In this document: positions 1 to 64,000 of the stretch, piece by piece
Layout of the letters: every line of letters starts with the position of its first letter
Position numbering within the stretch: the first letter of the stretch is position 1
From: Squalus acanthias
Lineage: Eukaryota
Reading direction: 5' to 3'
Length of the DNA: 64,000 nucleotides
Assembly: GCA_030390025.1 (NCBI GenBank)
Contig: CM059431.1
Location: forward strand, 139,130,001 to 139,194,000
Program-made: the position numbers and the translations under genes
Notes under the pieces: generated by a model
What the model saw: the letters and a program-made list of their open reading frames with translations, nothing else
What the model was told of the DNA's origin: nothing
Databases searched by the model: none

Positions 1-358
1 TTCCCTGTATCTGCGATATTGATTCATTTATTGGGGGTCATCTATCATCATTCCAATTGTGTTTCCCTCTATCTGTGACGTTGATTCATTTATTGGGGGT
101 CATCTGTGTTCATTCCAAATGTGTTTCCCTGATTCTGTGATATTGATTCGTTTATTGGGGCTTCTGTCTTCATTCCAAAGCTATTTCGCTGTATCTGTGA
201 TATTGACTCATTTATATGGGCATCGTTCTTCATTAAAAATGTGTTTCCCTGTATCTGTGATTTTTATTCATTTATTGGCGGTCATGTGTCTTCATTCCAA
301 ATGTGTTTCCCTCTTTCTTTGATATTGATTCATTTATTGGGTCTCATCTGTCTTAATT
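1..358. repeat. ~61-bp tandem satellite, left part
   Basis: Unit ttccctgtatctgtgatattgattcatttattgggggcatctgtcttcattccaaatgtgt recurs at about 1, 64, 125, 185, 246 and 308. Confidence 0.95.
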
Positions 359-1826
359 AAGATGGAGAGTGAAGTAGTTGACTCAGAGACTAGGGTCCTG
401 AATTTAAATAAAGGAAACTACGATGGTATGAGGCGCGAATTGGCTAGGATGGATTGGGGAACGTTACTTAAAGGGTTGACGGTGGATAGGCAATGGCAAA
501 CATTTAAAAATCGCATGGATAAACGACAGAATTTGTTCATCCCTGTTTGGCATAACAATAAAACAGAAAAGGTGACACAACCGTGGCGAACAAGGGAAAT
601 TAGGGATAGCATAAGATCCAAGGAGAGAACATATAAATTGGCCAGAAAAAGCAGCAAACCTGAGGATTGGGGTCAGTTTAGGATTCAGCAAAGGAGGACA
701 AAGGGATTAATTAAGAGGGGGAAAATAGACTATAAGAGTAAGTATGCAGGGACATAAAAACTGACTGTAAAAGCTGCTATAGATATGTGAAGCGAAAAAG
801 ATTGGTGAAGTCAAGCGTAGGTCCATTGCTGTCAGAATCAGGGGAATTTATAATGGGGAACAAAGAAATGGTAGACCAATTAAATACATACTTTGGTTCT
901 GTCTTCACAAAGGAGGACACAAATAACCTCCCAGAGATATCGGTGAACATAGCGTCTACTGAGAGAGTAGAACTGAATGAAATCATTATTTGTAGGGAAA
1001 TGGCGTTAGGAAAATTGACGGGATTGAAGGCCGATAAACCCCAGGGCCTGATAATCTACATCCTAGGGTACTTAAGGAAGTGGCCCTTGAAATAGTAGAT
1101 TCATTGCTGGGCATCTTCCAAAATTCTATAGACACTGGAACAGTTCCCATGGATTGTAGGTTAGCTAATGTAACCCCACTATTTAAAAAAGGTGGGAAAG
1201 AGAAAATGGGGAATTATAGACCGGTAAGCCTGAAATCGGTAGTGGGGAGAATGCTACAGTCCATTAGAAAAGATGTAATAGCAGAGCACTTGGAAAACAT
1301 TGACAGGATCGGACAAACTCTATATGGATTTACAAAAGGTAAATCATGCTTGACTAATCTACTGGAATTTTTTGAGGATGTAACTGGTAGAATAGATAAG
1401 GGACAAGCAGTGGATGTGGTGTAGTTGGACTTTCAGAAGGCTTTCGATAAGGTCCCGCATAAGAGATTAGCGTGCAAAGGTAAAGCACATGGGATTGGGG
1501 GTAAGGTACTGACTTGGATAGAGATCTGATTGGCAGACAGGAAGCAAAGTGTTGGAATAAACGGGTCTTTTTCCGAGTGGAAGGCAGTGACTACTGGGGT
1601 ACCGCAGGGATCGGTGCTAGGTACCCAGTTATTCACAATATATATTAATGATCTAGACGTGGGAACTAGATGTAATATCTCCAAGTTTGCAGACGACACA
1701 CAGCTGGGTGGTGTGTGTGTTGTGAGGAGGATGCAGAGAAACTCCAGTATGATTGGGACAAGTTGGGTGATTGGGTAGATGCATGGCAGATGCAGTATAA
1801 TGTGGATAAATGCGAGGTTATCCACG

Positions 1827-2036
1827 ATGCGGAGATGCCGGTGTTAGACTGGGGTAGACAAAAGTGAGAAGTTGCACAGCACCAGGTTATAGTCCAACAG
1901 TTTTATTTGAAATCACAAGCTTTCGGAGCGTTGCTCCTTCGTCAGGTGAAGTAAAGGAATTCCTTTACTTCACCTGACGAAGGAGCAACGCTCCGAAAGC
2001 TTGTGATTTCAAATAAAACTGTTGGACTATAACCTG
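1827..2036. mobile_element. Short Penelope-like insertion: perfect 154-bp palindrome, 13-bp target-site duplication (TSD)
   Basis: 1883-1959 is the exact reverse complement of 1960-2036. gaggttatccacg occurs at 1814-1826 and 2036-2048. Confidence 0.85.
1970..2006 (+). ncRNA. Minimal type I hammerhead ribozyme motif (mirror copy on - strand at ~1913-1949)
   Basis: tcac-CTGACGA-a-ggagc-aac-gctcc-GAAA-gc-TT-gtga: catalytic core, stem II, palindromic AGCT stem III and stem I tcac/gtga. Confidence 0.7.
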
Positions 2037-2840
2037 AGGTTATCCACGTTAGTGGCAAAAACAGGAAGGCAGATTATTATCTGAACGGCAATAGATTGGG
2101 CAAAGGGAAAGTGCAACGAGACCTGGGAGTCCTTGTGCACCAGTCGTTGAATGTAAACTTGCAGCTGCAGCAGGCGGTTAAGAAGGCAAACGGTATGTTG
2201 GCCTTCATAGCGAGATGATTCGAGTACAGGAGTAAGGATTTCTTGCTGCAGTTGTACAGGCCCTTGGTAAGACCACACTTTGAGTATTGTGTGAAGTTCT
2301 GGCCGCCTTATCTGAGGAAGGATGTTCTTGCCATGGAGGGGTTGCAGCGAAGATTCACCAGACTGATACCTGGGATGGCAGAAATGACGTATGAAGAGAG
2401 ATTGGGACTATTGGGTTTGTATTCGCTAAAGTTTAAAAGAATGAGTGGGGATCTCATTGAAACTTATAAAATTCTAACAGGACTAGACAGACTAGATGCA
2501 GGAAGGATGTTTCCGATGGCGGGGGAGTCCAGAACCAGTGGTCACACTCTAAGGATAAGAGGTAAAGCCATTTAGGACAGAGATGAGGAGGAATTTCATC
2601 ATCCAGAGAGTGGTGAACCTTTGGAATTCTCTACCACAGAAGGCAGTTGAGGCCAATTCATTAAATATATTCAAGAATGAGTTCGATATATTTCTAAAGG
2701 CTAAAGGGATCAAGGGATATGGGGAGAAAGCAGAGACATGGTACTGAATTTGGATGATCAGCCATGATCTCATTAAATGGCGGAGCAGGTTCGAGGGGCC
2801 GAATGGCCTACTCCTGCTCCTATCTTCTATGTTTCTATGT

Positions 2841-3790
2841 AATTCCAAATGTGTTTCCCTGTATCTTTGATATTGATTCATTTATTGTGGGGCATCGGTC
2901 TTCATTGCAAATGTATTTCCACGTATCTGTGATATTGATAAATTTATTAGGGCATCTGCCTTCATTCCAAATGTGTTTCCTTGTATCTGTGAATTTTATA
3001 CATTTATTGGAGGTAATCTGTCTTCAGTCGAAACGTGTTTCCCTATATCTGTGATACTGATTCATTTATTGCGGCATCTGTCTTCAATCCAAATGCCTTT
3101 CCCTGTATCTGTAACACTGATTCATTTATTGCGGCATCTTGTTTTATTCCAAATGTGTTTCCCTGTATCTTTGATATTGTTTCATTTATTGGGGCATCTC
3201 TCTTAATTCCAAATTTGTTTCCCTGTATCTGTGATATTGATTCATTTATTGGGCCATCCGTTTTCCTCCAAATATGTTTCCCTGTATCTGTGATATTGAT
3301 TCATGTATTGGGGGGCATCTGACTTCATTCCAAGTGTGTTTCCCTGTATCTATGATATTGATTCATTCATTGGGGCATCTGACTTCATTACAAGTGTGTT
3401 TCCCTGTTTTCATTCCAAATGCATTTCCATCTAACTCTGATATTGATTCATTTATTGGGGGACATCCGTTTTTTTCCAAATGTGTTTCCCTGTATCTGAG
3501 ATATTTATTCATTTATTGTGGTCTTTGTCTTCATGCCAAATCAGTTTCCCTGTATTTGTGATAGTGATTTATTTTTTCGGCATCATCTGTTTTCATTCCA
3601 AATGTATTTCCCTGTATCTGTGATATTGATTCATTTATTGGTTGGGATCTGTTTTCATTCAAATGTGTTTCCCTGTATCTGTGATATTGATTCATTTATT
3701 GGGGGGCATCTGTCTTCATTCCAAATGATTTCCCTCTATCTGTGATATTGATTCATTTATTCGGGCATCTGTCTTCATTCCTTGTGTGTT
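2841..3790. repeat. ~61-bp tandem satellite, right part
   Basis: Same unit as 1-358, about 15 diverged copies. Confidence 0.95.
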
Positions 3791-4089
3791 TTGTAAGTAT
3801 GTATATCTCAATATTTTACTTTTAAATTACACAAAATTACATTCATATATAGCACAGACACACACAAATACAATGAAACTAACACAGAGATAGACCCAAA
3901 TATATTCATGATTAGTACGCAAATATACCCAAGTACATTTAGAATTATCACAGATGCAATTATATCTATATTATGTAATATATCTCATATTAGCAAAGTA
4001 CACTTTAAACTGGCACAGATAAAAAGCATCACACTCATGACATAAACACTGACTTTATATATAAACATCACAACCGCACAGTAGGCTAT

Positions 4090-4987
4090 TAAGAAGGCGG
4101 AGGTCCATGGAATTAATGAAAAGTGCTAGTATGGAAGCGGAATTGGCTCCGGAAGCAAATGGTGGTGATCGATTGATGCTTTTCCGATGGGATTGTGTGT
4201 TGCAGTGCTGTTCCCCAAAGGCCTATTTTGGATTCATTTCACTTTTCAATTTTTATAAACGACCTAGACTCTAATGTAGGGAGCAGCATTATACAGTTTG
4301 CAGATGTTACAAAACTTGGCAAGGTAGTAGATAGAGAGAAGGGTAGTTGTAGAATTCAGGATGTCATAGATATAGATAGAATAGTAAAATGATCAGAAGC
4401 ATGGCAGATGGAGTTCAATGCGGAGAACTGTGAAGTGATGCACTTTGGGAGAACTAATATGGAAAGGCAGTATTCGAAAAAAAGAGCGATTTTGGAAAGT
4501 TTAGATGAGCAGAGAGACCTTGGTGTCCATATACACAAATCCTTAATGTTGGCAGGGCAATTTGATAAGGTGGTTAAAAAAGCATGTGGGTTACTTTTGT
4601 TAATAAATAGAGGCACAGAATATAAAAGCAAACAGATAATGCTAGTTATAGAGTAGACAGAGAAAAAACTATTTAATCGGGCGAGATTTTCAATAACCGG
4701 AGATCATAGATTGAAAATCATTGGCTAATGATCGAGAGAGGGGATGAGGATATTTGTTTAACTCGGATAGTTGTCGGGATCTGAAAAGCACTACCGGAAA
4801 AGATGGTGGAAGCTGATTCCATAAATAATTTTAAAGTGATTTGGACATGTACTTGAGGATGAGAAACTTATAGGGTTACGGACAAGAAGCGGGGATGTGG
4901 TACTGAGCACGGCTGCTCTTTCTAAACAAGCACAGGCACGGCGGGCCTGATGACCTCCTCCTGTGCTGTGAGTTTCTATGATTCTAT
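4090..4987 (+). mobile_element. Old degenerate CR1 3' fragment
   Basis: IFINDLD..QFADVTKLG and MEFNAENCEVMHFG remnants; tail tttctatgattctat. Confidence 0.85.
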
Positions 4988-5439
4988 ATTTACACACACT
5001 GTTTATATTTTCACACGGCCTTGTTTGCAGGTCTAACTATTGTCTACATGCCGAAAGTTTAAATGTTTTTCAGAAGCTGCTCGACATGTTGTGTATCCTG
5101 AGCAGTTTCCCAGTCTGAGTCTATAAATCATTAAGGCTGCGTGTTAAAATCACATCGGGGTCAAAGCTCTCTTCAGCGTTGATTGGAGTCTGGATAATTC
5201 CAGAGGAATATTTTCTTTGCTTTATCGCAATAAACAGAACTTTGCTATAAAGTCTGTCTCACTAGTTCCCCGTGTCAGGGAGAGAAGCGCCAGATGCCCT
5301 CATTTATTTGAACTCACTTTCGCGGGCTTTGTTCCTCAGGGACTGGTGTCGGGAGCTGTAGCAGAGGGGCAGCACATTGAGTATTTGAACTCACTTTCGC
5401 GGGCATTTTTTCAAAGGCTTACCAATCTCGCAATCCGGC

Positions 5440-7545
5440 GGCGGCGTTCCAGAGCCACGTCACGATTCAAAAAGTGACGCGCGCAAGAGGAAGCAGCTGA
5501 TTCGGTGAGTACGAACAATACTGTATAGTTTGACAGTTAAGGTTAAAAGTTTATAAAGTTTAGAAGGTCTTAATTTTTGTAGTTTATAGTTTCTAAGGTC
5601 TCTGTTGTGTAGCGGGGAGCGCTAGTAAACAAGAGCCCTTGACTATATCATTTAATTGTAGGTTAATTAAAGGCATTGATCTGATTTAATTTAATTTGTA
5701 TTAAAAAAAGGGTAAGTCCTGGCAGCACAGCTCGGCCCCGTGGCATGCTCCTCCTGCACTATGTGGGAAATCAGGGACACTTTCTGTGTCCCTGACGACC
5801 ATGTGTACAGAAAGTGTATCCAGCTGCAGCTACTGGCAGAACGCATTGCGGCGCTGGAGCTCCGAATAGATACATACTGGAGCATTCGCGATTCTGAGGA
5901 CGTCGTGGATAGCACTTTTAGGGAGTTGGTCACACCGCAGGTAAAGGCTGCACAGCCATGAAGGGAATGGGTGACCGCCAGGCAGAGTAGTAGGCGTAGG
6001 CAGGTAGTGCAGGGGTCCCCTGTGGCCATCTCCCTCTCAAACAGATATACCGCATTGCATATTGTTGGGGGAGATGGCTTATCGGTGGAATGCAGCAGCA
6101 ACCAACTTCCTGGCACCATGGATGGTTCTGTTGCACAGGACGGGAGGAAAAAGAGCGGGAGAGCTAAGCAATTGGGGATTCTATTGTAAGGGGAACAGAT
6201 AGGCGTTTCTGCGGACGCAAACGAGTCTCTAGGATGGTATGTTGCCTCATTGGTGCAAGGGTCAAGGATGTCTCGGAGCTGCTGCAGGGCATTCTGGAGG
6301 AATTTTTTGAGGATGTAACTGGTAGAATAGATAAGGGAGAACCAGCGGATGTGCTATATTTGGACTTTCAGAAAGCTTTCGATAAGGTCCCACATAAGAG
6401 ATTAGCGTGCAAAGTTAAAGTACATGGGATTGGGGGTAAAGTACTGACTTGGATAGAGAACCGGTTGGCAGACAGAAAGCACAGAGTAAACCGTTCATTT
6501 TCCGAGTGGCAGGCCGTGACTAGTGTGGCACCGCAGGGATCGGTGCTAGGACCCCAGTTAGTCACAATATATATTAATGATCTAGACGAGGGAACTAGAT
6601 GTAATATCTCCAAGTTTGCAGATGACACAAAGCTCGGTAGGCTTGGGTGCTGTGAGGAAGATGCAGAGAAACTCCAGTATGATTTGTACAGATTGGGTGA
6701 TTGAGCACATGCATGGCAGATGCAGTATAATGTGGATAAATGTGAGGTTATTCACTTTGGTGGCAAAAACAGGAAGGCAGATTATTATCTGAACGGCAAT
6801 AGATTGGGAAAAGGGGAAGTGAAACGAGACCTGAATGTCCTTGTGCACCAGTCGCTGAAGCAAAGTATGCAGGTGCAGCAGGCGGTTAAGAAGGCAAATG
6901 GCATGTTGGACTTCATAGCGAGAGTATTCGAGTACAGGAGCAAGGATGTCTTGCAGCAGTAGTACAGGGCCTTGGTGAGACCACACCTTGAGTATTGTGT
7001 GCAGTTTTGATCGCCTTATCTGAAGAAGGATGTTTTTGCCATGGAAGGAGTGCAGCGAAGATTCACCAGACTGATACCTGAGATGGCAGGAATAACGTAT
7101 GAGGAGAGATTCGTTCGATTAAGCTTATATTCGCTAGAGTTCAGAAGAATGAGAGGGGATCTCATTGAAACGTATAAAATTCTAACATGACTAGACAGAC
7201 TAGATGCAGGAAGGCTGTTCCCGATGGCGAGGGAGTCCAGAACCAGGTGTCACAGTCTAAGGATAAGGGGTAAGCCATTTAGGACTGAGATGAGGAGGAA
7301 TGTCTTCACCCATAGAGAGTTGAACCTGTGGAATTCTCTACAACAGAAGGCAGGTGAAGACAATTCATTAAATATATTGAAGAAGGAGTTAGATATATTT
7401 CGTAAGGCTAAAGGGATCAAGGGATATGGGGAGAAAGCAGCGACAGGGTACTGAATTTGGATGATCAGCCATGATCTCATTAAATGGCGGAGCATGCTCG
7501 AGGTGCCGAGTGGCCTACTCCTGCTCCTATCTTCTATGTTATTTA
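5440..7545 (+). mobile_element. CR1 LINE with 5' UTR and ORF1 joined to the RT by an internal deletion
   Basis: ORF1 Zn-finger/coiled coil (CSSCTMWE...RKCIQLQLLAERIAALE) and esterase start (VCCLIGARVKDV) run straight into EFFEDVT...KAFDKVPH at ~6298. 3' tail present. Confidence 0.9.
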
Positions 7546-7857
7546 ATGTAACAAACAGACACAAACACACGTGTTAAGTAACGTGTTCCACACAGCTTGA
7601 TAAGCCCTGGCCCCTCCCCACTTCTAGCGGATCTCCCAATGCGCTTCATAGAGTTGTGATCAAAAATATGAAAGCCAAAACCAAAGGATGAGCTGTGAAG
7701 ACGTCATCTCCTTTATGACTCCTCAAACCTTATGGTTTTAAGGAGTCTCTTAAAGGAGAAGTTAGCAAGATTTGGGGAGGAAATTCCAGATAGAGAGGAC
7801 AGATTATAACAGTCTATTTGTAGTGTGAAGAAAGAGGGGGATGCACAAGAGACTGGA

Positions 7858-8850
7858 GTCATAGAATCATTGAATCTTAGGATCATAGAATCTTACAGCA
7901 CAGAATGAGGCCATTCGGCCCGTCCTGCCTGTGCCGGCTCTTTGAAAGAACTCTCCAATTTAGTCCCACACTCCAGCTTTTTCCCCATAACACTGCTAAT
8001 TAGTTCTCTTCAAATACAGGGCCAATTGCCTTTTGAAATTTCCTATTGAATCTGATTCCACCATCCTTTCAGGTAATGGCCCAGAAATTGCAGTGTGAGG
8101 GTTCGTGCGAGGGTAAGCCCTTCCCGCGATGTCTCACTGCGCCTTGGCTTTTTCAGTCCCAGCTCGCTGGAACTTCATGTCCCAGCCATCAGCTGCGAGT
8201 GCATCGTGATTCCACAGTGCGGAGTTAGTTCGAGTGCACTGTGGGATCACGTGACTGAGTTACAGCCAATGGCAGCACACCAAGCTCTCATTCATAGAAT
8301 TCACAGCGGCCATTGAACTGCTGTGAAAACTAGGAATACAACAAGCCCCCAAAAGAAGAGCTAAACCTCCATTAAATTAAAAAAAAAACCCATCACATTA
8401 TTAAAATAAGTGTAATTAAATAAATTAACCTTTTTAAACAAAAAAATAAATTTTTGAAAAAATTTTAAATCTTTTAAAATGTTATAAAAATAAACTTACC
8501 TGTCTTTAAAGTCGCTACTAAAGATTTACCTGTAAAAAAAAATTCTAAATACTACTTAATTATGTACTTACCTGGTTAAAAGAGGCTCCTGCGCCTGCTT
8601 TTTACTTTTCCAGAATCTTCAATACTTACCTGCGTGCGCAAGCGATGAAGTGCACTGCGTGCGCGCAGCCTGTAGCGCGCACGCGGTGCACTGAGGACCC
8701 GCCCCCTTTCACTTCCATCAATTGCCGGTTTTCAGTGCATGCGCAGTGCATGCTGAAAACCGGCAATTGAAGTCTGGCTGCGCGAGTGTACACTGTGCGT
8801 ACTCTCGCGCAGCCGGATCAATTTCTGGGCCAATATATTCCGGATCTTAA
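7858..8850 (-). mobile_element. CR1 3'-end fragment interrupted by a MITE
   Basis: catagaatc tail followed by cagcacagaatgaggccattcggccc...attgaatctgattccacc; continues after 8834. Confidence 0.7.
8078..8831. mobile_element. Non-autonomous DNA transposon (PIF/Harbinger-like MITE)
   Basis: 13-bp terminal inverted repeats ggcccagaaattg (8078-8090) and caatttctgggcc (8819-8831). 3-bp TSD AAT. No ORF. Confidence 0.8.
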
Positions 8851-9294
8851 AAACGTTCTTGTATCGGGATACTTAAATGGTATCAAGCCTACAGCAGGTC
8901 CCTGAATAACTAAAACGTAGAAGGAAAGCTACCACTAAGGAAGCTGCACCTCCCCATACGGAATCAGCCAGTCAATGAGGTTCTTCAGGAATAAAAAAAA
9001 TCCTTTCAGCCATTGTAAATAACAATAACAGGCTGTGCAAAGAATTCTCCCAATGGCCCCGCTCGTTATTTTGGCAATTATTTTATTCAATGAGCTCTGG
9101 TTGCCGAACCATGGACCAGAGGAAACAGTTTCTCCCGACGTGCTCTATCATAACTTTGAATACCTCTGTTAGATCGCCCTTAACCTTCTCTGCTCGAACA
9201 ATCGCAGGGTTAGTTTTCAAATACAATGGGCCGACAAGACAGCTGCAGCTAATTCCGCAAAATACAATTGTTCAGGGAAGTGAAACAATTGCTA

Positions 9295-9350
9295 TGTTAG
9301 AAGTGACATTCGAACCGATGCCATCGGAGAAGACTGCGACCTGAACGCAG
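9295..9350 (-). pseudogene. tRNA-Leu(CAG) pseudogene, 3' two-thirds
   Basis: Reverse strand CTGCGTTCAGGTCGCAGTCT...GGTTCGAATGTCACTTCTAACA resembles vertebrate Leu-CAG. 5' part is missing. Confidence 0.75.
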
Positions 9351-9619
9351 TCATTTCCCCAAAGAGGCCCAGAGAAGGTATCACTCATTCCGGTCGGATG
9401 TAAATGCTGGAAGTCTTAGTGACCTTAAACAACATCACTTCTGTCCCACACTAAAAACTCTCAATCCTTCTCCTCCGTTGCCTTTTACAGACATTTCACT
9501 GATCGAAACCACACAAGTCACGAAGGAAATTGATTTTTTTAAGTGATTATCAATCCGGAGGAGCTCCGTAATTGTCCTCCCCCAGTCTCCTCAATCAGAC
9601 AATTCCCGCCAGCTTCCTT

Positions 9620-9855
9620 CACATAGAATCATAGAATTCTAGAACGAGACAGCACAGAAGGTCATTCGGCCCATCGTGCATGTGCCGGCTTTTTGGTAGA
9701 GCTTTCCAATTAATCCTGTATTGTTTCCCTTCAAGTTATTACCCGGTTCTCTTTTGAAAATTGCTATTGAATCTGCTTCCACCACCATTTCAGATAGTGC
9801 ACTCCAGATCACAACAACTCGCTGTGTAAAAAAAGGTTTTCTCATCTCGCCTGAG
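9620..9855 (-). mobile_element. CR1 3'-end fragment
   Basis: catagaatcatagaa tail; translation FFTQRVVVIWSAL..VVEADSI. Confidence 0.8.
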
Positions 9856-9939
9856 TTCTCATAACCCCTGCTCCCATTTTTCATGCAGTAAGATTTTGCC
9901 ACACCCTTTGCAACATTTTATCTTTCCTGCCTCTTACCT

Positions 9940-10195
9940 CAGCACAGTATATTCCTACAATTCTTCCCTCCCCTCCCACGCACCACCAACCCCCGCCCCC
10001 CCCCCCCGCTCTCTGCACCAGCTTAATATCTGTTACATCTCCAGCTTTATCCATATCTGATGAAGGGTCCCAGACCTGAAAAGTTAACTCTGTTTCACTC
10101 TCCACGGATGCTGCCTGACCTGCTGAGTGTTTCCAGCATTTTTTGTTCTAATTTCAGATTTCCAGCGTCCGCAGTATTTTGCTATTGAATTAAGA
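9940..10195 (+). mobile_element. Penelope-like terminal-repeat remnant with degenerate hammerhead motif
   Basis: ctgatgaagggtcccagacctgaaaagttaactc...gatgctgcctgacctgctgag...tttccagcgtccgcagtattttgc; homologous to 21150-21340. Confidence 0.75.
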
Positions 10196-10296
10196 GAAAG
10201 GTGTCGGATAAAGACCCATTTTCAGCGCGCTGATACTGCCGCGGAAATTCGGATCTGCGGTTCATCCGAGAGAGCAACATAAGAACTTAAAATATT

Positions 10297-10369
10297 CGCC
10301 CAACGTGGTGTGCGAGCGCACGATCTTGAGATTAAGTGTCTCATACTCTACCGACTGAGCTAGCCGGGC
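10297..10369 (-). pseudogene. tRNA-Lys(CTT) pseudogene
   Basis: Reverse strand GCCCGGCTAGCTCAGTCGGTAGAGTATGAGACACTTAATCTCAAGATCGTGCGCTCGCACACCACGTTGGGCG, 73 nt; T-arm/B box destroyed. Confidence 0.88.
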
Positions 10370-10939
10370 ATAGCAAATATTGGCGTCCTTGACGGTTATT
10401 GCAGAGAGGCGGCTGTTGGCTCCGCCCCAGGGGTGCAGCTTCTTCTGCAATCTATGAACCGGACTCTCCTGAATTTCCAGGTGTATAAGGAAGCCAACTA
10501 TCAAACCTTTCGGAAGACCAGACAGGAGTGACTTATGTTACGGAGATGGGAATATATTTTATGATGAAGAGGATATTAGCTTTGGAGGATCAGTAGAGGA
10601 ATGGACTCGATGGCAAGCGGACAGAGATTGTTCCAAGGACTGAAGTCGATGGTTTTACTCTTCATACTGTTATTTTCCGCCGGTTGGTCATTCGGAAGCA
10701 TGCCTCTTTCATTGTGTGTCGCATATTTCCTCAACCTGTCTGTTTACCGCACACATGTTAAATGACCGTCTGTTTTGATGGAGCTTTTAACTTTTGTGGA
10801 CATCTTGGTTTGGGGATGTGACGATGTACGTCAAAACGTGCCGTGGATGGAGGTTGGGTTAATTTTCTGATAAAAAAACAATCAACTGGGCCGAAACATC
10901 AGCTGCAGCTAATACAACAAAATATCAAACCTGTTACAT

Positions 10940-11627
10940 CTCTATGGTGATAGGGCAGGTTGAGAAAGCGGTTAAAAAAGCATGCGGGATCCTGGGCTTC
11001 ATAAATAGAGGCTAGAGTACAAAAGCAAGCGAGTTATGATGAAACTTTATAAAACAATGTTTCGGCCTCAACTGGAGTATTGTGTTCAATTCTGAGCACT
11101 GCACTTTAGTAAGGATGTGAAGGCCTTAGAGAGGGTGCAGAAAAGATTTAGAAGAATCGTTCAAGCGATGAGGGACTTCAGTTACGTGTATAGACTGGAG
11201 AAGCTGGGGTTGTTCTCCTCAAACCACAGAAGATTGAGAGGAGTATTGATAGAGGTGTTCAAAATCATGAGTGGTCGAGACAGAGTAGGTAGAGATAAAC
11301 TGTTCACATTGGCGGAAGGTTCGAGAACCAGAGGACACAGATAAAAGATGATTGGCAGAAGATACAAAGGCGACATAAGGGAAATCTTTATTATGCAGCG
11401 AGTGGTTATGATCTTGAATGCACTGCCTGGAAGAGTGGTGGAGGCAGATTCAATCGTGGCTTTCAAAAGGGAATTCAATAAGTACCTGAAGGAAACAAAC
11501 TGCTGGGCTAGGGGAAACGGCGGTGGAGTGGGCCTAGCTGAAGTGCTCTTGCAGAGAGCCGGCACGGGCTCGAGGGGCCGAATGATCCCCTTCTTTGCTG
11601 TAATCTTTCTATGATTCTACGATTCTA
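10940..11627 (+). mobile_element. CR1 3' fragment
   Basis: ALERVQKRF...RRLRGVLIEVFKIM; tail ttctatgattctac. Confidence 0.88.
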
Positions 11628-11770
11628 ACTTCTCCCAATTCTGATGAAAGATCATCGAGCTGAAACGTTAATTCTGTTTCTCTCTCCACAGAAGCTGCCT
11701 GTCCTGCTGAGCATTTCCACCATTTTCTGTTCTTATTTCAGATTTCCAGCATCCGCAGTGTTTGCCTTTT
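11628..11770 (+). mobile_element. Penelope-like terminal-repeat remnant
   Basis: ctgatgaaagatcatcgagctgaaacgttaattctg...tttccagcatccgcag. Confidence 0.7.
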
Positions 11771-12057
11771 TTCCCGTAAATAATTTTTTGCCTTTCGATT
11801 GAAGACACGAAAAGCCGAGATAATTATTGTTTTCAACACGGCGGCTGAAAATGGCCGGGATGACACGTGACAGGAGTCCTTTCTGAATTATTTAAAGGTA
11901 GATTCTAAAAATTGGCGAGTGCTAATTTAAAATCACGGTTACAGTTTGTTTCAGTATAAAAGGAGTGGATTGAAAATAACAATAAAACACCAGGCAGCGC
12001 CCGCGGTGAGACAGATTCGAACTCCTGATGCAGTTGGTGCTGCGAAGTAACCGCTGA

Positions 12058-13130
12058 CCTAAAGCTGACCCCGATCAAAGGGGCAGAAAACACTAAATAT
12101 AAAGGATGAGCTCACAAATATCAGGCGCAGTGCGGGTCTGGTCAACGTCAACCTCCTCCTTTCTCATTCAATACAGGAAGAAAAGGCTCAACGCGATTCA
12201 GACGGCAGAAAGATTCATAAATAGAACAAAGAAAGACGCAAATACAAGTAACACCCACTTTCCAAACATTTTCACTGTAAAATTATTTCACTTTATTTAA
12301 AAGGTTACTGCTATTAACTTGAAAATGAGCACCGAAGAAAACGAAATTACTTGCACTTATGTCTCACCTTTCACCCTCTCATGACGACTCAACGCGCTTA
12401 ACAGCCAATGAAGTGCTTTTGAAGTGTAGTCACTGTTGTAATGTAGGAAACGCGGCAGCCAAATTACACAAAGCAAGTTCCCCCAATCAGCAATGTGATA
12501 ATGACCAGATAATCTGTTTCTCTGATGTTGATTGAGGGATAAATATTGGCCAGGACACCGGGGATAACTCCCCCGCTCCTCTTCACAATAGTGCCTTGGG
12601 ACCTTTTACGTCCACAAGAGAGCAGACGGGGCCTGTGTTTAAAATCTCATCCGAAAGACATCACCTGCGACAGTGCAGCTTTCCCTCAGTACTGCACTGG
12701 AGTGTCAGCCTAGATTTCCGTGCTTAAGTCTCTGCAATGAGACTGAAAGCACTGCCTTCTGACTAAGAGGTAAGGAATGCTGTCAACTGACACGGGGTTT
12801 GCGTTCAATGGTGACTTGATTTCCAAATGTTTGTCCATCAGGATGGCAATTCGATTTGTATTGGATATTGAAGATATTCGAATTTCAAGATGAGGGCACA
12901 AGGTGCCACCTTTAAAGCCACCGACTTGTATAATGGCAGATAAAGTTTCTTCCAACACCTGTGCTACCAGAGACCTTCAATGCTTTTCAACAGGTAGATT
13001 GTTGATGCTGGTAATTCGCATCCTATGGAGAATGGGAGAGGAGAATGCAAACATGGTACATGGACATGATATAATGTGCGGAATGGGATCACAGAAATAC
13101 TCCCACTTCATTGAAAGTTATCGACCAGTA
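12058..13130. repeat. Local duplication copy A (paralog of 16917-17465), carrying a SINE insertion
   Basis: agctgaccccgatcaaaggggc...tcaggcgcagtgcgggtctggtcaacgtc and downstream blocks are shared with 16917 onward. Confidence 0.85.
12334..12790 (-). mobile_element. tRNA-derived SINE, DeuSINE/SacSINE1-like
   Basis: gaagtgtagtcactgttgtaatgtaggaaacgcggcagcc...cagtactgcactggagtgtcagcctagat; absent from the paralogous copy. Confidence 0.7.
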
Positions 13131-13199
13131 TTCTATGTAAGCGTTTGCCCACAATGATAGAGTGAATGCATTGATTGCCCACTTTCAATTTAATTGAAG

Positions 13200-13765
13200 T
13201 TATGTTGAAGTCGAAAAGAACCTTGGTTAGACCACATTTGCAGTACTGTGAACGTCCAGGTATCCATGTTATAAAAAATATATAGAGACACTTCAGAAGA
13301 TTCAAAAAATATCACTAGAATGATACCAAGAACTGAGAGGTTATTCCGAACAGGAAAGATTGAACAGACTGCGGATCTTTTCTCTAGAAAATAGAAGACT
13401 AAGGGGTGACCAGATAGAAGACTTTAAGATTATGAAAGCGTTTGATAGGGTAGACGTAGAGAAGATGTTCCCACTTGCGGGAGAAACCAGAACTAGGGGC
13501 CATAATTCTAACATAGTCACTAATAAATTAATTAGGAAATTCAGGAGAAACTACTTTTGCCCGAGTATGGTTACAATGTCATACTCGCTGCCACAGCATT
13601 AATTGAGGCGAATAGAATAGATGCATTTAAAGGTAATCTAGATAAACACTTGAGGAAGGAATAAAAGTATATGTTGATTGAGTGAGATGAAGGAGGGTGG
13701 GAGGAGGCTCATGAGGAGACTGAAAACACGGGATGGACCTGTTGGGCTGAATATCCTGTTTTTCA
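13200..13765 (+). mobile_element. Degenerate CR1 3' fragment
   Basis: FSLENRRLRGDQIEDFKIMK...TRTRGH. Confidence 0.8.
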
Positions 13766-14354
13766 TCTACTTGTGCTACTTTTAAGTGGTTCCGAGCATC
13801 AACTGCCCACATGTTTACCGCTGGTTCGCTGCTGGCTTAGACCAATTTCACTCAACGATCTTCTGACGCGGAGATGAGAGTGCTGGAACTGAGTCAAAGC
13901 CAGTCTGAACCAAACCTCTCTTCCGGTTGTGTGGGTTTTTAGCTATTTCCCTATTTTCTTCTATTCCAACTTGTGAAAGTGCTGACGCTCAATTGTTGAA
14001 TAAAATGATCACAAATCTTCAATGAAAGTTTCACAGTTTCTTCACCCATTTTTCCCAAATATTGTTCTAAGTGCCATAAAAATATAAAATCCGCTTTTCT
14101 ATTAAGGAAAATTCAAATCAAAGTTCATCTCTCTTGATTAATCGAATTACATTCCAGGTGGAGTGTGTCTATATCAATGTGTTGGTTGAAGGCTTGTTCG
14201 TGAGGAAGATTATTTAAGCTTTTGTGGCACTGACACTTAACATTTAAATTTCAGTAATATTGGCCACATGCAGTTGGTGTAAGGAACGTGGGCGCCGAGT
14301 GATTCAGCGATGGATTATTAAAAAATTGTGTGATGCTCGCGTAGATTTGAATTT

Positions 14355-14848
14355 CACCCTTTCTCGAATCAAGTCCCGTTCACCCATCACCACTCTGCTC
14401 GCTGACCTACAGTAGCTCCCGCTTAAGCAAAGCCTCGATATTAAAATTCTGTTCCTTGTTATCAAATCCCTCCATGGCCTCGCTTTTCCCGATCTCTGTA
14501 ATATCGTCCAGTCCTAAACCCTCCGAGATTTCTGCGCTCCTGCAATTCTGGCCTCTTGTGCATCCCCGATTTTAATCGCTCCACCATTGGTGGATTTGCC
14601 TTCATTTTGCCAATGGCCTAAGCTTCGGTTTTCCCATCCTAAGCCTCTCCACCTCTCTATCTCTCTTTCCTCGTTTAAGATGCACCTTAAAACCTTCCTC
14701 TTTGACCAAAATTTTGTTCTTCTGCCCTAATATCTCCTTACGTGGTTCGGTTTCAAACTGTAATTGATAATCGATCATGTAAAGCGCTTTGGGACGTTTT
14801 ATTGCGTTAAAGGCTCTTTGCGAATGCAAGTTGTATGTTGTTGTTATT
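14355..14848 (+). mobile_element. L2-like LINE 3' end
   Basis: Remnant of the HITP-L-LHWLP type (cccatcaccactctgctcgctgacctacagtagctccc); ends aaagcgctttgggacgtttt...gcaagttgt(tgt)n. Confidence 0.65.
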
Positions 14849-15209
14849 AGGAATACAGGAGGAGGCCATTCAGCCCCTCGAACTTTTCCACCATTGAATT
14901 AGATCAGGGCTGATCTGTACCTAAACTCCATCCACCCACCTAGGTTGTGTTATCATGTTTGTCCTTTCTCTTATTCCTGATATTTACAATTTTAGACACT
15001 GATTGATTTTGTTGAAATTCTGCATCGTCTCGATTATTACCGAAAATCCCATCGAGCTGTAGAATGGTTTCTCCCAGTTGCGCTTCCAGTGTCCTGGATG
15101 GTGTGAGTGTTCCAGAGTGTGAGGCCACGGTTGCTGCCATTGAGACAACGATAGGAACATGGGAGAGGTGGGAAACCGTTGGTAGAGGCTGCTGTCCAGG
15201 ATCGGACAC

Positions 15210-15665
15210 AGAATCATAGAATCACACAGCACTGTAGGAGGCCATTGGGCCCACCGTGCCTGTGCCGGCTCTTTGAAAGAGAGATCCAATTATCTCCACT
15301 CTCCTGCTCTTTCCCCATAGCCCTGCAATGCTTTTAATTTTAACTTACATTTTTAAAGTAACTATTGAATCTGCTTTCCCAGCAATCTCACGCAGTGCAC
15401 GCACTCTCACACAGATCGTAACAACTCGCTGAGTAAATAACAATCTCCTCACATCACTTTACCAATTATCTGAAATTAGTGTCCTTTGGTTACCGACCCG
15501 CTTGTCAGTGAAAACAGTTTCACCCTCTCTGCTCTATTACCACCCCCAACCCCCACGGCCATAATTTTGAACACATTTATTAAATCTCCGATAACCCTGC
15601 TTTGCTCTAAGGAGAACAATTCCAGCTTCTATAGTCTCTCCACATAACTGAATTCCCTTATCACT
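15210..15665 (-). mobile_element. CR1 3' fragment
   Basis: agaatcatagaatc tail; tgccggctctttgaaagag...attgaatctgc. Confidence 0.75.
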
Positions 15666-16214
15666 GGACATGATGCAAAGCGACGAAGTTTGGAAAATAT
15701 TGTCAGTTAGGAGCGGGAAAATCGAAAGAATCCAAAAAAAAATACATTCGCCAGCTTTGTGAATCTCTAGATCCGCTTCAGGACAAGGAATCAGAGGAGA
15801 ATGAAGAGCGAACCGCCCGCTTGACACCGCTCCCTGGTTTAAGACGCTGGGACATTTTATCTGATGGTATCGGTGACATTAACTGCTCTGAGGCATTTAA
15901 ATGATTCTCGTGACTGCAGATCAGGAAATCAAACGCAACATTTGGTTCGGGACATTCAGAGTAATTCGGAACAAACAAGGCACCGAAAGGCTGGAAGGGA
16001 GACCGCACCGGTTGCAGGAGAGCTGGTTCGCGGTGACATGGGTGTGTCTGCAGTGTGCGGACCAGATCGTCTGTGTGTGTTCTCAATGAATGGCCCATTC
16101 TTTAATTTGGAAATGTAAAACTAGGAGTGGGCAATTGCTATTCCGGTCGTAGCAATCTGAAACGTTCACTCCCTGACACCCTGGTTTAGGAAATCTTGCA
16201 ACAAAAGGTCCACC

Positions 16215-16292
16215 GTCTCTGTGGCGCAATCAGTTAGCGCGTTCGGCTGCTTAACCGTAAAGGTTGGTGGCCTTCGAGCCCTCCCAAAGACG
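16215..16292 (+). pseudogene. tRNA-Asn(GTT) pseudogene
   Basis: GTCTCTGTGGCGCAATCAGTTAGCGCGTTCGGCTG(c)TTAACCG(t)AAAGGTTGGTGG(cc)TTCGAGCCCTCCCAAAGACG, then TTTT. Small insertions break the anticodon and T arms. Confidence 0.88.
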
Positions 16293-16916
16293 AATATTTT
16301 AAAAGTTTTATTTCCCTTTATGATTCTTTGTCGCACAGTTCCATGTTGTCAATGTGAGCTTTGGCTGCAGGAAAATATTCCGCACACATTGCCAGCTGTG
16401 CTGTTATCCAGTAAGTTCCCACCCAAATACTTTTATGAGTACTCATTTCAAATCAAATGATAAAAACATATCGAGGATCATGTTCCTCCAACTAACCCAT
16501 TAGAAAAATATTAAGTTATTGGATTCAAATAAACTGATGGAAATTGATTCTGTATCTACATATATCGAACTGGAACTCGTCATCGCACCGTGTGAGGCTA
16601 CATTGAATGTGTGGCTACTGTACAGCTGGTATTCGGGAAAACAATTTGAAACACGCTGGGCCATTTTAGTGATAATTTAGCTGCATCTAATAATTGTATT
16701 TCTTCAATGTAAAACGTTGTAAAACACTGCGGTCTGACAGCAGGCACATGCGAACATGATGCAATATTTGTGTAGGCGTCATGCTCTGGAACTCCCTGCC
16801 TAAACCCGTCCACCTTTAACCCTCATTCACCTCCTTTCAGACCCTCCTTAAAACCGAAGGCTTTGAACAGTTTGGGTCACCCCTCTTAATAGTTCCATAT
16901 TTGTATAATATAATGA

Positions 16917-17465
16917 GCTAAAGCTGACGCCGATCAAAGGGGCATAAAACACTAAATATAAGGATGAGCTCACAAATATCAGGCGCAGTGCGGGTCTGGT
17001 CAACGTCAAACCCCTCCTTTCTCATTCAATAGAGGAAGAAGAGACTCAACGGGAGTCAGACGCCAGCAAGTATAATAAATAGAACAACAAAAGATGCAAA
17101 TACAAGTAACATCTATTTCCAAAACTTATCAATGCACATTTATTTCACTTTATATAAAAGCTGACTGCTATGATTTTGAAAATGAGCACCATGTGGTTTG
17201 TGTTCACTAGTGACTTGAATTCCTGTGCTTGTCCTTCAAGTTTGCAATTCAGTTTGTATTGGATATTGAAGAGACTCGCATTTCAAGATGAGAGGACAAC
17301 GCACCACCTGTAAAGCAACCGACTTGTATAATGACACATGGAGTTTGTCCAACACCTGTGCTACCAGACCCTTTCAGTTGGTAGATTGATGACATAATTT
17401 GCAGAATAGGACAACAAAAATACTTCAACGTCATTGAAAGTTATCGATCATTTTTCTAAGTAAGG
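16917..17465. repeat. Local duplication copy B
   Basis: Matches 12058-12333 plus 12791-13130 with deletions. Confidence 0.85.
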
Positions 17466-17494
17466 GTCCTGTGCACACTGATCAAGTCAACAAC

Positions 17495-17785
17495 ACGTTT
17501 CTCTAGTTTAACCCTATTAATTCCTTTCATAATTCTAAAAACCTCAATGAAATCAGCGCTTAACCTTCTATATTCCAAGGAATACAAGCCTAGTTCATGT
17601 AATCTCGCCTCATAATCTAACCATTGGACCCTGGATACATTCTGGTGGATCTGTGCTGCACTGTTTCCGAGGCCAAAGTCTGTCCTTTCTGTGGTGCGGT
17701 GTCCAGAACTGAACAAAATCTTCCAGAGGTGGTCTAACCAGGACTTTGTACAGCTGTGGCAGCACTTTCTCCCCTTTGTATAACT
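17495..17785 (-). mobile_element. CR1 fragment
   Basis: LYKVLVRPPLEDFVQFW; LGLYSLEYRRL. Confidence 0.75.
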
Positions 17786-18338
17786 GCCTCTGTAACCGAT
17801 TATACAGCTCGTGTGATTGCATTGTATATACCAACTCGGCAAATAAGAACTCGTTTGGCCGGAATAAACTGTTTAAACATTTCGATTTGAAATCACTTCC
17901 ACAAATTCATGTTTTTAAGAAACTGTGTAAAAATCCCGGTATCCAGTTTTAGTGTCATTGGATCAGGAAACTTCGTCAGTCACCACACACTGTGCATCGA
18001 CACTGCAGAGGCTCCAACACCTCTGAGAATATTGTTTTTCCAAACTCTCAGTTTTCAAAATGGTATTGGATAATTACTTGAAAGGGATGAATGTGCAGGG
18101 CTGTGGGGAAAGAGCAGGGGAGTGGAATTCATTGGAGTGCTCTTTCAAAGAGCCGGCACAGGCAGGATGGGTGAATTGCATCATTGTGTGCTGTGTCATT
18201 CTATGATTCTACTAACAGATCAATTTCTGCCATTCTCTACAGCCTTCCTCAATAGAGCACCGAAATTCTATTTCTGCAATAATAATTCCTGAAGTGCTGC
18301 ACGGCTGGTTATGTTCCTAAAATCATTCTTGCTGCCGT

Positions 18339-18411
18339 ATTTCCGTAGTGCAGTGGTTATCATGTTTGCTTAACACAGGAAATATCTCTGTTTCGGAACT
18401 GGACAGAAATA
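18339..18411 (+). pseudogene. tRNA-Val(AAC) pseudogene
   Basis: TTTCCGTAGTGCAGTGGTTATCATGTTTGCTTAACACAGGAAATATCTCTGTTTCGGAACTGGACAGAAATA resembles Val-AAC with many transitions; followed by TTTT. Confidence 0.78.
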
Positions 18412-18584
18412 TTTTGAGAATTTGTTCAACTACATATTAGGAAAATAGAATAATTCACATTTGTGTTTCGATATTAACAAAATACAACATCTGTCAGCTG
18501 TGTTATATTTGCTGTTTCTCAGTTCGGTTCTGTACACATTCAAACTACAGTGTCTCTGTATCTCTGTATGCACTGTCGCTGCAA

Positions 18585-19160
18585 CTATAGAAACCCTGGT
18601 TAGACCATACCTGGAGTACTGTGAGCAGTTCTGGGCAGCACACCTTAGGAAGGATATAATGGCCTGGGAGGGAGTGCAGCGTAGGTTTACCAGAATTATA
18701 CCCGGACTTCAAGGGTTAAGTTACAAGGAGAGATTAAACATATTCACTGGTTGTATTCACTGGAGTTTAGAAGGTTAAGGGGTGACCTGATCGAATTTTT
18801 CAAGATTTTAAGGGGAACAGATAACGTAGATAGCGAGAAACTATTTTTGCTATTTGGGGATTCTAGGAGTAGGGGGCACAATCTAAACATTATAGACAGA
18901 CATTTCAGGAGTGAAATTAGGACACACTTCTACACAGAAAGGGTGGTAGAATTTTGGAACTCTCTTCCGGAAATGGCAATTGATGCTCGATCAATTGTAA
19001 AGTTTAAATCTGAGATTGATAGTTTTTTGTTAACTAAAGGTATGAAGCGATATGAAAGGCGGATGTATAGAGTTAGGTCGCAGATCAGCCTTGATCTCTT
19101 GGAATGGCGGAACAGGCTCAAGGGGCTGAATGGCATCCTCCTGTTCCTATGTTCCGATGC
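18585..19160 (+). mobile_element. CR1 3' fragment
   Basis: LVRPYLEYCEQFW...YSLEFRRLRGDLIE; tail gttcctatgttcc. Confidence 0.88.
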
Positions 19161-19606
19161 TCTCTCACTCGCTGCCGTCAACAGTACTGACGGTGCATGA
19201 AGCCCCTCTCAAAGCTGCACATTCCGGCTGATATCAGTTGAATTTTGAGAGATGATTAAAGGATCCTGCAGCGCTGCCTCGGTCAACAACAGCAGTTCTA
19301 AGCCGCATTTCAAACCCGGGAACAAACCCATCAATTATTCGCTCTTCCCCAGCTCCAGGCTGAGTGAGGCCGGGACAAGCAGCAACATTCCGGTCCCGCA
19401 CTCTCCAATCACCCGCTACCAGCGGAGAGCGGCGGATGCAGCCTCAATCAGCGGGTTACTGCCCATCACTGCAATGCAAGCTGCCACGGCCCGGGCCAAA
19501 TCTCCCCGTACACCCAGCAAAGGCTTCCGAAAAGGCCTACCGATTATATCCCGGTCACTCAGCCTTCTAGCAGCATTTACAGATACCGGATGAGGGAAAC
19601 TTTCTT

Positions 19607-19640
19607 TGGTCCTCAATGGGGAAACACCGGGCGGAAACAA
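19607..19640 (+). pseudogene. tRNA-Val 3'-end remnant
   Basis: accgggcggaaaca matches the 3' terminus of Val tRNA and lies downstream of a CpG-rich stretch. Confidence 0.4.
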
Positions 19641-19974
19641 TTTGTGGGAACTTGCTCCTCATGAACGTTTCTTCTCGTGTGAAAGGGGCTACAATCCTTT
19701 TAAATTTAACAACGGCTGCAGCGGATTCCAGGTTTCATACTCACTGAATATTTTAAACCAAACTCTTAAAATACAGTGCGCAAAACGGGAAGGTTCAATG
19801 TTCAGGACATGCAGAGCAGAAAAGCTATTTCATTTTCACTGTCACTCGTCAAACATATGAGCATTTCGTTCAGTCTGCAAAAAAATGATGGGACATTAAC
19901 ATAATTATTCACGGTCTCACAGAGAGGCTCAGGATAATGCGGGCACCTTAAAAACAGACGCAGGCGACATTGTA

Positions 19975-20545
19975 ATTGAAAATAAAGAAATGGCAGACAT
20001 GTTAAACAATTGCATTGCATCGGTCTTCTAAGTAGAGGAAAGGAAAAACTAATAGAGACATGGAGAATACGAAAACTAAAACACCCGGAGGGATATACTA
20101 GATTTAATATAACGACATCCAGCAGGCATTTGATAAGGTTCCTCAAAAGAGACTGTTAGCAAAAACCAAAGCGCGTGGAATTTGAGGCAACGTATTGACA
20201 CGGGTAGGAAATTGGCTAGGAGGTAGGAGACACAGAGTATGGATAATGGTTATGTGCTTCAATTGGCAGGATGTGACTCGTGGTGTCCCCTGGGATCTGT
20301 ACTGCGACCTCAGATTTTCACTATATTGATAAATGACTTAGATGAAGGAATAGAGAACCGGATTTCCAAGTTTACTGATGGCACTAAGTTGGGAGCACAG
20401 TAAGCAGTGTAGGTGGGAGCAGTGAATTGTAAAAGGACACTGATACGTTATGTGAGTGGGAAATCTATGATTAATGGTTTTCAATGTGGGGAAGTGTCTG
20501 ATCATCCACTTTGAACCACAGAAAGATAAGTCAGTGGTTTTTCCA
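19975..20545 (+). mobile_element. Highly degenerate CR1 RT fragment
   Basis: aataaagaaatggcagac, gcatttgataaggttcc, ggtgtcccc.tgggatctgtact and tccaagtttactgatggcactaag. Confidence 0.7.
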
Positions 20546-20672
20546 AAAACATTGTGTTAGAGAATGATTTTTTCTGAGGACAGTGGAATATGGCAACTGA
20601 TATTAGAAAAAGCGACCCCCCTTTGCGATTGGTTGGGCCGGCCCACATGATCCCAGGGTCGGTTATGAACCG

Positions 20673-21346
20673 AAATAACAACAGAAAACGCTGGAAAAAC
20701 TCAGCAGGCCAGGCAGCATCCGTGGAGAGAGAAAGAGAGTTAACGTTTCAGGTCGATAACCTTTCATCAGAACTGGGAAGAGCCGGAAATCAAATAGATT
20801 TAAGGCCAGGGTAAAGCTGGGAAAAGGGGGAATCCACGGAAGCGCAGCGTAAGCTCGAGGAACAGCACCTCATCTTTCGTTTAGGCACGCTACAGCCCTC
20901 TGGACTCAATATCGAGTTCAACAATTTTAGATCATAACCTCAGCTCCAATCACATTTATATTTTATTTTTATTTGTCCCCCCCCCCACCTTTTTTTTTCC
21001 TCCTAGAAGCTGGCAGCTGTCCTTCATTCTGCCAGTGGATTTCACACTTCATTCAGCCTTAATCTGTCACATTAACACCACCTCTAGCCTTGCATATCTC
21101 TTAATGTCTCTTAATGTCTCTTCATCTCCCCGTTTGTTCCTTTATCCCCTCCCCCTTTTCCCAGCTTTACCCTGGCCTTAAATCTGTTTGATTTCCGGCT
21201 CTTCCCAGTTCTGATGAAAGGTCATCGACCTGAAACGTTAACTCTCTTTCTCTCTCCACGGATGCTGCCTGGCCTGCTGAGTTTTTCCAGCGTTTTCTGT
21301 TGTTATTTCGGATTTCCAGCATCCGCAGTATTTTGCTATCGTATTA
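20673..21346 (+). mobile_element. 5'-truncated Penelope-like element with inverted terminal repeat, GIY-YIG C-terminus and 13-bp TSD
   Basis: 20673-20831 is an inverted copy of ~21151-21308. 20839-20937 encodes EAQRKLEEQHLIFRLGTLQPSGLNIEFNNFRS*. cggttatgaaccg at 20660-20672 and 21347-21359. Confidence 0.88.
21207..21243 (+). ncRNA. Minimal hammerhead ribozyme motif (inverted copy at ~20738-20774)
   Basis: agtt-CTGATGA-a-aggtc-atc-gacct-GAAA-cg-TT-aact; palindromic ACGT stem III. Confidence 0.7.
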
Positions 21347-21974
21347 CGGTTATGAACCGCATGTGCTCCTGGGATATGTGGGACTTTACTCAGGCGTAGG
21401 CCTGCAGCCCCAGGAGCGCGAGTCTTCGAAGGTACGGAGGCACCAGGAAGTTGCGAACTTTACTGGCGGTTTGGACCTCATTAAATCCAATGGGATCTGC
21501 GGGCCACACACAGCGTTTATTTTTTAGCGACTTTGTAGTGAATTAGAATGATTGTAATTGAGATTTCATAGTGAAATTTTAGTTACAGGACAAGTCTGCT
21601 TTGGATGATATAGAGGCCGAAGACATAGGCTGTTAGATTCTGAATTAAAATATAATGTAAACCACTGAAACTGTTGAATTGTAGTTGACCCCAACACCAG
21701 CAGTTTAATTGTACTTTTCGTATTAACAATCCTATGACAAACATATAAAGGTTACAGGAATATCCGGGACCTGAATGTAAGCGAAACACTGTTCTTAATC
21801 CACTAAGATAAGGTGGACCATGATGAGCTGTTTCACCTTGTCCACAACAGGAGAACCAGAGGACACGGCCTGAGATTGAAGAAGTAAATTCAAAACGAAT
21901 CTCTGGAAACATTATTTCAGTGAGCGACTGTCTATCTATGGAACAGGCTTCCTTCCTAATCTTCATATTAAAAC

Positions 21975-22640
21975 TATAGAACAGGGGAGTTCAGGGGAAC
22001 ACGGGCAGCAAAATTAGAATTGGAATAAAGGAGAATTCAGGGGAACACTGTAAATGTTTAATTAGAAATGGAGAAAAGGAAAATTAAGTGCAATAAATTA
22101 ACTGCTAATTAGAAATAGACTAAAGGAAATATAGAGAACACAGTGATGGTTTAATTAGAAATAGAGCACAGTGGAATATGGTAACTGATATTAGAAATAG
22201 GGACCAGCGGAACACAATAACACTTCATTTAGAAGTAGGGGACAGGGGAAGATAGTAACTGTTCAATTAGAAATAGAGGACAAGGACATTCAGGGTAATC
22301 AACGAACAGTCTAATTAGAAATAGAATTAAATGAGACATGGGGTAACACAGTAACTGTTTATTTAGAAATAGGGGACTGGGGAGACAGTAACTCTTTATT
22401 TAGAAATAGAGGAGACGGGAATGTCAGGGAAACACATTAACTGTTTAATTAGAAATTGGGGCGCAAGAACATAGTACCCATGTATATAGCATTACTTGAC
22501 AGGGGACCACAGTTACTGTTTAATAACAAATAGAGGGCAAGCAATGTCGAGGAAACACAATAACTGTTTAATTAGAAATAGAGAAACTCAAAGGGAGTAT
22601 CAAAACATTTTAAATAGAAACAGGGGACGGGGAAACACAA
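21975..22640. repeat. Degenerate copy of the 48-bp satellite
   Basis: Recurring aattagaaatagaggacagggg...gaacacagtaactgttt; same family as 52225-53900. Confidence 0.8.
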
Positions 22641-25300
22641 CCACATCAGATTGAATGTGACACGGTAATGTAATGGTTAATTATTCATGCCTTTGCTTTC
22701 CATATTACCTGTTGAGTTCGGATGATGTGGTTGATTGCAGGTCGCGCTCTCAGGATTGTAGCTGGGTTCAGAACATCGCTGACTAATGGAATTAAAACCT
22801 CCGCCTACTGCCTGACTCTTGCCTTAAATATTGTGGGTCGTCTGAATCGAGATAAATGAGAATGTGATTCTTGCACAGAACTGTCCGCATCTAATGAGCA
22901 ATTTCCCCAGAAGTTGGATGCCATCCGGATTGGCAGAGCCCGAGGACCTGCAATCAATTGTATTTTGGCTTTTGGATAACGTCAGGGTCAAGAAGAACGT
23001 TAAAGAGTTAATCACAGTAAGTAAATGGAGCCCATTCACAATTAAAGTACAAAGGCTTTTATTAGCGTAAGATTTTCAATAAGGCTCTTGAACATTGGAG
23101 TGAAGTGCCATAGATTTATTAAGCACATAATACACGCAATTTTATTTAAGTATACATTTAAAAGGTAGAAATTAGACCCACACCTGATATTGATTGGGTG
23201 GAGACCCAAACTTGTCACAGATCTGAGTTGCTTAGGCCTTTAGCAAAACAATATTCATTTAAACTGCCAGTTTTCATGCATTTTACTCATTCCCTGTACT
23301 TGACAATCCACACAATCCTGCATTACAAGAGTATATCAAATTTAAAAAAAAATCCATATAAAGATAAATTAATTGAGATATATGATCGATAGTTTCACTC
23401 TTGATTCATATAAATGCAATTGTACCAAATGAATCATTTAGTAATAAGTCCGTCTTTGTTTCTGTATCTACTGTACTAATTCAAAATGATGATGGATGCC
23501 CGGATGTTTTGCTTTGCAGTACTGTCTTCCCACACTGTTACTAAATGATTAAAGTTCCCTGAAATTGATGAATCTTTTTGCAATGTCATGAGTTTAATTA
23601 AATCGCTTATGACTTCATCCTGAAACTGACCGTCGCTGCAGCGTCAGCGCTGGCCCAGCAGCCAATGGTACTTTAATTAGATTTATATGTCCCTGCATAA
23701 CAGGAAAAGGCTAAAGGTTTACATTGCTACAATAAAAAGACAAACCAATACAGTATAGCTTTAGAAGAATGTCGGGTGGTTTGATTAACCATTTCCTTAC
23801 ATTGCATCCTTTGTTGGCGTTAGAATATTTATGGTCAATACTAAGCAATTTTTCATCAGCATCATATATCTATCTCGACCTATTCTATGGCACAGGTCTC
23901 TGCACCTGGATTTTACATATGTTCTCACTCTCCAGAACCAGATTAAACATTTCATGCAGTGGTGTTATCAGTGTGACTGACCATGTCTTGGAACCTATTC
24001 TTCATCAAGTATTTCACAGGCTTGTTGCTTTATGTACGATATGTCACTTCTGCACACACAGCGATTCCAAAGACTATGCCGCGCGAGCCATCCGATACAA
24101 GCCATCCCTCTCCTTTTTGGTTATCATATAGAACGACCAGGGGCATGGAGGTGTTTGATTAGAATCTCCCCCTGCATGGTCCTGATGTTTTTGGATTGTG
24201 GCCAAGCTATCAAATACAAACTTCTCATCGTTCAGTATAAAAAGGGACACAGCCATTTCCAAGAAAAAGTTATCAATTATCCATCTTAACTAAACTTACC
24301 TGACTTTCACTAGATTGTGCTTTGACAGCAGATTGATATATTTTGTCAAGTGGTACCCAGGTGATTTAAGTTAAGAAGGGACTTGGCAGTATAGATAGAA
24401 GCAAACTGCTTCCATTAGTTGAGGGATCAAGGGCTAACGGCCAGAGATACATATATGTTAGAGATTTAGAACGAAAGTAAGTAGGAGCCACTTCACATGG
24501 AGAGTTGTGAGACTGGAAATAACGGAGGCAGAAATTGTCATGTATTGAAGATTAAATTATATACATGGATGAATAACAATAGGTTGAATTGATGTTGAAA
24601 CCGGGCGGGTAAAGTCGATGGAACTAATTACTGGGGTGGAGTGAAAACGCCAACAAGGACTGATTGGGTCGAATGGACTGTCCCCTGTTTAACATTCCAA
24701 CATTTTGATGACCAGGTGAGATTTTCAGTAAATATCTGTGAACAAAGATGTCTAATGTCACATTGACGAGTCAAGTTCCTACTGTCTCCATCTTCTATGT
24801 ATATGTATTAGACACTGATCAGGAGACAGGGCCCCGTTCTATTGGTCCAGGAGATACTGGGCGGCGGAGTCTGATGGGGAGACCAGCCCCTGCAACATTC
24901 ACACCAAGATTACAGAATTACAGGTAACCACCATTGTAACACATTGTTTCTACACTGAAGGAAAAATTACCTGTTAATTAAACTGGGGCGTCTCATTCCA
25001 GTACCTGCGGTGTGAGGCAGTTAATGCTATGCCCACATGTTCTACTTCACTGCTGAAGCTCAGTCATGACTGTTCTCTTTGAATCTTGAGCGGGAAGAGC
25101 GCTGTTTTAGAAAAAAATCGATTCTGTTCACCCGGGGAAAGCAGCAGAGATCAAACACACGGCAGAATGTCACGGAAATTTGTTCTGATACCTGTTTACT
25201 TTAACAACAGCAAACCCTTTCCCTCCTAACAGAAGACGGCCGTTCTAAAAGGGAATTTTAATTTAACTCTAGTTTGGACAGGAAGTTTCCGGGTATTTTT

Positions 25301-27018
25301 TCATTTTCGAAAAACAATAAACTTCCATGGAGATTTAATCAGCTTCTTCAGCTCTGCCCTGAATTTAGTTTGAGTAGCTGCATAAATACACGTGTTTGAA
25401 CAGGAACTCAAATACATGAGCATATATCCGGTTGCTGTGGCGATGTATGCGGGAACTGAATAATCGCCTCGGTAAAACGCGGCTTTTGACAGTCTGGTAG
25501 TTAAATAAATAACAACAGATGTCAGCCACAACAGTATAAAACTGCCCGATACACTGAAAAGTAAAATGATGGATTTCCTTTGGTTCTCCATCTCTGGATC
25601 GCTCTGATTCTCACTGCTGTGACCCCGAAATCCCCTGCGGGCTCTACTGGCCACTAAAATACGTCTGACTTTCAAACAATTAAACAGTAATATCAAAGCA
25701 AATGCAAGCCAAGCAATGAAAATGCTTTCTAACCAGTAGTACGCGACACTTGCAGCCGATGATAAAAACTCCACTCTGGCGCGGCAACCCCAGGGAACAT
25801 TGTTAATTATTCGCTCAGGTTCATATGCAAACCAAAAAGGGAGGCTCTGTAAACAGATCAGGAGAGAGACCGTTGTTATAACCGCGGCCGCAGTTCTCAC
25901 AGTGCAATACTTGGTTTTAAACTTCTCACAACATATAGCTACAAATCGGTCAAATGTGAATGAGACTGTAAACCACACCGACAAATATAAGGTGAAACAT
26001 TGCACATATATAATGATCTTACAACGGCAGTTAACGACAGGAATGAATGTGGAAAGTGATAACGTATAATGCGGTTCACTAATATATTGATGATCATGAC
26101 CAGTAGATCTGCTGTTGCCATGGCCACCATGTAGACAGAGATACATTTGGAAAGGCCGTAATTTCCTCTGGAGAGAATCACGATTGCCAGTAGGTTCGCT
26201 GTGAGAAAGAGGGTCAAGAGGTCAGTAACGGGGTCATTCAGATAAATCTCACAGCATATTGTGGGGAAATGTTCAGATGTGTCCCTGATAGCGTTATGCA
26301 CACGGATTGTTATCATGAATATAGGCGAGGGTTAACGTATGTTGTTTAACATAAATTATTCATTGGGCATTCAATATAGAGGGACAGACAATCCATCATC
26401 CTTCCAGCATACTTCAGTCAGTCTTTGTCAAATATTAAAAATAATTTCACGGCAATTTATGGAAAGATATAATTCAAATGAAACATTCAGCTGAGAGAAA
26501 AACGTTCAATTTATGTCCAAATTCTGCCGAGGGGAGTGGAGCATCTTCTTCAGTGGAAATTATTTCTCAAAATATCTTGCAAAGTCCTCTGTTGGGTGGA
26601 GGTGGTTTGCAGTTCGAGGAATTATCACATTGATATAGACAGGGAACAACGGCACAAATGAGGTGAATATTATAGACACTGAGCAACACGTTCTTTAGTG
26701 ATCTATGCACGGTTGGAGAGCCCGGGGAATTAGCCTCGCCCTCCCTCAGTATAGGGAGGAAGGTTGAGCGCCCGGTACAAACGATCTGCCCACCAGAACA
26801 GCGGCCGCACGTTCTGGTAGGATTCCCGCTGATATTCGGAGACTGATCCCGGTTGATGAATGAATATGCATTGAGGACATTCTCGGAATATGTTGCATTA
26901 ACACTCAGATAGTCAACAGCTACTAGGCAACAGGATACATTGACTTACCGGAAACGCCAAAGGCTGCGAGAAAATGATAGTAAATCTCCTTTATCTGTAG
27001 AATTGCTGGCCGTGCCAT
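25301..27018 (-). pseudogene. GPR139/GPR142-like class A GPCR copy 1; exon 1 27018-26949, exon 2 26198-25301; one frameshift
   Basis: Exon 1 MARPAILQIKEIYYHFLAAFGVS with GTAAGT donor; ctcacag acceptor. Motifs ANLLAIVILSR, AMATADLLV, FTFDRFVAICC and SCSNTCIYAATQ. 1-bp deletion at ~26023 relative to copy 2. Confidence 0.88.
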
Positions 27019-27097
27019 TGTTTTGCAGATTTGTGTGAAGATTGAGCGGCTTTACAGTTCCGACTAGAGTCAATCGGCGATCCGTAAGTGCTCACCC

Positions 27098-27103
27098 TTT
27101 ATA
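27098..27103 (-). promoter_or_regulatory. TATA box of GPCR copy 1
   Basis: TATAAA 80 bp upstream of the ATG; conserved at the same distance in copy 2 (63000-63005). Confidence 0.6.
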
Positions 27104-27464
27104 GGACCGCCGCTGCCCCTGTGAGAAAATCATGTTACACAATAATTGTCGGTTACAGTCACTTAACAAACAAGGAGCGATTTTCCCATTCAGTTTGCCC
27201 CGGCCGCCACTGGGGAAATTGAACAGATCAGTCCATGAAACTCGGTCCATTAAAATCAATGAACGGAAAATAATCCCAGAGGGAATGTGCTCTGCGAATC
27301 TCTGGTGAAAACTGAAGGCAACATCCTTCCCGGACTCTGCATTAGGTTCTTGAAGTCACATGTTAATTTGATGAAATCGTCACTCATCCATTGTATAACG
27401 ATTTGTTTTGTACTGTGATGATGAATGATGATGAATCGGCTCCAACATGACTGACGATGCTTTT

Positions 27465-30400
27465 AATCTTACATTACTGGTGGAGACCCTACTCTAACAT
27501 TACTGCTGGTGTCACCACTCAAACATTACTGGTGGTGACCCTACTCAAACATTACTGGTGGTAACCCTACTCAAACATTACTCGTGGTGACCCTACTCTA
27601 ACATAAATGCTGGTGACAGTATTCAAACATTACTGGTGGTGACTCTACTCTAACATTACTGGTGGTGACACTACTCTAAAATTACTGGTGGTGACCCTAC
27701 TCTAACATTACTGGTGGTTACTCTACTCTAACATTACTGGTGGTGACACTACTCAAACATTACTGGTGGTGACCCTACTCTAACATTAATGCTGTTGACA
27801 CTACTCAAACATTACTGGTGGTGACCTTACTCTAACATTACTGCTGTTGACTCTACTCTAACATTACTGGTGGTGACCCTACTCTAACATTACTGGTGTT
27901 TACTCTACTCTAACATTACTGGTGCTGACACTACTCAAACATTACTGGTGGTGAACTTACTCTAACATTACCGGTGATGACCCTACTCTAACATTAATGG
28001 TGGTGACGCTACTCTAACATTACTGGTGGTGACCCTACTCTAACATTAATGCTGGTGACCCTACTCTAACATTACTGCTGGTGACACGACGCTGCCAATA
28101 ATTGTGTTGATCCTACTGTAACATTCCAGTTGATGACCCTACGCAACATTACTGAAGTTGAGCCTACACTCACAGTATATGTCATGAATCTAGGCTACTA
28201 AAGCTGGTGTGATCGTACTCCTACGTTATTAGTGCTGATCCTGCTGTGACATTACTGGTGGTGAACCTGATCTAACATTACTGGTGGTGAACCAACTTTA
28301 ACATTACTGGTGGTGAATCCACTCTAACATTACTGGTGGTGACCCTGCTCTAACATTACTGGTGGTGACCCTACTCTTACATTACTGGTTGTGAACCTGT
28401 TCTAACATTACTGGTGGTGACCCTACTCTAACATTACTGGTGGTGTCTCAACTCTAACATTACATATGGTGAAGCTGCTCTAACATTACTGGTGGTGAAG
28501 CAAATCTAACATTAATGGTGGTGTATCAACTCTAACATTAATAGTGGTGAACCTACTCTAAAATTACTGGTGGTGAACCTCCTCTAACATTACTGGTGGT
28601 GTCTCAACTATAACATTACTGGTGGTGAACTTGCTCGAACATTACTGGTGGTGTCTCAACTCTAACATTACTGGTGTTGACCCTACTCTAACATTACTGG
28701 TGGCGAGCCTACTCTAAAATTACTGGTGGTGACACTTCTATAACATTACTGGTGATGACCCTACGCTACCATTACTCGTGGTGACCCTACTCTGACATTA
28801 CTGGTGGTGACACTACTCTAACATTACTGGTGGTGACTCTACTCTAACATTACTCGTGGTGACCCTACACTAACATTACTGATGGAGAAACTACTATAAC
28901 ATTACTGGTGGTGTCTGAACTCTAACATTACTAGCGGTGAACCTGCTCTAACATTACTGGTGGTGACCCTACTCTATCATTACTGGTGGTGACACTAATC
29001 AAACATTAATGATGGCGAACCTACTCTAACATTACTGCTGGTGTCTCAACTCTAACATTACTGGCGCTGACCCTACTCTAACATTACTGATGGCGAAACT
29101 ACTCTAACATTACTGGTGGTGACCCTACTCTAACATTACTGGTGGTGACCCTACTCTAACATTACTGGTGGTGACCCTACTCTAACATTACTGGTGGTGA
29201 CCCTACTCTAACATTACTGGTGGTAACACGACGCTGTCAATAATTGTGTTGATCCTACTGTAACATTACAGGTGATGACCCTACGCAACACTACTGAAGT
29301 TGATCCTACACTCACAGTACATGTCATGAATCTAGGCTACTATTGCTGGTAGTGATCATACTCCTACATTATTAGTGGTGATCCTGCTGTAACATTCCTG
29401 GTGGTGAACTGCTCTGACATTACTGGTGGTGTCTCAACTCTAACATTACTGGTGGAGTGTCAACGCTAACATTACTGGTGGTGAATCCACTCTAACATTA
29501 CTGGTGGTGAACCGGCTCTAACATTACTGGTGGTGACCCTACTGTAACATTACTGGTTGTGAACCTGATCTAACATTACTGGTGGTGATTCAACTCTAAC
29601 ATTACAGGTGCTGAACCAACTCCAACATTACTGGTGGTGACTCTACTCTTACATTACTGGTGGTGTCTCAACTCTAACATTACTTATGGTGAACCTGCTC
29701 TAACATTACTGGTGGTGAACCAGATCTAACATTACTGGTGGTGTCTCAACTCTAACTTTACTGGTGGTAAACCTGCTCTAACATTACTGGTGGTGAACCT
29801 GCTCCAACATTACTGGTGTTGTCTCAACTCTAACATTACTGGTGGTGACTCAACTCTAACATTACTGGTGATGACCCTACTCTAACATTACTGGTGGTGA
29901 CACTACTCTAACATTACTCGTGGTGACCCTACTCTAATATTACTGATTTTGATCCTACTCTATCATTACTGGTGGTGACACTACTATAACATTACTGATG
30001 GTGACCCTAAGCTAAAATTACTGGTGATGACCCTACTCTAACATTACTGCTGGTGACATTACTGGTGTGGTCTCCACTCTAACATTACTTGTAGTGCAAC
30101 CTTACTGAAGTTGAGCCTACACTCACAGTACATGTCATGAATCTAGGCTGCTATTGCTGGTAGTGATCGTATTCCTACATTATTAGTGGTGATCCTGCTG
30201 TAACATTACTGGTAGTGACTCTAATCTATCATTACTGGTGGTGACTCCACTCTCACATTACTGGTGGAGTATCAACTCTAACATTACTGGTGAGGTCCCT
30301 ACTCTAACATTACTGGTGGTGAACATGCTCTAACATTACTGGTGGAGTCTCAACTCTAACATTACAGGTGTTGAACCTGCTCTGACATTACTGGTGGTGA

Positions 30401-33400
30401 ACCTGCTCTAACATTATTGGTGGTGACCCTACTCTAACATTACTGTTGGTGAACCAACTCTAACATTACTGGTGGTGAACCTACTCTAACATTACTGGTG
30501 GTGAACCTGCTCTAACATTACTGTTGGTGAACCTGCTTTAATATTACTGGTGGTGAACCTGCTCTAACATTACTGGTGGTGACCATACTCTAACATTACT
30601 GCTAGTGTCTCAAATCTAACATTACTGGGGTTGAACCTGCTCTAACATTACTGGTGGTATATCAACTGTAACATTACTGGTGGTGAACCTACTCTAACAT
30701 TATTTTGGCGAACCTACTCTAACATTACTGGTGGTGTCTTAACTCTAACATTACTGGTGGTGAAACTGCTCTAACATTACTGTTGGTGTCTCATCTCTAA
30801 CATCTCTTACATTACTGTTCGTGACCCTGCTCTAACATTAATGGTGGAGAACCTACTCTAACATTACTGGCGATGACCCTCCTCTATCATTACTGGTGGT
30901 GACGCTATTCTAACATTTCTGGTGGTGACACTCCTCTAACATTACTGTTGGTGACTATAATCTAACATTACTGGTGGTGACACTACTCTAACATTACTGC
31001 TGGTGACCCTACTGTATCATTACTGGTGGTGACCCTACTCTATCATTACTGGTGGTGACCCACTCTAACATTACTGGTGGTTTCCTTACTCTATCATTAC
31101 TGCTGTTGTCCCTACTCTAACATTACTGATGGTGACTATAATCTAACATTACTGGTGGTGACACTAGTCTAACATTACTGGTGGTGACCCTACACTAACA
31201 TTAATGGTGGTGACCCTATTCTAACATTACTGGTGGTGACCCTACTCTATCATTACTGTTGGTCACCCTGCAATAACATTACTGGAGGCGTGCCTAGTTG
31301 AAATTAATGGTGGTGATTCTACTCTAAATTTAATGATGTTGTTCCTACGCTAACATTACTAGTGCTTTTTCAATCTAACATTACTGGTAGTAACTCTAGT
31401 CTATCATTAATGATGGCAATCCTGCACTAACATTATTTGTGGTGACGCTACTCTAACATTACTTTTAGACACCCTACTCTAACATTACTGTAGTGACACT
31501 GCTCTATCATTACTGGTGGAGAACCTAATGTAACCTTGCTGATGGTGTATCACTTTAACATTAGGTTTGCTGACCTTACTCTAACATCAAATTTGTGGTT
31601 TCCCTACTCTATCATTATTGGTGGTGACTCTACTTTTTTAGTAATGATGTTGGCCCTCCTCGAAAATTACTTGTGGTGACGCTACACTTACACGACAGGT
31701 GTTGATCCTACTCTAACATTAATTGTGCTGGCCATACTCGAACATTAATGGTGTTGACCTTACTCTATCATTACTGGCGGTGAACCAACTCTTATATTAC
31801 TGATGGTGACTCTACTCTAACATTAATGCTTGTGACCATATTCGAACATTATTGGTGGTGACTCCACTGTAACATTACTGGTGGTAACAGTACTCTTACG
31901 TTACAGGTGCTGAAACTACACGAACACAACTGATGGTGACACTGCTCTAACATAGCTGATTGTGACCGTACTCTAAAATCAATGCTGGGGAAATTAAACT
32001 AACATTACTGATGGTGACTTACTGTAGCATTGCTGTTGGTGGAACTACACTAACATTACTGATGCTGACCCTATACTAACATTGCTGATGGTGAATCCAC
32101 GCCAACATTATTGGTATTGACCATACCCTAACATAAATGTTGTCGTGTCTCTACTCTAACATTACTGGTGGTGATTAGACTCAAACATTACTGGTGGTGA
32201 ACCTACTCTAACATTACTGGTGGTGACCCTTCCATAACATTACAATGATGACACTGCTCTAACAATACTGGTGGTGACACTACTCTAACATTACTGGTGA
32301 TTAACCTACCCCAACATTACTGGTGGTGACCCTACTCGAACATTACTAGTGGTAACTCTATGATAACTTTAATGGTGGTGATTCTACTCTATCGTTACTG
32401 GTGGTGACCCTACTCCAGCATTACTGACAGTGATCCTACTCCAACATTACTGGTGTTGACCCAACTCTAACATTACTGGTGTTGACGCTACTCTAACATT
32501 ACTGTTGGTGAAACTACTTTAGCATTACTGTTTTTGACCCTGGTCGAACATTACTGGTGGTGACTCTACTCTCACATTACTGGTGGTGACTCTACTCTCA
32601 CATTACTGGTGGTGAACCTACTCTAACATTACTGGTTGTGACACTACTCTGACATTACTGGTGGTGATCCTACTGTAATTTACTGGTGGTGACTCGACTC
32701 TAACATTACTGACTTTGACACGGTGATTACATTACTGCTGGTGACACTACTCTAACATTACTGGAGATGACCCCACTTTTACTTTACTGGTGGTGGCCCT
32801 ACTCTAACATTACAGGTGATAACCCTACGCTAAAATTAATGAAGTTGATCGTATTTTCAGTGTACATGTCAAGAAACTAGTGTAACATTACAAGTGGTGA
32901 ACCTACTCTAAAATTAATATTGATATCCCAACTCTAACCTTACTGGTGTTGATCGTACTATAACGTTACTGTTGGTGACCTTACTCGAAAATTTCTCCTC
33001 TTGAAACTAATTTAACACTACTGATGGTGACCATTCTCCAACATTGCTGGTGGTGACCGTGATTTAAAATTACCTTTGGTTACCCCACTCTGACATAACT
33101 GATTGTGACCCTTCTCTATCATACCTGTTGGCGACCCTACTCTAACATTATTGGTGGTGAATCTACTCCAACATTAATGGTGGTGGCCCACACTAACATT
33201 GCTGGTGCTGACTGCACTCTAACATTACTGGTGGTGACTCAACTCCAACATTTCTTGTGGTGACCCTACTCTAACGTTACTGGTGGTGACCCTACTCTAA
33301 CATTTGTGGTGATGACCCTACTCTAACGTTACTGATGGTGAAACAACTCTATTATTACTGGTGGCGACCCTACTCTAGCAATACTGTTGTTGACCCTACT

Positions 33401-33985
33401 CTAATATTATTGGCGGTGATCCTACTCTAACATTACTGGTAATGACACTACTTTAACGTTACTGGTGGCGAAACTATCTAACATTACTTGTGGTGTCCCT
33501 GGTTTAACATTACTCTTGCTGAACCTACTCTAACACAACTGACTGTGACACAACTCTAACATTCCTAGCTGTGACCCTACTCTAACATTACTGGTTGTGA
33601 CTGTATGATAACTTTACTGATAGTGATCCTACAGTAACATATATGGTAGTGATCCTTCTGTAACATTACTGGTGATGCCGCACTCTAACAAATCTGATGG
33701 CTTACTTTACTCCAACATTACTGCTGGTAACTCTACTCTAACATTACTGATGGTGACACTATTCCAACATTTTTTTTGGTGAATCTACTCTAACATTACT
33801 GGTGTTTACCCTGCTCTAACATAACTGGTGGTGACCCTACTCTATCGTTACTGGTGTTGAAACTACTCTAACAATTCTGTTCGTGAACCTAGTCTAGCAT
33901 AACTGATGGTGACCCTACTCTAACATTACTGATGGTGACCCTATTTTACATTACTGGTGGTGAGCCTATGATTAATTTACTGGTA
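27465..33985. repeat. 26-bp satellite with higher-order structure
   Basis: Unit ctactctaacattactggtggtgacc, about 250 diverged copies. Confidence 0.97.
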
Positions 33986-33986
33986 T

Positions 33987-34460
33987 AAAAACAGGAGAAT
34001 CTGGAGGAACTCAGCAGGTCAGGCAGCATCTGTGAAGAGATAAACAGAGTTAACGTTTCAGGTCGATGACCTTTCGTCACAACTGGAATAAAGCAGAAAA
34101 TTGAACAGATTTTTAAACAAGTGTAGAGGCTGGGAAAGTGGGGAGGGGATCAAAGAATAAAAGGGAAGATCTGTGATAGGATAGAAGGATGGAAGAGGTT
34201 AAGAGACATTAAGAGATTTTAAAGGCAAAAGGAGATGGTAATGGGACAGGTTAAGAAACAAAGGATGGCTCTAGGTGAAGTGTAAATTGCGCTGGCAGAA
34301 TAAAAGACAGCTGCCATGTGGGGGAGAAGAAAAAAAAGACAGACAAAGAGTCTGGATAAAAAAAATATTTATAAATGATAGGGGCTGAGGATATGATCTG
34401 AAATTGTTGAATTCTATGTTGAGTCCAGAGGGCTGGAAAGTGACTAGAGGAGGAGACTAG
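33987..34460 (-). mobile_element. Penelope-like element 3' part; probably continues at 39051-39105 beyond the nested CR1
   Basis: Reverse complement resembles 20880-21300 (gatctgaaattgttgaattctatgttgagtccagagggctg; agagttaacgtttcaggtcgatgacctttcg). Confidence 0.8.
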
Positions 34461-34465
34461 GGTGT

Positions 34466-37400
34466 CATAGAGTCATAGTCATAGCGTTATACAGCACAGA
34501 AAGAGGCTCTTCGGCCCATTGTGTCCGCGCCGGCCATGAAGCCCTGTCTATTCTAATCCCATTTTCCAGCACTTGTACCGTAGCCTTGTATGCTATGTCG
34601 TTTCAAGTGCTCATCTAAATGCTTCTTGAATGTTGTGAGGATTCTTGCCTCTACCATCCTTTCAGGCAGTGAGTTCCAGATTCCAACCACCCTCTGGGTG
34701 AAAAAGTTTTTCCGGAAATCCCCTCTAAACCTCCTGCCCCTTACCTTGAAACCATGCCCCCTGGTTATTGTGCCCTCTACTAAGGGGAAAAGTTCCTTAA
34801 TAACTACCCTCTATATGCCCCTCATAATTTTGTACACCTCAATCAGGTCCCCCCTCAGCCAACTCTGCTCTAAGGAGAACATCCCCACCCTGCCCAGTCT
34901 CTCATCATAACTGAAGCGCTCCAGCCCAGGTAACATCCTGGTCAATCTCCTCTGCACCCTCTCCAATGCAATCACATCCTTCCTATCGAGTGGCAACCAG
35001 AACTGCACACATTATTACAGCTGTGGCCTAATCAGCGTTTTGTACAGCTCCATCATAACCTCCCTGCTCTTATATTCTATGCCTCGGCTAATGAAGGCAA
35101 GTATCCCATATGCCTTTTTAACCAACTTATCTAACTGACTTGCTGCCTTCAGGGATCTATGTACATGCACACCAAGGTCCCTCTGATCCTTTGTCCTTCC
35201 TATGTTCCTACCATTCATTCTGTATTCCCTTGCCTTGTTAGTCCGCCGAAAATGCATCACCTCACACTTTTCAGGGTTAAATTCCATTTGCCACTCTTCT
35301 GCCCATCTAATCAACCCGTCTATATCGTCCTGTAGCCTGAGGCTTCCCTCCTCGCTATTTATCACTTCACCAATTTTCGTGTCATCTGCGAACTTACTGA
35401 TCATACCTCCTATATTCATATCTAAATCATTAATGTACACTACAAACAGCAAAGGACCCAGCACCGATCCCTGCGGTACGCCACTGGACACAGGCTTCCA
35501 GTCACAAAAGCAACCTTCGACCATCACCCTCCGCATCCTGCCACTAAGCCAATTTTGGATCCAATTTGCCAAGGTGCCCTGGAACCCATGGGCTCTTTCC
35601 TTCTTGACCAGTCTCCCATGCGGGACTTTGACGAAAGCCTTACTGAAGTCCATGTAGACCATTCAGCTGCACTACCCTCATCCACACACCTAGTCACCTC
35701 CTCGAAAAATTCAATCAAATTGGTCAGACATGATCTCCCCCTGACAACGCCATGCTGACTATCCTTGTTTGATCCTTGCCTCTCCAAGTGGAGACTAATT
35801 CTGTCCCTTAGAATGTTTTCCAATAATTTCCCTAGCACTATTGTTAGGCACACTGGCCTGTAATTCCCTGGTTTATCCCTACTACCCTTCTTGAATAATT
35901 GTACTACGTTAGCTGTGCTCCAGTCCTCTGGCACCTCCCCTGTGGACAGAGAGTTTATGAAAATTTGTGTCAGAGCCCCTGCAATCTCTTCCCTTGCCTC
36001 ACACAGCAGCCTGGGATATATCTCGTCTGGGCCTGGGGATTTATCCACTTTTAAGCCCGCTAAAACCGCTAGTATCTCCTCCCTCTCAATACTAATTTGT
36101 TCACGTATATCACAATCCCCCTGCCTGATTTCAATGCCTAAATCGTCCTTCTCCATAGTGAACACAGATGCAAAATATTCATTTAGAACCTCACCTACAT
36201 CTTCCGACTCTACACACAGATTGCCTCTTTGGTCCCTAATGGGCCCTACTCTTACCCTGGTTATCCTCTTGCCCTTAATATACTTGTAAAACACCTTGGG
36301 ATTTTCCTTTCTTTTGCCTGCCAGTGTTTTTTTATGCTCCCTCTTCGCTCTCCTAATTTCATTTTAAGTACCCCCCTGCACTTTCTATACTCCTCTAGGG
36401 CTTCCACTGTTTTTAGTCCTTTGTATCAGGCAAAAGCCTCCGTTTTTTCCTAATCCATTCTTGTATATCCCTTGACATCCAGGGTTCACTTGGCTTGTTG
36501 TTCCCAACCGTGACCTTTACGGGAGCATGTTGGCGTTGTACTCACTCTATTTCCTTTCTGAAAGACTCCCACTGCTCTGATGTGGATTTCCTGCAAGTAG
36601 CTGATCCCAGTCCACTTTGGCCAGATCCTGCCTTATGATATTACAATCGGCCTTCCCCCAATTTAGAACCTTTATTTCCATCCATCTTTGTCCTTTTCCA
36701 TGAAAACCTTAAATCTCGCCGAATTACGCTCACTCTCACCAAAATGCTCTCCTACTGTCACTTCGACCACTTGCCCGGCTGCATTCCCTAGAATTAGGTC
36801 CAGTACCGCCCCCTCTCTTGTAGGACATTCTATATGCTGGCTCAAAAAGCTCTCTTGGATTCACTTTAACAATTCCGCACCCTCTAAGCCTTTCACACCC
36901 TGACTATCCCACTTAATATTGGGGAAGTTGAAATCCCCTAATAATATTACCCTATTATTTCGACACTTCTCTGAGAATTGCCTACATATCTGTTCCTCTA
37001 TCTCCCCTGACTATTTGGGGGCCTATAGTACACTCCCAGCAAAGTGCTTGCCTCCTTTTTGTTTTTAAGTTCTACCCATATGGCCTCATTAGAGGAACCT
37101 GCTAAGATATCATCCCTCCTTACAGCAGTAATTGACTCCTTGATTAATATTGCGACACGTCCTCCTCTTTTACGCCCCCCTTTGTCTCGCCTGAAGATTC
37201 TATACCCCGGAATATTGAGCTAGCTGTCCTGCCCCTCCCTCAACCATGTCTCTGTGATAGCAACAATATCATACTCCCATGTGTTCATCAACAGCTTCAC
37301 TTCGTCTGCCTTACTCGCAAGACTCCTTGCATTAAAATAAATGCCATCCAGCCTTGTCATACTCCTTTTGCCGTTACATATTTGCTCTGCCTTCCATGCT

Positions 37401-39050
37401 GACTTGTTTATTCCTCTATGTTTGGCTGTGCATCACCCTCTACTATAGCTCCAATCCGTTTCCAATCCCTCTGCCAAGTTAGTTTAAACCACCCCCCTTA
37501 AACAGTACTTGCAAACCTCCCCGCAAGGATGTTGTTCCCATTCCGGTTCGGGTGCAACCCGTCCGACTTGTACAGGTCCCACCTTCCCCAGAAGCAGACC
37601 CAGTGATCCAGGAAACTAAAGCCCTCCCTCCTGCACCAACTCTTTAGCCCCGCACTCATCTGCTCTATCGTCCTATTCCTATACTCACTCGCACGTGTCA
37701 CCGGGAGTAATCCAGAGATTACAACATTTGAGGTATTGCTTTTTAATCTGCCACCTAGCTCCCTAAATACTTGTAGCAGGACCTCATCCCTCTTTCTACC
37801 CATGTCGTTGGTACCAATGTGAACCACAACCTCTGACGGTTCGCCCTCCCCCTTCAGAATGCCCTGCAGCCGTTCAGTGACATCCTGGACCCTGGCACCA
37901 GGGAGGCAACATACCATCCTGGAGTCACGTCTGCGGCCACATAAACGTCAACTGTTCCCCTTACGATAGAATCCCCTGTCACTATTGCTCTCCCACTCTT
38001 TTTCCTCCCCTCTTGTGCAGCTGAGCCACTCGTAGTGCCACAGACTTGGCTCCTGCTGCATTCCCCTGAGAAACCATCTCCCCCCGCAGTATCCAAAAAG
38101 GAAAATCTGTTTGAGAGGAAGACGTACGCAGAGGACTCCTGCACTACCTTCCCAGTTATTTTACTCTCTCTGGCGGTCACCCATTCCCTGTCGGCCTGTG
38201 CACTCTTTACCTGCAATGTGAACCATCTTGTTAAACGTGCTATCCATGAAGATCTCAGCTTCGCGGATGCTCCACAGTGACTCCAGCCCCAGCTCCAGCT
38301 CTGAAACACGGATTTCGAGTAGCTGCAGCTGGAGACACTTCCTGCACATGTGTTCGCCCTGGACACCTAAAGTTTCGCTGAATTCCAACATAGCATTGGA
38401 GGAGCACTCCACGCTGCCGAGCTGCCCTGCCATGTCCTACCCTTAATTTACACCATTTACTGCCTTTAAATTAAAGAATATTAAATACACTAGGAACCTT
38501 ACTTCCCTTGAAACACTACTTACTCTAAACTAGAGACCTTACTTTTACTTTAACGACTGGAATGTAAAAATACTGTAGAAATACTCACCGCAGGTTCTCT
38601 GTCCCCTCTTGTGCAGCTTTTTAGCGCCTGCTCTCCTGGAAGCTGACAAAGATAGAGAAAGAAAGGAACACCTCCCTCCCCTACTCCCTCACTCACCAAA
38701 CTAGCAGCTTACCACTCTGTTCCGCTCTGCACTCCGTGACAAACTGCACTCTAGCTTCCCTTATTTATACTGCTGAAATTTAAGTAAGTGAGCTCTCTGG
38801 CAGTTACTGAACCAGATTAGACCAGTTAATTAATTAATTGCTCTCATCTGCTCTCCAGCGCAGAGCTTGCTTAGCCCTGCCCAAGCCTGGAAGAAACTTA
38901 AAACTTGAAACAGTACATTTCAATTTATGTTAAATGCTAATTGCAAGCATACAAGACAAGATTGTATATAAAAAAAGAGATTAACCTTTAAGATTCACTC
39001 CCTCACTCACCAAACTCGCAGCTTAACACTTTGTTCCGATCTGCACCATG
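34466..39050 (-). mobile_element. Near full-length CR1 LINE (5' UTR, ORF1 Zn-finger plus SGNH esterase, ORF2 endonuclease plus RT); disrupted
   Basis: HMCRKCLQLQLLE, TGDSIVRG, VHIGTND, DGLHPN; KSPGPD, GNYRPV, GVPQGSVLGP, KFADDTK; catagagtcatag tail. Confidence 0.95.
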
Positions 39051-39105
39051 TTGCAGAGGGAGCGGTCCCTACGGAATGCTGAAAGGGGAGCCAAAGGGAA
39101 GATGC

Positions 39106-40160
39106 ATTTAACACTACTGATGGTGACCATTCTCCAACATTACTGGTGGTGATCGTGAATTAACATTACTGTTGGTGACCCTATTCTAACTGAACTTATT
39201 GTGACCCTACTCTGTCATTGCTGTTGGTGACCCTACTTCAACATTATTGGTGGTGAAACTACTACAACATTAATGGTGTTAACCCCACTCTGTTATTATT
39301 GGTGTTGAGCCAACTCTAACATTACTGATGGTGTTCCTACTCTAACATTACTGGTGTTCGCTCTACTCTAACATTACTTTTGGTGATCCTACTCTAATAT
39401 TATTGGTGGTGACCCTATTCTAATATTACCAGTGGTGACCCTACTCTAACATTACTGGTGGTGACCCTACTCTAACGTTACTGATGGTGAAACTACTCTA
39501 TCATTACTGGTGGTGACCCTACTCTAACATTACTGTTGTTGACACCACTCTAATATTATTGGCGGTGATCCTACTCTAACATTATTGGTAATGACTCCAA
39601 TCTAACGTTACTAGTTGCGAAACTATCTAACAATACTTGTGGTGTCCCTGGTTTAACATTACTCTTACTGACCCTACTCTACCACAACTGACTGTGACCC
39701 TACTCTACCATTCCAAGTGGTGACCCTACTTTAACATTACTGGTGATGACTCTATGATAACGTTACTGATGGTGATCCTACAGTAACATAAATGGTAGTG
39801 ATCCTTCTGTAAAATTACTGGTGATGCCCCACTCTAACATTACTGGTGGCTTACTTTACTCTAACATTACTGCTGGTAACTCTACTCTAACATTACTGAA
39901 TGTGTCACTATTCGAACATTATTGGTGGTGACTCTACTCTAACCTTACTGTTGTTTACCCTGCTCTAACATAACTGGTGGTGACCCTACTCTATCGTTAC
40001 TGGTGTTGAAACTACTCTAACATTACTGTTGGTGAACCTGGTCGAACATTACTGGCCGTGACCCTACTCTATCATTACTGGTGGTGATTCTACTCTGACA
40101 TTAATGCCGGTGACCCTACACTGACATTACTGGTGGTGACTCTGCTCTGACTTTAATGGC
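39106..40160. repeat. 26-bp satellite continuation
   Basis: Same unit; the order of variants parallels 33010-33985. Confidence 0.95.
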
Positions 40161-40239
40161 TGTAGGCTTCGCAAAATCCCCCAGAAACTCGAACAGAGCC
40201 CTAAAGGGAGTGATTTTTGGACTTTTCATACAAACTTGG
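40161..40239 (+). repeat. Truncated 5' LTR (first 79 bp)
   Basis: 78/79 identical to 48715-48793; starts with TG. Confidence 0.92.
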
Positions 40240-43200
40240 CATTTGTGCAGGAAAACCTCGCAGCATTTGCCACTCACAAGCACGACTGTGGGAGGGTAAC
40301 CGGGGTCGAGGTTAGTGTACTTGGGGACCCCATGAACCGCCCACAAAAGCAGTATAACTTCCCCAGGGAAGCTTAGACAGACTTGGAAACGGCTTTGACT
40401 TCTGTAGTCAAAAAGGGGATATTGAGACCTATAGTTACCCACGTGAACTCCCCAATGTGGCCGGTTAGAAAACCAGAGAAATCCTGAAGGGCCACAGTAG
40501 ACTATCGAGTACTCAACCGAAACATCCCCGCCTGTGCCCCCACGGTTGCAGCCGTAGCCGACCTCATTGGAAGTATCCCGGCATCTGCGACCACCTTTAC
40601 AGTGCTGGATATTTCCAACGGGTTCTGGTCCATCCCTCTAAGGAGAGAGGATCAGTACAAGTTCGCCTTTGCATTTAAAGGCCAACAGTCCACATGGAAC
40701 TGTCTGCCCCAGGGCTACCACAACAGCACAAGCATGTTTCCCCAATGTATGGTGAATTGCTTGAAGGGATTCAGCAGGCCCCATCAGCTGGTCCAGTATG
40801 TGGACGGCCTACTCCTTTTTACCGATGAGGGAGAGGAACATGGTCCCCTTCTGGCAGAACTGCTGGAACTGCTCAGGCAAGAGGGCTTTACGGTAAACCC
40901 CAAGAAGGCACAGATTGGCCAGCGGGAAGTCAAATTCCTGGGCCTGGCTGTGCGAGCAGGGGAGAGGGCCATTGACAAAGCTAGAAGGGAAGCAGATCAG
41001 GAGTTACCAGCCCCCAACACAGTTACAGGGGTAAGGTCTTTTCTAGGGCTAACTGGGTACTGCAGAGATTTCATTGAGGATGACGCAGCCACAGCAGCCC
41101 CTCTGCTCCGTCTCCAACACAAGGGAGTGGAGCGGGGTTGGGATGAGGGTTGCGAGGCTGCCTTTGTGAAACTCAAGAGAGATCTGCAAACCGCACCGCT
41201 CTAGGGGCCATTGATGGAGGGGTAGAGTTTTTCCTACAGGTAGCAGCCAGTGGGGACAGTCTGAGTATAGTGCTGCTCCAAGAGAGGCATGGCAAGCTGA
41301 GACCAATGGTTTACTTCTCCAGAATACTCACTGATGTGGAGAGGAGCTACTTCAACTGTGAGAGGCACCTCCTAGCCACTCACTGGGCTGTGAAAAGATC
41401 ATTGATCTTCACAGGCACCTCTCCCATCACACTCCTCACTCACCACACGCCCACCCAGATGCTCTTGGATGGGAGAATTAAAGATGGGACAGTGAGCAGT
41501 GCCCGCATTGCACGCTGGACCCTGCTTCTCTCACAAATGGATCTGAGGGCCAAAGCTCGCAGCAAACATGATTTACTCAGGGACAGCCCACCGGAGTTCC
41601 GTTGAAGGGGTATGGGAAGTCAACAAAGGTTTGCGAGCTGGGATAAACCCCACAGGCCGCGAAATCTACGTGGACGGTTCAAGCACAGTATCAGCTGGCA
41701 AACGACCCACAGGGTTTGGGATTTATGACCCAGAGGCAGGCATTGCTCTGGCAATCAAGCTCCCCAGCACCATGAGTGCCCAGCAGGCTGAACTGTCTGC
41801 GGTGGTGTATGTAGTCACACACCCCAAGGAATTCCCTACCCCATACACGATTTGCTCGGACAGCATGTTCACATGCAATTCGTGTACAGAGTACCTGGCC
41901 ATCTGGTCCCGTCGTGGATAAACCTCCGCCGATGGGAGACCCCTGGCCATCAAGCCTCTGTTGGAGAAAATCCTGAGGGCAGTAGGGGAGGAAGGTAGGG
42001 TATACATGCAAAAGGTGAAGGCCCATTCCAAGGTAAAGCCCCGCGCAGAGGGCAATCACCAAACCGACATGCTGGCCAAAGAGGACGCCAGTACAGGCAC
42101 GTTGTGGGATCCATATGGATCAAACCCGGTAGCAGCAATAAGAGGCAGAGGAGGGACCCAAGGGAGTGCAGGGGTAGCATTGACCCCGGACCTAAAGACG
42201 GTCCAGGCACGGGATCCCATCCTAAAAACTGTCCTGGAAACGCTGGCTACAGGGGAGAAGATAGAGGGCCCTTACGGCGCAGCAGCCATAACCCGCAAAG
42301 AAGGGATGCTGTTCAGTGGGGAACAATGGGTAGTGCCGCAGCAGCACCGAAGGGAATTCCTCCAACTGACCCATGAGGGTCCAGGAGCGGGGCTTCCCGG
42401 GACTGAGACCACCTGGCAGCAGGTGGAACAGGCAGGATGGTGGCCAGGACTGAGGGAGGATGTCCGCGAGTTCTGTGCAGGCTGTCTGGTGTGTGCTGCT
42501 AACAACCCTGAACCCCAGAAAAGGAAGGTATCTATGGGACACATCAGGAGGGTAGAGGGACCATGGCAGTCGATCCAGGTCGACTACATCGGGCACCTAC
42601 CCACGCTCAGGGTGGCTACAAATACTGCCTAGTCCTGGTGGATGTGTTCTCAAAGTGGGTGGAAGCTTTTCCATGTCGAACAGCTACCGCTTTGGGTACA
42701 GCCAGGATCCTGGTCAGGGAAGTGTTCTCACGATGGGGGCTCCCACAGTATGTGGAGTCAGACCAGGGGAGTCACTTTACTGGGCAGGTCATGCAAGAGA
42801 CCCTCAGGGTACTCGGCATAGAAGGGAAATGGCACTTCGCCCACAACCCACAGTCATCAGTGATTGTGGAGCGTTTAAACCGTACCATCAAAGAAAGGCT
42901 GCGAAAGGAGATGGGAGACTCACCCAAAAAGTGGGTAGAAGCCTTACTGTTGGTCCTAATGGGGATCCGGGCCAGCCAGTCAAAAAGCACGGGGTATTCC
43001 CCACACCAGCTCATGACTGGCAGGATTATGCGGACCCCCACCCATGTGCTAGCCCCGGTGCTCACGGAAGGGCAGCTCAGGCAAGTGAACCGGGACAGAT
43101 TCGTCAGGAATCTGTTGGACCACCTTAAACAGGTCCACTGGCAGGCTGCGAGTAACATGGGAAAACAGCATCGGGGTAACCGATTGCTGCTGGAACCCCG

Positions 43201-43490
43201 CAAGCACCACGAGTGGGAGGTTGGAGATCAGGTCATGGTGAGAAATTTTGCTCGGGTAGGGAGTTTCGAACCATTGTACATGGGGCCCTACAACATTGTA
43301 GACAAGGCAAGCCCCATGGTTTATGCCATAAAGATGCCCCGCCGTACAAAGTGGTTTCTCATCAAATAATGCAAACTGTTTAAACCTAAAAGGGAACAGC
43401 CGCCAAAGCTGGATGGCCCCAAGTTAGAAATCCTCAGCCAGCCGCAGCTGTGGCAGACGCACAAGCTGCAGCGGGAGGGACAGTGTGTTA
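40240..43490 (+). pseudogene. pol: pol: RT, tether-like RNase H, catalytic-type RNase H, integrase; multiple stops and frameshifts
   Basis: WPVRKP, DYRVLN, LDISNGFWSIPL, LPQGY, QYVDG (YVDD site), VRSFLGLTGY; ERHLLA...ARW; IYVDGS...SAQQAEL...SDS...KVKAHS..GN; CAGCLVC, VDVFSKWVEAFP, ESDQGSHFTG, VERLNRTIK, GPY. Confidence 0.93.
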
Positions 43491-45494
43491 ACATAAGAAC
43501 ATAAGAAATAGGAGCAGGAGTAGGCCAATCGGCCCCTCGAGCCTGCTCCGCCATTCAATAAGATCATGGCTGATCTGAACCTAACCGCCAATCTACTATC
43601 TATCACAGAACCATATCCTGCATCTAACAGAATTGCACACACGAAATAGGAGCAGAATCAGGCTACACGGTCCCTGGGCCCGCTCCACTACCCACAGGGC
43701 CATGACCGGATCCGAACCTAGACTCATGTCCAAATTCCTGCCCGCTCCCCGTAACCCTTAATGCCCTTTACTTCTAGGAAACTGTCTATTTCTGTTTTAA
43801 ATTTATTTAATGATGTAGCTTCTACAGCTTTTTGTGGCAGCATATTCCATGGACCTACCACCCACTGAGTGAAGTAGTTCCTCCTCATCTCAGTTTTGAA
43901 AGAGCAGCCCCTTATTCTAAGACTATGTCCCCTAGTTCTAGTCTCACCCGTCATCGGGAACATCCTCCCCGCATCCACCCGATCCAACCCCTTCACAATC
44001 TTATATGTTTCAATAAGATCGCCTCTCATTCTTCTGAACTCCAATGAGTAGAGTCCCAATCTACCCAACCTCTCCTCATATGACCACCCCCTCATCCCCG
44101 GGATTAATCGAGTGAACCTTTTTTGCACTGCCTCGAGAGCAAGGATGTCTTTCCTTAAGTAAGGACACCAAAACTGTATGCAGTATTCCAGGTGCGGTCT
44201 CACCAATACCTTGTACAACTGATGCAATACCTCCCTATTTTTATATTCTATCCCCCTAGCAATGAAAGCCAACATTCCATTTGCCTTCTTAATCACTTGC
44301 TGCACCTGCATACTAACCTTTTGAGTTTCGTGCACCAGGACCCCCAGATCCCTTTGCACTTCAGTACTCTCCAGTTTCTTGCCATTAAGATAATAAGTTG
44401 CTCTAGGATTTTCCTGCCAAAGTGCATCACCTCACACTTTCCAGTGTTGTATTCCATCTGCCAAATCTCTGCCCACTTACTTAGCCTGTCTATGTCCCCT
44501 TGCAGGTTTTTTATGTCCTCCTCACTCACTACTTTCCCTCCCATCTTTGTATCATCTGCAAATTTTGATATGTTACACTTGGTCCCTTCCTCCAAATCGT
44601 TAATATAGATTGTAAAGAGTTGGGGACCCAGCACTGATCCCTGTGGAACACCACTAGTTACTGATTGCCAGTCTGAGAATGAACCATTTATCCCAACTCT
44701 TTGCTTTCTGTTAGATAGCCAATCCTCTATCCATGCCAGAATATTACCCCCAATCCCGTGATTTTTTACCTTAAGCAATAATCTTTTGTGTGGCACCTTG
44801 TCAAATGCCTTTTGGAAGTCTAAATACACTACGTCCACTGGTTCCCCTTTATCCACTCTATATGTTACTTCCTCAAAGAACTCCAGAAAATTTGTCAAAC
44901 ATGACTTCCCCTTCGTAAAACCATGCTGACTTTGTCCTATTAAATTATGATTATCCAAATGTCCTGTTACTGTTTCCTTAATAATGGACTCCAAAATTTT
45001 ACCTACCACAGATGTTAGGCTAACAGGGCTATAGTTACCAGCCTTCTGTCTACTGCCCTTTTTAAATAAGGGTGTTACATTAGCAGTTTTCCAGTCTGCC
45101 GGGACCTTAGCGGAATCCAGGGAGTTTTGAAAAATTATTACCAATGCATCTACAATCCCTACCGCCACTTCCTTCAAGACTCTAGGATGTAAGCCATCAG
45201 GTCCAGGTGATTTATCCGCCTTGAGTCCCATTATTTTACCGAGTACCACTTCCTTAGTGATTTTGATCGTGTTTAGCTCCTCTCCCCCTATAGCCCCCTG
45301 TTTGTCCAGTGTTGGGATATTCTTAGTGTCCTCTACTCTAAAGACTGATACAAAATATTCATTCAGTGTTTTTGCCATCTCCATATTTCCCACCATTAAT
45401 TTCCCGGTCTCATCCTCTAAGGGACCAACATTTACTTTAGCCACCCTTTTTCTTTTTATATAACTATAAAAACTCTTACTATCTGTTTTTATAT
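43491..45494 (-). mobile_element. Young 5'-truncated CR1 inserted in the provirus
   Basis: ORF2 is open over ~1.75 kb apart from one frameshift; (aacataag)n tail; tgtt at both junctions. Confidence 0.93.
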
Positions 45495-46039
45495 GTTGTC
45501 TCACAGGAGAGGTCACTCCACCGATTATGTATTTAGAGGGTCCCACCCAAAGAGGGTTACAACCCGAAAAAGAGCGCCCAAGAGCAGGGAGCGTTCTAAA
45601 GTTGGGGATTACCAGCCTACAGCCTCCAACAGTGAGGGATTCACAGGAGAGGTAGTACTGGAAGAAGAAGAGAGAGTAGGGTCCCCCGCCTGCAGCCTCA
45701 GGCTGGGAGGAGCCCACAGATATGAACGGTGGCGCTGCAGCCACACAAAAGGGGGTAGTGTGCTGCAGCACAGGACGCAGCTGGGATGTTAAGATACCCC
45801 CAGCGGTTTTGAGGAAGGCCTTCTGGGTCCGGCGGTACAGGCCGCACTACACCCAGGTGTACAAGCCATCCAGAGGCCACATAAGGCAGAGACTAAACAG
45901 GATTTAACCTGGCCGTCGGTTTTAAGTAATTGCAGTTTTGGTGGTTATGGTTATCACTAGTTTAGTTGTTTGTAGAGTTTTTTAAGTTTAAGGGCTTGAT
46001 TAATTATCCAGCCAGAGAACCTTTCTGGGACATGGATAT

Positions 46040-46062
46040 ATGTTTTGTGTGCGCCCCTACAG
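46040..46062 (+). promoter_or_regulatory. Putative env splice acceptor
   Basis: ttttgtgtgcgcccctacAG ends 13 nt upstream of the signal-peptide ATG at 46076. Confidence 0.5.
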
Positions 46063-46075
46063 AAAGGACTTCGGG

Positions 46076-48427
46076 ATGACAAGGTTTCTGCTCCTGCTCG
46101 CCCTGGTAGGGGTGAGCATCGGTGACCGAGGTGACGTGGTGGACTCCCACATCTATGCGTGCTCAGGAGTGAGATCACCAGTCGTCACCACAGGTGTTGG
46201 CGAGCGGGGAGTGGAGGAGCTCGCCATCTACTTCCACGAGGGAAGGTGGAAGGGTGGCTGGGGTCCAACTCTACTAAATACTCCAACCAGCCCGGGTTCA
46301 CGTACGGGGAGGCCTCCCTCCCATGCCCCAGAATACAGGTCGTTGCCACAAGGGTCAGTGTCACGGAGGGGAAGCGTGTGTGCCTTACCTGTAAGGGACG
46401 AATTCCCTTGAATAGGTGGTGGTGGCTCAGGAAGCTGAGCAGGGACGCAGGGGTCCATACAGCCGACTGGGAAAGATTAGGGAACGACACCCACCAGACA
46501 ATCACAGGGACCCAAGGAGGAGTTAGTGTTTGTTGGGATAAGTGGTGGGTGTCGGAACAGGGAGTCTATGTTTGTATGTGGGGATCAGAGGAAGTCTGCC
46601 CCACAGGGTTATCCATCATTATCTCCAGCCAATGGAAAGATGCCGGGGAGGGGATAGGGTGGGATTCTAGCCTGCATGGGTGCGTGGTCCCACACATTCC
46701 GCTCCCAGTTAATGCCACTGAACTCGTGGCACACACTCGAAAGCCCCTACCCACGACCCAGGTACCGAAAACCCTGGAAGAAAAGTGCCCTACCACCACC
46801 AAGGGACCAGGGAATGGGTTAGTCCTAGCACCAAACGAAAATGTACTATACCAGGGGGTACACTATGCAGTAGCTTCAGTAATATTAAACCTTACCGAGG
46901 TATACTTACCTGAGTGGTGTCCTAAGGAGACGGAGCAACTGTACCAGGCCCTGCTAAAGGAAATGTTTCGGAAATTTTACGAATTTGATTTTGCCAATAT
47001 AGACAAAGTAGAGCTATACAGAATACACCCTGATAACCCTATGGGCATGGGTAGACAAAGAAGGGGAGCCTGGAATGATGTCTTCACTGCCTACAGTACA
47101 GGGTCCTCTGTAATAAATAGCCTGGATGACATGGAATTACAGACACAGATAAATGGTTTAAAAACCCAGTTAAGAAAGATCCTGAAGAATGGGAACACAG
47201 TGGTAGGCTCAGAGCTACATGAGGACCAAGCTGTGACGGTTCATTTAAAGCAAATTATTGCAGAATTGGAAAGGCATGCCAAAAATTTAAATGCACTCAT
47301 ACGGGAGGATAGGAATGCATCGGATCAGGCTGCACAGAATGAGGTGTGCGTGCTGTACGGGGCATGGTTGCTGGGCGAGGGCCCTAGCAACCTGGAGGAT
47401 TTAAAGCAACTTTAGTCCCCTCCTGGATCAGCAACAAGCACCTTGCAGCCCTCCACCCGTTTAGTAATTCGCTGACCCATGCCAATTTCGACTAGCCTCT
47501 GAAGCCTACCCTGTCCCAATAGATTGTGGGCGTTCAAATCACACTACCATGGGGATAGTAGTGAGAATGACGGTCATGAGTGGGACAGCCCGACCCGTAC
47601 CGGTATACAGGGTGGAGAACATTGGAGTCATTCAAGGGGGTGCATACATCCGTTTTACAGCGGTCCCACCTTAGGTCATAAAGTGGGAGCACGCCATGAC
47701 AGGTACTGACCTCTCCGGGTGCCGGAGCCGGGGTTCACACATAATACTGTGTCCCCAGCACTTGAACGCCTATTCCAAACCACAGTGCGGGTTTAAAGCT
47801 GCTGGCGCACAACCTATCAATTGTACCATGGAGGTGATGGCACACGGCCATGTTTCCCCACAGGTAGCATATATAGGTGGTGGGACATATTGTGTCACCA
47901 CAGGTGCGTCCCACTACCAGCATGGACACTTCTGGTGTCCGGTAAGTGACAGCAGTTTCTGCTTTAAACCCGAGGCAGAAGTTCAAGTGGCCCAGGAACG
48001 GATTGTCCCCATACCTGAACCCTCCACTGTTCACCTCACTGTAACAGAAAACATCACCAACCAGCAAAAGTATGTGACTTACTTTGGATATAAAATTCCC
48101 CCTCTACCCGAACATCTTACCATCCTACTTAAAGCTGTAGAGATTTCACAAAAACATTTCCACACCCTGGAACAGAAAACAGTTGAAATAGGGGCAGAGA
48201 TTTTGGATATAGTAGTTCCACCCTGGTGGGATATTTTCGAGAATATAGAGGTGCCGTCCTGGATCAGGATGGCTTCCCATCTTTTGGTGGTCTGCCAGCT
48301 CGGGATAGTTCTCTACCTGCTGTGTACAAAGTGCAGGGGAAGGGACGGGGAGCTCCGCTCCAGACACGAAGGGACTTGGGAAGTGCATCAAAATAAAGGC
48401 TATGGCCAGGGATGGAAGGAACATTGA
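46076..48427 (+). pseudogene. env: env-like class I fusion glycoprotein with N-terminal Ig-like domain; disrupted
   Basis: Signal peptide MTRFLLLLALVGVSIG; frameshift at ~46262; Ig-like segment; T/P stalk; RQRR furin site (47053-47064); heptad LQTQINGLKTQLRKIL; Cys-rich DLSGC..ILCP..C..NCTMEV..YCV; TM HLLVVCQLGIVLYLLC. Confidence 0.85.
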
Positions 48428-48703
48428 ATTTCGTCTTTTAATTAAAAAAAAATTGTATATGTGTTGTGTCATTTTTACGAGGTGTATGATGTGTTTTTTT
48501 TCCAAAGTGTGCAGGGGTGTCGGACCCTCTCCGTGCTTGGATGTGAAATAAAGATTGATTCTTACCTGTATGTTCCTGAAACACCACTTTCAAAAGGGGA
48601 ATTAATGTTTGGGATTTTAGTTTAGGTAATACAGCGGAAGGTTGGTTTTCGGGGATCGGAAATTTTGCTCACCTGTTAATGATACTAAGTCAGTGTTAGT
48701 ATC

Positions 48704-48714
48704 AAAGTGGGGGA
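48704..48714 (+). other. Polypurine tract
   Basis: aaagtggggga lies immediately before the TG of the 3' LTR. Confidence 0.8.
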
Positions 48715-49806
48715 TGTGGGCTTCGCAAAATCCCCCAGAAACTCGAACAGAGCCCTAAAGGGAGTGATTTTTGGACTTTTCATACAAACTTGGGATGATG
48801 GGACCTCAGTGAAGTGATTTGATGTAAAAACCTAAGACCACAAGAAGAAAACCTTGAGGAAACTCACTTTTCGAATCTTACAGGGGCAAGACGCCTTCAC
48901 AGACACACAGGCTGCAGAGGGGCGTGGCCAGGCAGTGCAGTAAACTGTCGACAAAACCAAAAAAAAACCTCACAAACACATTCAAATATGGATCCCCAGG
49001 GGCAAACAAGATGCTGGTAATCTAAAAACGATTCAATGACAATATAATTTCGATCACACAGTTTCATAGCCATTATCCCATCCAAAAAACAATCAATCAG
49101 GTATGCAGAGAACCGATTTAAAAGCCCGCCAAACAGAAGGACAATAGAATGAAGATTTGGCGCGTAGATAAGGCGATGTTTAAATCGGAAAGCGATTAAC
49201 ACTTAGCAAAAACCATCGGAGCTGGTCAGCCCGCCAAAAACTAGACAAAGGACATTTGCATTCAAAAAGGAATTCGTTTTAGTAAGGGGTTTTGAGCGCG
49301 AAAAAATAGACAGTATAATTTGAATGCCTGTGCCATAATCTCGCTCTCTTTGGACTGACTGGCGACGCGAACACAGCTCTCTCCCTGCTCCAGCAAAACT
49401 TACCACAAGCCACGAGGAAGAAAACCAGCACGCAAGAAGAAACCATAAGGGTCTTCCGGAGTCCTTTTAAACAAAAAGACTCTAATATCCAGTCAAGGAC
49501 TCGTTGGTGAGCATTATCCCTGATCTCCTGAAACCAAAAACCTAGCCAGATAGTGGGATATTTGGGAGGGATAAGGTTTTGTTTGATATATTGTAATTTC
49601 CCTCGCTTGTACCGTGCGTTTCCCGAATCTGTGTTTAAGTAGTAAGTGTGTTTTCAAGTTTGTAACCTTTTTCTTTTAAGAAAGTAAATTTCTTTCATCA
49701 GAACCTGTTTACTGCAATTTTGTTCACAACCCCTAAATAAGCCCAAAGTCTAGGAACCGGAGGGGTGTTGGTCGATTCGAACCGCTCACTTAAGATACCC
49801 CTTACA
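48715..49806 (+). repeat. 3' LTR (~1.09 kb; right end inferred)
   Basis: Start fixed by the PPT and the 5' LTR match. End placed at ccttaCA, an imperfect inverted match to tgtagg. Confidence 0.65.
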
Positions 49807-50559
49807 GTTATTAAAGGTTGTGTCCCAACACAGCGATTTAGTGAGGAAACTAGAGATAGTCCAAACGGAACAGTCGCACAGCACAGCAGGTGAGCACATG
49901 GTGGCGGTCACAACAAATCAAGGCCAACAAAGAGCAGAAGTTCCTGGGTATAAATTCACAGCGAGATGTGACCTGGACCCAGCCATTACATCACGATCAA
50001 GTCTTCAGCAAGGCGGCAACAATTATTAGTCTTCTGCAAAAAGAACAGTCAACCTTTGAACACTCCTCAGATTGCAGAAAGCCTACTTCCGTCCAATCCT
50101 GCCCAGACTTCATAGAGCCTGGTGCGCCCTGAGTCAGACACATATCAAAGGGCTGCAAATTATCGAAAACTGAGCTAAAAAGACAATGTGTTGTGCCCCA
50201 TGCTAAATTTACTCAAACAGTCTGCACATCTATGGAATCCAAACCCTGGAAATAAAGTTCATTAAACTCCACCAGAGATAATTGCAGAGAGAAAAAAGGC
50301 AGGATTATTTTGTATATTTGCAACTCTGCACTGTGGGCGTGCAGCAGGCCGGGGCGATTTGCCAATATTCAGTCAAAGAAATGATCCTGCTAGACAGAAT
50401 CAATCGCACTTAATCCAAACAACCATGAAACCAGATTGACACATTCCAGTGTATCTGATATAAAAACATGTTGTTTAAAAATGGGAACAAACAATGGACG
50501 TGACTGTAAATCTCCCAAAATTACTAATAAAGCTGTCTCTCCTTCGTTCTCACTTTCCA

Positions 50560-51625
50560 TTGCCAGCTGGCATCATCCCTGCCAAAGACAACACGGAAAG
50601 TATATTCACTGAAAAAGGACCTGCAGTTGTGCTGACAAACAAGGGGGCATTCAGAGCACGTGATTGAAACAATAAATAAGGGAACTATAATATCGACCAA
50701 TCGACAACACTGCAGCATCAACTCAGGACAAGACTCAGGCAATTCCAGACCAGCCCAACCAGAATATCCTTCCTGACTACCATCTGGGGACTGGTGCTAA
50801 TTTGGAGGAGCTCCCCGACAGATTGCTCAAGCAACAGCTTGATACAGATTATATTTACAAAGGCAGTCTCCCAGACTACTGCATGTGTTGTGAGAGTACT
50901 GGCAGTGTGGAGTGACCTACTTGATCAGATCTTCAATAATGCACCAGTCAGAGACACGTCTGTAGACGATTGCTTTCACCGATGTAACCACCACACAATC
51001 CTTCTATTGACAAGGCCTGGACTCCACAATGAGAACACTCTCTATTGTGCAGTTCTACCAGTGAGGCAATAGCTAGTAGCCAGATACTGGGCGTGCATAA
51101 GGTGTTGTGGGCCCTTCAAAATCGCAGAATTATATCCCTCGACAATGTCTGATGCCTGACCTATACAATTCTACAATCTACCGGCACTATAATGTAAAAA
51201 TTCCAACTATGGGTTTAATTGGGGACAATTAAATAACTTGACAGGAACAAGAGCATTGAAATTGAGAATGAGGCACTAACTTAGTGAAACTACAATTAAA
51301 CCAAAAACGGCAAAAGCAGAGTGTTGCAGATCAAGTTAATGTGTTCCACGGCCAAACAATAAGAACTAAGCGTACACTGCCTGCCGCATCCATTTATTAA
51401 TGGGAGTGGCAACAGGAGATTATTAAGCAGGGGAGGGTCCAAGACACCCCGGTGATGGAAACAAGGCTTCAGTGTTCGAAGCAGATTCAGCCAAAAGTGA
51501 AATTTTAACGAGCAAACGTGGCTCCCATAAGCATTCAGCCCAGCGTCAAGCCAATGGAGGTCTCCCCACGTGACATTAGGAAGCACTGGAACAAACTGAC
51601 CACAGAGATAATGGGTCCTAACAGA
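50560..51625 (+). mobile_element. Very old LINE ORF2 remnant (endonuclease/linker)
   Basis: LLDQIFNN and SIQP..PRDIRK...MGP remnants. Confidence 0.45.
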
Positions 51626-51632
51626 ACCCTAG

Positions 51633-52185
51633 TTAAGAACATAAGAAATAGGAGCTGGAGTCTGCCATTTGGCCCTTCAAAAACATCATGGCTCATCTTC
51701 TACGTCAAGTCCACCTTTCACAATAGTCCCATATTATTTGGTACCCTTAGTATCCAAAAATCCATCTCTGTTCTGAAAATATACTAAACGAAAGAGCATC
51801 CACATCACTCTGGGGTACATAATTGCAAGGATTCACAACCCTCTGAGTGAAGACATTTCTCCTCATCTCGAACCTAAATGACTGACCCCTTATTCTGAGA
51901 GAGTGACACCTACTTCTAGACTCCCCAGCCAGGGGAAACATCCTCCAAACATTTATCCTGTCAAGCCTCTTAAGAATTGTATACGTTTCAATGAGATTAC
52001 CTCTAGGAAATATATGGATAGTCTCCTCAATATCTCCTCATAGGACATTCCCACCCCTTCCTATCCCAGGAATAAGTCTGGCAGACCATCGTTCCACTCC
52101 CTCTAAGGCAAGTATATGCTTCCTCAGGTAAGGAGACAAAAACTGTACACAATACTCCAGGTGTGGTCTCACCAAGGCCCTCTAT
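51633..52185 (-). mobile_element. CR1 3' fragment
   Basis: MFPLAGESRSRCHSLRIRG..MRRNVFTQRVVN; aagaacataagaa tail. Confidence 0.85.
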
Positions 52186-52224
52186 ATTTACAATAATTTT
52201 TCTTTATCCTACACACCAATCCAT

Positions 52225-53900
52225 TTAGGTGAACGCAGTAACTGTGTAATTAGAGATAGAGGACAGGGTAATTTAGGGGAACACAGTAACAGTGTAATTA
52301 GAGACAGAGGGCAGGGTAATTTAGGGGAACACAGTAACTGTGCAATTAGAGATAGAAGAGAGGGTAATTTAGGGGAACACAGTAACTGTGTAATTAGAGA
52401 TAGAGGACAGGGTCATTTAGGGGAACACAGTAACTGAGTAATTAGAGATAGAGGACAGGGTCATTTAGGTGAACACAGTAACTGTTTCATTAGAGATAGA
52501 GGGCAGGGTAATTTAGGTAAACACAGTAACTGTGTAATTAGCGATAGCGGACAGGGTAATTTAGGGGAACACAGTAACTGTGTAATTAGAGATAGAGTAC
52601 AGGGTAATTTAGGGGAACACATGAACAGCTTAATTAGAGATAATGGACAGTGTAAATTAGGGGAACACAGTAACTGTTTAATTAGTAATAGTGGACAGGG
52701 TAATTTAGGGGAACACAGTAACAGTTTAATTAGAGATAATGGACAGGGTAAATTAGGGGAACACAATAACTGTTTAATTATAGATAGAGGACAGGGTAAT
52801 TTAGGGGAACAAAGTAACAGTTTAATTAGAGATAGAGGACAGGGTAATTTAGGGGAACACAGTAACTGTAATTAGAGATAGAGGACAGGGTAATTTAGGG
52901 GAACACAGTAACTGTGTAATTAGAGATAGAGGACAGGGTAATTTAGGGGAACACAGTAACTCTGTAATTAGAGATAGAGGACACGGTAATTTAGGGGATC
53001 ACAGTAACTGTAATTAGAGATAGAGGACAGGGTAATTTAGATGAACACAGTAACTCTGTAATTAGAGATAGAGGACAGGGTAATTTAGGGGAACACAGTA
53101 ACTGTGTAATTAGAGATCGAGGACAGGGTAATTTAGGGGAACACAGTAACTGTGTAATTAGAGATAGAGGACAGGGTAATTTAGGGGAACACAGTAACTG
53201 TGTAATTAGAGAAAGAGAAATGGGTAATTTAGGGGAACACAGTAACAGTTAAATTAGAGATAAGGACAGGGTAAATTAGGGGAACACAGTAACTGTGTAA
53301 TTAGCGATAGAGGACAGGGTAGTTTAGGTGAACACAGTAACTGTGTAATTAGAGATAGAGGACAGGATAATTCATGCGAACACAGTAACTGTGTAATTAG
53401 AGATATAGGACAGGGTAATTTAGGGGAACACAGTAACTTTGTAATTAGTGATAGAGGACAGGGTAATTTAGGGGAACACAGTAACTGTGTAATTAGAGAT
53501 AGAGGACAGGGTCATTTAGGGGAACACAGTAACTCTGTAATTAGAGATAGAGGACAGGGAAATTTAGGTGAACACAGTAACTGTTTAAATGTAAATAGTG
53601 GACAGGGTAATTTAGGGGTACACAGTAACTGTGTAATTAGAGATAGAGGACACGGTAATTTAGGGGAATGCAGTAACTCTTTAATTAGTAATAGAGGACA
53701 GGGGAAGTAAGGGGAACATGTTAACTTTTTAATTCGAAATAGAGGACAGGAGAATTATGGGGAATGCTGTAACTGTTTAATTATAAATTGGGACCAGGGG
53801 GAACATAAACCATTTATTTAGAAGTAGGTTCATGTAAAGATATTAACCGTTTAATAACAAATAGAGGGCACGGGAATGCCAGGAGAACACAACAACTGTT
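52225..53900. repeat. 48-bp tandem satellite
   Basis: Unit aattagagatagaggacagggtaatttaggggaacacagtaactgtgt, about 30 homogeneous copies that decay at the right end. Confidence 0.97.
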
Positions 53901-53904
53901 CAAT

Positions 53905-54070
53905 AAGAATAGCAAAATAGAGCGGTTGCTGGAAATCTGAAATAACAACAGAAAATGCTGGAAACACTCAGCAGGTCAGGCCGCATCGAGGAGAGAGAAA
54001 CAGAGTCAACGTTTCGGAACGAACCCTTCAACAGAATTGGAAAAGTATAGGGAAGAGAGATTTTTAAGTA
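53905..54070 (-). mobile_element. Penelope-like terminal-repeat remnant
   Basis: gctggaaatctgaaataacaacagaaaatgctggaaacactcagcaggtcaggc...agagtcaacgtttc. Confidence 0.75.
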
Positions 54071-54454
54071 GTGGCTGTTTAATTCGAAACGTGGGCGAGA
54101 ATCACAACCATATGGGGTGGAATTTGACACTCTAATGTAATGGTTAACTTTGCTTTCTATTTTACTTTTTGATTTTGGATGATGTGGTTGATTACATATC
54201 GACTTCTCACGATTGTACTTGGGTGCAGATACATCGCATCTGAGTCTGATGGAGTGAAAACCTCTGCATGAAGCCTGACTGGTGACTTAAGTACTGTTGG
54301 TCGTCTGACTCCAATTAAATGAGAATGTGCCTGTTACACAGAATTACTCGCTACTCATAATCACTGCCCCAGAAGCTGGATGGCAGCCGGATTGGCAAAG
54401 CCTGGTCTCCACAGAGACTTGAAACCAAGTGGAGTTTGGCTTTTACAGAAACTC

Positions 54455-54852
54455 AGGATCAAGTGGTTTGTTGCCGGTGCCACGTGCTAGCGAGTTGAGG
54501 AACAGGGAGAGAGTGCAGATAAACACGTGGCTGCAGGGATGGTGTAGGGGGGAGGGTTTCAGTTATGTGGATAGTAGGAGCACATTCTGGGGAAGGTGGG
54601 ACCTGTACAAACAGGACGGTTTGCACCTGAACCAGAGGGGCACCAATATTCTGGGAGGGAAATTTGCTACGGCTCTTCGGGGGGGTTTAAACTAATTTGT
54701 CAGGGGGATGGGAAAAAGGGCTGTAGTCCACGAGCCAGTGGTGAGTGTAGGGAGGTACTGAGGAGGGTATCAAGGTCGCAGGAATGTACCGGCAGACAGG
54801 AAGATGGCTTGAAGTGTGTCTACTTCAATGCAAGGAGCATCCGGAATAAGGT
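54455..54852 (+). mobile_element. CR1 fragment (ORF1 end to ORF2 start)
   Basis: SGLLPVPRA...FWGRWDLYKQDGLHLN*, then LKCVYFNARSIRNK. Confidence 0.88.
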
Positions 54853-55085
54853 AACATAGAAACATAGAAACATAGAAACATAGAAACATAGAAACATAGA
54901 CATAGAAACATAGAAACATAGAAACATAGAAACATAGACATAGAAACATAGAAACATAGAAACATAGAAACATAGAATCTAGGAGCAGGAGTAGGCCATT
55001 CGGCCCGTCGAGCCTGCTCCGCCATTCAATACGATCATGGCTGATCATCCAAATCCAGTACCCTGTCCCTGCTTTAATCCCCACA
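54853..55085 (-). mobile_element. CR1 3' end with expanded (aacataga)n tail
   Basis: About 15 copies of the 8-mer, then ggagcaggagtaggccattcggccc. Confidence 0.88.
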
Positions 55086-55240
55086 GTACACCTATCCCAC
55101 CCTACCCCCGTAACCCCACGTATTTAATTCCCCCTAACATATCCCATCCTATCCCCATAACCCCACAAATTTAATCCCCCCTAACACTAAGGGTCAATTT
55201 ATCATAGCCAAATCAACCTAACCCACACATTTTTGGACTG
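55086..55240 (-). mobile_element. V-SINE/HE1-like SINE fragment
   Basis: acactaagggtcaatttatcatagccaaatcaacctaacccacacatttttggactg. Confidence 0.55.
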
Positions 55241-56162
55241 AAGGGTGGATCAGTAAATTTGATGATGGCACCAAAATTGGTGGAGTAGTGGATGAGGTGG
55301 AGGGCAGTTGTAGGCTGCAAAGAGACATTGATAGGATGCAGAGCTGGGCCGAAAAATGGCAGATGGAATTTAACCCTGATAAGTGCGAGGTGATTCATTT
55401 TGGTAGGGCAAATTTGAATAAGGATTACAGGGTCAACGGCAGGGTTCTGAGGAACGTGGAGGAGCAGAGGGATCTGGGGGTTCATATCCACAGATCTCTG
55501 AAGGTTGCCACTCAAGTGGATAGAGCAGTAAAGAAGGCCTATGGTGTGTTGGCGTTTATTAACAGAGGGTTTGAGTTTAAGAACCGTGAGGTTATGCTGC
55601 AACTGTACAGGACCTTGGTGAGACCACATTTGGAATATTGTGTGCAGTTCTGGTCACCTCACTATAGGAAGGACGTAGAAGCATTGGAAAGAGTGCAAAG
55701 GAGATTTACCAGGATGCTGCCTGGTTTGGGGGGGGGGTCTTATGAGGAAAGATTGAGGGAGTTGGGGCTTTTCTCTTTAGAGCGGAGGAGGATGAGAGGC
55801 GACTTAATAGAGGTTTATAAGATGATGAGGGGGATAGAGAGAGTGGATGTTCAGAGACTATTTCCTCGGGTAGAGGCAGCTGTTACAAGGGGGCATAACT
55901 ATAAGGTGCATGGGGGGGAGATATAGAAGGGATGTCCGAGGTAGATTCTTTACTCAGAGAGTGGTTGGGGTGTGGAATGGACTGCTTGCTGTGATAGTGG
56001 AGTCGGGCACTTTAGGAACTTTCAAGCGGTTATTGGATAAGCACATGGAGCACACCAGAGTGATTGGGAGTGTGATAGCTTGATCTTGGTCTCGGACAAT
56101 GCTCGGCACAACATCGAGGGCCGAAGGGCCTGTACTGTGCTGTACTGTTCTATGTTCTATGT
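55241..56162 (+). mobile_element. CR1 3' portion
   Basis: 212-aa ORF WQMEFNPDKCEVIHFG...LVRPHLEYCVQFW; tail gttctatgttctatg. Confidence 0.92.
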
Positions 56163-56739
56163 AAGTGGAACTTTGAAGAGCGACGGGTAAAGGGGGCACT
56201 TGATCACAATTAATAAATGAAGCTCGTTCACAAAGTACTGAAGCTATTGTTAGCGAAAGGTTTTCAATCAGGTTCTTGAACAATGAAGTGAGGTAGCATA
56301 GGTATTTTTAGCACACAGTATATGCAATAGTACTTAAACATACAATTAAAGGTACTAACCACAATCACAGCTGCTGATTGTTGGTTGGGGATTCAAACGT
56401 GTTGTAGTTCTGAACTCAGTTTCTTGGACCATTGCGAATGCTCATTCCAAACTGACACAGTTCCACTGCCTCTTCATATCAATCCTCACAATTTTGCATT
56501 ATCTAATCATATAGAAGTGAAAATACAACTCCATATAAGGAAAATTTAACGGACTCATCTTTTTATCATAAATGATAGTTTCATTTACTTAAAGAGCACG
56601 TTTTCCTTTGGGCTGACACGCAATTTACCTTAGTTCATTATATTACCAATAATTTCACTCTTGTTCCTTTAATTGCAATTCGACCAACTGCATACTTTAA
56701 TTATAACTCTGTCTTTATTTCTGCACCATTTGTACCAAT

Positions 56740-57072
56740 TAACTCGCCCAGGTTCCTTAGGCAGCACCTCCCAAACCCGTAAACTTTTCCACCTAGAAGG
56801 ACAAGGGCAGCAGGCCCAGGGGCACACCACCACTCAAGTTCCCCTCCAAGTCTCACACTATCATGACTTGGAAGTTTATCGCCGTTTTTTTTATCACCGT
56901 TTGTTCAAAATCCTGGAACTCCCTCCCTAACAGCACTGTAGGAATACCTTCACCACAGGGACTGCAGCGGTTCAAGAGGTTGGACCACCAGCACCTTCTC
57001 AAGGGCAATTAGGGACGGGCAATAAATGCTGGCCCTGCCAGCGCCGCCCACATCCCATGAACGAATAAAAAA
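56740..57072 (+). mobile_element. Retroposon 3' end (LINE/SINE, family unassigned)
   Basis: Ends gcaataaatgctggccctgccagcgccgcccacatcccatgaacgaataaaaaaa; absent from the paralogous cassette. Confidence 0.6.
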
Positions 57073-57349
57073 ATGATGATGACAGTCCAGATGTTTATCT
57101 TTAAATAATTAACAGATTTCCAACACTGTTATCAAATGATTAAAGTTCTCTGAAATGTATGAATCAGTTTACAATGACATGTCTTTAATTACATTTCTTC
57201 TTACTGCAACCTGAATCTCACCATTGCTGCAGGGTGAGCCCTCGCTCCTCAGCTCAGTGCTACTTTAAATTGACTGCTTAACAGGCAAAGGCTAAAGGTT
57301 AACATTACTACAATATTAAGATAAACCAATACAGTATAATATTATCAGA

Positions 57350-59880
57350 CTTCAGGAGCGTCTGATTCTCCCTTCCCGTACAGTGCCCTCTGTCGTAGCA
57401 TTAGAGTATTTAAGGTCAGCATTAAACAATACGGTGGAGGAGGATTTCCTAGAGTGTTTAAGGGATGGTTTCCTAAACCAATATGTTGAGGAACCAACTA
57501 GAGGGGAGGCCATCCTAGACTGGGTGTTGTGTAATGAGGAAGGACTAATCAGCAATCTTGTGGGGCGAGGCCCCTTGGGGAAGAGTGACCATAGTATGGT
57601 GGAGTTCTACATTAGGATGGAGAAGGAAACAGTTAATTCAGAGACCATGGTCCAGAACTTAAATAAGGGCAACTTTGAGAGTATGAGGCGTGAATTGGCG
57701 AGGTTAGATTGGCAAGCGATATTTAAGGGGTTATCAGTGGAAGGGCAATGGCAGACATTTAGAGATCGCATGGATGAACTACAGCAATTGTACATCCCTG
57801 TCTGGCATAAAAATAAAAAAGGGAAGGTGGATCAACCATGGCTAACAAGGGAAATCAGGGATAGTATTAAAAGCAAGGAAGTGGCATACAAATTGGCCAG
57901 AAGTAGCAGCAAACCCGGGGACTGGGAGAACTTTAAAACTCAGCAGAGGAGGACGAAGGGTTTGATTAGGGCAGGGAAAATAAAATATGAAAGGAAGCTT
58001 GAGGAGAACATTAAAACGGACTGCAAAAGCTTCTATAAATATGTAAAAAGAAAGAGGTTAGTAAAAACAAACGTAGGTCCCCTGCAGTCAGAAACAGGGG
58101 AAGCAATAATGGGGAACAAAGAAATGGCAGATCAATTGAACAAGTACTTTGGTTCGGTGTTTACTGTGGAGGACACAAACAACCTTCCGGAAATAAAAGA
58201 GACCAAAGGATCTGGTAAGAGGGAGGAGCTGAGGGAAATCCTTATCAGTCGGGAAAAGGTGTTGGGGAAATTGATGGGACTGAAGGCTGATAAATCCCAG
58301 GGAATGATGGTCTGCATCCCAGAGTACTTAAGGAGGTGGCCTTGGAAATAGTGGATGCATTGACGATCATTTTCCAACATTCCTTAGACTCTGGATCAGT
58401 TCCGAAGGAGTGGAGGGTGGCTAATGTAACCCCTCTTTTTAAAAAAGGAGGGAGGGAGAAAGCAGGGAATTATAGACTGGTCAGCCTGACATCGGTGGTG
58501 GGTAAAATGATGGAATCAATTATGAAAGATGTCATAACAGACTATTTGGAAAGTGGCGACATGATAGGTCCAAGTCAGCATGGATTTGTGAAAGGGAAAT
58601 CATGCTTGACAAATCTTCTGGAATTTTTTGTGGATGTTTGCAATAGGGTGGACGGGGGGGAACCAGTAGATGTGGTGTATTTGGACTTTCAGAAGGCCTT
58701 CGACAAGGTCCCACACAAGAGATTGGTGTGCAAAGTTAAAGCACATGGGATTGGGGGTAATGTGTTGACGTGGATTGACAACTGTTTGGCACACAGGAAA
58801 CAAAGAGTAGGAGTAAATGGGTACTTTTCAGAATGGCAGGCAGTGACCAGTGGGGTACCGCAGGGTTCGGTGCTGGGGCCCCAGCTGTTTACATTATATA
58901 TTAATGATTTGGACGAAGGGATTAATTGTAATATCTCCAAATTTGCGGATGACACTAAATTGGGAGGCAGTGTGAACAATGAGGAGGATGCTAGGAGGCT
59001 ACAGAGTGACTTGGACAGGTTGGGTGAATGGGCAAATGTATGGCAGATGAAGTACAATGTGGATAAATGTGAGGTTATCCACTTTGGTGGTAAAAATAGG
59101 GAGGCAGACTATTACCTGAATGGTGGCAGATTAGGGAAAGGGGAGGTGCAACGAGACCTGGGCGTCATGGTACATCAGTCACTGAAGGTGGGAAGGCAAG
59201 TGCAGCTGGCAGTCAAGTAAGCAAATGGCATGATGGCCTTCATGGCAAGGGGATTTGAGTACAGGAGTAGCGAGGTGATGCTACAGTTGTACAGGGCCTT
59301 GGTGAGTCCACACCTGGAGTATTGTGTGCAGTTTTGGTCTCCTAACTCGAGGAAGGACATTCTTGCTATTGAGGGAGTGCAACGAAGGTTCACTAGATTG
59401 ATTCCTGGGATGGCCAGACTGACATATCAAGAAAGACTGGATCAACTGAACTTGTATCCTCTGGAGTTCAGAAGAATGCGGGGTGATCTTATAGAGACGT
59501 TTAAAATCCTGACTGGTTTAGACAAATTAGATGCGGGCAGAATGTTTCCAATGTTAGGGGAAACTAAAACCAGGGCTCACAGTCTAAGGATAAAGGGGAA
59601 GCCATTTAAGACTGAGATGAGGAGGAACTTCTTCACCCAGAGAGTGGTGAATCTGTGGAATTCTCTACCACAGAAGGTTGTTGAGGCCAGTTCGCTAAAT
59701 ATATTCAAAAGGGAGTTAGATATAATACTCACAACTAGGGGGATCAAGGGGTATGGCGAGAAAGCAGGAATGGGGTACTGAGGTAACATGTTCAGCCATG
59801 AACGCATTGAATGGCGGTGCAGGCTCGAAGGACTGAATGGTCTACTCCTGCACCTATTTTCTATGTTTCTATGTTTCTAT
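57350..59880 (+). mobile_element. Young 5'-truncated CR1 (endonuclease C-terminus plus RT)
   Basis: Three long ORFs (322, 294 and 183 aa) with PTRGEAILDWVL, SDH and FADDTK; (tttctatg)n tail. Confidence 0.95.
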
Positions 59881-61211
59881 CTCATCAGCAACGTATATCT
59901 ATCGCGGTGTATTCTTTTGTGCAGATCTCTACCGATGGGTTTTACACATTAAACTCTCCAGAGCCACATTAACCTTTTCAAGTAGGGTTGTTTTCAGCAT
60001 GATTGACCGTGTCTTGGACCTGTTCGCCATGGAATCTTCATCATGAATATCGCAGGCTAGCTGCTTTTGCACAACACGTCACTTCTGCACACACAGCGAT
60101 AATCCAAGATCATGCAGCGCAATACATCCGACACAAACCATTCCTGCCCTTTCTGTCAAACCGGGGGGGGGTTGGGGGGGAGGGGGAGGGCGGATTCTTT
60201 AGGTGTTAAATTTTAAGATAACAACTACATTCTTCTCATTATTCAGTTTAAGCAAGAACACAACCATCTCCAACGGAAAGCTATCAATTAAACATCTTAA
60301 CTAAAATGCATGGACTTTCATGAGATTTGCATTGATTCCAGACTTATATCTTTTGGCGAGTCGTGCAAAGGTGACTTACGTTAAGAAGGGACGTGATAGT
60401 ATATGTAGAATGAGATAGTTTCCATTAGTTGAGGATCAAGAACTAACTGCCACAACTAAAAGGATAAATGGAAGAGATTTAGAACTGAGTGCAGGACAAC
60501 CCTCTTTACACGGAGAGTTGTGAGGCTGTGGATTGGATATAACAATGAATAAAAATAGGTTGATGGGATGCTGAGATAAGGCGGGTAAAGTGAATGGAAC
60601 TATTTTCTCGGGTGCAGTGTAAACGCGGACACGGACTGGTTGGGTATAATTATCTGTCCCCTGTTTTCAATTCTACAACATTGTGATGACCAGTTGAGAT
60701 TTTCAGTAAATATCTGTGAACAAAGATGTCTAATGTCTCATTGACGAGTCAAGTTCCTAAAGTCTCCATCATTAGACACTGATCAGGAGACAGGGCCCCG
60801 TTCTATTGGTCCAGGAGACAATGGGGGGCGGAGTCTGATGGGGAGACCAGCGCCTGCAACATTCACACCGAGATTACAGAATTACAGATAACCACAATTG
60901 TAAAACATTGTTTCTACACTAAAGGAATCTTTAATTATTAATTAAAGTGGAGCGTCTCATTCCAGTGCCTGCGGTGTGAGGCAGATAACGCTGGGGCCCA
61001 CATGTTCCACTCCGCTGCTGAAGCTCAGTCATGACTGTTCTCTTTGAATCTTGAGCGGGAAATGCGCTGTTTTAGGAGAAATTCATTATGTTCACCGGAG
61101 AAAGCAGCAGACATCAGACACACGGCACAAATTGGGAGAAATGTTTTCTGATCCTTTTTATTTTCACAACAGCAAACAGTTTGGACCGGGATCTTTGTTT
61201 TATGTTTTCAT

Positions 61212-62920
61212 TTATTTCCAAATAATTGTCCAAGGTGTTTTCATCGCCTGCTTCAGCTCTTCCCTGAATTTAGTTTGAGTAGCTGCATAAATACACGTGT
61301 TTGTATAGGAACTCAAATACATGAGCATATATCCGGTTTCAGTGGCAATATAGGCAGGGGCGGCATAATCGCCTCGGTAATCCGCGGTGTTTGTCAGTCT
61401 GGTAATTAAATTAGTAACGCTAGTTGTCAGCCACAACAGTATGAAACTGACCGATAGAGTGAACAGTAAAATGATGGATTTCCTTCGGTTTTTCATCTCT
61501 GGATCGCTCTGATTCTCACTGCTGTGACCCCGGAGTCCACCTGCGGGGCTCTACTGGCCACTATAATACGTCTGGCTGTCAAACAATTAAACAGTAATAT
61601 CAAAGCAAAACTAAGCCAAGAAAAACAAATGCTACGTAACCAGGAAAACGCCACTCCTACAGGCGATGAAGAAAACTCCGCTCTGGGTCGGCAACCCCAG
61701 TGAACATTGTTAATTATTCGCTCAGGTTGAAATGCAAACCAAAACACGAGGCTCTGTCAACAGATCAGGACAGAGATCGTTGTTATAACCGCGGCCGCAG
61801 TTCTCACTCTGCAATACTTGGTTTTAAACTTCTCACAACATATAGCTACAAATCTGCCAAATGTGAACGAGACTGTGAACCACGCCGACAAATACAAGGT
61901 GACACATTGCAGGTATATAATTAACTTACAAACGGCAGTTAACGATAGGAAGGAATGTGGAAAGTGATAACGTAAAATGCGGTTCACTAATATATTGATG
62001 ATCATGACCAGTAGATCTGCTGTTGCCATGGCCACCATGTAGAAAAAGATACATTTGGAAAGTCCGCAGCTTCCTCTGGAGAGAATCACGATTGTCAGTA
62101 GGTTCGCTGTGAGAAAGAGGGACAAGAGGTCAGTAACGGGGTCATTTAGATAAATCTCACAGATTATTGTGGGGAAATGTTCGGATGTGTCCCTATTTAG
62201 TGTTATGCGCATGGATTTTTTCATTAATATAGGCGATGGTGAAGACACTTTACTTAAAATAATGACATCACTGAACGTTCAATATCGAGGGACTGAAAAT
62301 CCACCGTCCGTCCAGCAAACTTCAGTCAAGTATTAAATATAATTACACAGCAATTAATGGAAAGATATAATTCAAATAAAACATTCAAATGCGATTAAAG
62401 AAAACATTCACATTATACTCAAACGCTGCCGAGAGGAGGGGAGCACCTTCCTGAGCGGAAATTATTTCCTAAAATACCTTTCAAAATCCCCTGTTGGGTG
62501 GAAGTTTCTGCAGTCCGAATTATTATCAACTTAATTTAGACAGGGAACAACGGCACAAATTATGTGATTAATATGGGCACTGAGCTACACATTCTTAATG
62601 AGCTATGTGTTGTTGGAGATGCCGGGGAAACAGCCTCGCCCTCCCTCAGTATAGGGAGGAACATTGAGCGCCCGGTGCCCGCGATCTAGCGACCAGAACA
62701 GCGCCTCAGCGCGACCGACTTGGATTGCCGTTGATTTTCACCGACTGATCCCGGTGAATAAATGACTCTGCAATGTGGACATTCTGGGAATCTGTTACAT
62801 TAACACTGTGATAGTCAACAGGCATTAGGCAACAGAATACATTGACTTACCGGGAATGCCAAATGCTGCGAGGATATGGTAGTAAATGTCCCGTAACTGC
62901 AGAATTAGTGGCCGTACCAT
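61212..62920 (-). pseudogene. GPR139/GPR142-like GPCR copy 2; exon 1 62920-62851, exon 2 62106-61212; nonsense plus frameshift
   Basis: Exon 1 MVRPLILQLRDIYYHILAAFGIP with GTAAGT donor. TGA at 61757-61759 (TTA in copy 1); +1 insertion at ~61546; DRF changed to GRF. Confidence 0.9.
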
Positions 62921-63356
62921 TGTTTTGAAGATTTGTGCGAATTCAGCGCAGCTTTACAATTCCGACTGGAGTGTTTCTGAGATCCGTAAATGCTCCTTCT
63001 TTATAGAACAATCGGTGCCCCGCTGAGATAATCAGATTGCACAATAATTGGCGTTAGTTCCAGTAACTTAACAAACAAGGGGCGATTTTCAACCTCAGTG
63101 CGCCCGGGCCTCCACTGGGGAAATTGAGCAGTTCAGTCCATGAAACTCCGTCCATTAAAATCAATGAACGGAAAGTAATCGCCGAGGCAATGGACTCTGC
63201 GCATGTCCAGTAAACCCTGAAGGATAAAGCAAACGTTCACCCGGACACTGCAGTGATTTCTTGGAGCCTCATCTTAATTTGGCGAAATCGTCACTCATCC
63301 ATTGCATAATTAAAATGTGTTTTGTACTTTGGTGATGAATGATGTTGAATCGGCTC

Positions 63357-64000
63357 TTACTTTACTGGTGGTAACTCTACTCTAACATTACTGGTGGTGA
63401 CCCTACTCTAACATTACTGGTGCTGACTCTACTCCAGCATTACTGGTGGTGACTCTACTCTAACATTACTGGTGCTGACTCTACTCTAACTTTACTGGTG
63501 CTGACTCTACTCTAACATTACTGGTGGTGACCCTACTCTAACATTACTGGTGCTGACTCTACTCCAGCATTACTGGTGGTGACTCTACTCTAACATTACT
63601 GGTGCTGACTCTACTCTAACTTTACTGGTGCTGACTCTACTCTAACATTACTGGTGGTGACTCTACTCTAACATTACTGGTCATGTCTCTACTCCAGCAT
63701 TACTGGTGGTGACTCTACTCTAACATTACTGGTGGTGACCCTATTCTAACATTACTGGTCGTGACTCTACTCTAACATTACTGGTGGTGACTCTACTCTA
63801 ATATTACTGGAGGTGACTCTACTCTAACATTACTGGTGGTGACCCTACTCTAACATCACTGGTGCTGACTCTACTCCAGCATTACTGGTGGTGACTCTAC
63901 TCTAACATTACTGGTGGTGACTCTACTCTAACATTACTGGTCATGTCTCTACTCCAGCATTACTGGTGGTGACTCTACTCTAACATTACTGGTGGTGACT
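63357..64000. repeat. 26-bp satellite, second array (runs off the window)
   Basis: ctactctaacattactggtggtgact units. Confidence 0.97.

Follow-up and report, generated by a model that had tools for sequence, protein, structure and literature searches.

Lokiretroviruses are defined by reverse transcriptase (RT) phylogeny, form the sister clade of the canonical retroviruses and were found in none of six chondrichthyan genomes (Wang & Han 2020, PMC7947760); four scenarios for the origin of the retroviral envelope (Env) were left open by Wang and Han. Lineage I of the elephant shark CmiERVs groups with snakehead retrovirus (SnRV) and is an SnRV-related class III endogenous retrovirus (ERV; Han 2015, PMC4422223). 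SnRV has a coiled-coil Gag, a zinc knuckle and an in-frame gag-pol stop (accessible part of PMC2717909), and spumaviruses have neither a CCHC knuckle nor an in-frame gag-pol stop and make Pol from its own frame, as far as the accessible parts of PMC2717909 and PMC8278194 go. Orthoretroviral Env is assigned to class Ia and foamy Env alone to class Ib in the accessible text of Fernandez et al. (PMC11468914).

The window, a stretch of 64,000 nucleotides of Squalus acanthias DNA, contains a provirus that is a broken, dead copy of a shark endogenous retrovirus. It is probably one member of a multi-copy shark ERV of the early canonical class III "SnRV-related" lineage, with an F-like class Ib Env and an N-terminal immunoglobulin (Ig)-like head. 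The new feature is this Env (F-like, class Ib, probably with an Ig domain) on a Pol lineage that apparently includes CmiERV-I, whose Env is gamma-type, and a literature search returned no published description of an F-like Env, probably with an Ig head, on this Pol lineage. A "new lineage", as proposed in the preliminary description, thus holds for the undescribed combination of Pol and Env and fails for the Pol lineage, which is known in outline.

CmiERV-I was compared by eye and resembled the shark family in its chondrichthyan host, its near-identical RT motifs, a TGA-ending gag with zinc knuckle and a simple LTR-gag-pol-env-LTR layout; the Pol motifs ATHKHDCGR, PACAP and LDISNGFWSIPL agreed with those in the window. 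It differed in its Env, which is gamma-type by eye (ISD, CX6CC), and in its primer binding site (PBS), that of the shark family matching tRNA-Arg. Lokiretroviruses, zebrafish BHIKHARI included, have in common with the shark family a tether plus RNase H, an Env that resembles the F proteins of Mononegavirales and has an RxxR site, an N-terminal Gag coiled coil and pol-less derivatives, but belong to another RT clade.

The provirus and its family

RT, tether, RNase H, integrase, env, polypurine tract and LTR were all found on the plus strand in the order given by the preliminary description, whose provirus ends (40161 and 49806) were exact (Table 1). The reading as a retrovirus-type provirus with tether and RNase H is supported, both domains being matched in Pfam. 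The copy is dead because gag and protease are deleted, a LINE is inserted, and stops and frameshifts interrupt the frames.

Table 1. Positions of the provirus features and of the left flank in the window.
Feature	Position	Strand	Evidence
26-bp satellite array, left flank	39109..40159		
5′ LTR stub, 82 bp	40161..40242	+	96.5% to 48712-48796 of 3′ LTR
Reverse transcriptase	40238..41204	+	Pfam RVT_1 E 1.1e-26 at 40488-41204; translation
Tether (degenerate RNase H)	41198..41557	+	PF17917 (RT_RNaseH) E 9e-18 at 41147-41605; PF17919 E 2e-13
Catalytic-type RNase H	41550..42095	+	PF00075 E 4e-10 and 4e-4, two halves
Integrase with H2C2-type zinc domain, catalytic core and GPY module	42330..43369	+	PF17921 E 6e-15; rve E 6e-15
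C-terminal Pol tail, first part	43370..43489	+	95% to other copies
Inserted 5′-truncated LINE fragment, ~2 kb, non-viral	43490..45494	-	RVT_1 E 1.5e-28
Pol tail, remainder	45495..45908	+	Deletion of ~116 nt; comparison with other copies
env, ~780 codons	46075..48427	+	Translations; homologues in skate and sawshark
Probable Ig-superfamily (V/I-like) domain, Env N-terminus	46306..46620	+	Four weak lines
Polypurine tract	48704..48714	+	Same purine run before 3′ LTR in 13/13 measured copies
3′ LTR, 1,092 bp, TG...CA	48715..49806	+	Ends set by comparison with other copies

The 5′ LTR stub is fused to pol with a 5-bp overlap at the joint, and the deletion (~3.4 kb) took the remaining LTR, the PBS, gag and protease; in other copies an LTR of 1.1-1.26 kb and then ~2.3 kb of gag-pro precede the counterpart of 40238. 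The RT has two in-frame stops near its start and matched Logan protein P0178 at 78%. The tether is frameshifted at both ends, the second RNase H match starts at ~41660, and one stop splits this domain, in whose translations the motifs IYVDGS, AELSAV, SDS, KAHS and GN were seen. The integrase frame contains one frameshift and ends in a stop, and the SH3/p58_C match was weak. The Pol tail comprises ~200 codons, the pol frame of other copies continuing to a stop that matches ~45908. The LINE fragment is missing from the matching site in 19 of 20 other copies, and contigs from 4/4 runs join across it. Three frameshifts and one stop break env. No tRNA gene was found in the window, and no RNA data set was among the listed holders of the sequence.

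The family comprises ~260 proviruses and ~2,400 LTRs. A search for other copies, suggested in the preliminary description, recovered the gag-pro region, the features of Gag and the PBS. Gag of these copies contains a coiled coil and one CCHC knuckle (zf-CCHC, E 0.003), the gag-pol junction is an in-frame TGA in 18/19 copies, and the PBS matched tRNA-Arg(TCG). For LTR dating 13 of 19 copies were used, the other six having no measurable LTR pair. The pN/pS of env was 0.52 (seven copies), a value uncorrected for transition bias and drawn from non-independent copies, and was therefore not used as proof of reinfection.

The virus would be transcribed from its LTR, with minus-strand synthesis presumably primed by tRNA-Arg(TCG). 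Pol would be made by read-through of the in-frame TGA and Env from a spliced RNA. Integration would produce the 4-bp target-site duplications (TSDs) that were observed in the family. A pol-less subfamily is present within it and, since its members share one deletion and have TSDs of their own, may have spread in trans with the enzymes of pol-bearing copies.

The host is very probably a shark. Env homologues, the nearest named RT relative and flanking host exons all agreed with the chondrichthyan host proposed earlier: the named Env homologues were all chondrichthyan (59-72% in skate and sawshark), the best named RT relative was a sevengill shark protein (66%), and Niban-1-like host exons matched sawshark at 64-87% in a comparison that left out the bony-fish control. 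Close relatives carry the automatic name "NYNRIN-like".

The envelope

Env looks F-like (class Ib), resembling the fusion (F) proteins of paramyxoviruses, and probably has an N-terminal Ig domain, as judged from sequence and predicted structure. A signal-like stretch is followed by the Ig-like domain, a Thr/Pro-rich linker, an F2-like part, an RQRR site (~47056-47067), heptad helices, a Cys-rich beta region and a transmembrane stretch (~48269-48325). Neither CX6CC nor ISD was found in three frames of the window env, in the sawshark homologue P0007 or in SnRV Env. The best atlas clusters for P0007 were Fusion_gly F0 and Baculo_F, at a score (0.92) in a range (≥0.9) that 4-10% of shuffled proteins reach, with 195-201 shared features, which is the true-family range of the atlas. 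A structure search with P0007 gave TM 0.55-0.58 to F-type clusters (atlas model pTM 0.43), and visual comparison with published Loki Envs showed the same motif order from GPxxGxVL onward. Pfam Fusion_gly matched no Env piece, a PDB sequence search with Env pieces gave nothing at E ≤ 0.001, an Env search among longer proteins gave 0 matches, and our model of a 426-aa Env piece had a pLDDT of 36.5, so low that its fold search was meaningless. The F-like Env of the preliminary description is supported by the atlas features and the structure search; its use as a Loki signature is not, foamy Env being F-like too in the accessible text of PMC11468914.

Four lines point to the Ig head, none of them past its threshold: a match to Ig_3 at E 0.0012, short of the curated cut-off; a match to CRTAM at E 0.045; atlas scores of 0.90-0.93; and a model (pLDDT 56.6) whose top PDB rows were all Ig domains, none at E ≤ 0.001. 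A canonical Ig C...W...GxYxC spacing is kept in homologues. The model gave nothing at E ≤ 0.001 against viral structures, and a wide fold search gave a best Z of 5.3 with phage proteins on top. Loki Envs start at the F core in all seven full-length N-termini, lack the 200-residue Ig-plus-linker extension and have a more hydrophobic fusion peptide than the shark Env. Foamy Env likewise combines an F-type scaffold with an added binding module, but this sits between the subunits in the accessible text of Fernandez et al. (2024, PMC11468914), whereas in the shark Env the extra module is Ig-like and lies at the N-terminus, a position also used in coronavirus spike. Env-Dbi also has a canonical Ig domain, a SIRP-like IgV receptor-binding domain, at its N-terminus (Hotzel 2024, 10.1101/2024.03.17.585361); it differs in being gamma-type and in that its Ig is traceable to a host gene, whereas no donor gene was identified for the shark Ig head. 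Cleavage by furin at RQRR would yield F2/F1-like halves that may fuse membranes like paramyxovirus F, and the Ig head, in the least secure step of this scheme, would be the likely attachment module.

The SnRV reference was locus L046, recognised by its length (10,688 nt) and RT motifs. It resembled the shark family in a coiled-coil Gag with one CCHC, an in-frame gag-pol stop, RT motifs and a long Env that is weakly colinear with the shark Env over 285 columns. It differed in its junction (TAG, against TGA in the shark family) and in an RT just 39-42% identical to the shark RT; the shark family has a short Env tail, and no 3′ accessory ORF was seen. SnRV is primed by tRNA-Arg, and its PBS differs from that of the shark family at 5 of 18 positions. 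The Envs aligned with hhalign at E 0.11 and their Ig heads over no more than 20 columns; an HMM of the alignment left SnRV Env outside the top 8 against 200 shuffles. One region, chosen post hoc, reached a pairwise z of 5.2 (attained by 1 of 300 shuffles), and the other five gave z 2.1-2.7 (control 1.9). Gag gave no significant match to SnRV Gag. Because these statistics are weak, the Env link to SnRV is treated as a lead.

The strongest competitor, although tentative, is a recombinant origin: a gag-pol backbone related to SnRV would have exchanged its gamma-type env for a Loki F-like env and later gained a host Ig domain. The gamma-type Env of CmiERV-I on what appears to be the same Pol lineage argues for it, as do documented env swaps of class III ERVs and documented capture of host IgV by Env (the SIRP-like domain). 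Against it, SnRV, whose Pol lies on a separate branch, has an Env that likewise lacks CX6CC and ISD and is colinear with the shark Env, foamy Env is F-like (accessible text of PMC11468914), and no Loki was among the matches listed in this genome. Retention from a common ancestor would explain the SnRV, shark and foamy Envs together, so that a Loki donor is unneeded. Recombination and ancestral retention would give the same working element with a different history.

It is improbable that Env is not F-like or its head not Ig, generic coiled coils and beta strands producing the resemblance. Such an explanation would fit the missing Pfam and PDB matches at threshold, the atlas scores of shuffled proteins and the low-confidence models, but it sits poorly with shared-feature counts in the true-family range, a structure search that independently returned F-type clusters (one source), the motif order shared with Loki Envs and the Ig spacing conserved in homologues.

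The polymerase lineage

By its sequence, Pol belongs to an early-branching canonical-retrovirus lineage together with frog and coelacanth ERVs, and is not that of a lokiretrovirus. The canonical-retrovirus branch, free of Loki-type rows, received 100/99, 100/98, 100/98, 100/94, 99/96 and 99/91 in six trees, the last being the mixture-model tree; 68 of 261 rows were kept in the 100/99 tree, 15 of 52 were dropped in the 99/96 tree and 15 in the mixture-model tree. Database proteins identified through their Loki motifs (P0084, P0286, P0074, P0119), and not the published consensus sequences, served as Loki references. Grouping with these RTs was rejected by AU tests (p 0.013, 0.007, 0.002). A branch of shark, frog and coelacanth was supported at 97/96 and 94/93 in two trees. 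AU tests also rejected an exclusive grouping with SnRV (p 0.012 narrow, 0.017 broad; LG+G4, 37 rows; groups named after earlier trees had been inspected), and "SnRV-related" therefore denotes a grade here rather than a demonstrated clade. In the mixture-model tree the base of the canonical retroviruses, SnRV placement included, came out without resolved order, and the identity of the window RT to SnRV (39%) was no higher than to a Loki-type eel RT (39%). Lokiretroviral RNase H groups with that of foamy viruses; in our RNase H tree the domain from the window lay away from Loki and foamy rows, at a support of 49/83. A search of viral contigs with the RT gave 0 relatives.

A foamy-like (spuma-related, FLERV) element, for which an F-like Env would be expected, is likewise improbable. 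A sister position to foamy viruses was not rejected (AU p 0.106), foamy Env is F-like (accessible text of PMC11468914), and foamy-like ERVs are reported from cartilaginous fish in the accessible part of the literature. However, a foamy clade (100/100) left the window RT outside in three trees from which fish FLERVs were absent, so that nesting within spumaretroviruses was not found; the CCHC knuckle and in-frame gag-pol stop are both missing in spumaviruses (accessible parts of PMC2717909 and PMC8278194), and the fish FLERV rows of Dataset S3 look unlike the window RT by eye.

Loki was also our initial reading, since the nearest RTs came from hosts of lokiretroviruses (bullfrog, Xenopus, coelacanth); it was dropped after comparison with the published Loki RTs. 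That the element is a true lokiretrovirus, and so the first known from cartilaginous fish, as the preliminary description had it, is very improbable: dual RNase H, F-like Env, a coiled-coil Gag as in Loki-derived BHIKHARI, "NYNRIN-like" names (Loki integrase lies near CGIN1/NYNRIN) and an integrase tree, with CGIN1 left out, that did not clearly separate the window integrase from Loki-type rows stand against the AU tests, the headless Loki Envs, an RT with none of four signatures common to 24 published Loki RTs (our own reading of Dataset S3; P0084, P0074 and P0119 have 4/4) and an LPQG-type motif instead, and the absence of Loki among the matches listed in this genome, which are a minimum (best matches to Loki-type Pol 35-39%; six examined, all LPQG-type). 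The tether plus second RNase H is common to all Retroviridae and Odin and is therefore not diagnostic of lokiretroviruses. Ty3/Gypsy (Metaviridae) was ruled out by the second RNase H and the position in the RT tree.

Meaning for retroviral envelopes

F-type envelopes appear to extend further into the retroviruses than described, and "dual RNase H plus F-like Env" is insufficient to name a lokiretrovirus. A canonical, non-foamy Pol lineage whose members carry either an F-like or a gamma-type Env would mark the point at which the fusion machine was switched. It is conceivable, if rather unlikely, that an F-like Env was ancestral to vertebrate retroviruses and was kept in Loki, foamy viruses, the shark lineage and SnRV, with the Ig head as attachment module in the shark lineage and SnRV and the gamma-type Env of orthoretroviruses as a later replacement. 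If so, SnRV, a culturable orthoretrovirus with an infectious clone, would allow the ancestral entry machinery to be studied in a living virus. Should SnRV Env be confirmed as F-like, the question could be answered with SnRV itself, which is already propagated in fish cell lines.

Structure, host and locus of the window copy

Every part listed in the preliminary description was recovered on the forward strand. Domain matches identified RT (RVT_1, E 1e-26), the tether (E 9e-18), the second RNase H (E 4e-10) and integrase (zinc domain, core and GPY; E 6e-15); env is also present, and a PPT precedes the 3′ LTR (1,092 bp). Two features had been overlooked, namely an 82-bp remnant of the 5′ LTR that is joined to pol at the 5′ end, and a 2-kb LINE fragment (minus strand) within the Pol tail. 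The window copy is dead, because gag and protease were lost by deletion and both pol (four stops, three frameshifts) and env (one stop, three frameshifts) are broken. The Pol tail, which extends ∼200 codons past the integrase GPY module and gave no Pfam match, is kept even in copies that have lost pol; a second copy of the family carries an independent insertion of the same LINE family in this tail, and the two inserts are 95% identical.

Coordinates of the provirus, of neighbouring repeats and of related loci
Feature	Position	Strand	Remarks
Provirus (window copy)	window 40161-49806	+	order RT, tether, second RNase H, integrase, env, PPT, 3′ LTR
Pol tail	window 43370-45908		beyond GPY
26-bp satellite arrays	window 27467-33968, 39109-40159, 63354-64000		250, 40 and 25 copies
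48-bp array	window 52223-53783		
LINE remnants	window 35524-37947	-	esterase (GDSL-like) ORF1 and RT
Segmental paralogues	G000:C7:138.74-139.33 Mb		three, on the contig of the window
tRNA-Arg(TCG) arrays	G000:C26:38.99-42.2 Mb		period ∼1,623 bp
SnRV Env	L046:6131-9535		

Sequence comparison indicated that the host is very likely a shark, in agreement with the chondrichthyan host proposed earlier: the named Env homologues (six of eight) were all from skate, sawshark and whale shark, the best named RT relative was from sevengill shark (66%), and the genome matched a Niban-1-like protein of sawshark in seven exons at 64–87% (no bony-fish control). The sawshark record P0004 is a gene model that merges Env sequence with the host Niban-1-like protein, a fusion that is probably a prediction artefact. 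Each of four sequencing runs, all with different organism codes, covered 29–30 of 30 bins, and env pieces were present in runs of at least seven coded organisms (20 of 24 rows, eight studies).

Segmental duplication has left three paralogues of this insertion, the window copy among them. The third has neither the deletion nor the LINE; since it also lacks a target duplication (TSD) and its LTRs differ by 0.06, the locus probably arose by recombination between two proviruses, followed by a duplication, by the deletion and LINE insertion, and by a second duplication. LTR ends are conserved, and U3 regions differ by 11–22% between subfamilies.

The family in the genome

Copy number and age: At least 40 env and at least 40 pol matches (92–99% identity) were found in searches that score 40 candidates. 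Counts of exact motifs came to 2,377 for LTR starts, 260 for PPT-LTR joints and 166 for LTR-PBS joints, the last for one spacing variant; reversed-motif controls gave 0. These counts imply about 260 proviruses in the genome, alongside numerous solo LTRs. Twenty copies were studied over 10 kb upstream of env; one of them duplicates the window copy at 99% and was set aside, which left 19. An LTR pair could be measured in 13 copies, whose TSDs were exact 4-bp repeats (10) or had one mismatch (three). The LTR-LTR distance in these copies (median 0.017, range 0.008–0.077) corresponds at the median to ∼39 million years with the shark rate assumed in the accessible text of Han 2015 (PMC4422223), or to 4 million with a mammalian rate.

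Gag, protease and primer site: The search for fuller relatives suggested at the outset recovered gag, protease and PBS from other copies. Gag comprises ∼600 codons; its N-terminal half is rich in heptads, a CCHC knuckle is present (E 0.003), and protease follows (E 2e-4). The primer site, found in 17 of the 19 copies, matches tRNA-Arg(TCG) genes of the host at their 3′ end. These genes, which encode the primer tRNA of the family, form large tandem arrays and have 431 matches genome-wide; tRNA-Ser lies near the arrays. Where the primer site is present, it is overlapped by the earliest ATG in the gag frame, a putative start. An in-frame TGA separates gag and pol in 18 of 19 copies and is followed by CTG (15) or CTA (three); read-through of a gag-pol stop is described, in the accessible literature, for SnRV (snakehead retrovirus), gamma- and epsilonretroviruses.

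Loss of pol: Nine of the 19 copies contain pol. The other ten keep gag and env and share a mosaic deletion that fuses part of the protease to the Pol tail, with no loss of frame in seven of nine measured; the fusion is partly built from a diverged related family (∼70% nucleotide identity in patches). The pol-less copies bear TSDs of their own and were therefore presumably copied in trans. The genome also contains at least three more families from this Pol lineage, with RTs at 59%, 72% and 85% to that of the studied family. Of 52 scored matches, 47 were stop-free within the match, mostly in frames of 1,000–1,500 codons, which suggests a much younger burst.

Placement of Pol

RT phylogeny placed the window copy inside the canonical retroviruses. 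This copy fell outside the foamy clade and grouped with frog and coelacanth ERVs (97/96 for RT; 94/93 for RT-RNase H); little was added by trees of RNase H or integrase. Foamy-, gamma- and delta-type references were labelled by length and motif. By eye, the Pol motifs of CmiERV-I (elephant-shark ERV lineage I) agree closely with those of the window copy, and this lineage was placed with SnRV in the accessible text of Han 2015 (PMC4422223). CmiERV-I is thus, as judged from these motifs, the best published match, and the Pol lineage appears to be of a type known before, including from cartilaginous fish. A position beside the foamy viruses was compatible with the data (p 0.106), and the base of the canonical retroviruses was not separated in a mixture-model tree. 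The window RT also resembles the SnRV row of Dataset S3, and SnRV was found in IMG/VR as L046 (10,688 nt, the length stated in the accessible part of PMC12193657; four RT motifs identical); SnRV as exclusive sister was rejected (p 0.012, 0.017).

Membership of the lokiretroviruses (Loki), as proposed in the preliminary description, was not upheld. Membership is defined by RT phylogeny in the accessible text of Wang and Han 2020 (PMC7947760), whose supplement records Loki in none of six chondrichthyan genomes. The nearest Pol proteins, from the Loki hosts frogs, coelacanth and turtles, gave a first hint of such a relationship that was overturned by RT signatures and trees. Four signatures are shared by 24 published Loki RTs (Dataset S3); the window RT and its relatives have none of them, and three other database proteins have all four, one of which, from eel, is by eye close to Loki-Aro. 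Six trees kept Loki-type rows apart from the branch that unites the window copy with canonical retroviruses (100/99, 100/98, 100/98, 100/94, 99/96, 99/91), and grouping of this copy with Loki-type RTs was rejected (AU p 0.013, 0.007, 0.002). When the genome was searched with a Loki-type Pol, a search that gives a lower bound, the best identities were 35–39%, and all six loci examined were LPQG-type. No report of Loki in sharks was found in the literature covered, which was mostly open access.

Envelope and proposed mechanism

Fusion protein: There is good reason to regard Env as F-like, as had been proposed. P0007, a sawshark homologue with 65% identity to the window Env, fell in the ESM Atlas with Fusion_gly F0 and baculovirus-F clusters (score 0.92, 195–201 shared features; one source) and gave structure matches of TM 0.55–0.58 on a model with pTM 0.43. 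Loki Envs have, by eye, the same motif order (GPxxGxVL, cleavage site, heptads, Cys-rich region) but lack ∼200 residues found at the front of the studied Env. Env pieces had no match past threshold among Pfam and PDB sequences. Read by eye, CmiERV-I encodes a TM of gamma type in which ISD and CX6CC are both present, whereas the studied Env has neither.

Front region: The front of Env likely carries an Ig domain. Ig spacing (C, W, GxYxC) is conserved in homologues, and the atlas score was 0.90–0.93; Ig_3 (E 0.0012, below cut-off) and CRTAM (E 0.045) matched. The top PDB rows for the model (pLDDT 57) were all Ig domains, none significant, and a wide fold search gave mixed results (best Z 5.3).

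Comparison with SnRV: SnRV Env likewise lacks CX6CC and ISD. Its colinearity with the studied Env over 285 columns is weak and not significant, as is a faint V-set match at its N-terminus (E 0.28). No report of an F-like or Ig-headed Env in SnRV or a related ERV was found in the literature covered, mostly open access. A 2024 cryo-EM paper reportedly deals with foamy particles. That an F-type Env is ancestral and also present in SnRV seems rather doubtful.

Mechanism: The primer match, TSD, gag-pol junction, domain content and pol-less subfamily were observed directly. By established retrovirology, Pol would be made by read-through of the in-frame TGA and Env from spliced RNA; Env would be cleaved by furin, and its F-type refolding would drive fusion. 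Most tentatively, the Ig head may act as an attachment module, by analogy with class Ib fusogens to which binding modules have been added (PMC11468914) and with another Env that has captured an IgV domain (Hotzel 2024, 10.1101/2024.03.17.585361). The Env of this family is probably new: an F-like, probably Ig-headed protein on an early-branching canonical ERV.

Follow-up and report, generated by a model that had tools for sequence, protein, structure and literature searches.

A degraded endogenous retroviral env of Squalus acanthias with a predicted F-type fusion core and a probably Ig-like N-terminal head

Retroviral Env proteins with the fold of an F protein are a recent surprise. They were described for lokiretroviruses in 2020 (Wang and Han 2020, PMC7947760) and for foamy viruses in 2024 (PMC11468914). 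The Loki Env is of the F type, with a signal peptide, an R-x-K-R site, a coiled coil and a membrane anchor, and is similar in sequence to the F protein family PF00523 (E 2.2e-7). In four published Loki consensus Envs (Bsp, Aro, Oja and Sri) the F2-like part follows directly after the signal peptide and no head is present. In the same paper, none of five chondrichthyan genomes was positive for Loki (PMC7947760). The foamy Env (gp130; PDB 8rm1; PMC11468914) combines an F-like core with its own receptor-binding domain (RBD), placed upstream of its furin site; this RBD has a fold of its own and is inserted after the HRC helix.

The F proteins of the paramyxo- and pneumoviruses (PF00523; hPIV3, Nipah, Langya, NDV, RSV and hMPV) are built of an F2-like segment, a furin site, heptad repeat A (HRA), domains I and II, heptad repeat B (HRB) and an anchor. 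A different fusion subunit is used by the gamma-type Envs of MLV and FeLV, whose SU starts with an Ig-like (modified IgV) RBD followed by a Pro-rich hinge. This hinge of the gamma-type SU is termed the proline-rich region.

The DNA analysed here, called the window, is a stretch of 64,000 nucleotides from the 3.7 Gb genome of Squalus acanthias. It contains, at 46076-48427 on the plus strand, a degraded env of a high-copy endogenous retrovirus (ERV). We conclude with good confidence that this is a dead copy of an ERV env with an F-type core and an old, probably Ig-like head, from a provirus that is more likely class I/SnRV- or epsilon-like than lokiretroviral.

The env copy and its family

An intact natural copy of 784 aa, P0001, served as reference for the env numbering. 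By tblastn, its residues 1-103 were placed at 46076-46381 of the window, residues 56-445 at 46240-47409, residues 443-472 at 47400-47489 and residues 468-784 at 47474-48424. The env of the window is divided over four reading-frame pieces, 46004-46411, 46135-47415, 47468-47674 and 47675-48427, the first of which includes the signal peptide and its ATG at 46076. All four, as listed in the preliminary description of this DNA, are present, and every sequence motif quoted there was located in the window. The features of the env are as follows, with residues numbered on P0001.

46076-46123, plus strand: start and signal peptide (residues 1-16); the ATG opens a hydrophobic run, modelled as a helix at residues 2-10
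46124-46326, plus strand: pre-Ig N-terminal segment (residues 17-84); contains the break at ~46249; pLDDT <35; kept in skate and shark relatives
46327-46644, plus strand: Ig-like candidate domain (residues 85-190); Pfam Ig_3 E 0.0098, predicted strands, Cys/Trp/Y-x-C, dN/dS 0.11
46645-46803, plus strand: Pro/Thr-rich linker (residues 191-243), by composition; pLDDT <50 at residues 190-234
46804-47052, plus strand: F2-like segment (residues 244-326); pLDDT 83-94; F proteins align structurally from model residues 243-245 onward
47053-47064, plus strand: furin-type site RQRR (residues 327-330), the sole R-x-[KR]-R of the protein
47065-47409, plus strand: fusion-peptide-like segment and HRA (residues 331-445); predicted helices 334-374 and 382-444; the break at ~47410 lies just past its end
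47410-48106, plus strand: Cys-rich beta domains (residues ~446-678), equivalent to domains I/II of F by alignment with F proteins; pLDDT 80-97 over ~420-650; the break at ~47476 and the stop at 47672-47674 lie inside
48107-48202, plus strand: HRB (residues 679-710); predicted helix, aligning with the F stalk in post-fusion structures
48269-48337, plus strand: transmembrane helix (residues ~733-755); 19-residue Kyte-Doolittle windows >1.5 start only at residues 731-737
48338-48427, plus strand: cytoplasmic tail and stop codon; the frame ends at 48427

DNA alignments to intact copies showed this copy to differ in length by one base at each of ~46249, ~47410 and ~47476, and to have an in-frame stop at 47672-47674. 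The indels at ~47410-47480 and the stop at ~47672 of the preliminary description agree with this; its first frameshift, set at ~46262, has to be moved about 13 nt upstream, since the alignments put this break, seen against three intact copies, at ~46249. All four breaks are common to only one of the 19 other loci (L002, 99% identical and 151 kb distant), and the first is also present in L005. With this distribution, an old, subfamily-wide origin of the breaks was ruled out.

Matches to the env were abundant in the same genome. All 98 scored places, drawn from 9057 first-look candidates, matched at E ≤ 9.7e-243 with 85-100% identity, and in 14 of them the match was free of stops and the open frame 799 aa or longer; four such frames were read directly. 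In a library of 1.8 billion proteins, 48 proteins matched at E ≤ 0.001. Because these 98 places and 48 proteins match, the anatomy of the env is not a product of chance. Word-indexed protein searches added nine close relatives with an alignment as query and five with the head alone. The hosts of the env family are sharks, skates and frogs, and one shark homologue was named 'Ig-like domain-containing protein' by the automatic annotation of UniRef. Gene anatomy, breaks and family size were observed directly, and the env is a dead copy from a young, very abundant ERV family of cartilaginous fish.

Purifying selection acts on each env segment. The dN/dS was 0.11 (bootstrap 0.04-0.25) for the Ig-like segment versus 0.31 (0.23-0.44) for the F1 ectodomain, calculated over 55 pairs of 11 copies (11 of 20 loci), a sample biased to copies with long open frames.

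The fusion core

P0001 has one polybasic site, with a short F2 before it and a long F1 after it. This RQRR is the single R-x-K/R-R of the protein, and basic sites align there in nine of ten relatives. The post-cleavage subunit of 454 aa contains one hydrophobic segment (residues ~733-755), ten ectodomain Cys are found between residues 425 and 630, and CX6CC is absent. On reading of the sequence, the segment following RQRR is weakly hydrophobic for a fusion peptide.

The AF2 model of P0001 reached a pLDDT of 80-97 over residues 240-300 and 420-650, and domains I, II and III, both heptad repeats and the nested order of the F fold are present in it. Foldseek against the PDB gave 213 matches at E ≤ 0.001, the best being 1ztm_B (E 4.4e-11), and all matches listed were paramyxo- or pneumovirus F proteins. 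With VIA-align the best match was 8dmj_A (Z 12.1, rmsd 5.1, 290 residues aligned), and 49 of the best 50 matches were F proteins, the remaining one being the foamy Env 8rm1_D (Z 8.7, over residues 378-713). In BFVD, 55 matches at E ≤ 0.001 included mononegaviral glycoproteins and baculovirus F, and among the retroviral proteins the Envs of the walleye epsilonretroviruses WEHV-1 (Q9WHI8, 4.5e-13) and WDSV (A4GTG3, 1.4e-9) and of feline foamy virus (3.6e-5). The two walleye Envs, 1317 and 1159 aa long and thus much longer than the shark env, are among the best BFVD structural matches, with predicted models on both sides of the comparison. Language-model neighbours (0.91-0.94) carry the families Baculo_F, Gypsy, Fusion_gly and CoV_S2.

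The echo in sequence is weak: the family profile matched 8rm1_D at E 0.035, and PF00523 was found at E 0.036 in the sister lineage L024 (12.8 bits, with a cut-off of 29.8). In P0001 itself, Pfam gave no PF00523 match at E ≤ 10 and no gamma-type match (TLV_coat or related), and phmmer against PDB sequences gave nothing significant.

On the basis of the model and its structural matches, the assignment of residues ~245-710 to a class I fusogen of the paramyxo/pneumovirus-F type, and not to a gamma-type TM, is strongly supported. The preliminary description had proposed an F-like Cys-rich subunit of ~450 aa without CX6CC, and both the length of the subunit and the fold searches with the P0001 model, which led to paramyxo/pneumovirus F, bear it out. 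It had also held that a match of the C-terminal part to ordinary gamma/epsilon or foamy Envs would refute its reading. The foamy Env and the predicted epsilonretroviral Envs do match, but these matches are explained by those Envs being F-like themselves.

Compared with the paramyxo- and pneumovirus F proteins, the shark env has the same layout and, over model residues 245-710, the same predicted fold at 9-16% identity, whereas F has no counterpart to the N-terminal extension of ~225 aa. Unlike the paramyxoviruses, the shark env has no separate attachment protein, the genome being retroviral, and its post-cleavage segment is weakly hydrophobic. With the Loki Env it shares the F type, signal peptide, basic site, coiled coil and anchor, and similar motifs at the F2-like start were noted by eye in the published consensus sequences; the four named above are headless, while the shark env has ~225 residues before this point. 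The foamy Env also carries an extra domain upstream of the furin site, but the shark head precedes the F2-like segment, in contrast to the position of the foamy RBD after HRC. The shark env shows no foamy leader peptide but a cleavable-type N-terminal signal, and no match to the Pfam foamy Env family (PF03408) at E ≤ 10.

The N-terminal head

As the structural matches to F proteins begin at residues 243-245, residues 1-244 are additional to the fusion core. In this head a V/I-set signature with a Cys spacing of ~60 residues is present. Strands were predicted at residues 91-96, 101-107, 115-121, 133-135, 141-146, 149-155, 161-170 and 182-188 (pLDDT ~58-66), and Cys103/106, Trp115-117 and Tyr165-x-Cys167 are kept in those relatives, from skates and sharks, whose sequence covers this part. 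The pattern of B-strand Cys, Trp and G-x-Y-x-C, which was defined after inspection of P0001, occurred in eight of 16 env N-terminal regions from five lineages, compared with four of 8000 shuffles, none of 81 other frames of the window and none of six F-like parts.

Ig_3 was the best Pfam match of the head in the window (E 0.0098), P0001 (0.014), P0009 (0.0085) and P0068 (0.0027). The independent lineage L032 matched Ig_3 at 9.7e-4 (20 bits) and ig at 0.019, and P0034 matched V-set at 0.045. The Ig_3 scores were 16-17 bits for the window and P0001 (16-19 across the lineage of the window) at a Pfam cut-off of 30; no Ig match reached this cut-off, and seven of the 13 env proteins tested had no Ig match. 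A profile search of the PDB with the head gave a single match, the IgV domain of CRTAM, at E 0.87 with an end-to-end alignment.

AF2 of residues 17-245 alone, with an alignment of ten rows, gave a mean pLDDT of 36.3, which is too poor for deciding the fold. With this head-only model nothing in Foldseek reached E ≤ 0.001, and antibody VH entries were interspersed with galectins and CUB. When 48,161 chains were compared by VIA-align, Z was 4.7 at best and no chain had Z ≥ 5, below the noise level stated for the tool, although roughly two-thirds of the best 50 matches were Ig V-type by title. ESM Atlas scores of 0.80-0.82 for the head provide a lead only. With hhalign, the env head profiles matched host I-set and V-set exons at P 0.02-0.07, where I-set against fn3, as negative control, gave 0.048 and I-set against V-set 6.9e-10. 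The homology of the head between env lineages was likewise weak (hhalign P 0.036).

Of the Ig domain put forward in the preliminary description, the Cys/Trp/Y-x-C signature, the order of the strands and weak Pfam matches were thus recovered; its beta-sandwich, in contrast, was modelled at pLDDT of about 60 and 36 only, fold searches gave nothing significant, and hhalign remained at noise. An Ig-like beta-sandwich over residues ~85-190 is plausible and, judged from these sequence and model features, probably present.

It is also possible, if rather unlikely, that the head is a real conserved domain of another kind, with a lectin-, CUB- or adhesin-like beta fold or a new one, on which the Ig motifs arose by convergence. 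Both AF2 models are of low confidence in this region, the top Foldseek rows include MAp19/CUB and galectins, and the matches placed first by VIA-align are FlgD and two domains, one of a streptococcal adhesin and one collagen-binding (Z 4.5-4.7). Such a domain would also fit the noise-level hhalign scores with host Ig exons and the additional conserved Cys (29, 84, 153, 175 and 203) and Trp clusters, which are unusual for a plain Ig domain. However, Ig families are the best Pfam match in three independent lineages, the sole PDB profile match is an IgV domain aligned over the full length, both models put the Cys, Trp and Y-x-C on predicted strands B, C and F, and most VIA rows are V-type Ig domains covering model residues ~70-190.

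The probably Ig-like head is joined to the core by a linker. Its residues 205-245 consist for 39% of Pro, Thr and Ser, with one N-glycosylation sequon (NAT). A mucin-like stalk, as named in the preliminary description, was rejected for this short stretch of ~40 residues, which is a linker and no mucin domain.

For the origin of the head, the capture of a host Ig domain by a lokiretroviral F-type fusogen, with the domain serving in receptor binding or as an immune decoy, was proposed at first. The Ig-type signature, the weak Pfam Ig matches and the F-type core are in line with such a capture, as is the additional position of the head relative to the four Loki consensus Envs, in which no extension of ~225 aa was found. 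However, the head bears no significant likeness to the I-set and V-set exons of its own genome. The signature of the module also recurs between env lineages of sharks and frogs whose cores have no more than 17-25% identity, so that a capture, if any, would be ancient. The dN/dS of 0.11 for the Ig segment speaks for a head whose role in structure or binding is conserved; it is the reverse of what is usual for fast-evolving decoy or antigenic surfaces, and no test supported a decoy. Against the Loki part stand the five negative chondrichthyan genomes of the published screen, RT motifs that are nearer SnRV/class I by eye, and the C-terminus of the Loki-Xtr Env, which by eye is unlike that of the Xenopus homologue P0065. 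We consider this combined proposal very improbable. This env clade of sharks, skates and frogs has the head in common as an old component, and a recent capture is unsupported.

The order of head and hinge is equal to that of the gamma-type SU, but after the hinge the shark env continues with an F2/F1 machine and not with a gamma-type C-domain and a TM with CX6CC. The likeness to the gamma-type RBD may be one of layout, no similarity between the heads having come up in the present searches. The architecture had been presented as one not known from a retroviral Env. Given that an Ig-like RBD with a Pro-rich hinge is already classical in gamma-type Envs, what is new is the joining of these parts to an F-type core, which is unusual.

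By analogy with these systems, we infer a receptor-binding role for the head and an order of fusion events. The intact protein of ~784 aa would consist of a signal peptide, the extension of ~225 aa, the Pro/Thr-rich linker and a complete F-type machine, in the order F2-like segment, RQRR, fusion peptide, HRA, beta domains I/II, HRB and anchor. The precursor would trimerise and then be cleaved at RQRR, with the head remaining joined via the F2-like segment and acting as an attachment or trigger module. It would thus stand in for the HN, H or G protein of the paramyxoviruses, or for the RBD that foamy viruses have inserted before the cleavage site. Engagement of the receptor would free HRA for extension, after which HRB may zip back to form a six-helix bundle.

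The provirus and its lineage

Around the env, parts of a provirus are preserved.

40158-40242, plus strand: 5' LTR remnant of 85 nt, 96% identical to 48712-48796
40488-43369, plus strand: pol remnant in several frames, with RT from mid-domain, RNase H and integrase (Pfam)
43493-45493, minus strand: secondary insertion, a fragment of a non-LTR retrotransposon between pol and env; the family copy L018 is contiguous across this stretch
48715-49771, plus strand: 3' LTR-like sequence, at least over this stretch, 81% identical to LTR-like DNA of L099; includes the 85-nt repeat shared with 40158-40242

The window copy lacks the remainder of the 5' LTR as well as gag, protease and the first part of RT. 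The pol remnant matched RVT_1 (E 1.1e-26), RNase_H (4.3e-4), Integrase_H2C2 (5.7e-15) and rve (6.3e-15) in Pfam, and its best solved relatives were the MLV RT (1.7e-34, 122.8 bits), the foamy PR-RT (2.7e-30) and the PFV integrase (3.6e-17). In the region of the insertion, minus-strand frames at 43724-44431 and 44293-45846 are RT-like on reading of their translation. In L099, the LTR-like DNA is located ~3-4 kb upstream of env.

The RT active-site region of the window and the motifs LPQG and KKAQ match the rows of MLV, Xen-1 and SnRV and not the Loki rows, by eye. An RT-fragment search of viral contigs gave no relative. From these sequence comparisons, a provirus of class I/SnRV- or epsilon-like type is more likely than a lokiretrovirus. 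The epsilonretrovirus lineage is known, as ERVs, from chondrichthyans and frogs too.

By eye, the RT has a class I/SnRV-like appearance, which casts doubt on the attribution to Loki in the preliminary description; this attribution also conflicts with the absence of Loki from the five chondrichthyan genomes in the published screen (PMC7947760). A lokiretrovirus that was missed in sharks in 2020, with a head added to its Env, would explain the similar motifs seen by eye in the F2-like start and the post-cleavage segment of the published Loki consensus Envs, and would agree with the PF00523 similarity published for Loki. Yet the best solved RT is that of MLV, some of the best structural matches are to predicted Envs of walleye epsilonretroviruses, and a chimaera is already known to carry env-bearing SnRV-like and epsilon-like ERVs. 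Membership in Loki is accordingly judged quite improbable.

Improbable as well is a place in the foamy-like ERV clade of sharks and frogs, of which this env would be the missing env. The host range of the env (sharks, skates and frogs) parallels the XtrFLERV-CmiFLERV clade, which is known from pol alone, the best solved integrase is that of PFV, the foamy Env is F-like, and the genome contains 62 matches to the foamy protease family. Against this, the RT is nearer to MLV than to foamy RT and its motifs are unlike the FLERV and foamy rows by eye. Among the env places listed, none lies within 10 kb of the 62 Spuma_A9PTase matches, both lists being partial. Neither a foamy Env match in Pfam nor the leader-peptide architecture was found, and the extra domain is positioned otherwise than the foamy RBD.

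The class I/SnRV- or epsilon-like reading is preferred for the provirus. The family shows that cartilaginous fishes, in which no Loki was detected by the published screen, have an F-type env, here beside a polymerase of class I/SnRV-like appearance. The structural match to the walleye epsilonretrovirus Envs, between predicted models, suggests a wider spread of the F-type class in fish retroviruses than the literature searched describes; no link of these walleye Envs to F proteins was found there. The family is of interest for its many copies with open reading frames and for its added, strongly conserved head. Tentatively, as a possibility that falls somewhat short of probable, we propose an Env clade of sharks, skates and frogs in which an ancient Ig-like receptor-binding head stands before the F2 of a paramyxovirus-type fusogen. 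If true, this would be a third independent way to equip an F-type machine with an attachment domain, beside HN/H/G and the internal RBD of the foamy viruses, and, should the head be an Ig-like receptor-binding module, a tractable natural case of an F-type fusogen gaining an attachment function. Together with the walleye match, F-type env would be the envelope common to a number of deep lineages among the retroviruses of lower vertebrates (Loki, foamy, SnRV- or epsilon-like). It would then be no oddity of Loki, and the head-plus-hinge of the gamma-type SU would have a counterpart on another fusion core.

Provirus structure and the env family

The env gene lies in a decayed provirus on the plus strand, spanning positions 40158-49771 of the window, in which the following features were located:

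40158-40242 (+): 5' LTR remnant of 85 nt, with 96% identity to 48712-48796
Downstream (+): pol remnant beginning mid-RT (Pfam RVT_1 1.1e-26, RNase_H 4.3e-4, Integrase_H2C2 5.7e-15, rve 6.3e-15)
43493-45493 (-): non-LTR retrotransposon fragment of 2.0 kb with RT-like frames, a secondary insertion between pol and env
46076-48427 (+): env
48715-49771 (+): 3' LTR-like DNA, at least 1 kb

This copy contains no gag, no protease and no RT start. The insertion at 43493-45493 was not present in another copy of the ERV family; with it removed, the distance from the pol stop to the env ATG is about 700 nt (43370-43492 and 45494-46075). In two other loci (L005 and L006), env is preceded, at a distance of about 170 nt, by the end of a frame of 285-413 aa. 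By eye, the minus strand elsewhere in the window (35015-36363 and 37498-38366) also shows a further RT-like frame of non-LTR type and, upstream, a frame whose GDS...G and GTND motifs recall the esterase-type ORF1 found in some LINEs. At approximately 30038-33000 and 52116-53800 the window also contains a pair of long tandem arrays, whose repeat periods are 26 nt and about 48 nt.

All reading frames quoted in the preliminary description were recovered, and env is indeed broken: P0001, a natural and intact member of the family (784 aa, used for residue numbering), aligned to the window in four pieces. Relative to P0001 and the intact copies, the frame changes near 46249, 47410 and 47476, each time by a one-base length difference, and an in-frame stop is present at 47672-47674. 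All four breaks were common to one of 19 other loci examined, L002, which is 99% identical to the window copy and lies 151 kb downstream on the same contig; the first break was also found in L005. Because two such similar copies 151 kb apart have the four breaks in common, these date from after integration, and the sharing points to a later segmental duplication of the region containing the decayed provirus.

In the 3.7 Gb genome, a first search with the N-terminal half of env gave 9057 candidates. All 98 that were scored matched at E ≤ 9.7e-243 with 85-100% identity, and 14 of these had no stop within the match and a frame open over 799 aa or more; four such frames were read directly. Numerous diverged lineages of F-type env are present in the genome as well (loci L021-L036), 33-80% identical to a homologue from a shark. 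Some have open frames, such as one of 784 aa in L024, and the majority bear an N-terminal head of their own with a similar Cys/Trp pattern. At three loci (L009, L012 and L016) the match was confined to 46010-48673 (about 90%), and these copies differ from the window in the flanking sequence upstream, in the signal peptide and in the cytoplasmic tail, which suggests recombinant subfamilies with one common env body.

A search of 1.8 billion representative proteins returned 48 matches at E ≤ 0.001. Close relatives came from a skate and several sharks; distant full-length relatives, from sharks and frogs, were 17-25% identical in alignment and alignable only from residue ~225 onward. In four database gene models (P0006, P0008, P0011 and P0038) fragments of env were joined to genes of the zinc-finger, Niban-like, cadherin and F-box types, probably as annotation artefacts from ERV insertions.

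An F-type fusion core

In P0001 the single R-x-K/R-R site is RQRR at residues 327-330. The protein contains 23 Cys and no CX6CC motif, and it has 8 N-glycosylation sequons and one hydrophobic anchor at about residues 733-755. The segment described earlier as a mucin-like stalk is really a linker, about 40 residues long and 39% Pro+Thr+Ser. By sequence methods alone the core was barely detectable: P0001 gave no Pfam match to PF00523, a sister env lineage matched it at E 0.036, and the family profile reached E 0.035 with the fusion glycoprotein of foamy virus (8rm1_D).

A full-length AF2 model of P0001, built from a 42-row alignment, reached pLDDT 80-97 over residues 240-300 and 420-650. Foldseek against the PDB gave 213 matches at E ≤ 0.001; all among the matches listed were paramyxo- or pneumovirus F proteins, with hPIV3 F as the best (E 4.4e-11). 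In VIA-align, Nipah F scored highest (Z 12.1, rmsd 5.1, 290 aligned), followed by the F proteins of Langya virus (12.0), hPIV3 (11.9), RSV (11.2) and hMPV (10.3) and by the post-fusion structure of foamy Env (8.7), all covering model residues ~245-710. Among predicted viral structures (BFVD), 55 matches at E ≤ 0.001 included arli-, lispi- and chu-like virus glycoproteins, baculovirus F, paramyxovirus F and feline foamy Env (3.6e-5). The Envs of the walleye epsilonretroviruses WEHV-1 (Q9WHI8, 4.5e-13) and WDSV (A4GTG3, 1.4e-9), both predicted structures, were among the best matches. By language-model similarity, the neighbours of residues 236-784 scored 0.91-0.94 and carry Baculo_F, Gypsy, Fusion_gly and CoV_S2. 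The proposal of an F-type fusogen was thus right, and on the predicted fold the F-type core is confirmed.

The N-terminal head

Since the structural matches start at residues 243-245, about 225 mature residues are extra. These had been proposed to contain an Ig-like domain. The top Pfam match was Ig_3, for the window frame (E 0.0098), P0001 (0.014) and two further env proteins (P0009, 0.0085; P0068, 0.0027). An independent lineage in the same genome (L032) matched Ig_3 at 9.7e-4 and ig at 0.019, a third lineage (P0034) matched V-set at 0.045, and UniRef automatically gives one homologue from a shark the name 'Ig-like domain-containing protein'. The sole PDB match of a head profile was the CRTAM IgV domain (residues 8-95 of 101, E 0.87). 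Both AF2 runs gave one and the same strand series, in which the second strand carries Cys103/106, the third Trp115-117 and the seventh Tyr165-x-Cys167. A Cys/Trp/G-x-Y-x-C pattern, composed after P0001 had been seen, was present in 8 of 16 heads of Envs from five lineages, in 4 of 8000 shuffled sequences, in none of 81 other window frames or six F-like parts, and in host exons of the I-set (5/20), V-set (2/30) and fn3 (0/12) types.

On the opposing side, none of the Ig matches of env heads reached the Pfam cut-off, and 7 of 13 env proteins examined had no Pfam Ig match. The Ig-like domain had pLDDT ~58-66 in the full-length model and the head-only model averaged 36.3, with no Foldseek matches at E ≤ 0.001. 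The best VIA-align score of the head against 48,161 chains (Z 4.7) was under the tool's stated noise level, with about two-thirds of the best 50 being V-type Ig domains by title. In hhalign, comparing env heads with this genome's own I-set and V-set exons gave P 0.02-0.07, no better than the control of I-set against fn3 (0.048) and far from the control of I-set against V-set (6.9e-10). Weighing both sides, we consider an Ig fold for residues ~85-190 rather likely but unproven: the signature and weak Pfam matches point towards it, and no fold or profile match reached significance.

To estimate selection, 11 copies with long open frames, drawn from 20 loci, were compared in 55 pairs without use of a consensus; the set is biased towards intact frames and its pairs are not independent. 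Pooled dN/dS was 0.11 for the Ig-like segment (bootstrap 0.04-0.25), 0.31 for the F1 ectodomain (0.23-0.44), 0.39 for the pre-Ig segment, 0.28 for the linker and 0.26 for the F2-like segment. Constraint on the head is therefore no weaker than on the fusion core, which fits a folded, functional domain and is at odds with the rapidly evolving surface expected of the immune decoy suggested earlier. Capture of a host Ig domain, also proposed, is likewise unsupported: no host Ig exon of this genome was significantly similar to the head by hhalign, and the head signature was found in shark and frog lineages only 17-25% identical in the core. Nothing in these sequences indicates that a capture took place recently.

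Retroviral affiliation and novelty of the architecture

Solved RT structures ranked MLV first (1.7e-34), then foamy virus (2.7e-30) and Ty3 (1.5e-24). By eye, in the RT alignment of the Loki supplement, the RT active-site, LPQG and KKAQ motifs of the window resembled the MLV, Xen-1 and especially SnRV rows, with a ten-residue identity to SnRV, and were unlike the rows for Loki or foamy-like elements. From a chimaera, ERVs of SnRV-like and epsilon-like type are reported with env downstream (PMC4422223). The provirus is probably class I/SnRV- or epsilon-like.

A foamy-like provirus is unlikely given those RT motifs, even with a solved PFV integrase match (3.6e-17) and a published F-type Env in foamy viruses (PMC11468914). 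A shark-frog clade of foamy-like ERVs was detected by pol alone (PMC5512871), and Env domains were not found in shark spuma-like ERVs in a 2023 paper (PMC10699275). The foamy protease family Spuma_A9PTase matched 62 places in the genome above cut-off, none within 10 kb of env copies among those listed, so that a separate foamy-like ERV population is probably present.

The lokiretrovirus label of the preliminary description is unsupported and slightly less likely still. Lokiretroviruses do have a published F-type Env, yet in that study none of five chondrichthyan genomes screened was positive (Carcharhiniformes 1, Orectolobiformes 3, Chimaeriformes 1) and the F2-like part of four consensus Envs begins right after the signal peptide, leaving no head (PMC7947760). 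By eye, the C-terminus of Loki-Xtr Env was unlike that of the Xenopus homologue P0065, and the RT motifs differ.

In the literature searched, with most subscription journals outside it, no F-type retroviral Env from chondrichthyans or frogs was found with a head preceding its F2 segment, and no lokiretrovirus linked with immunoglobulin; the main texts of PMC7947760 and PMC9040795 contain none of the words immunoglobulin, cartilaginous or shark. Judged by titles and the start of abstracts, nothing relevant appeared there for an ERV with an Ig-like domain, RBD or foamy-like affinity, nor for walleye or epsilonretrovirus Env likened to paramyxo- or pneumovirus F. The order of an N-terminal Ig-like RBD and then a hinge is already the classical layout of gamma-type SU (bioRxiv 10.1101/2024.03.17.585361), and F-type retroviral Env is known as well. 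The new element is their combination, a head domain placed ahead of the F2 segment in an F-type retroviral Env.
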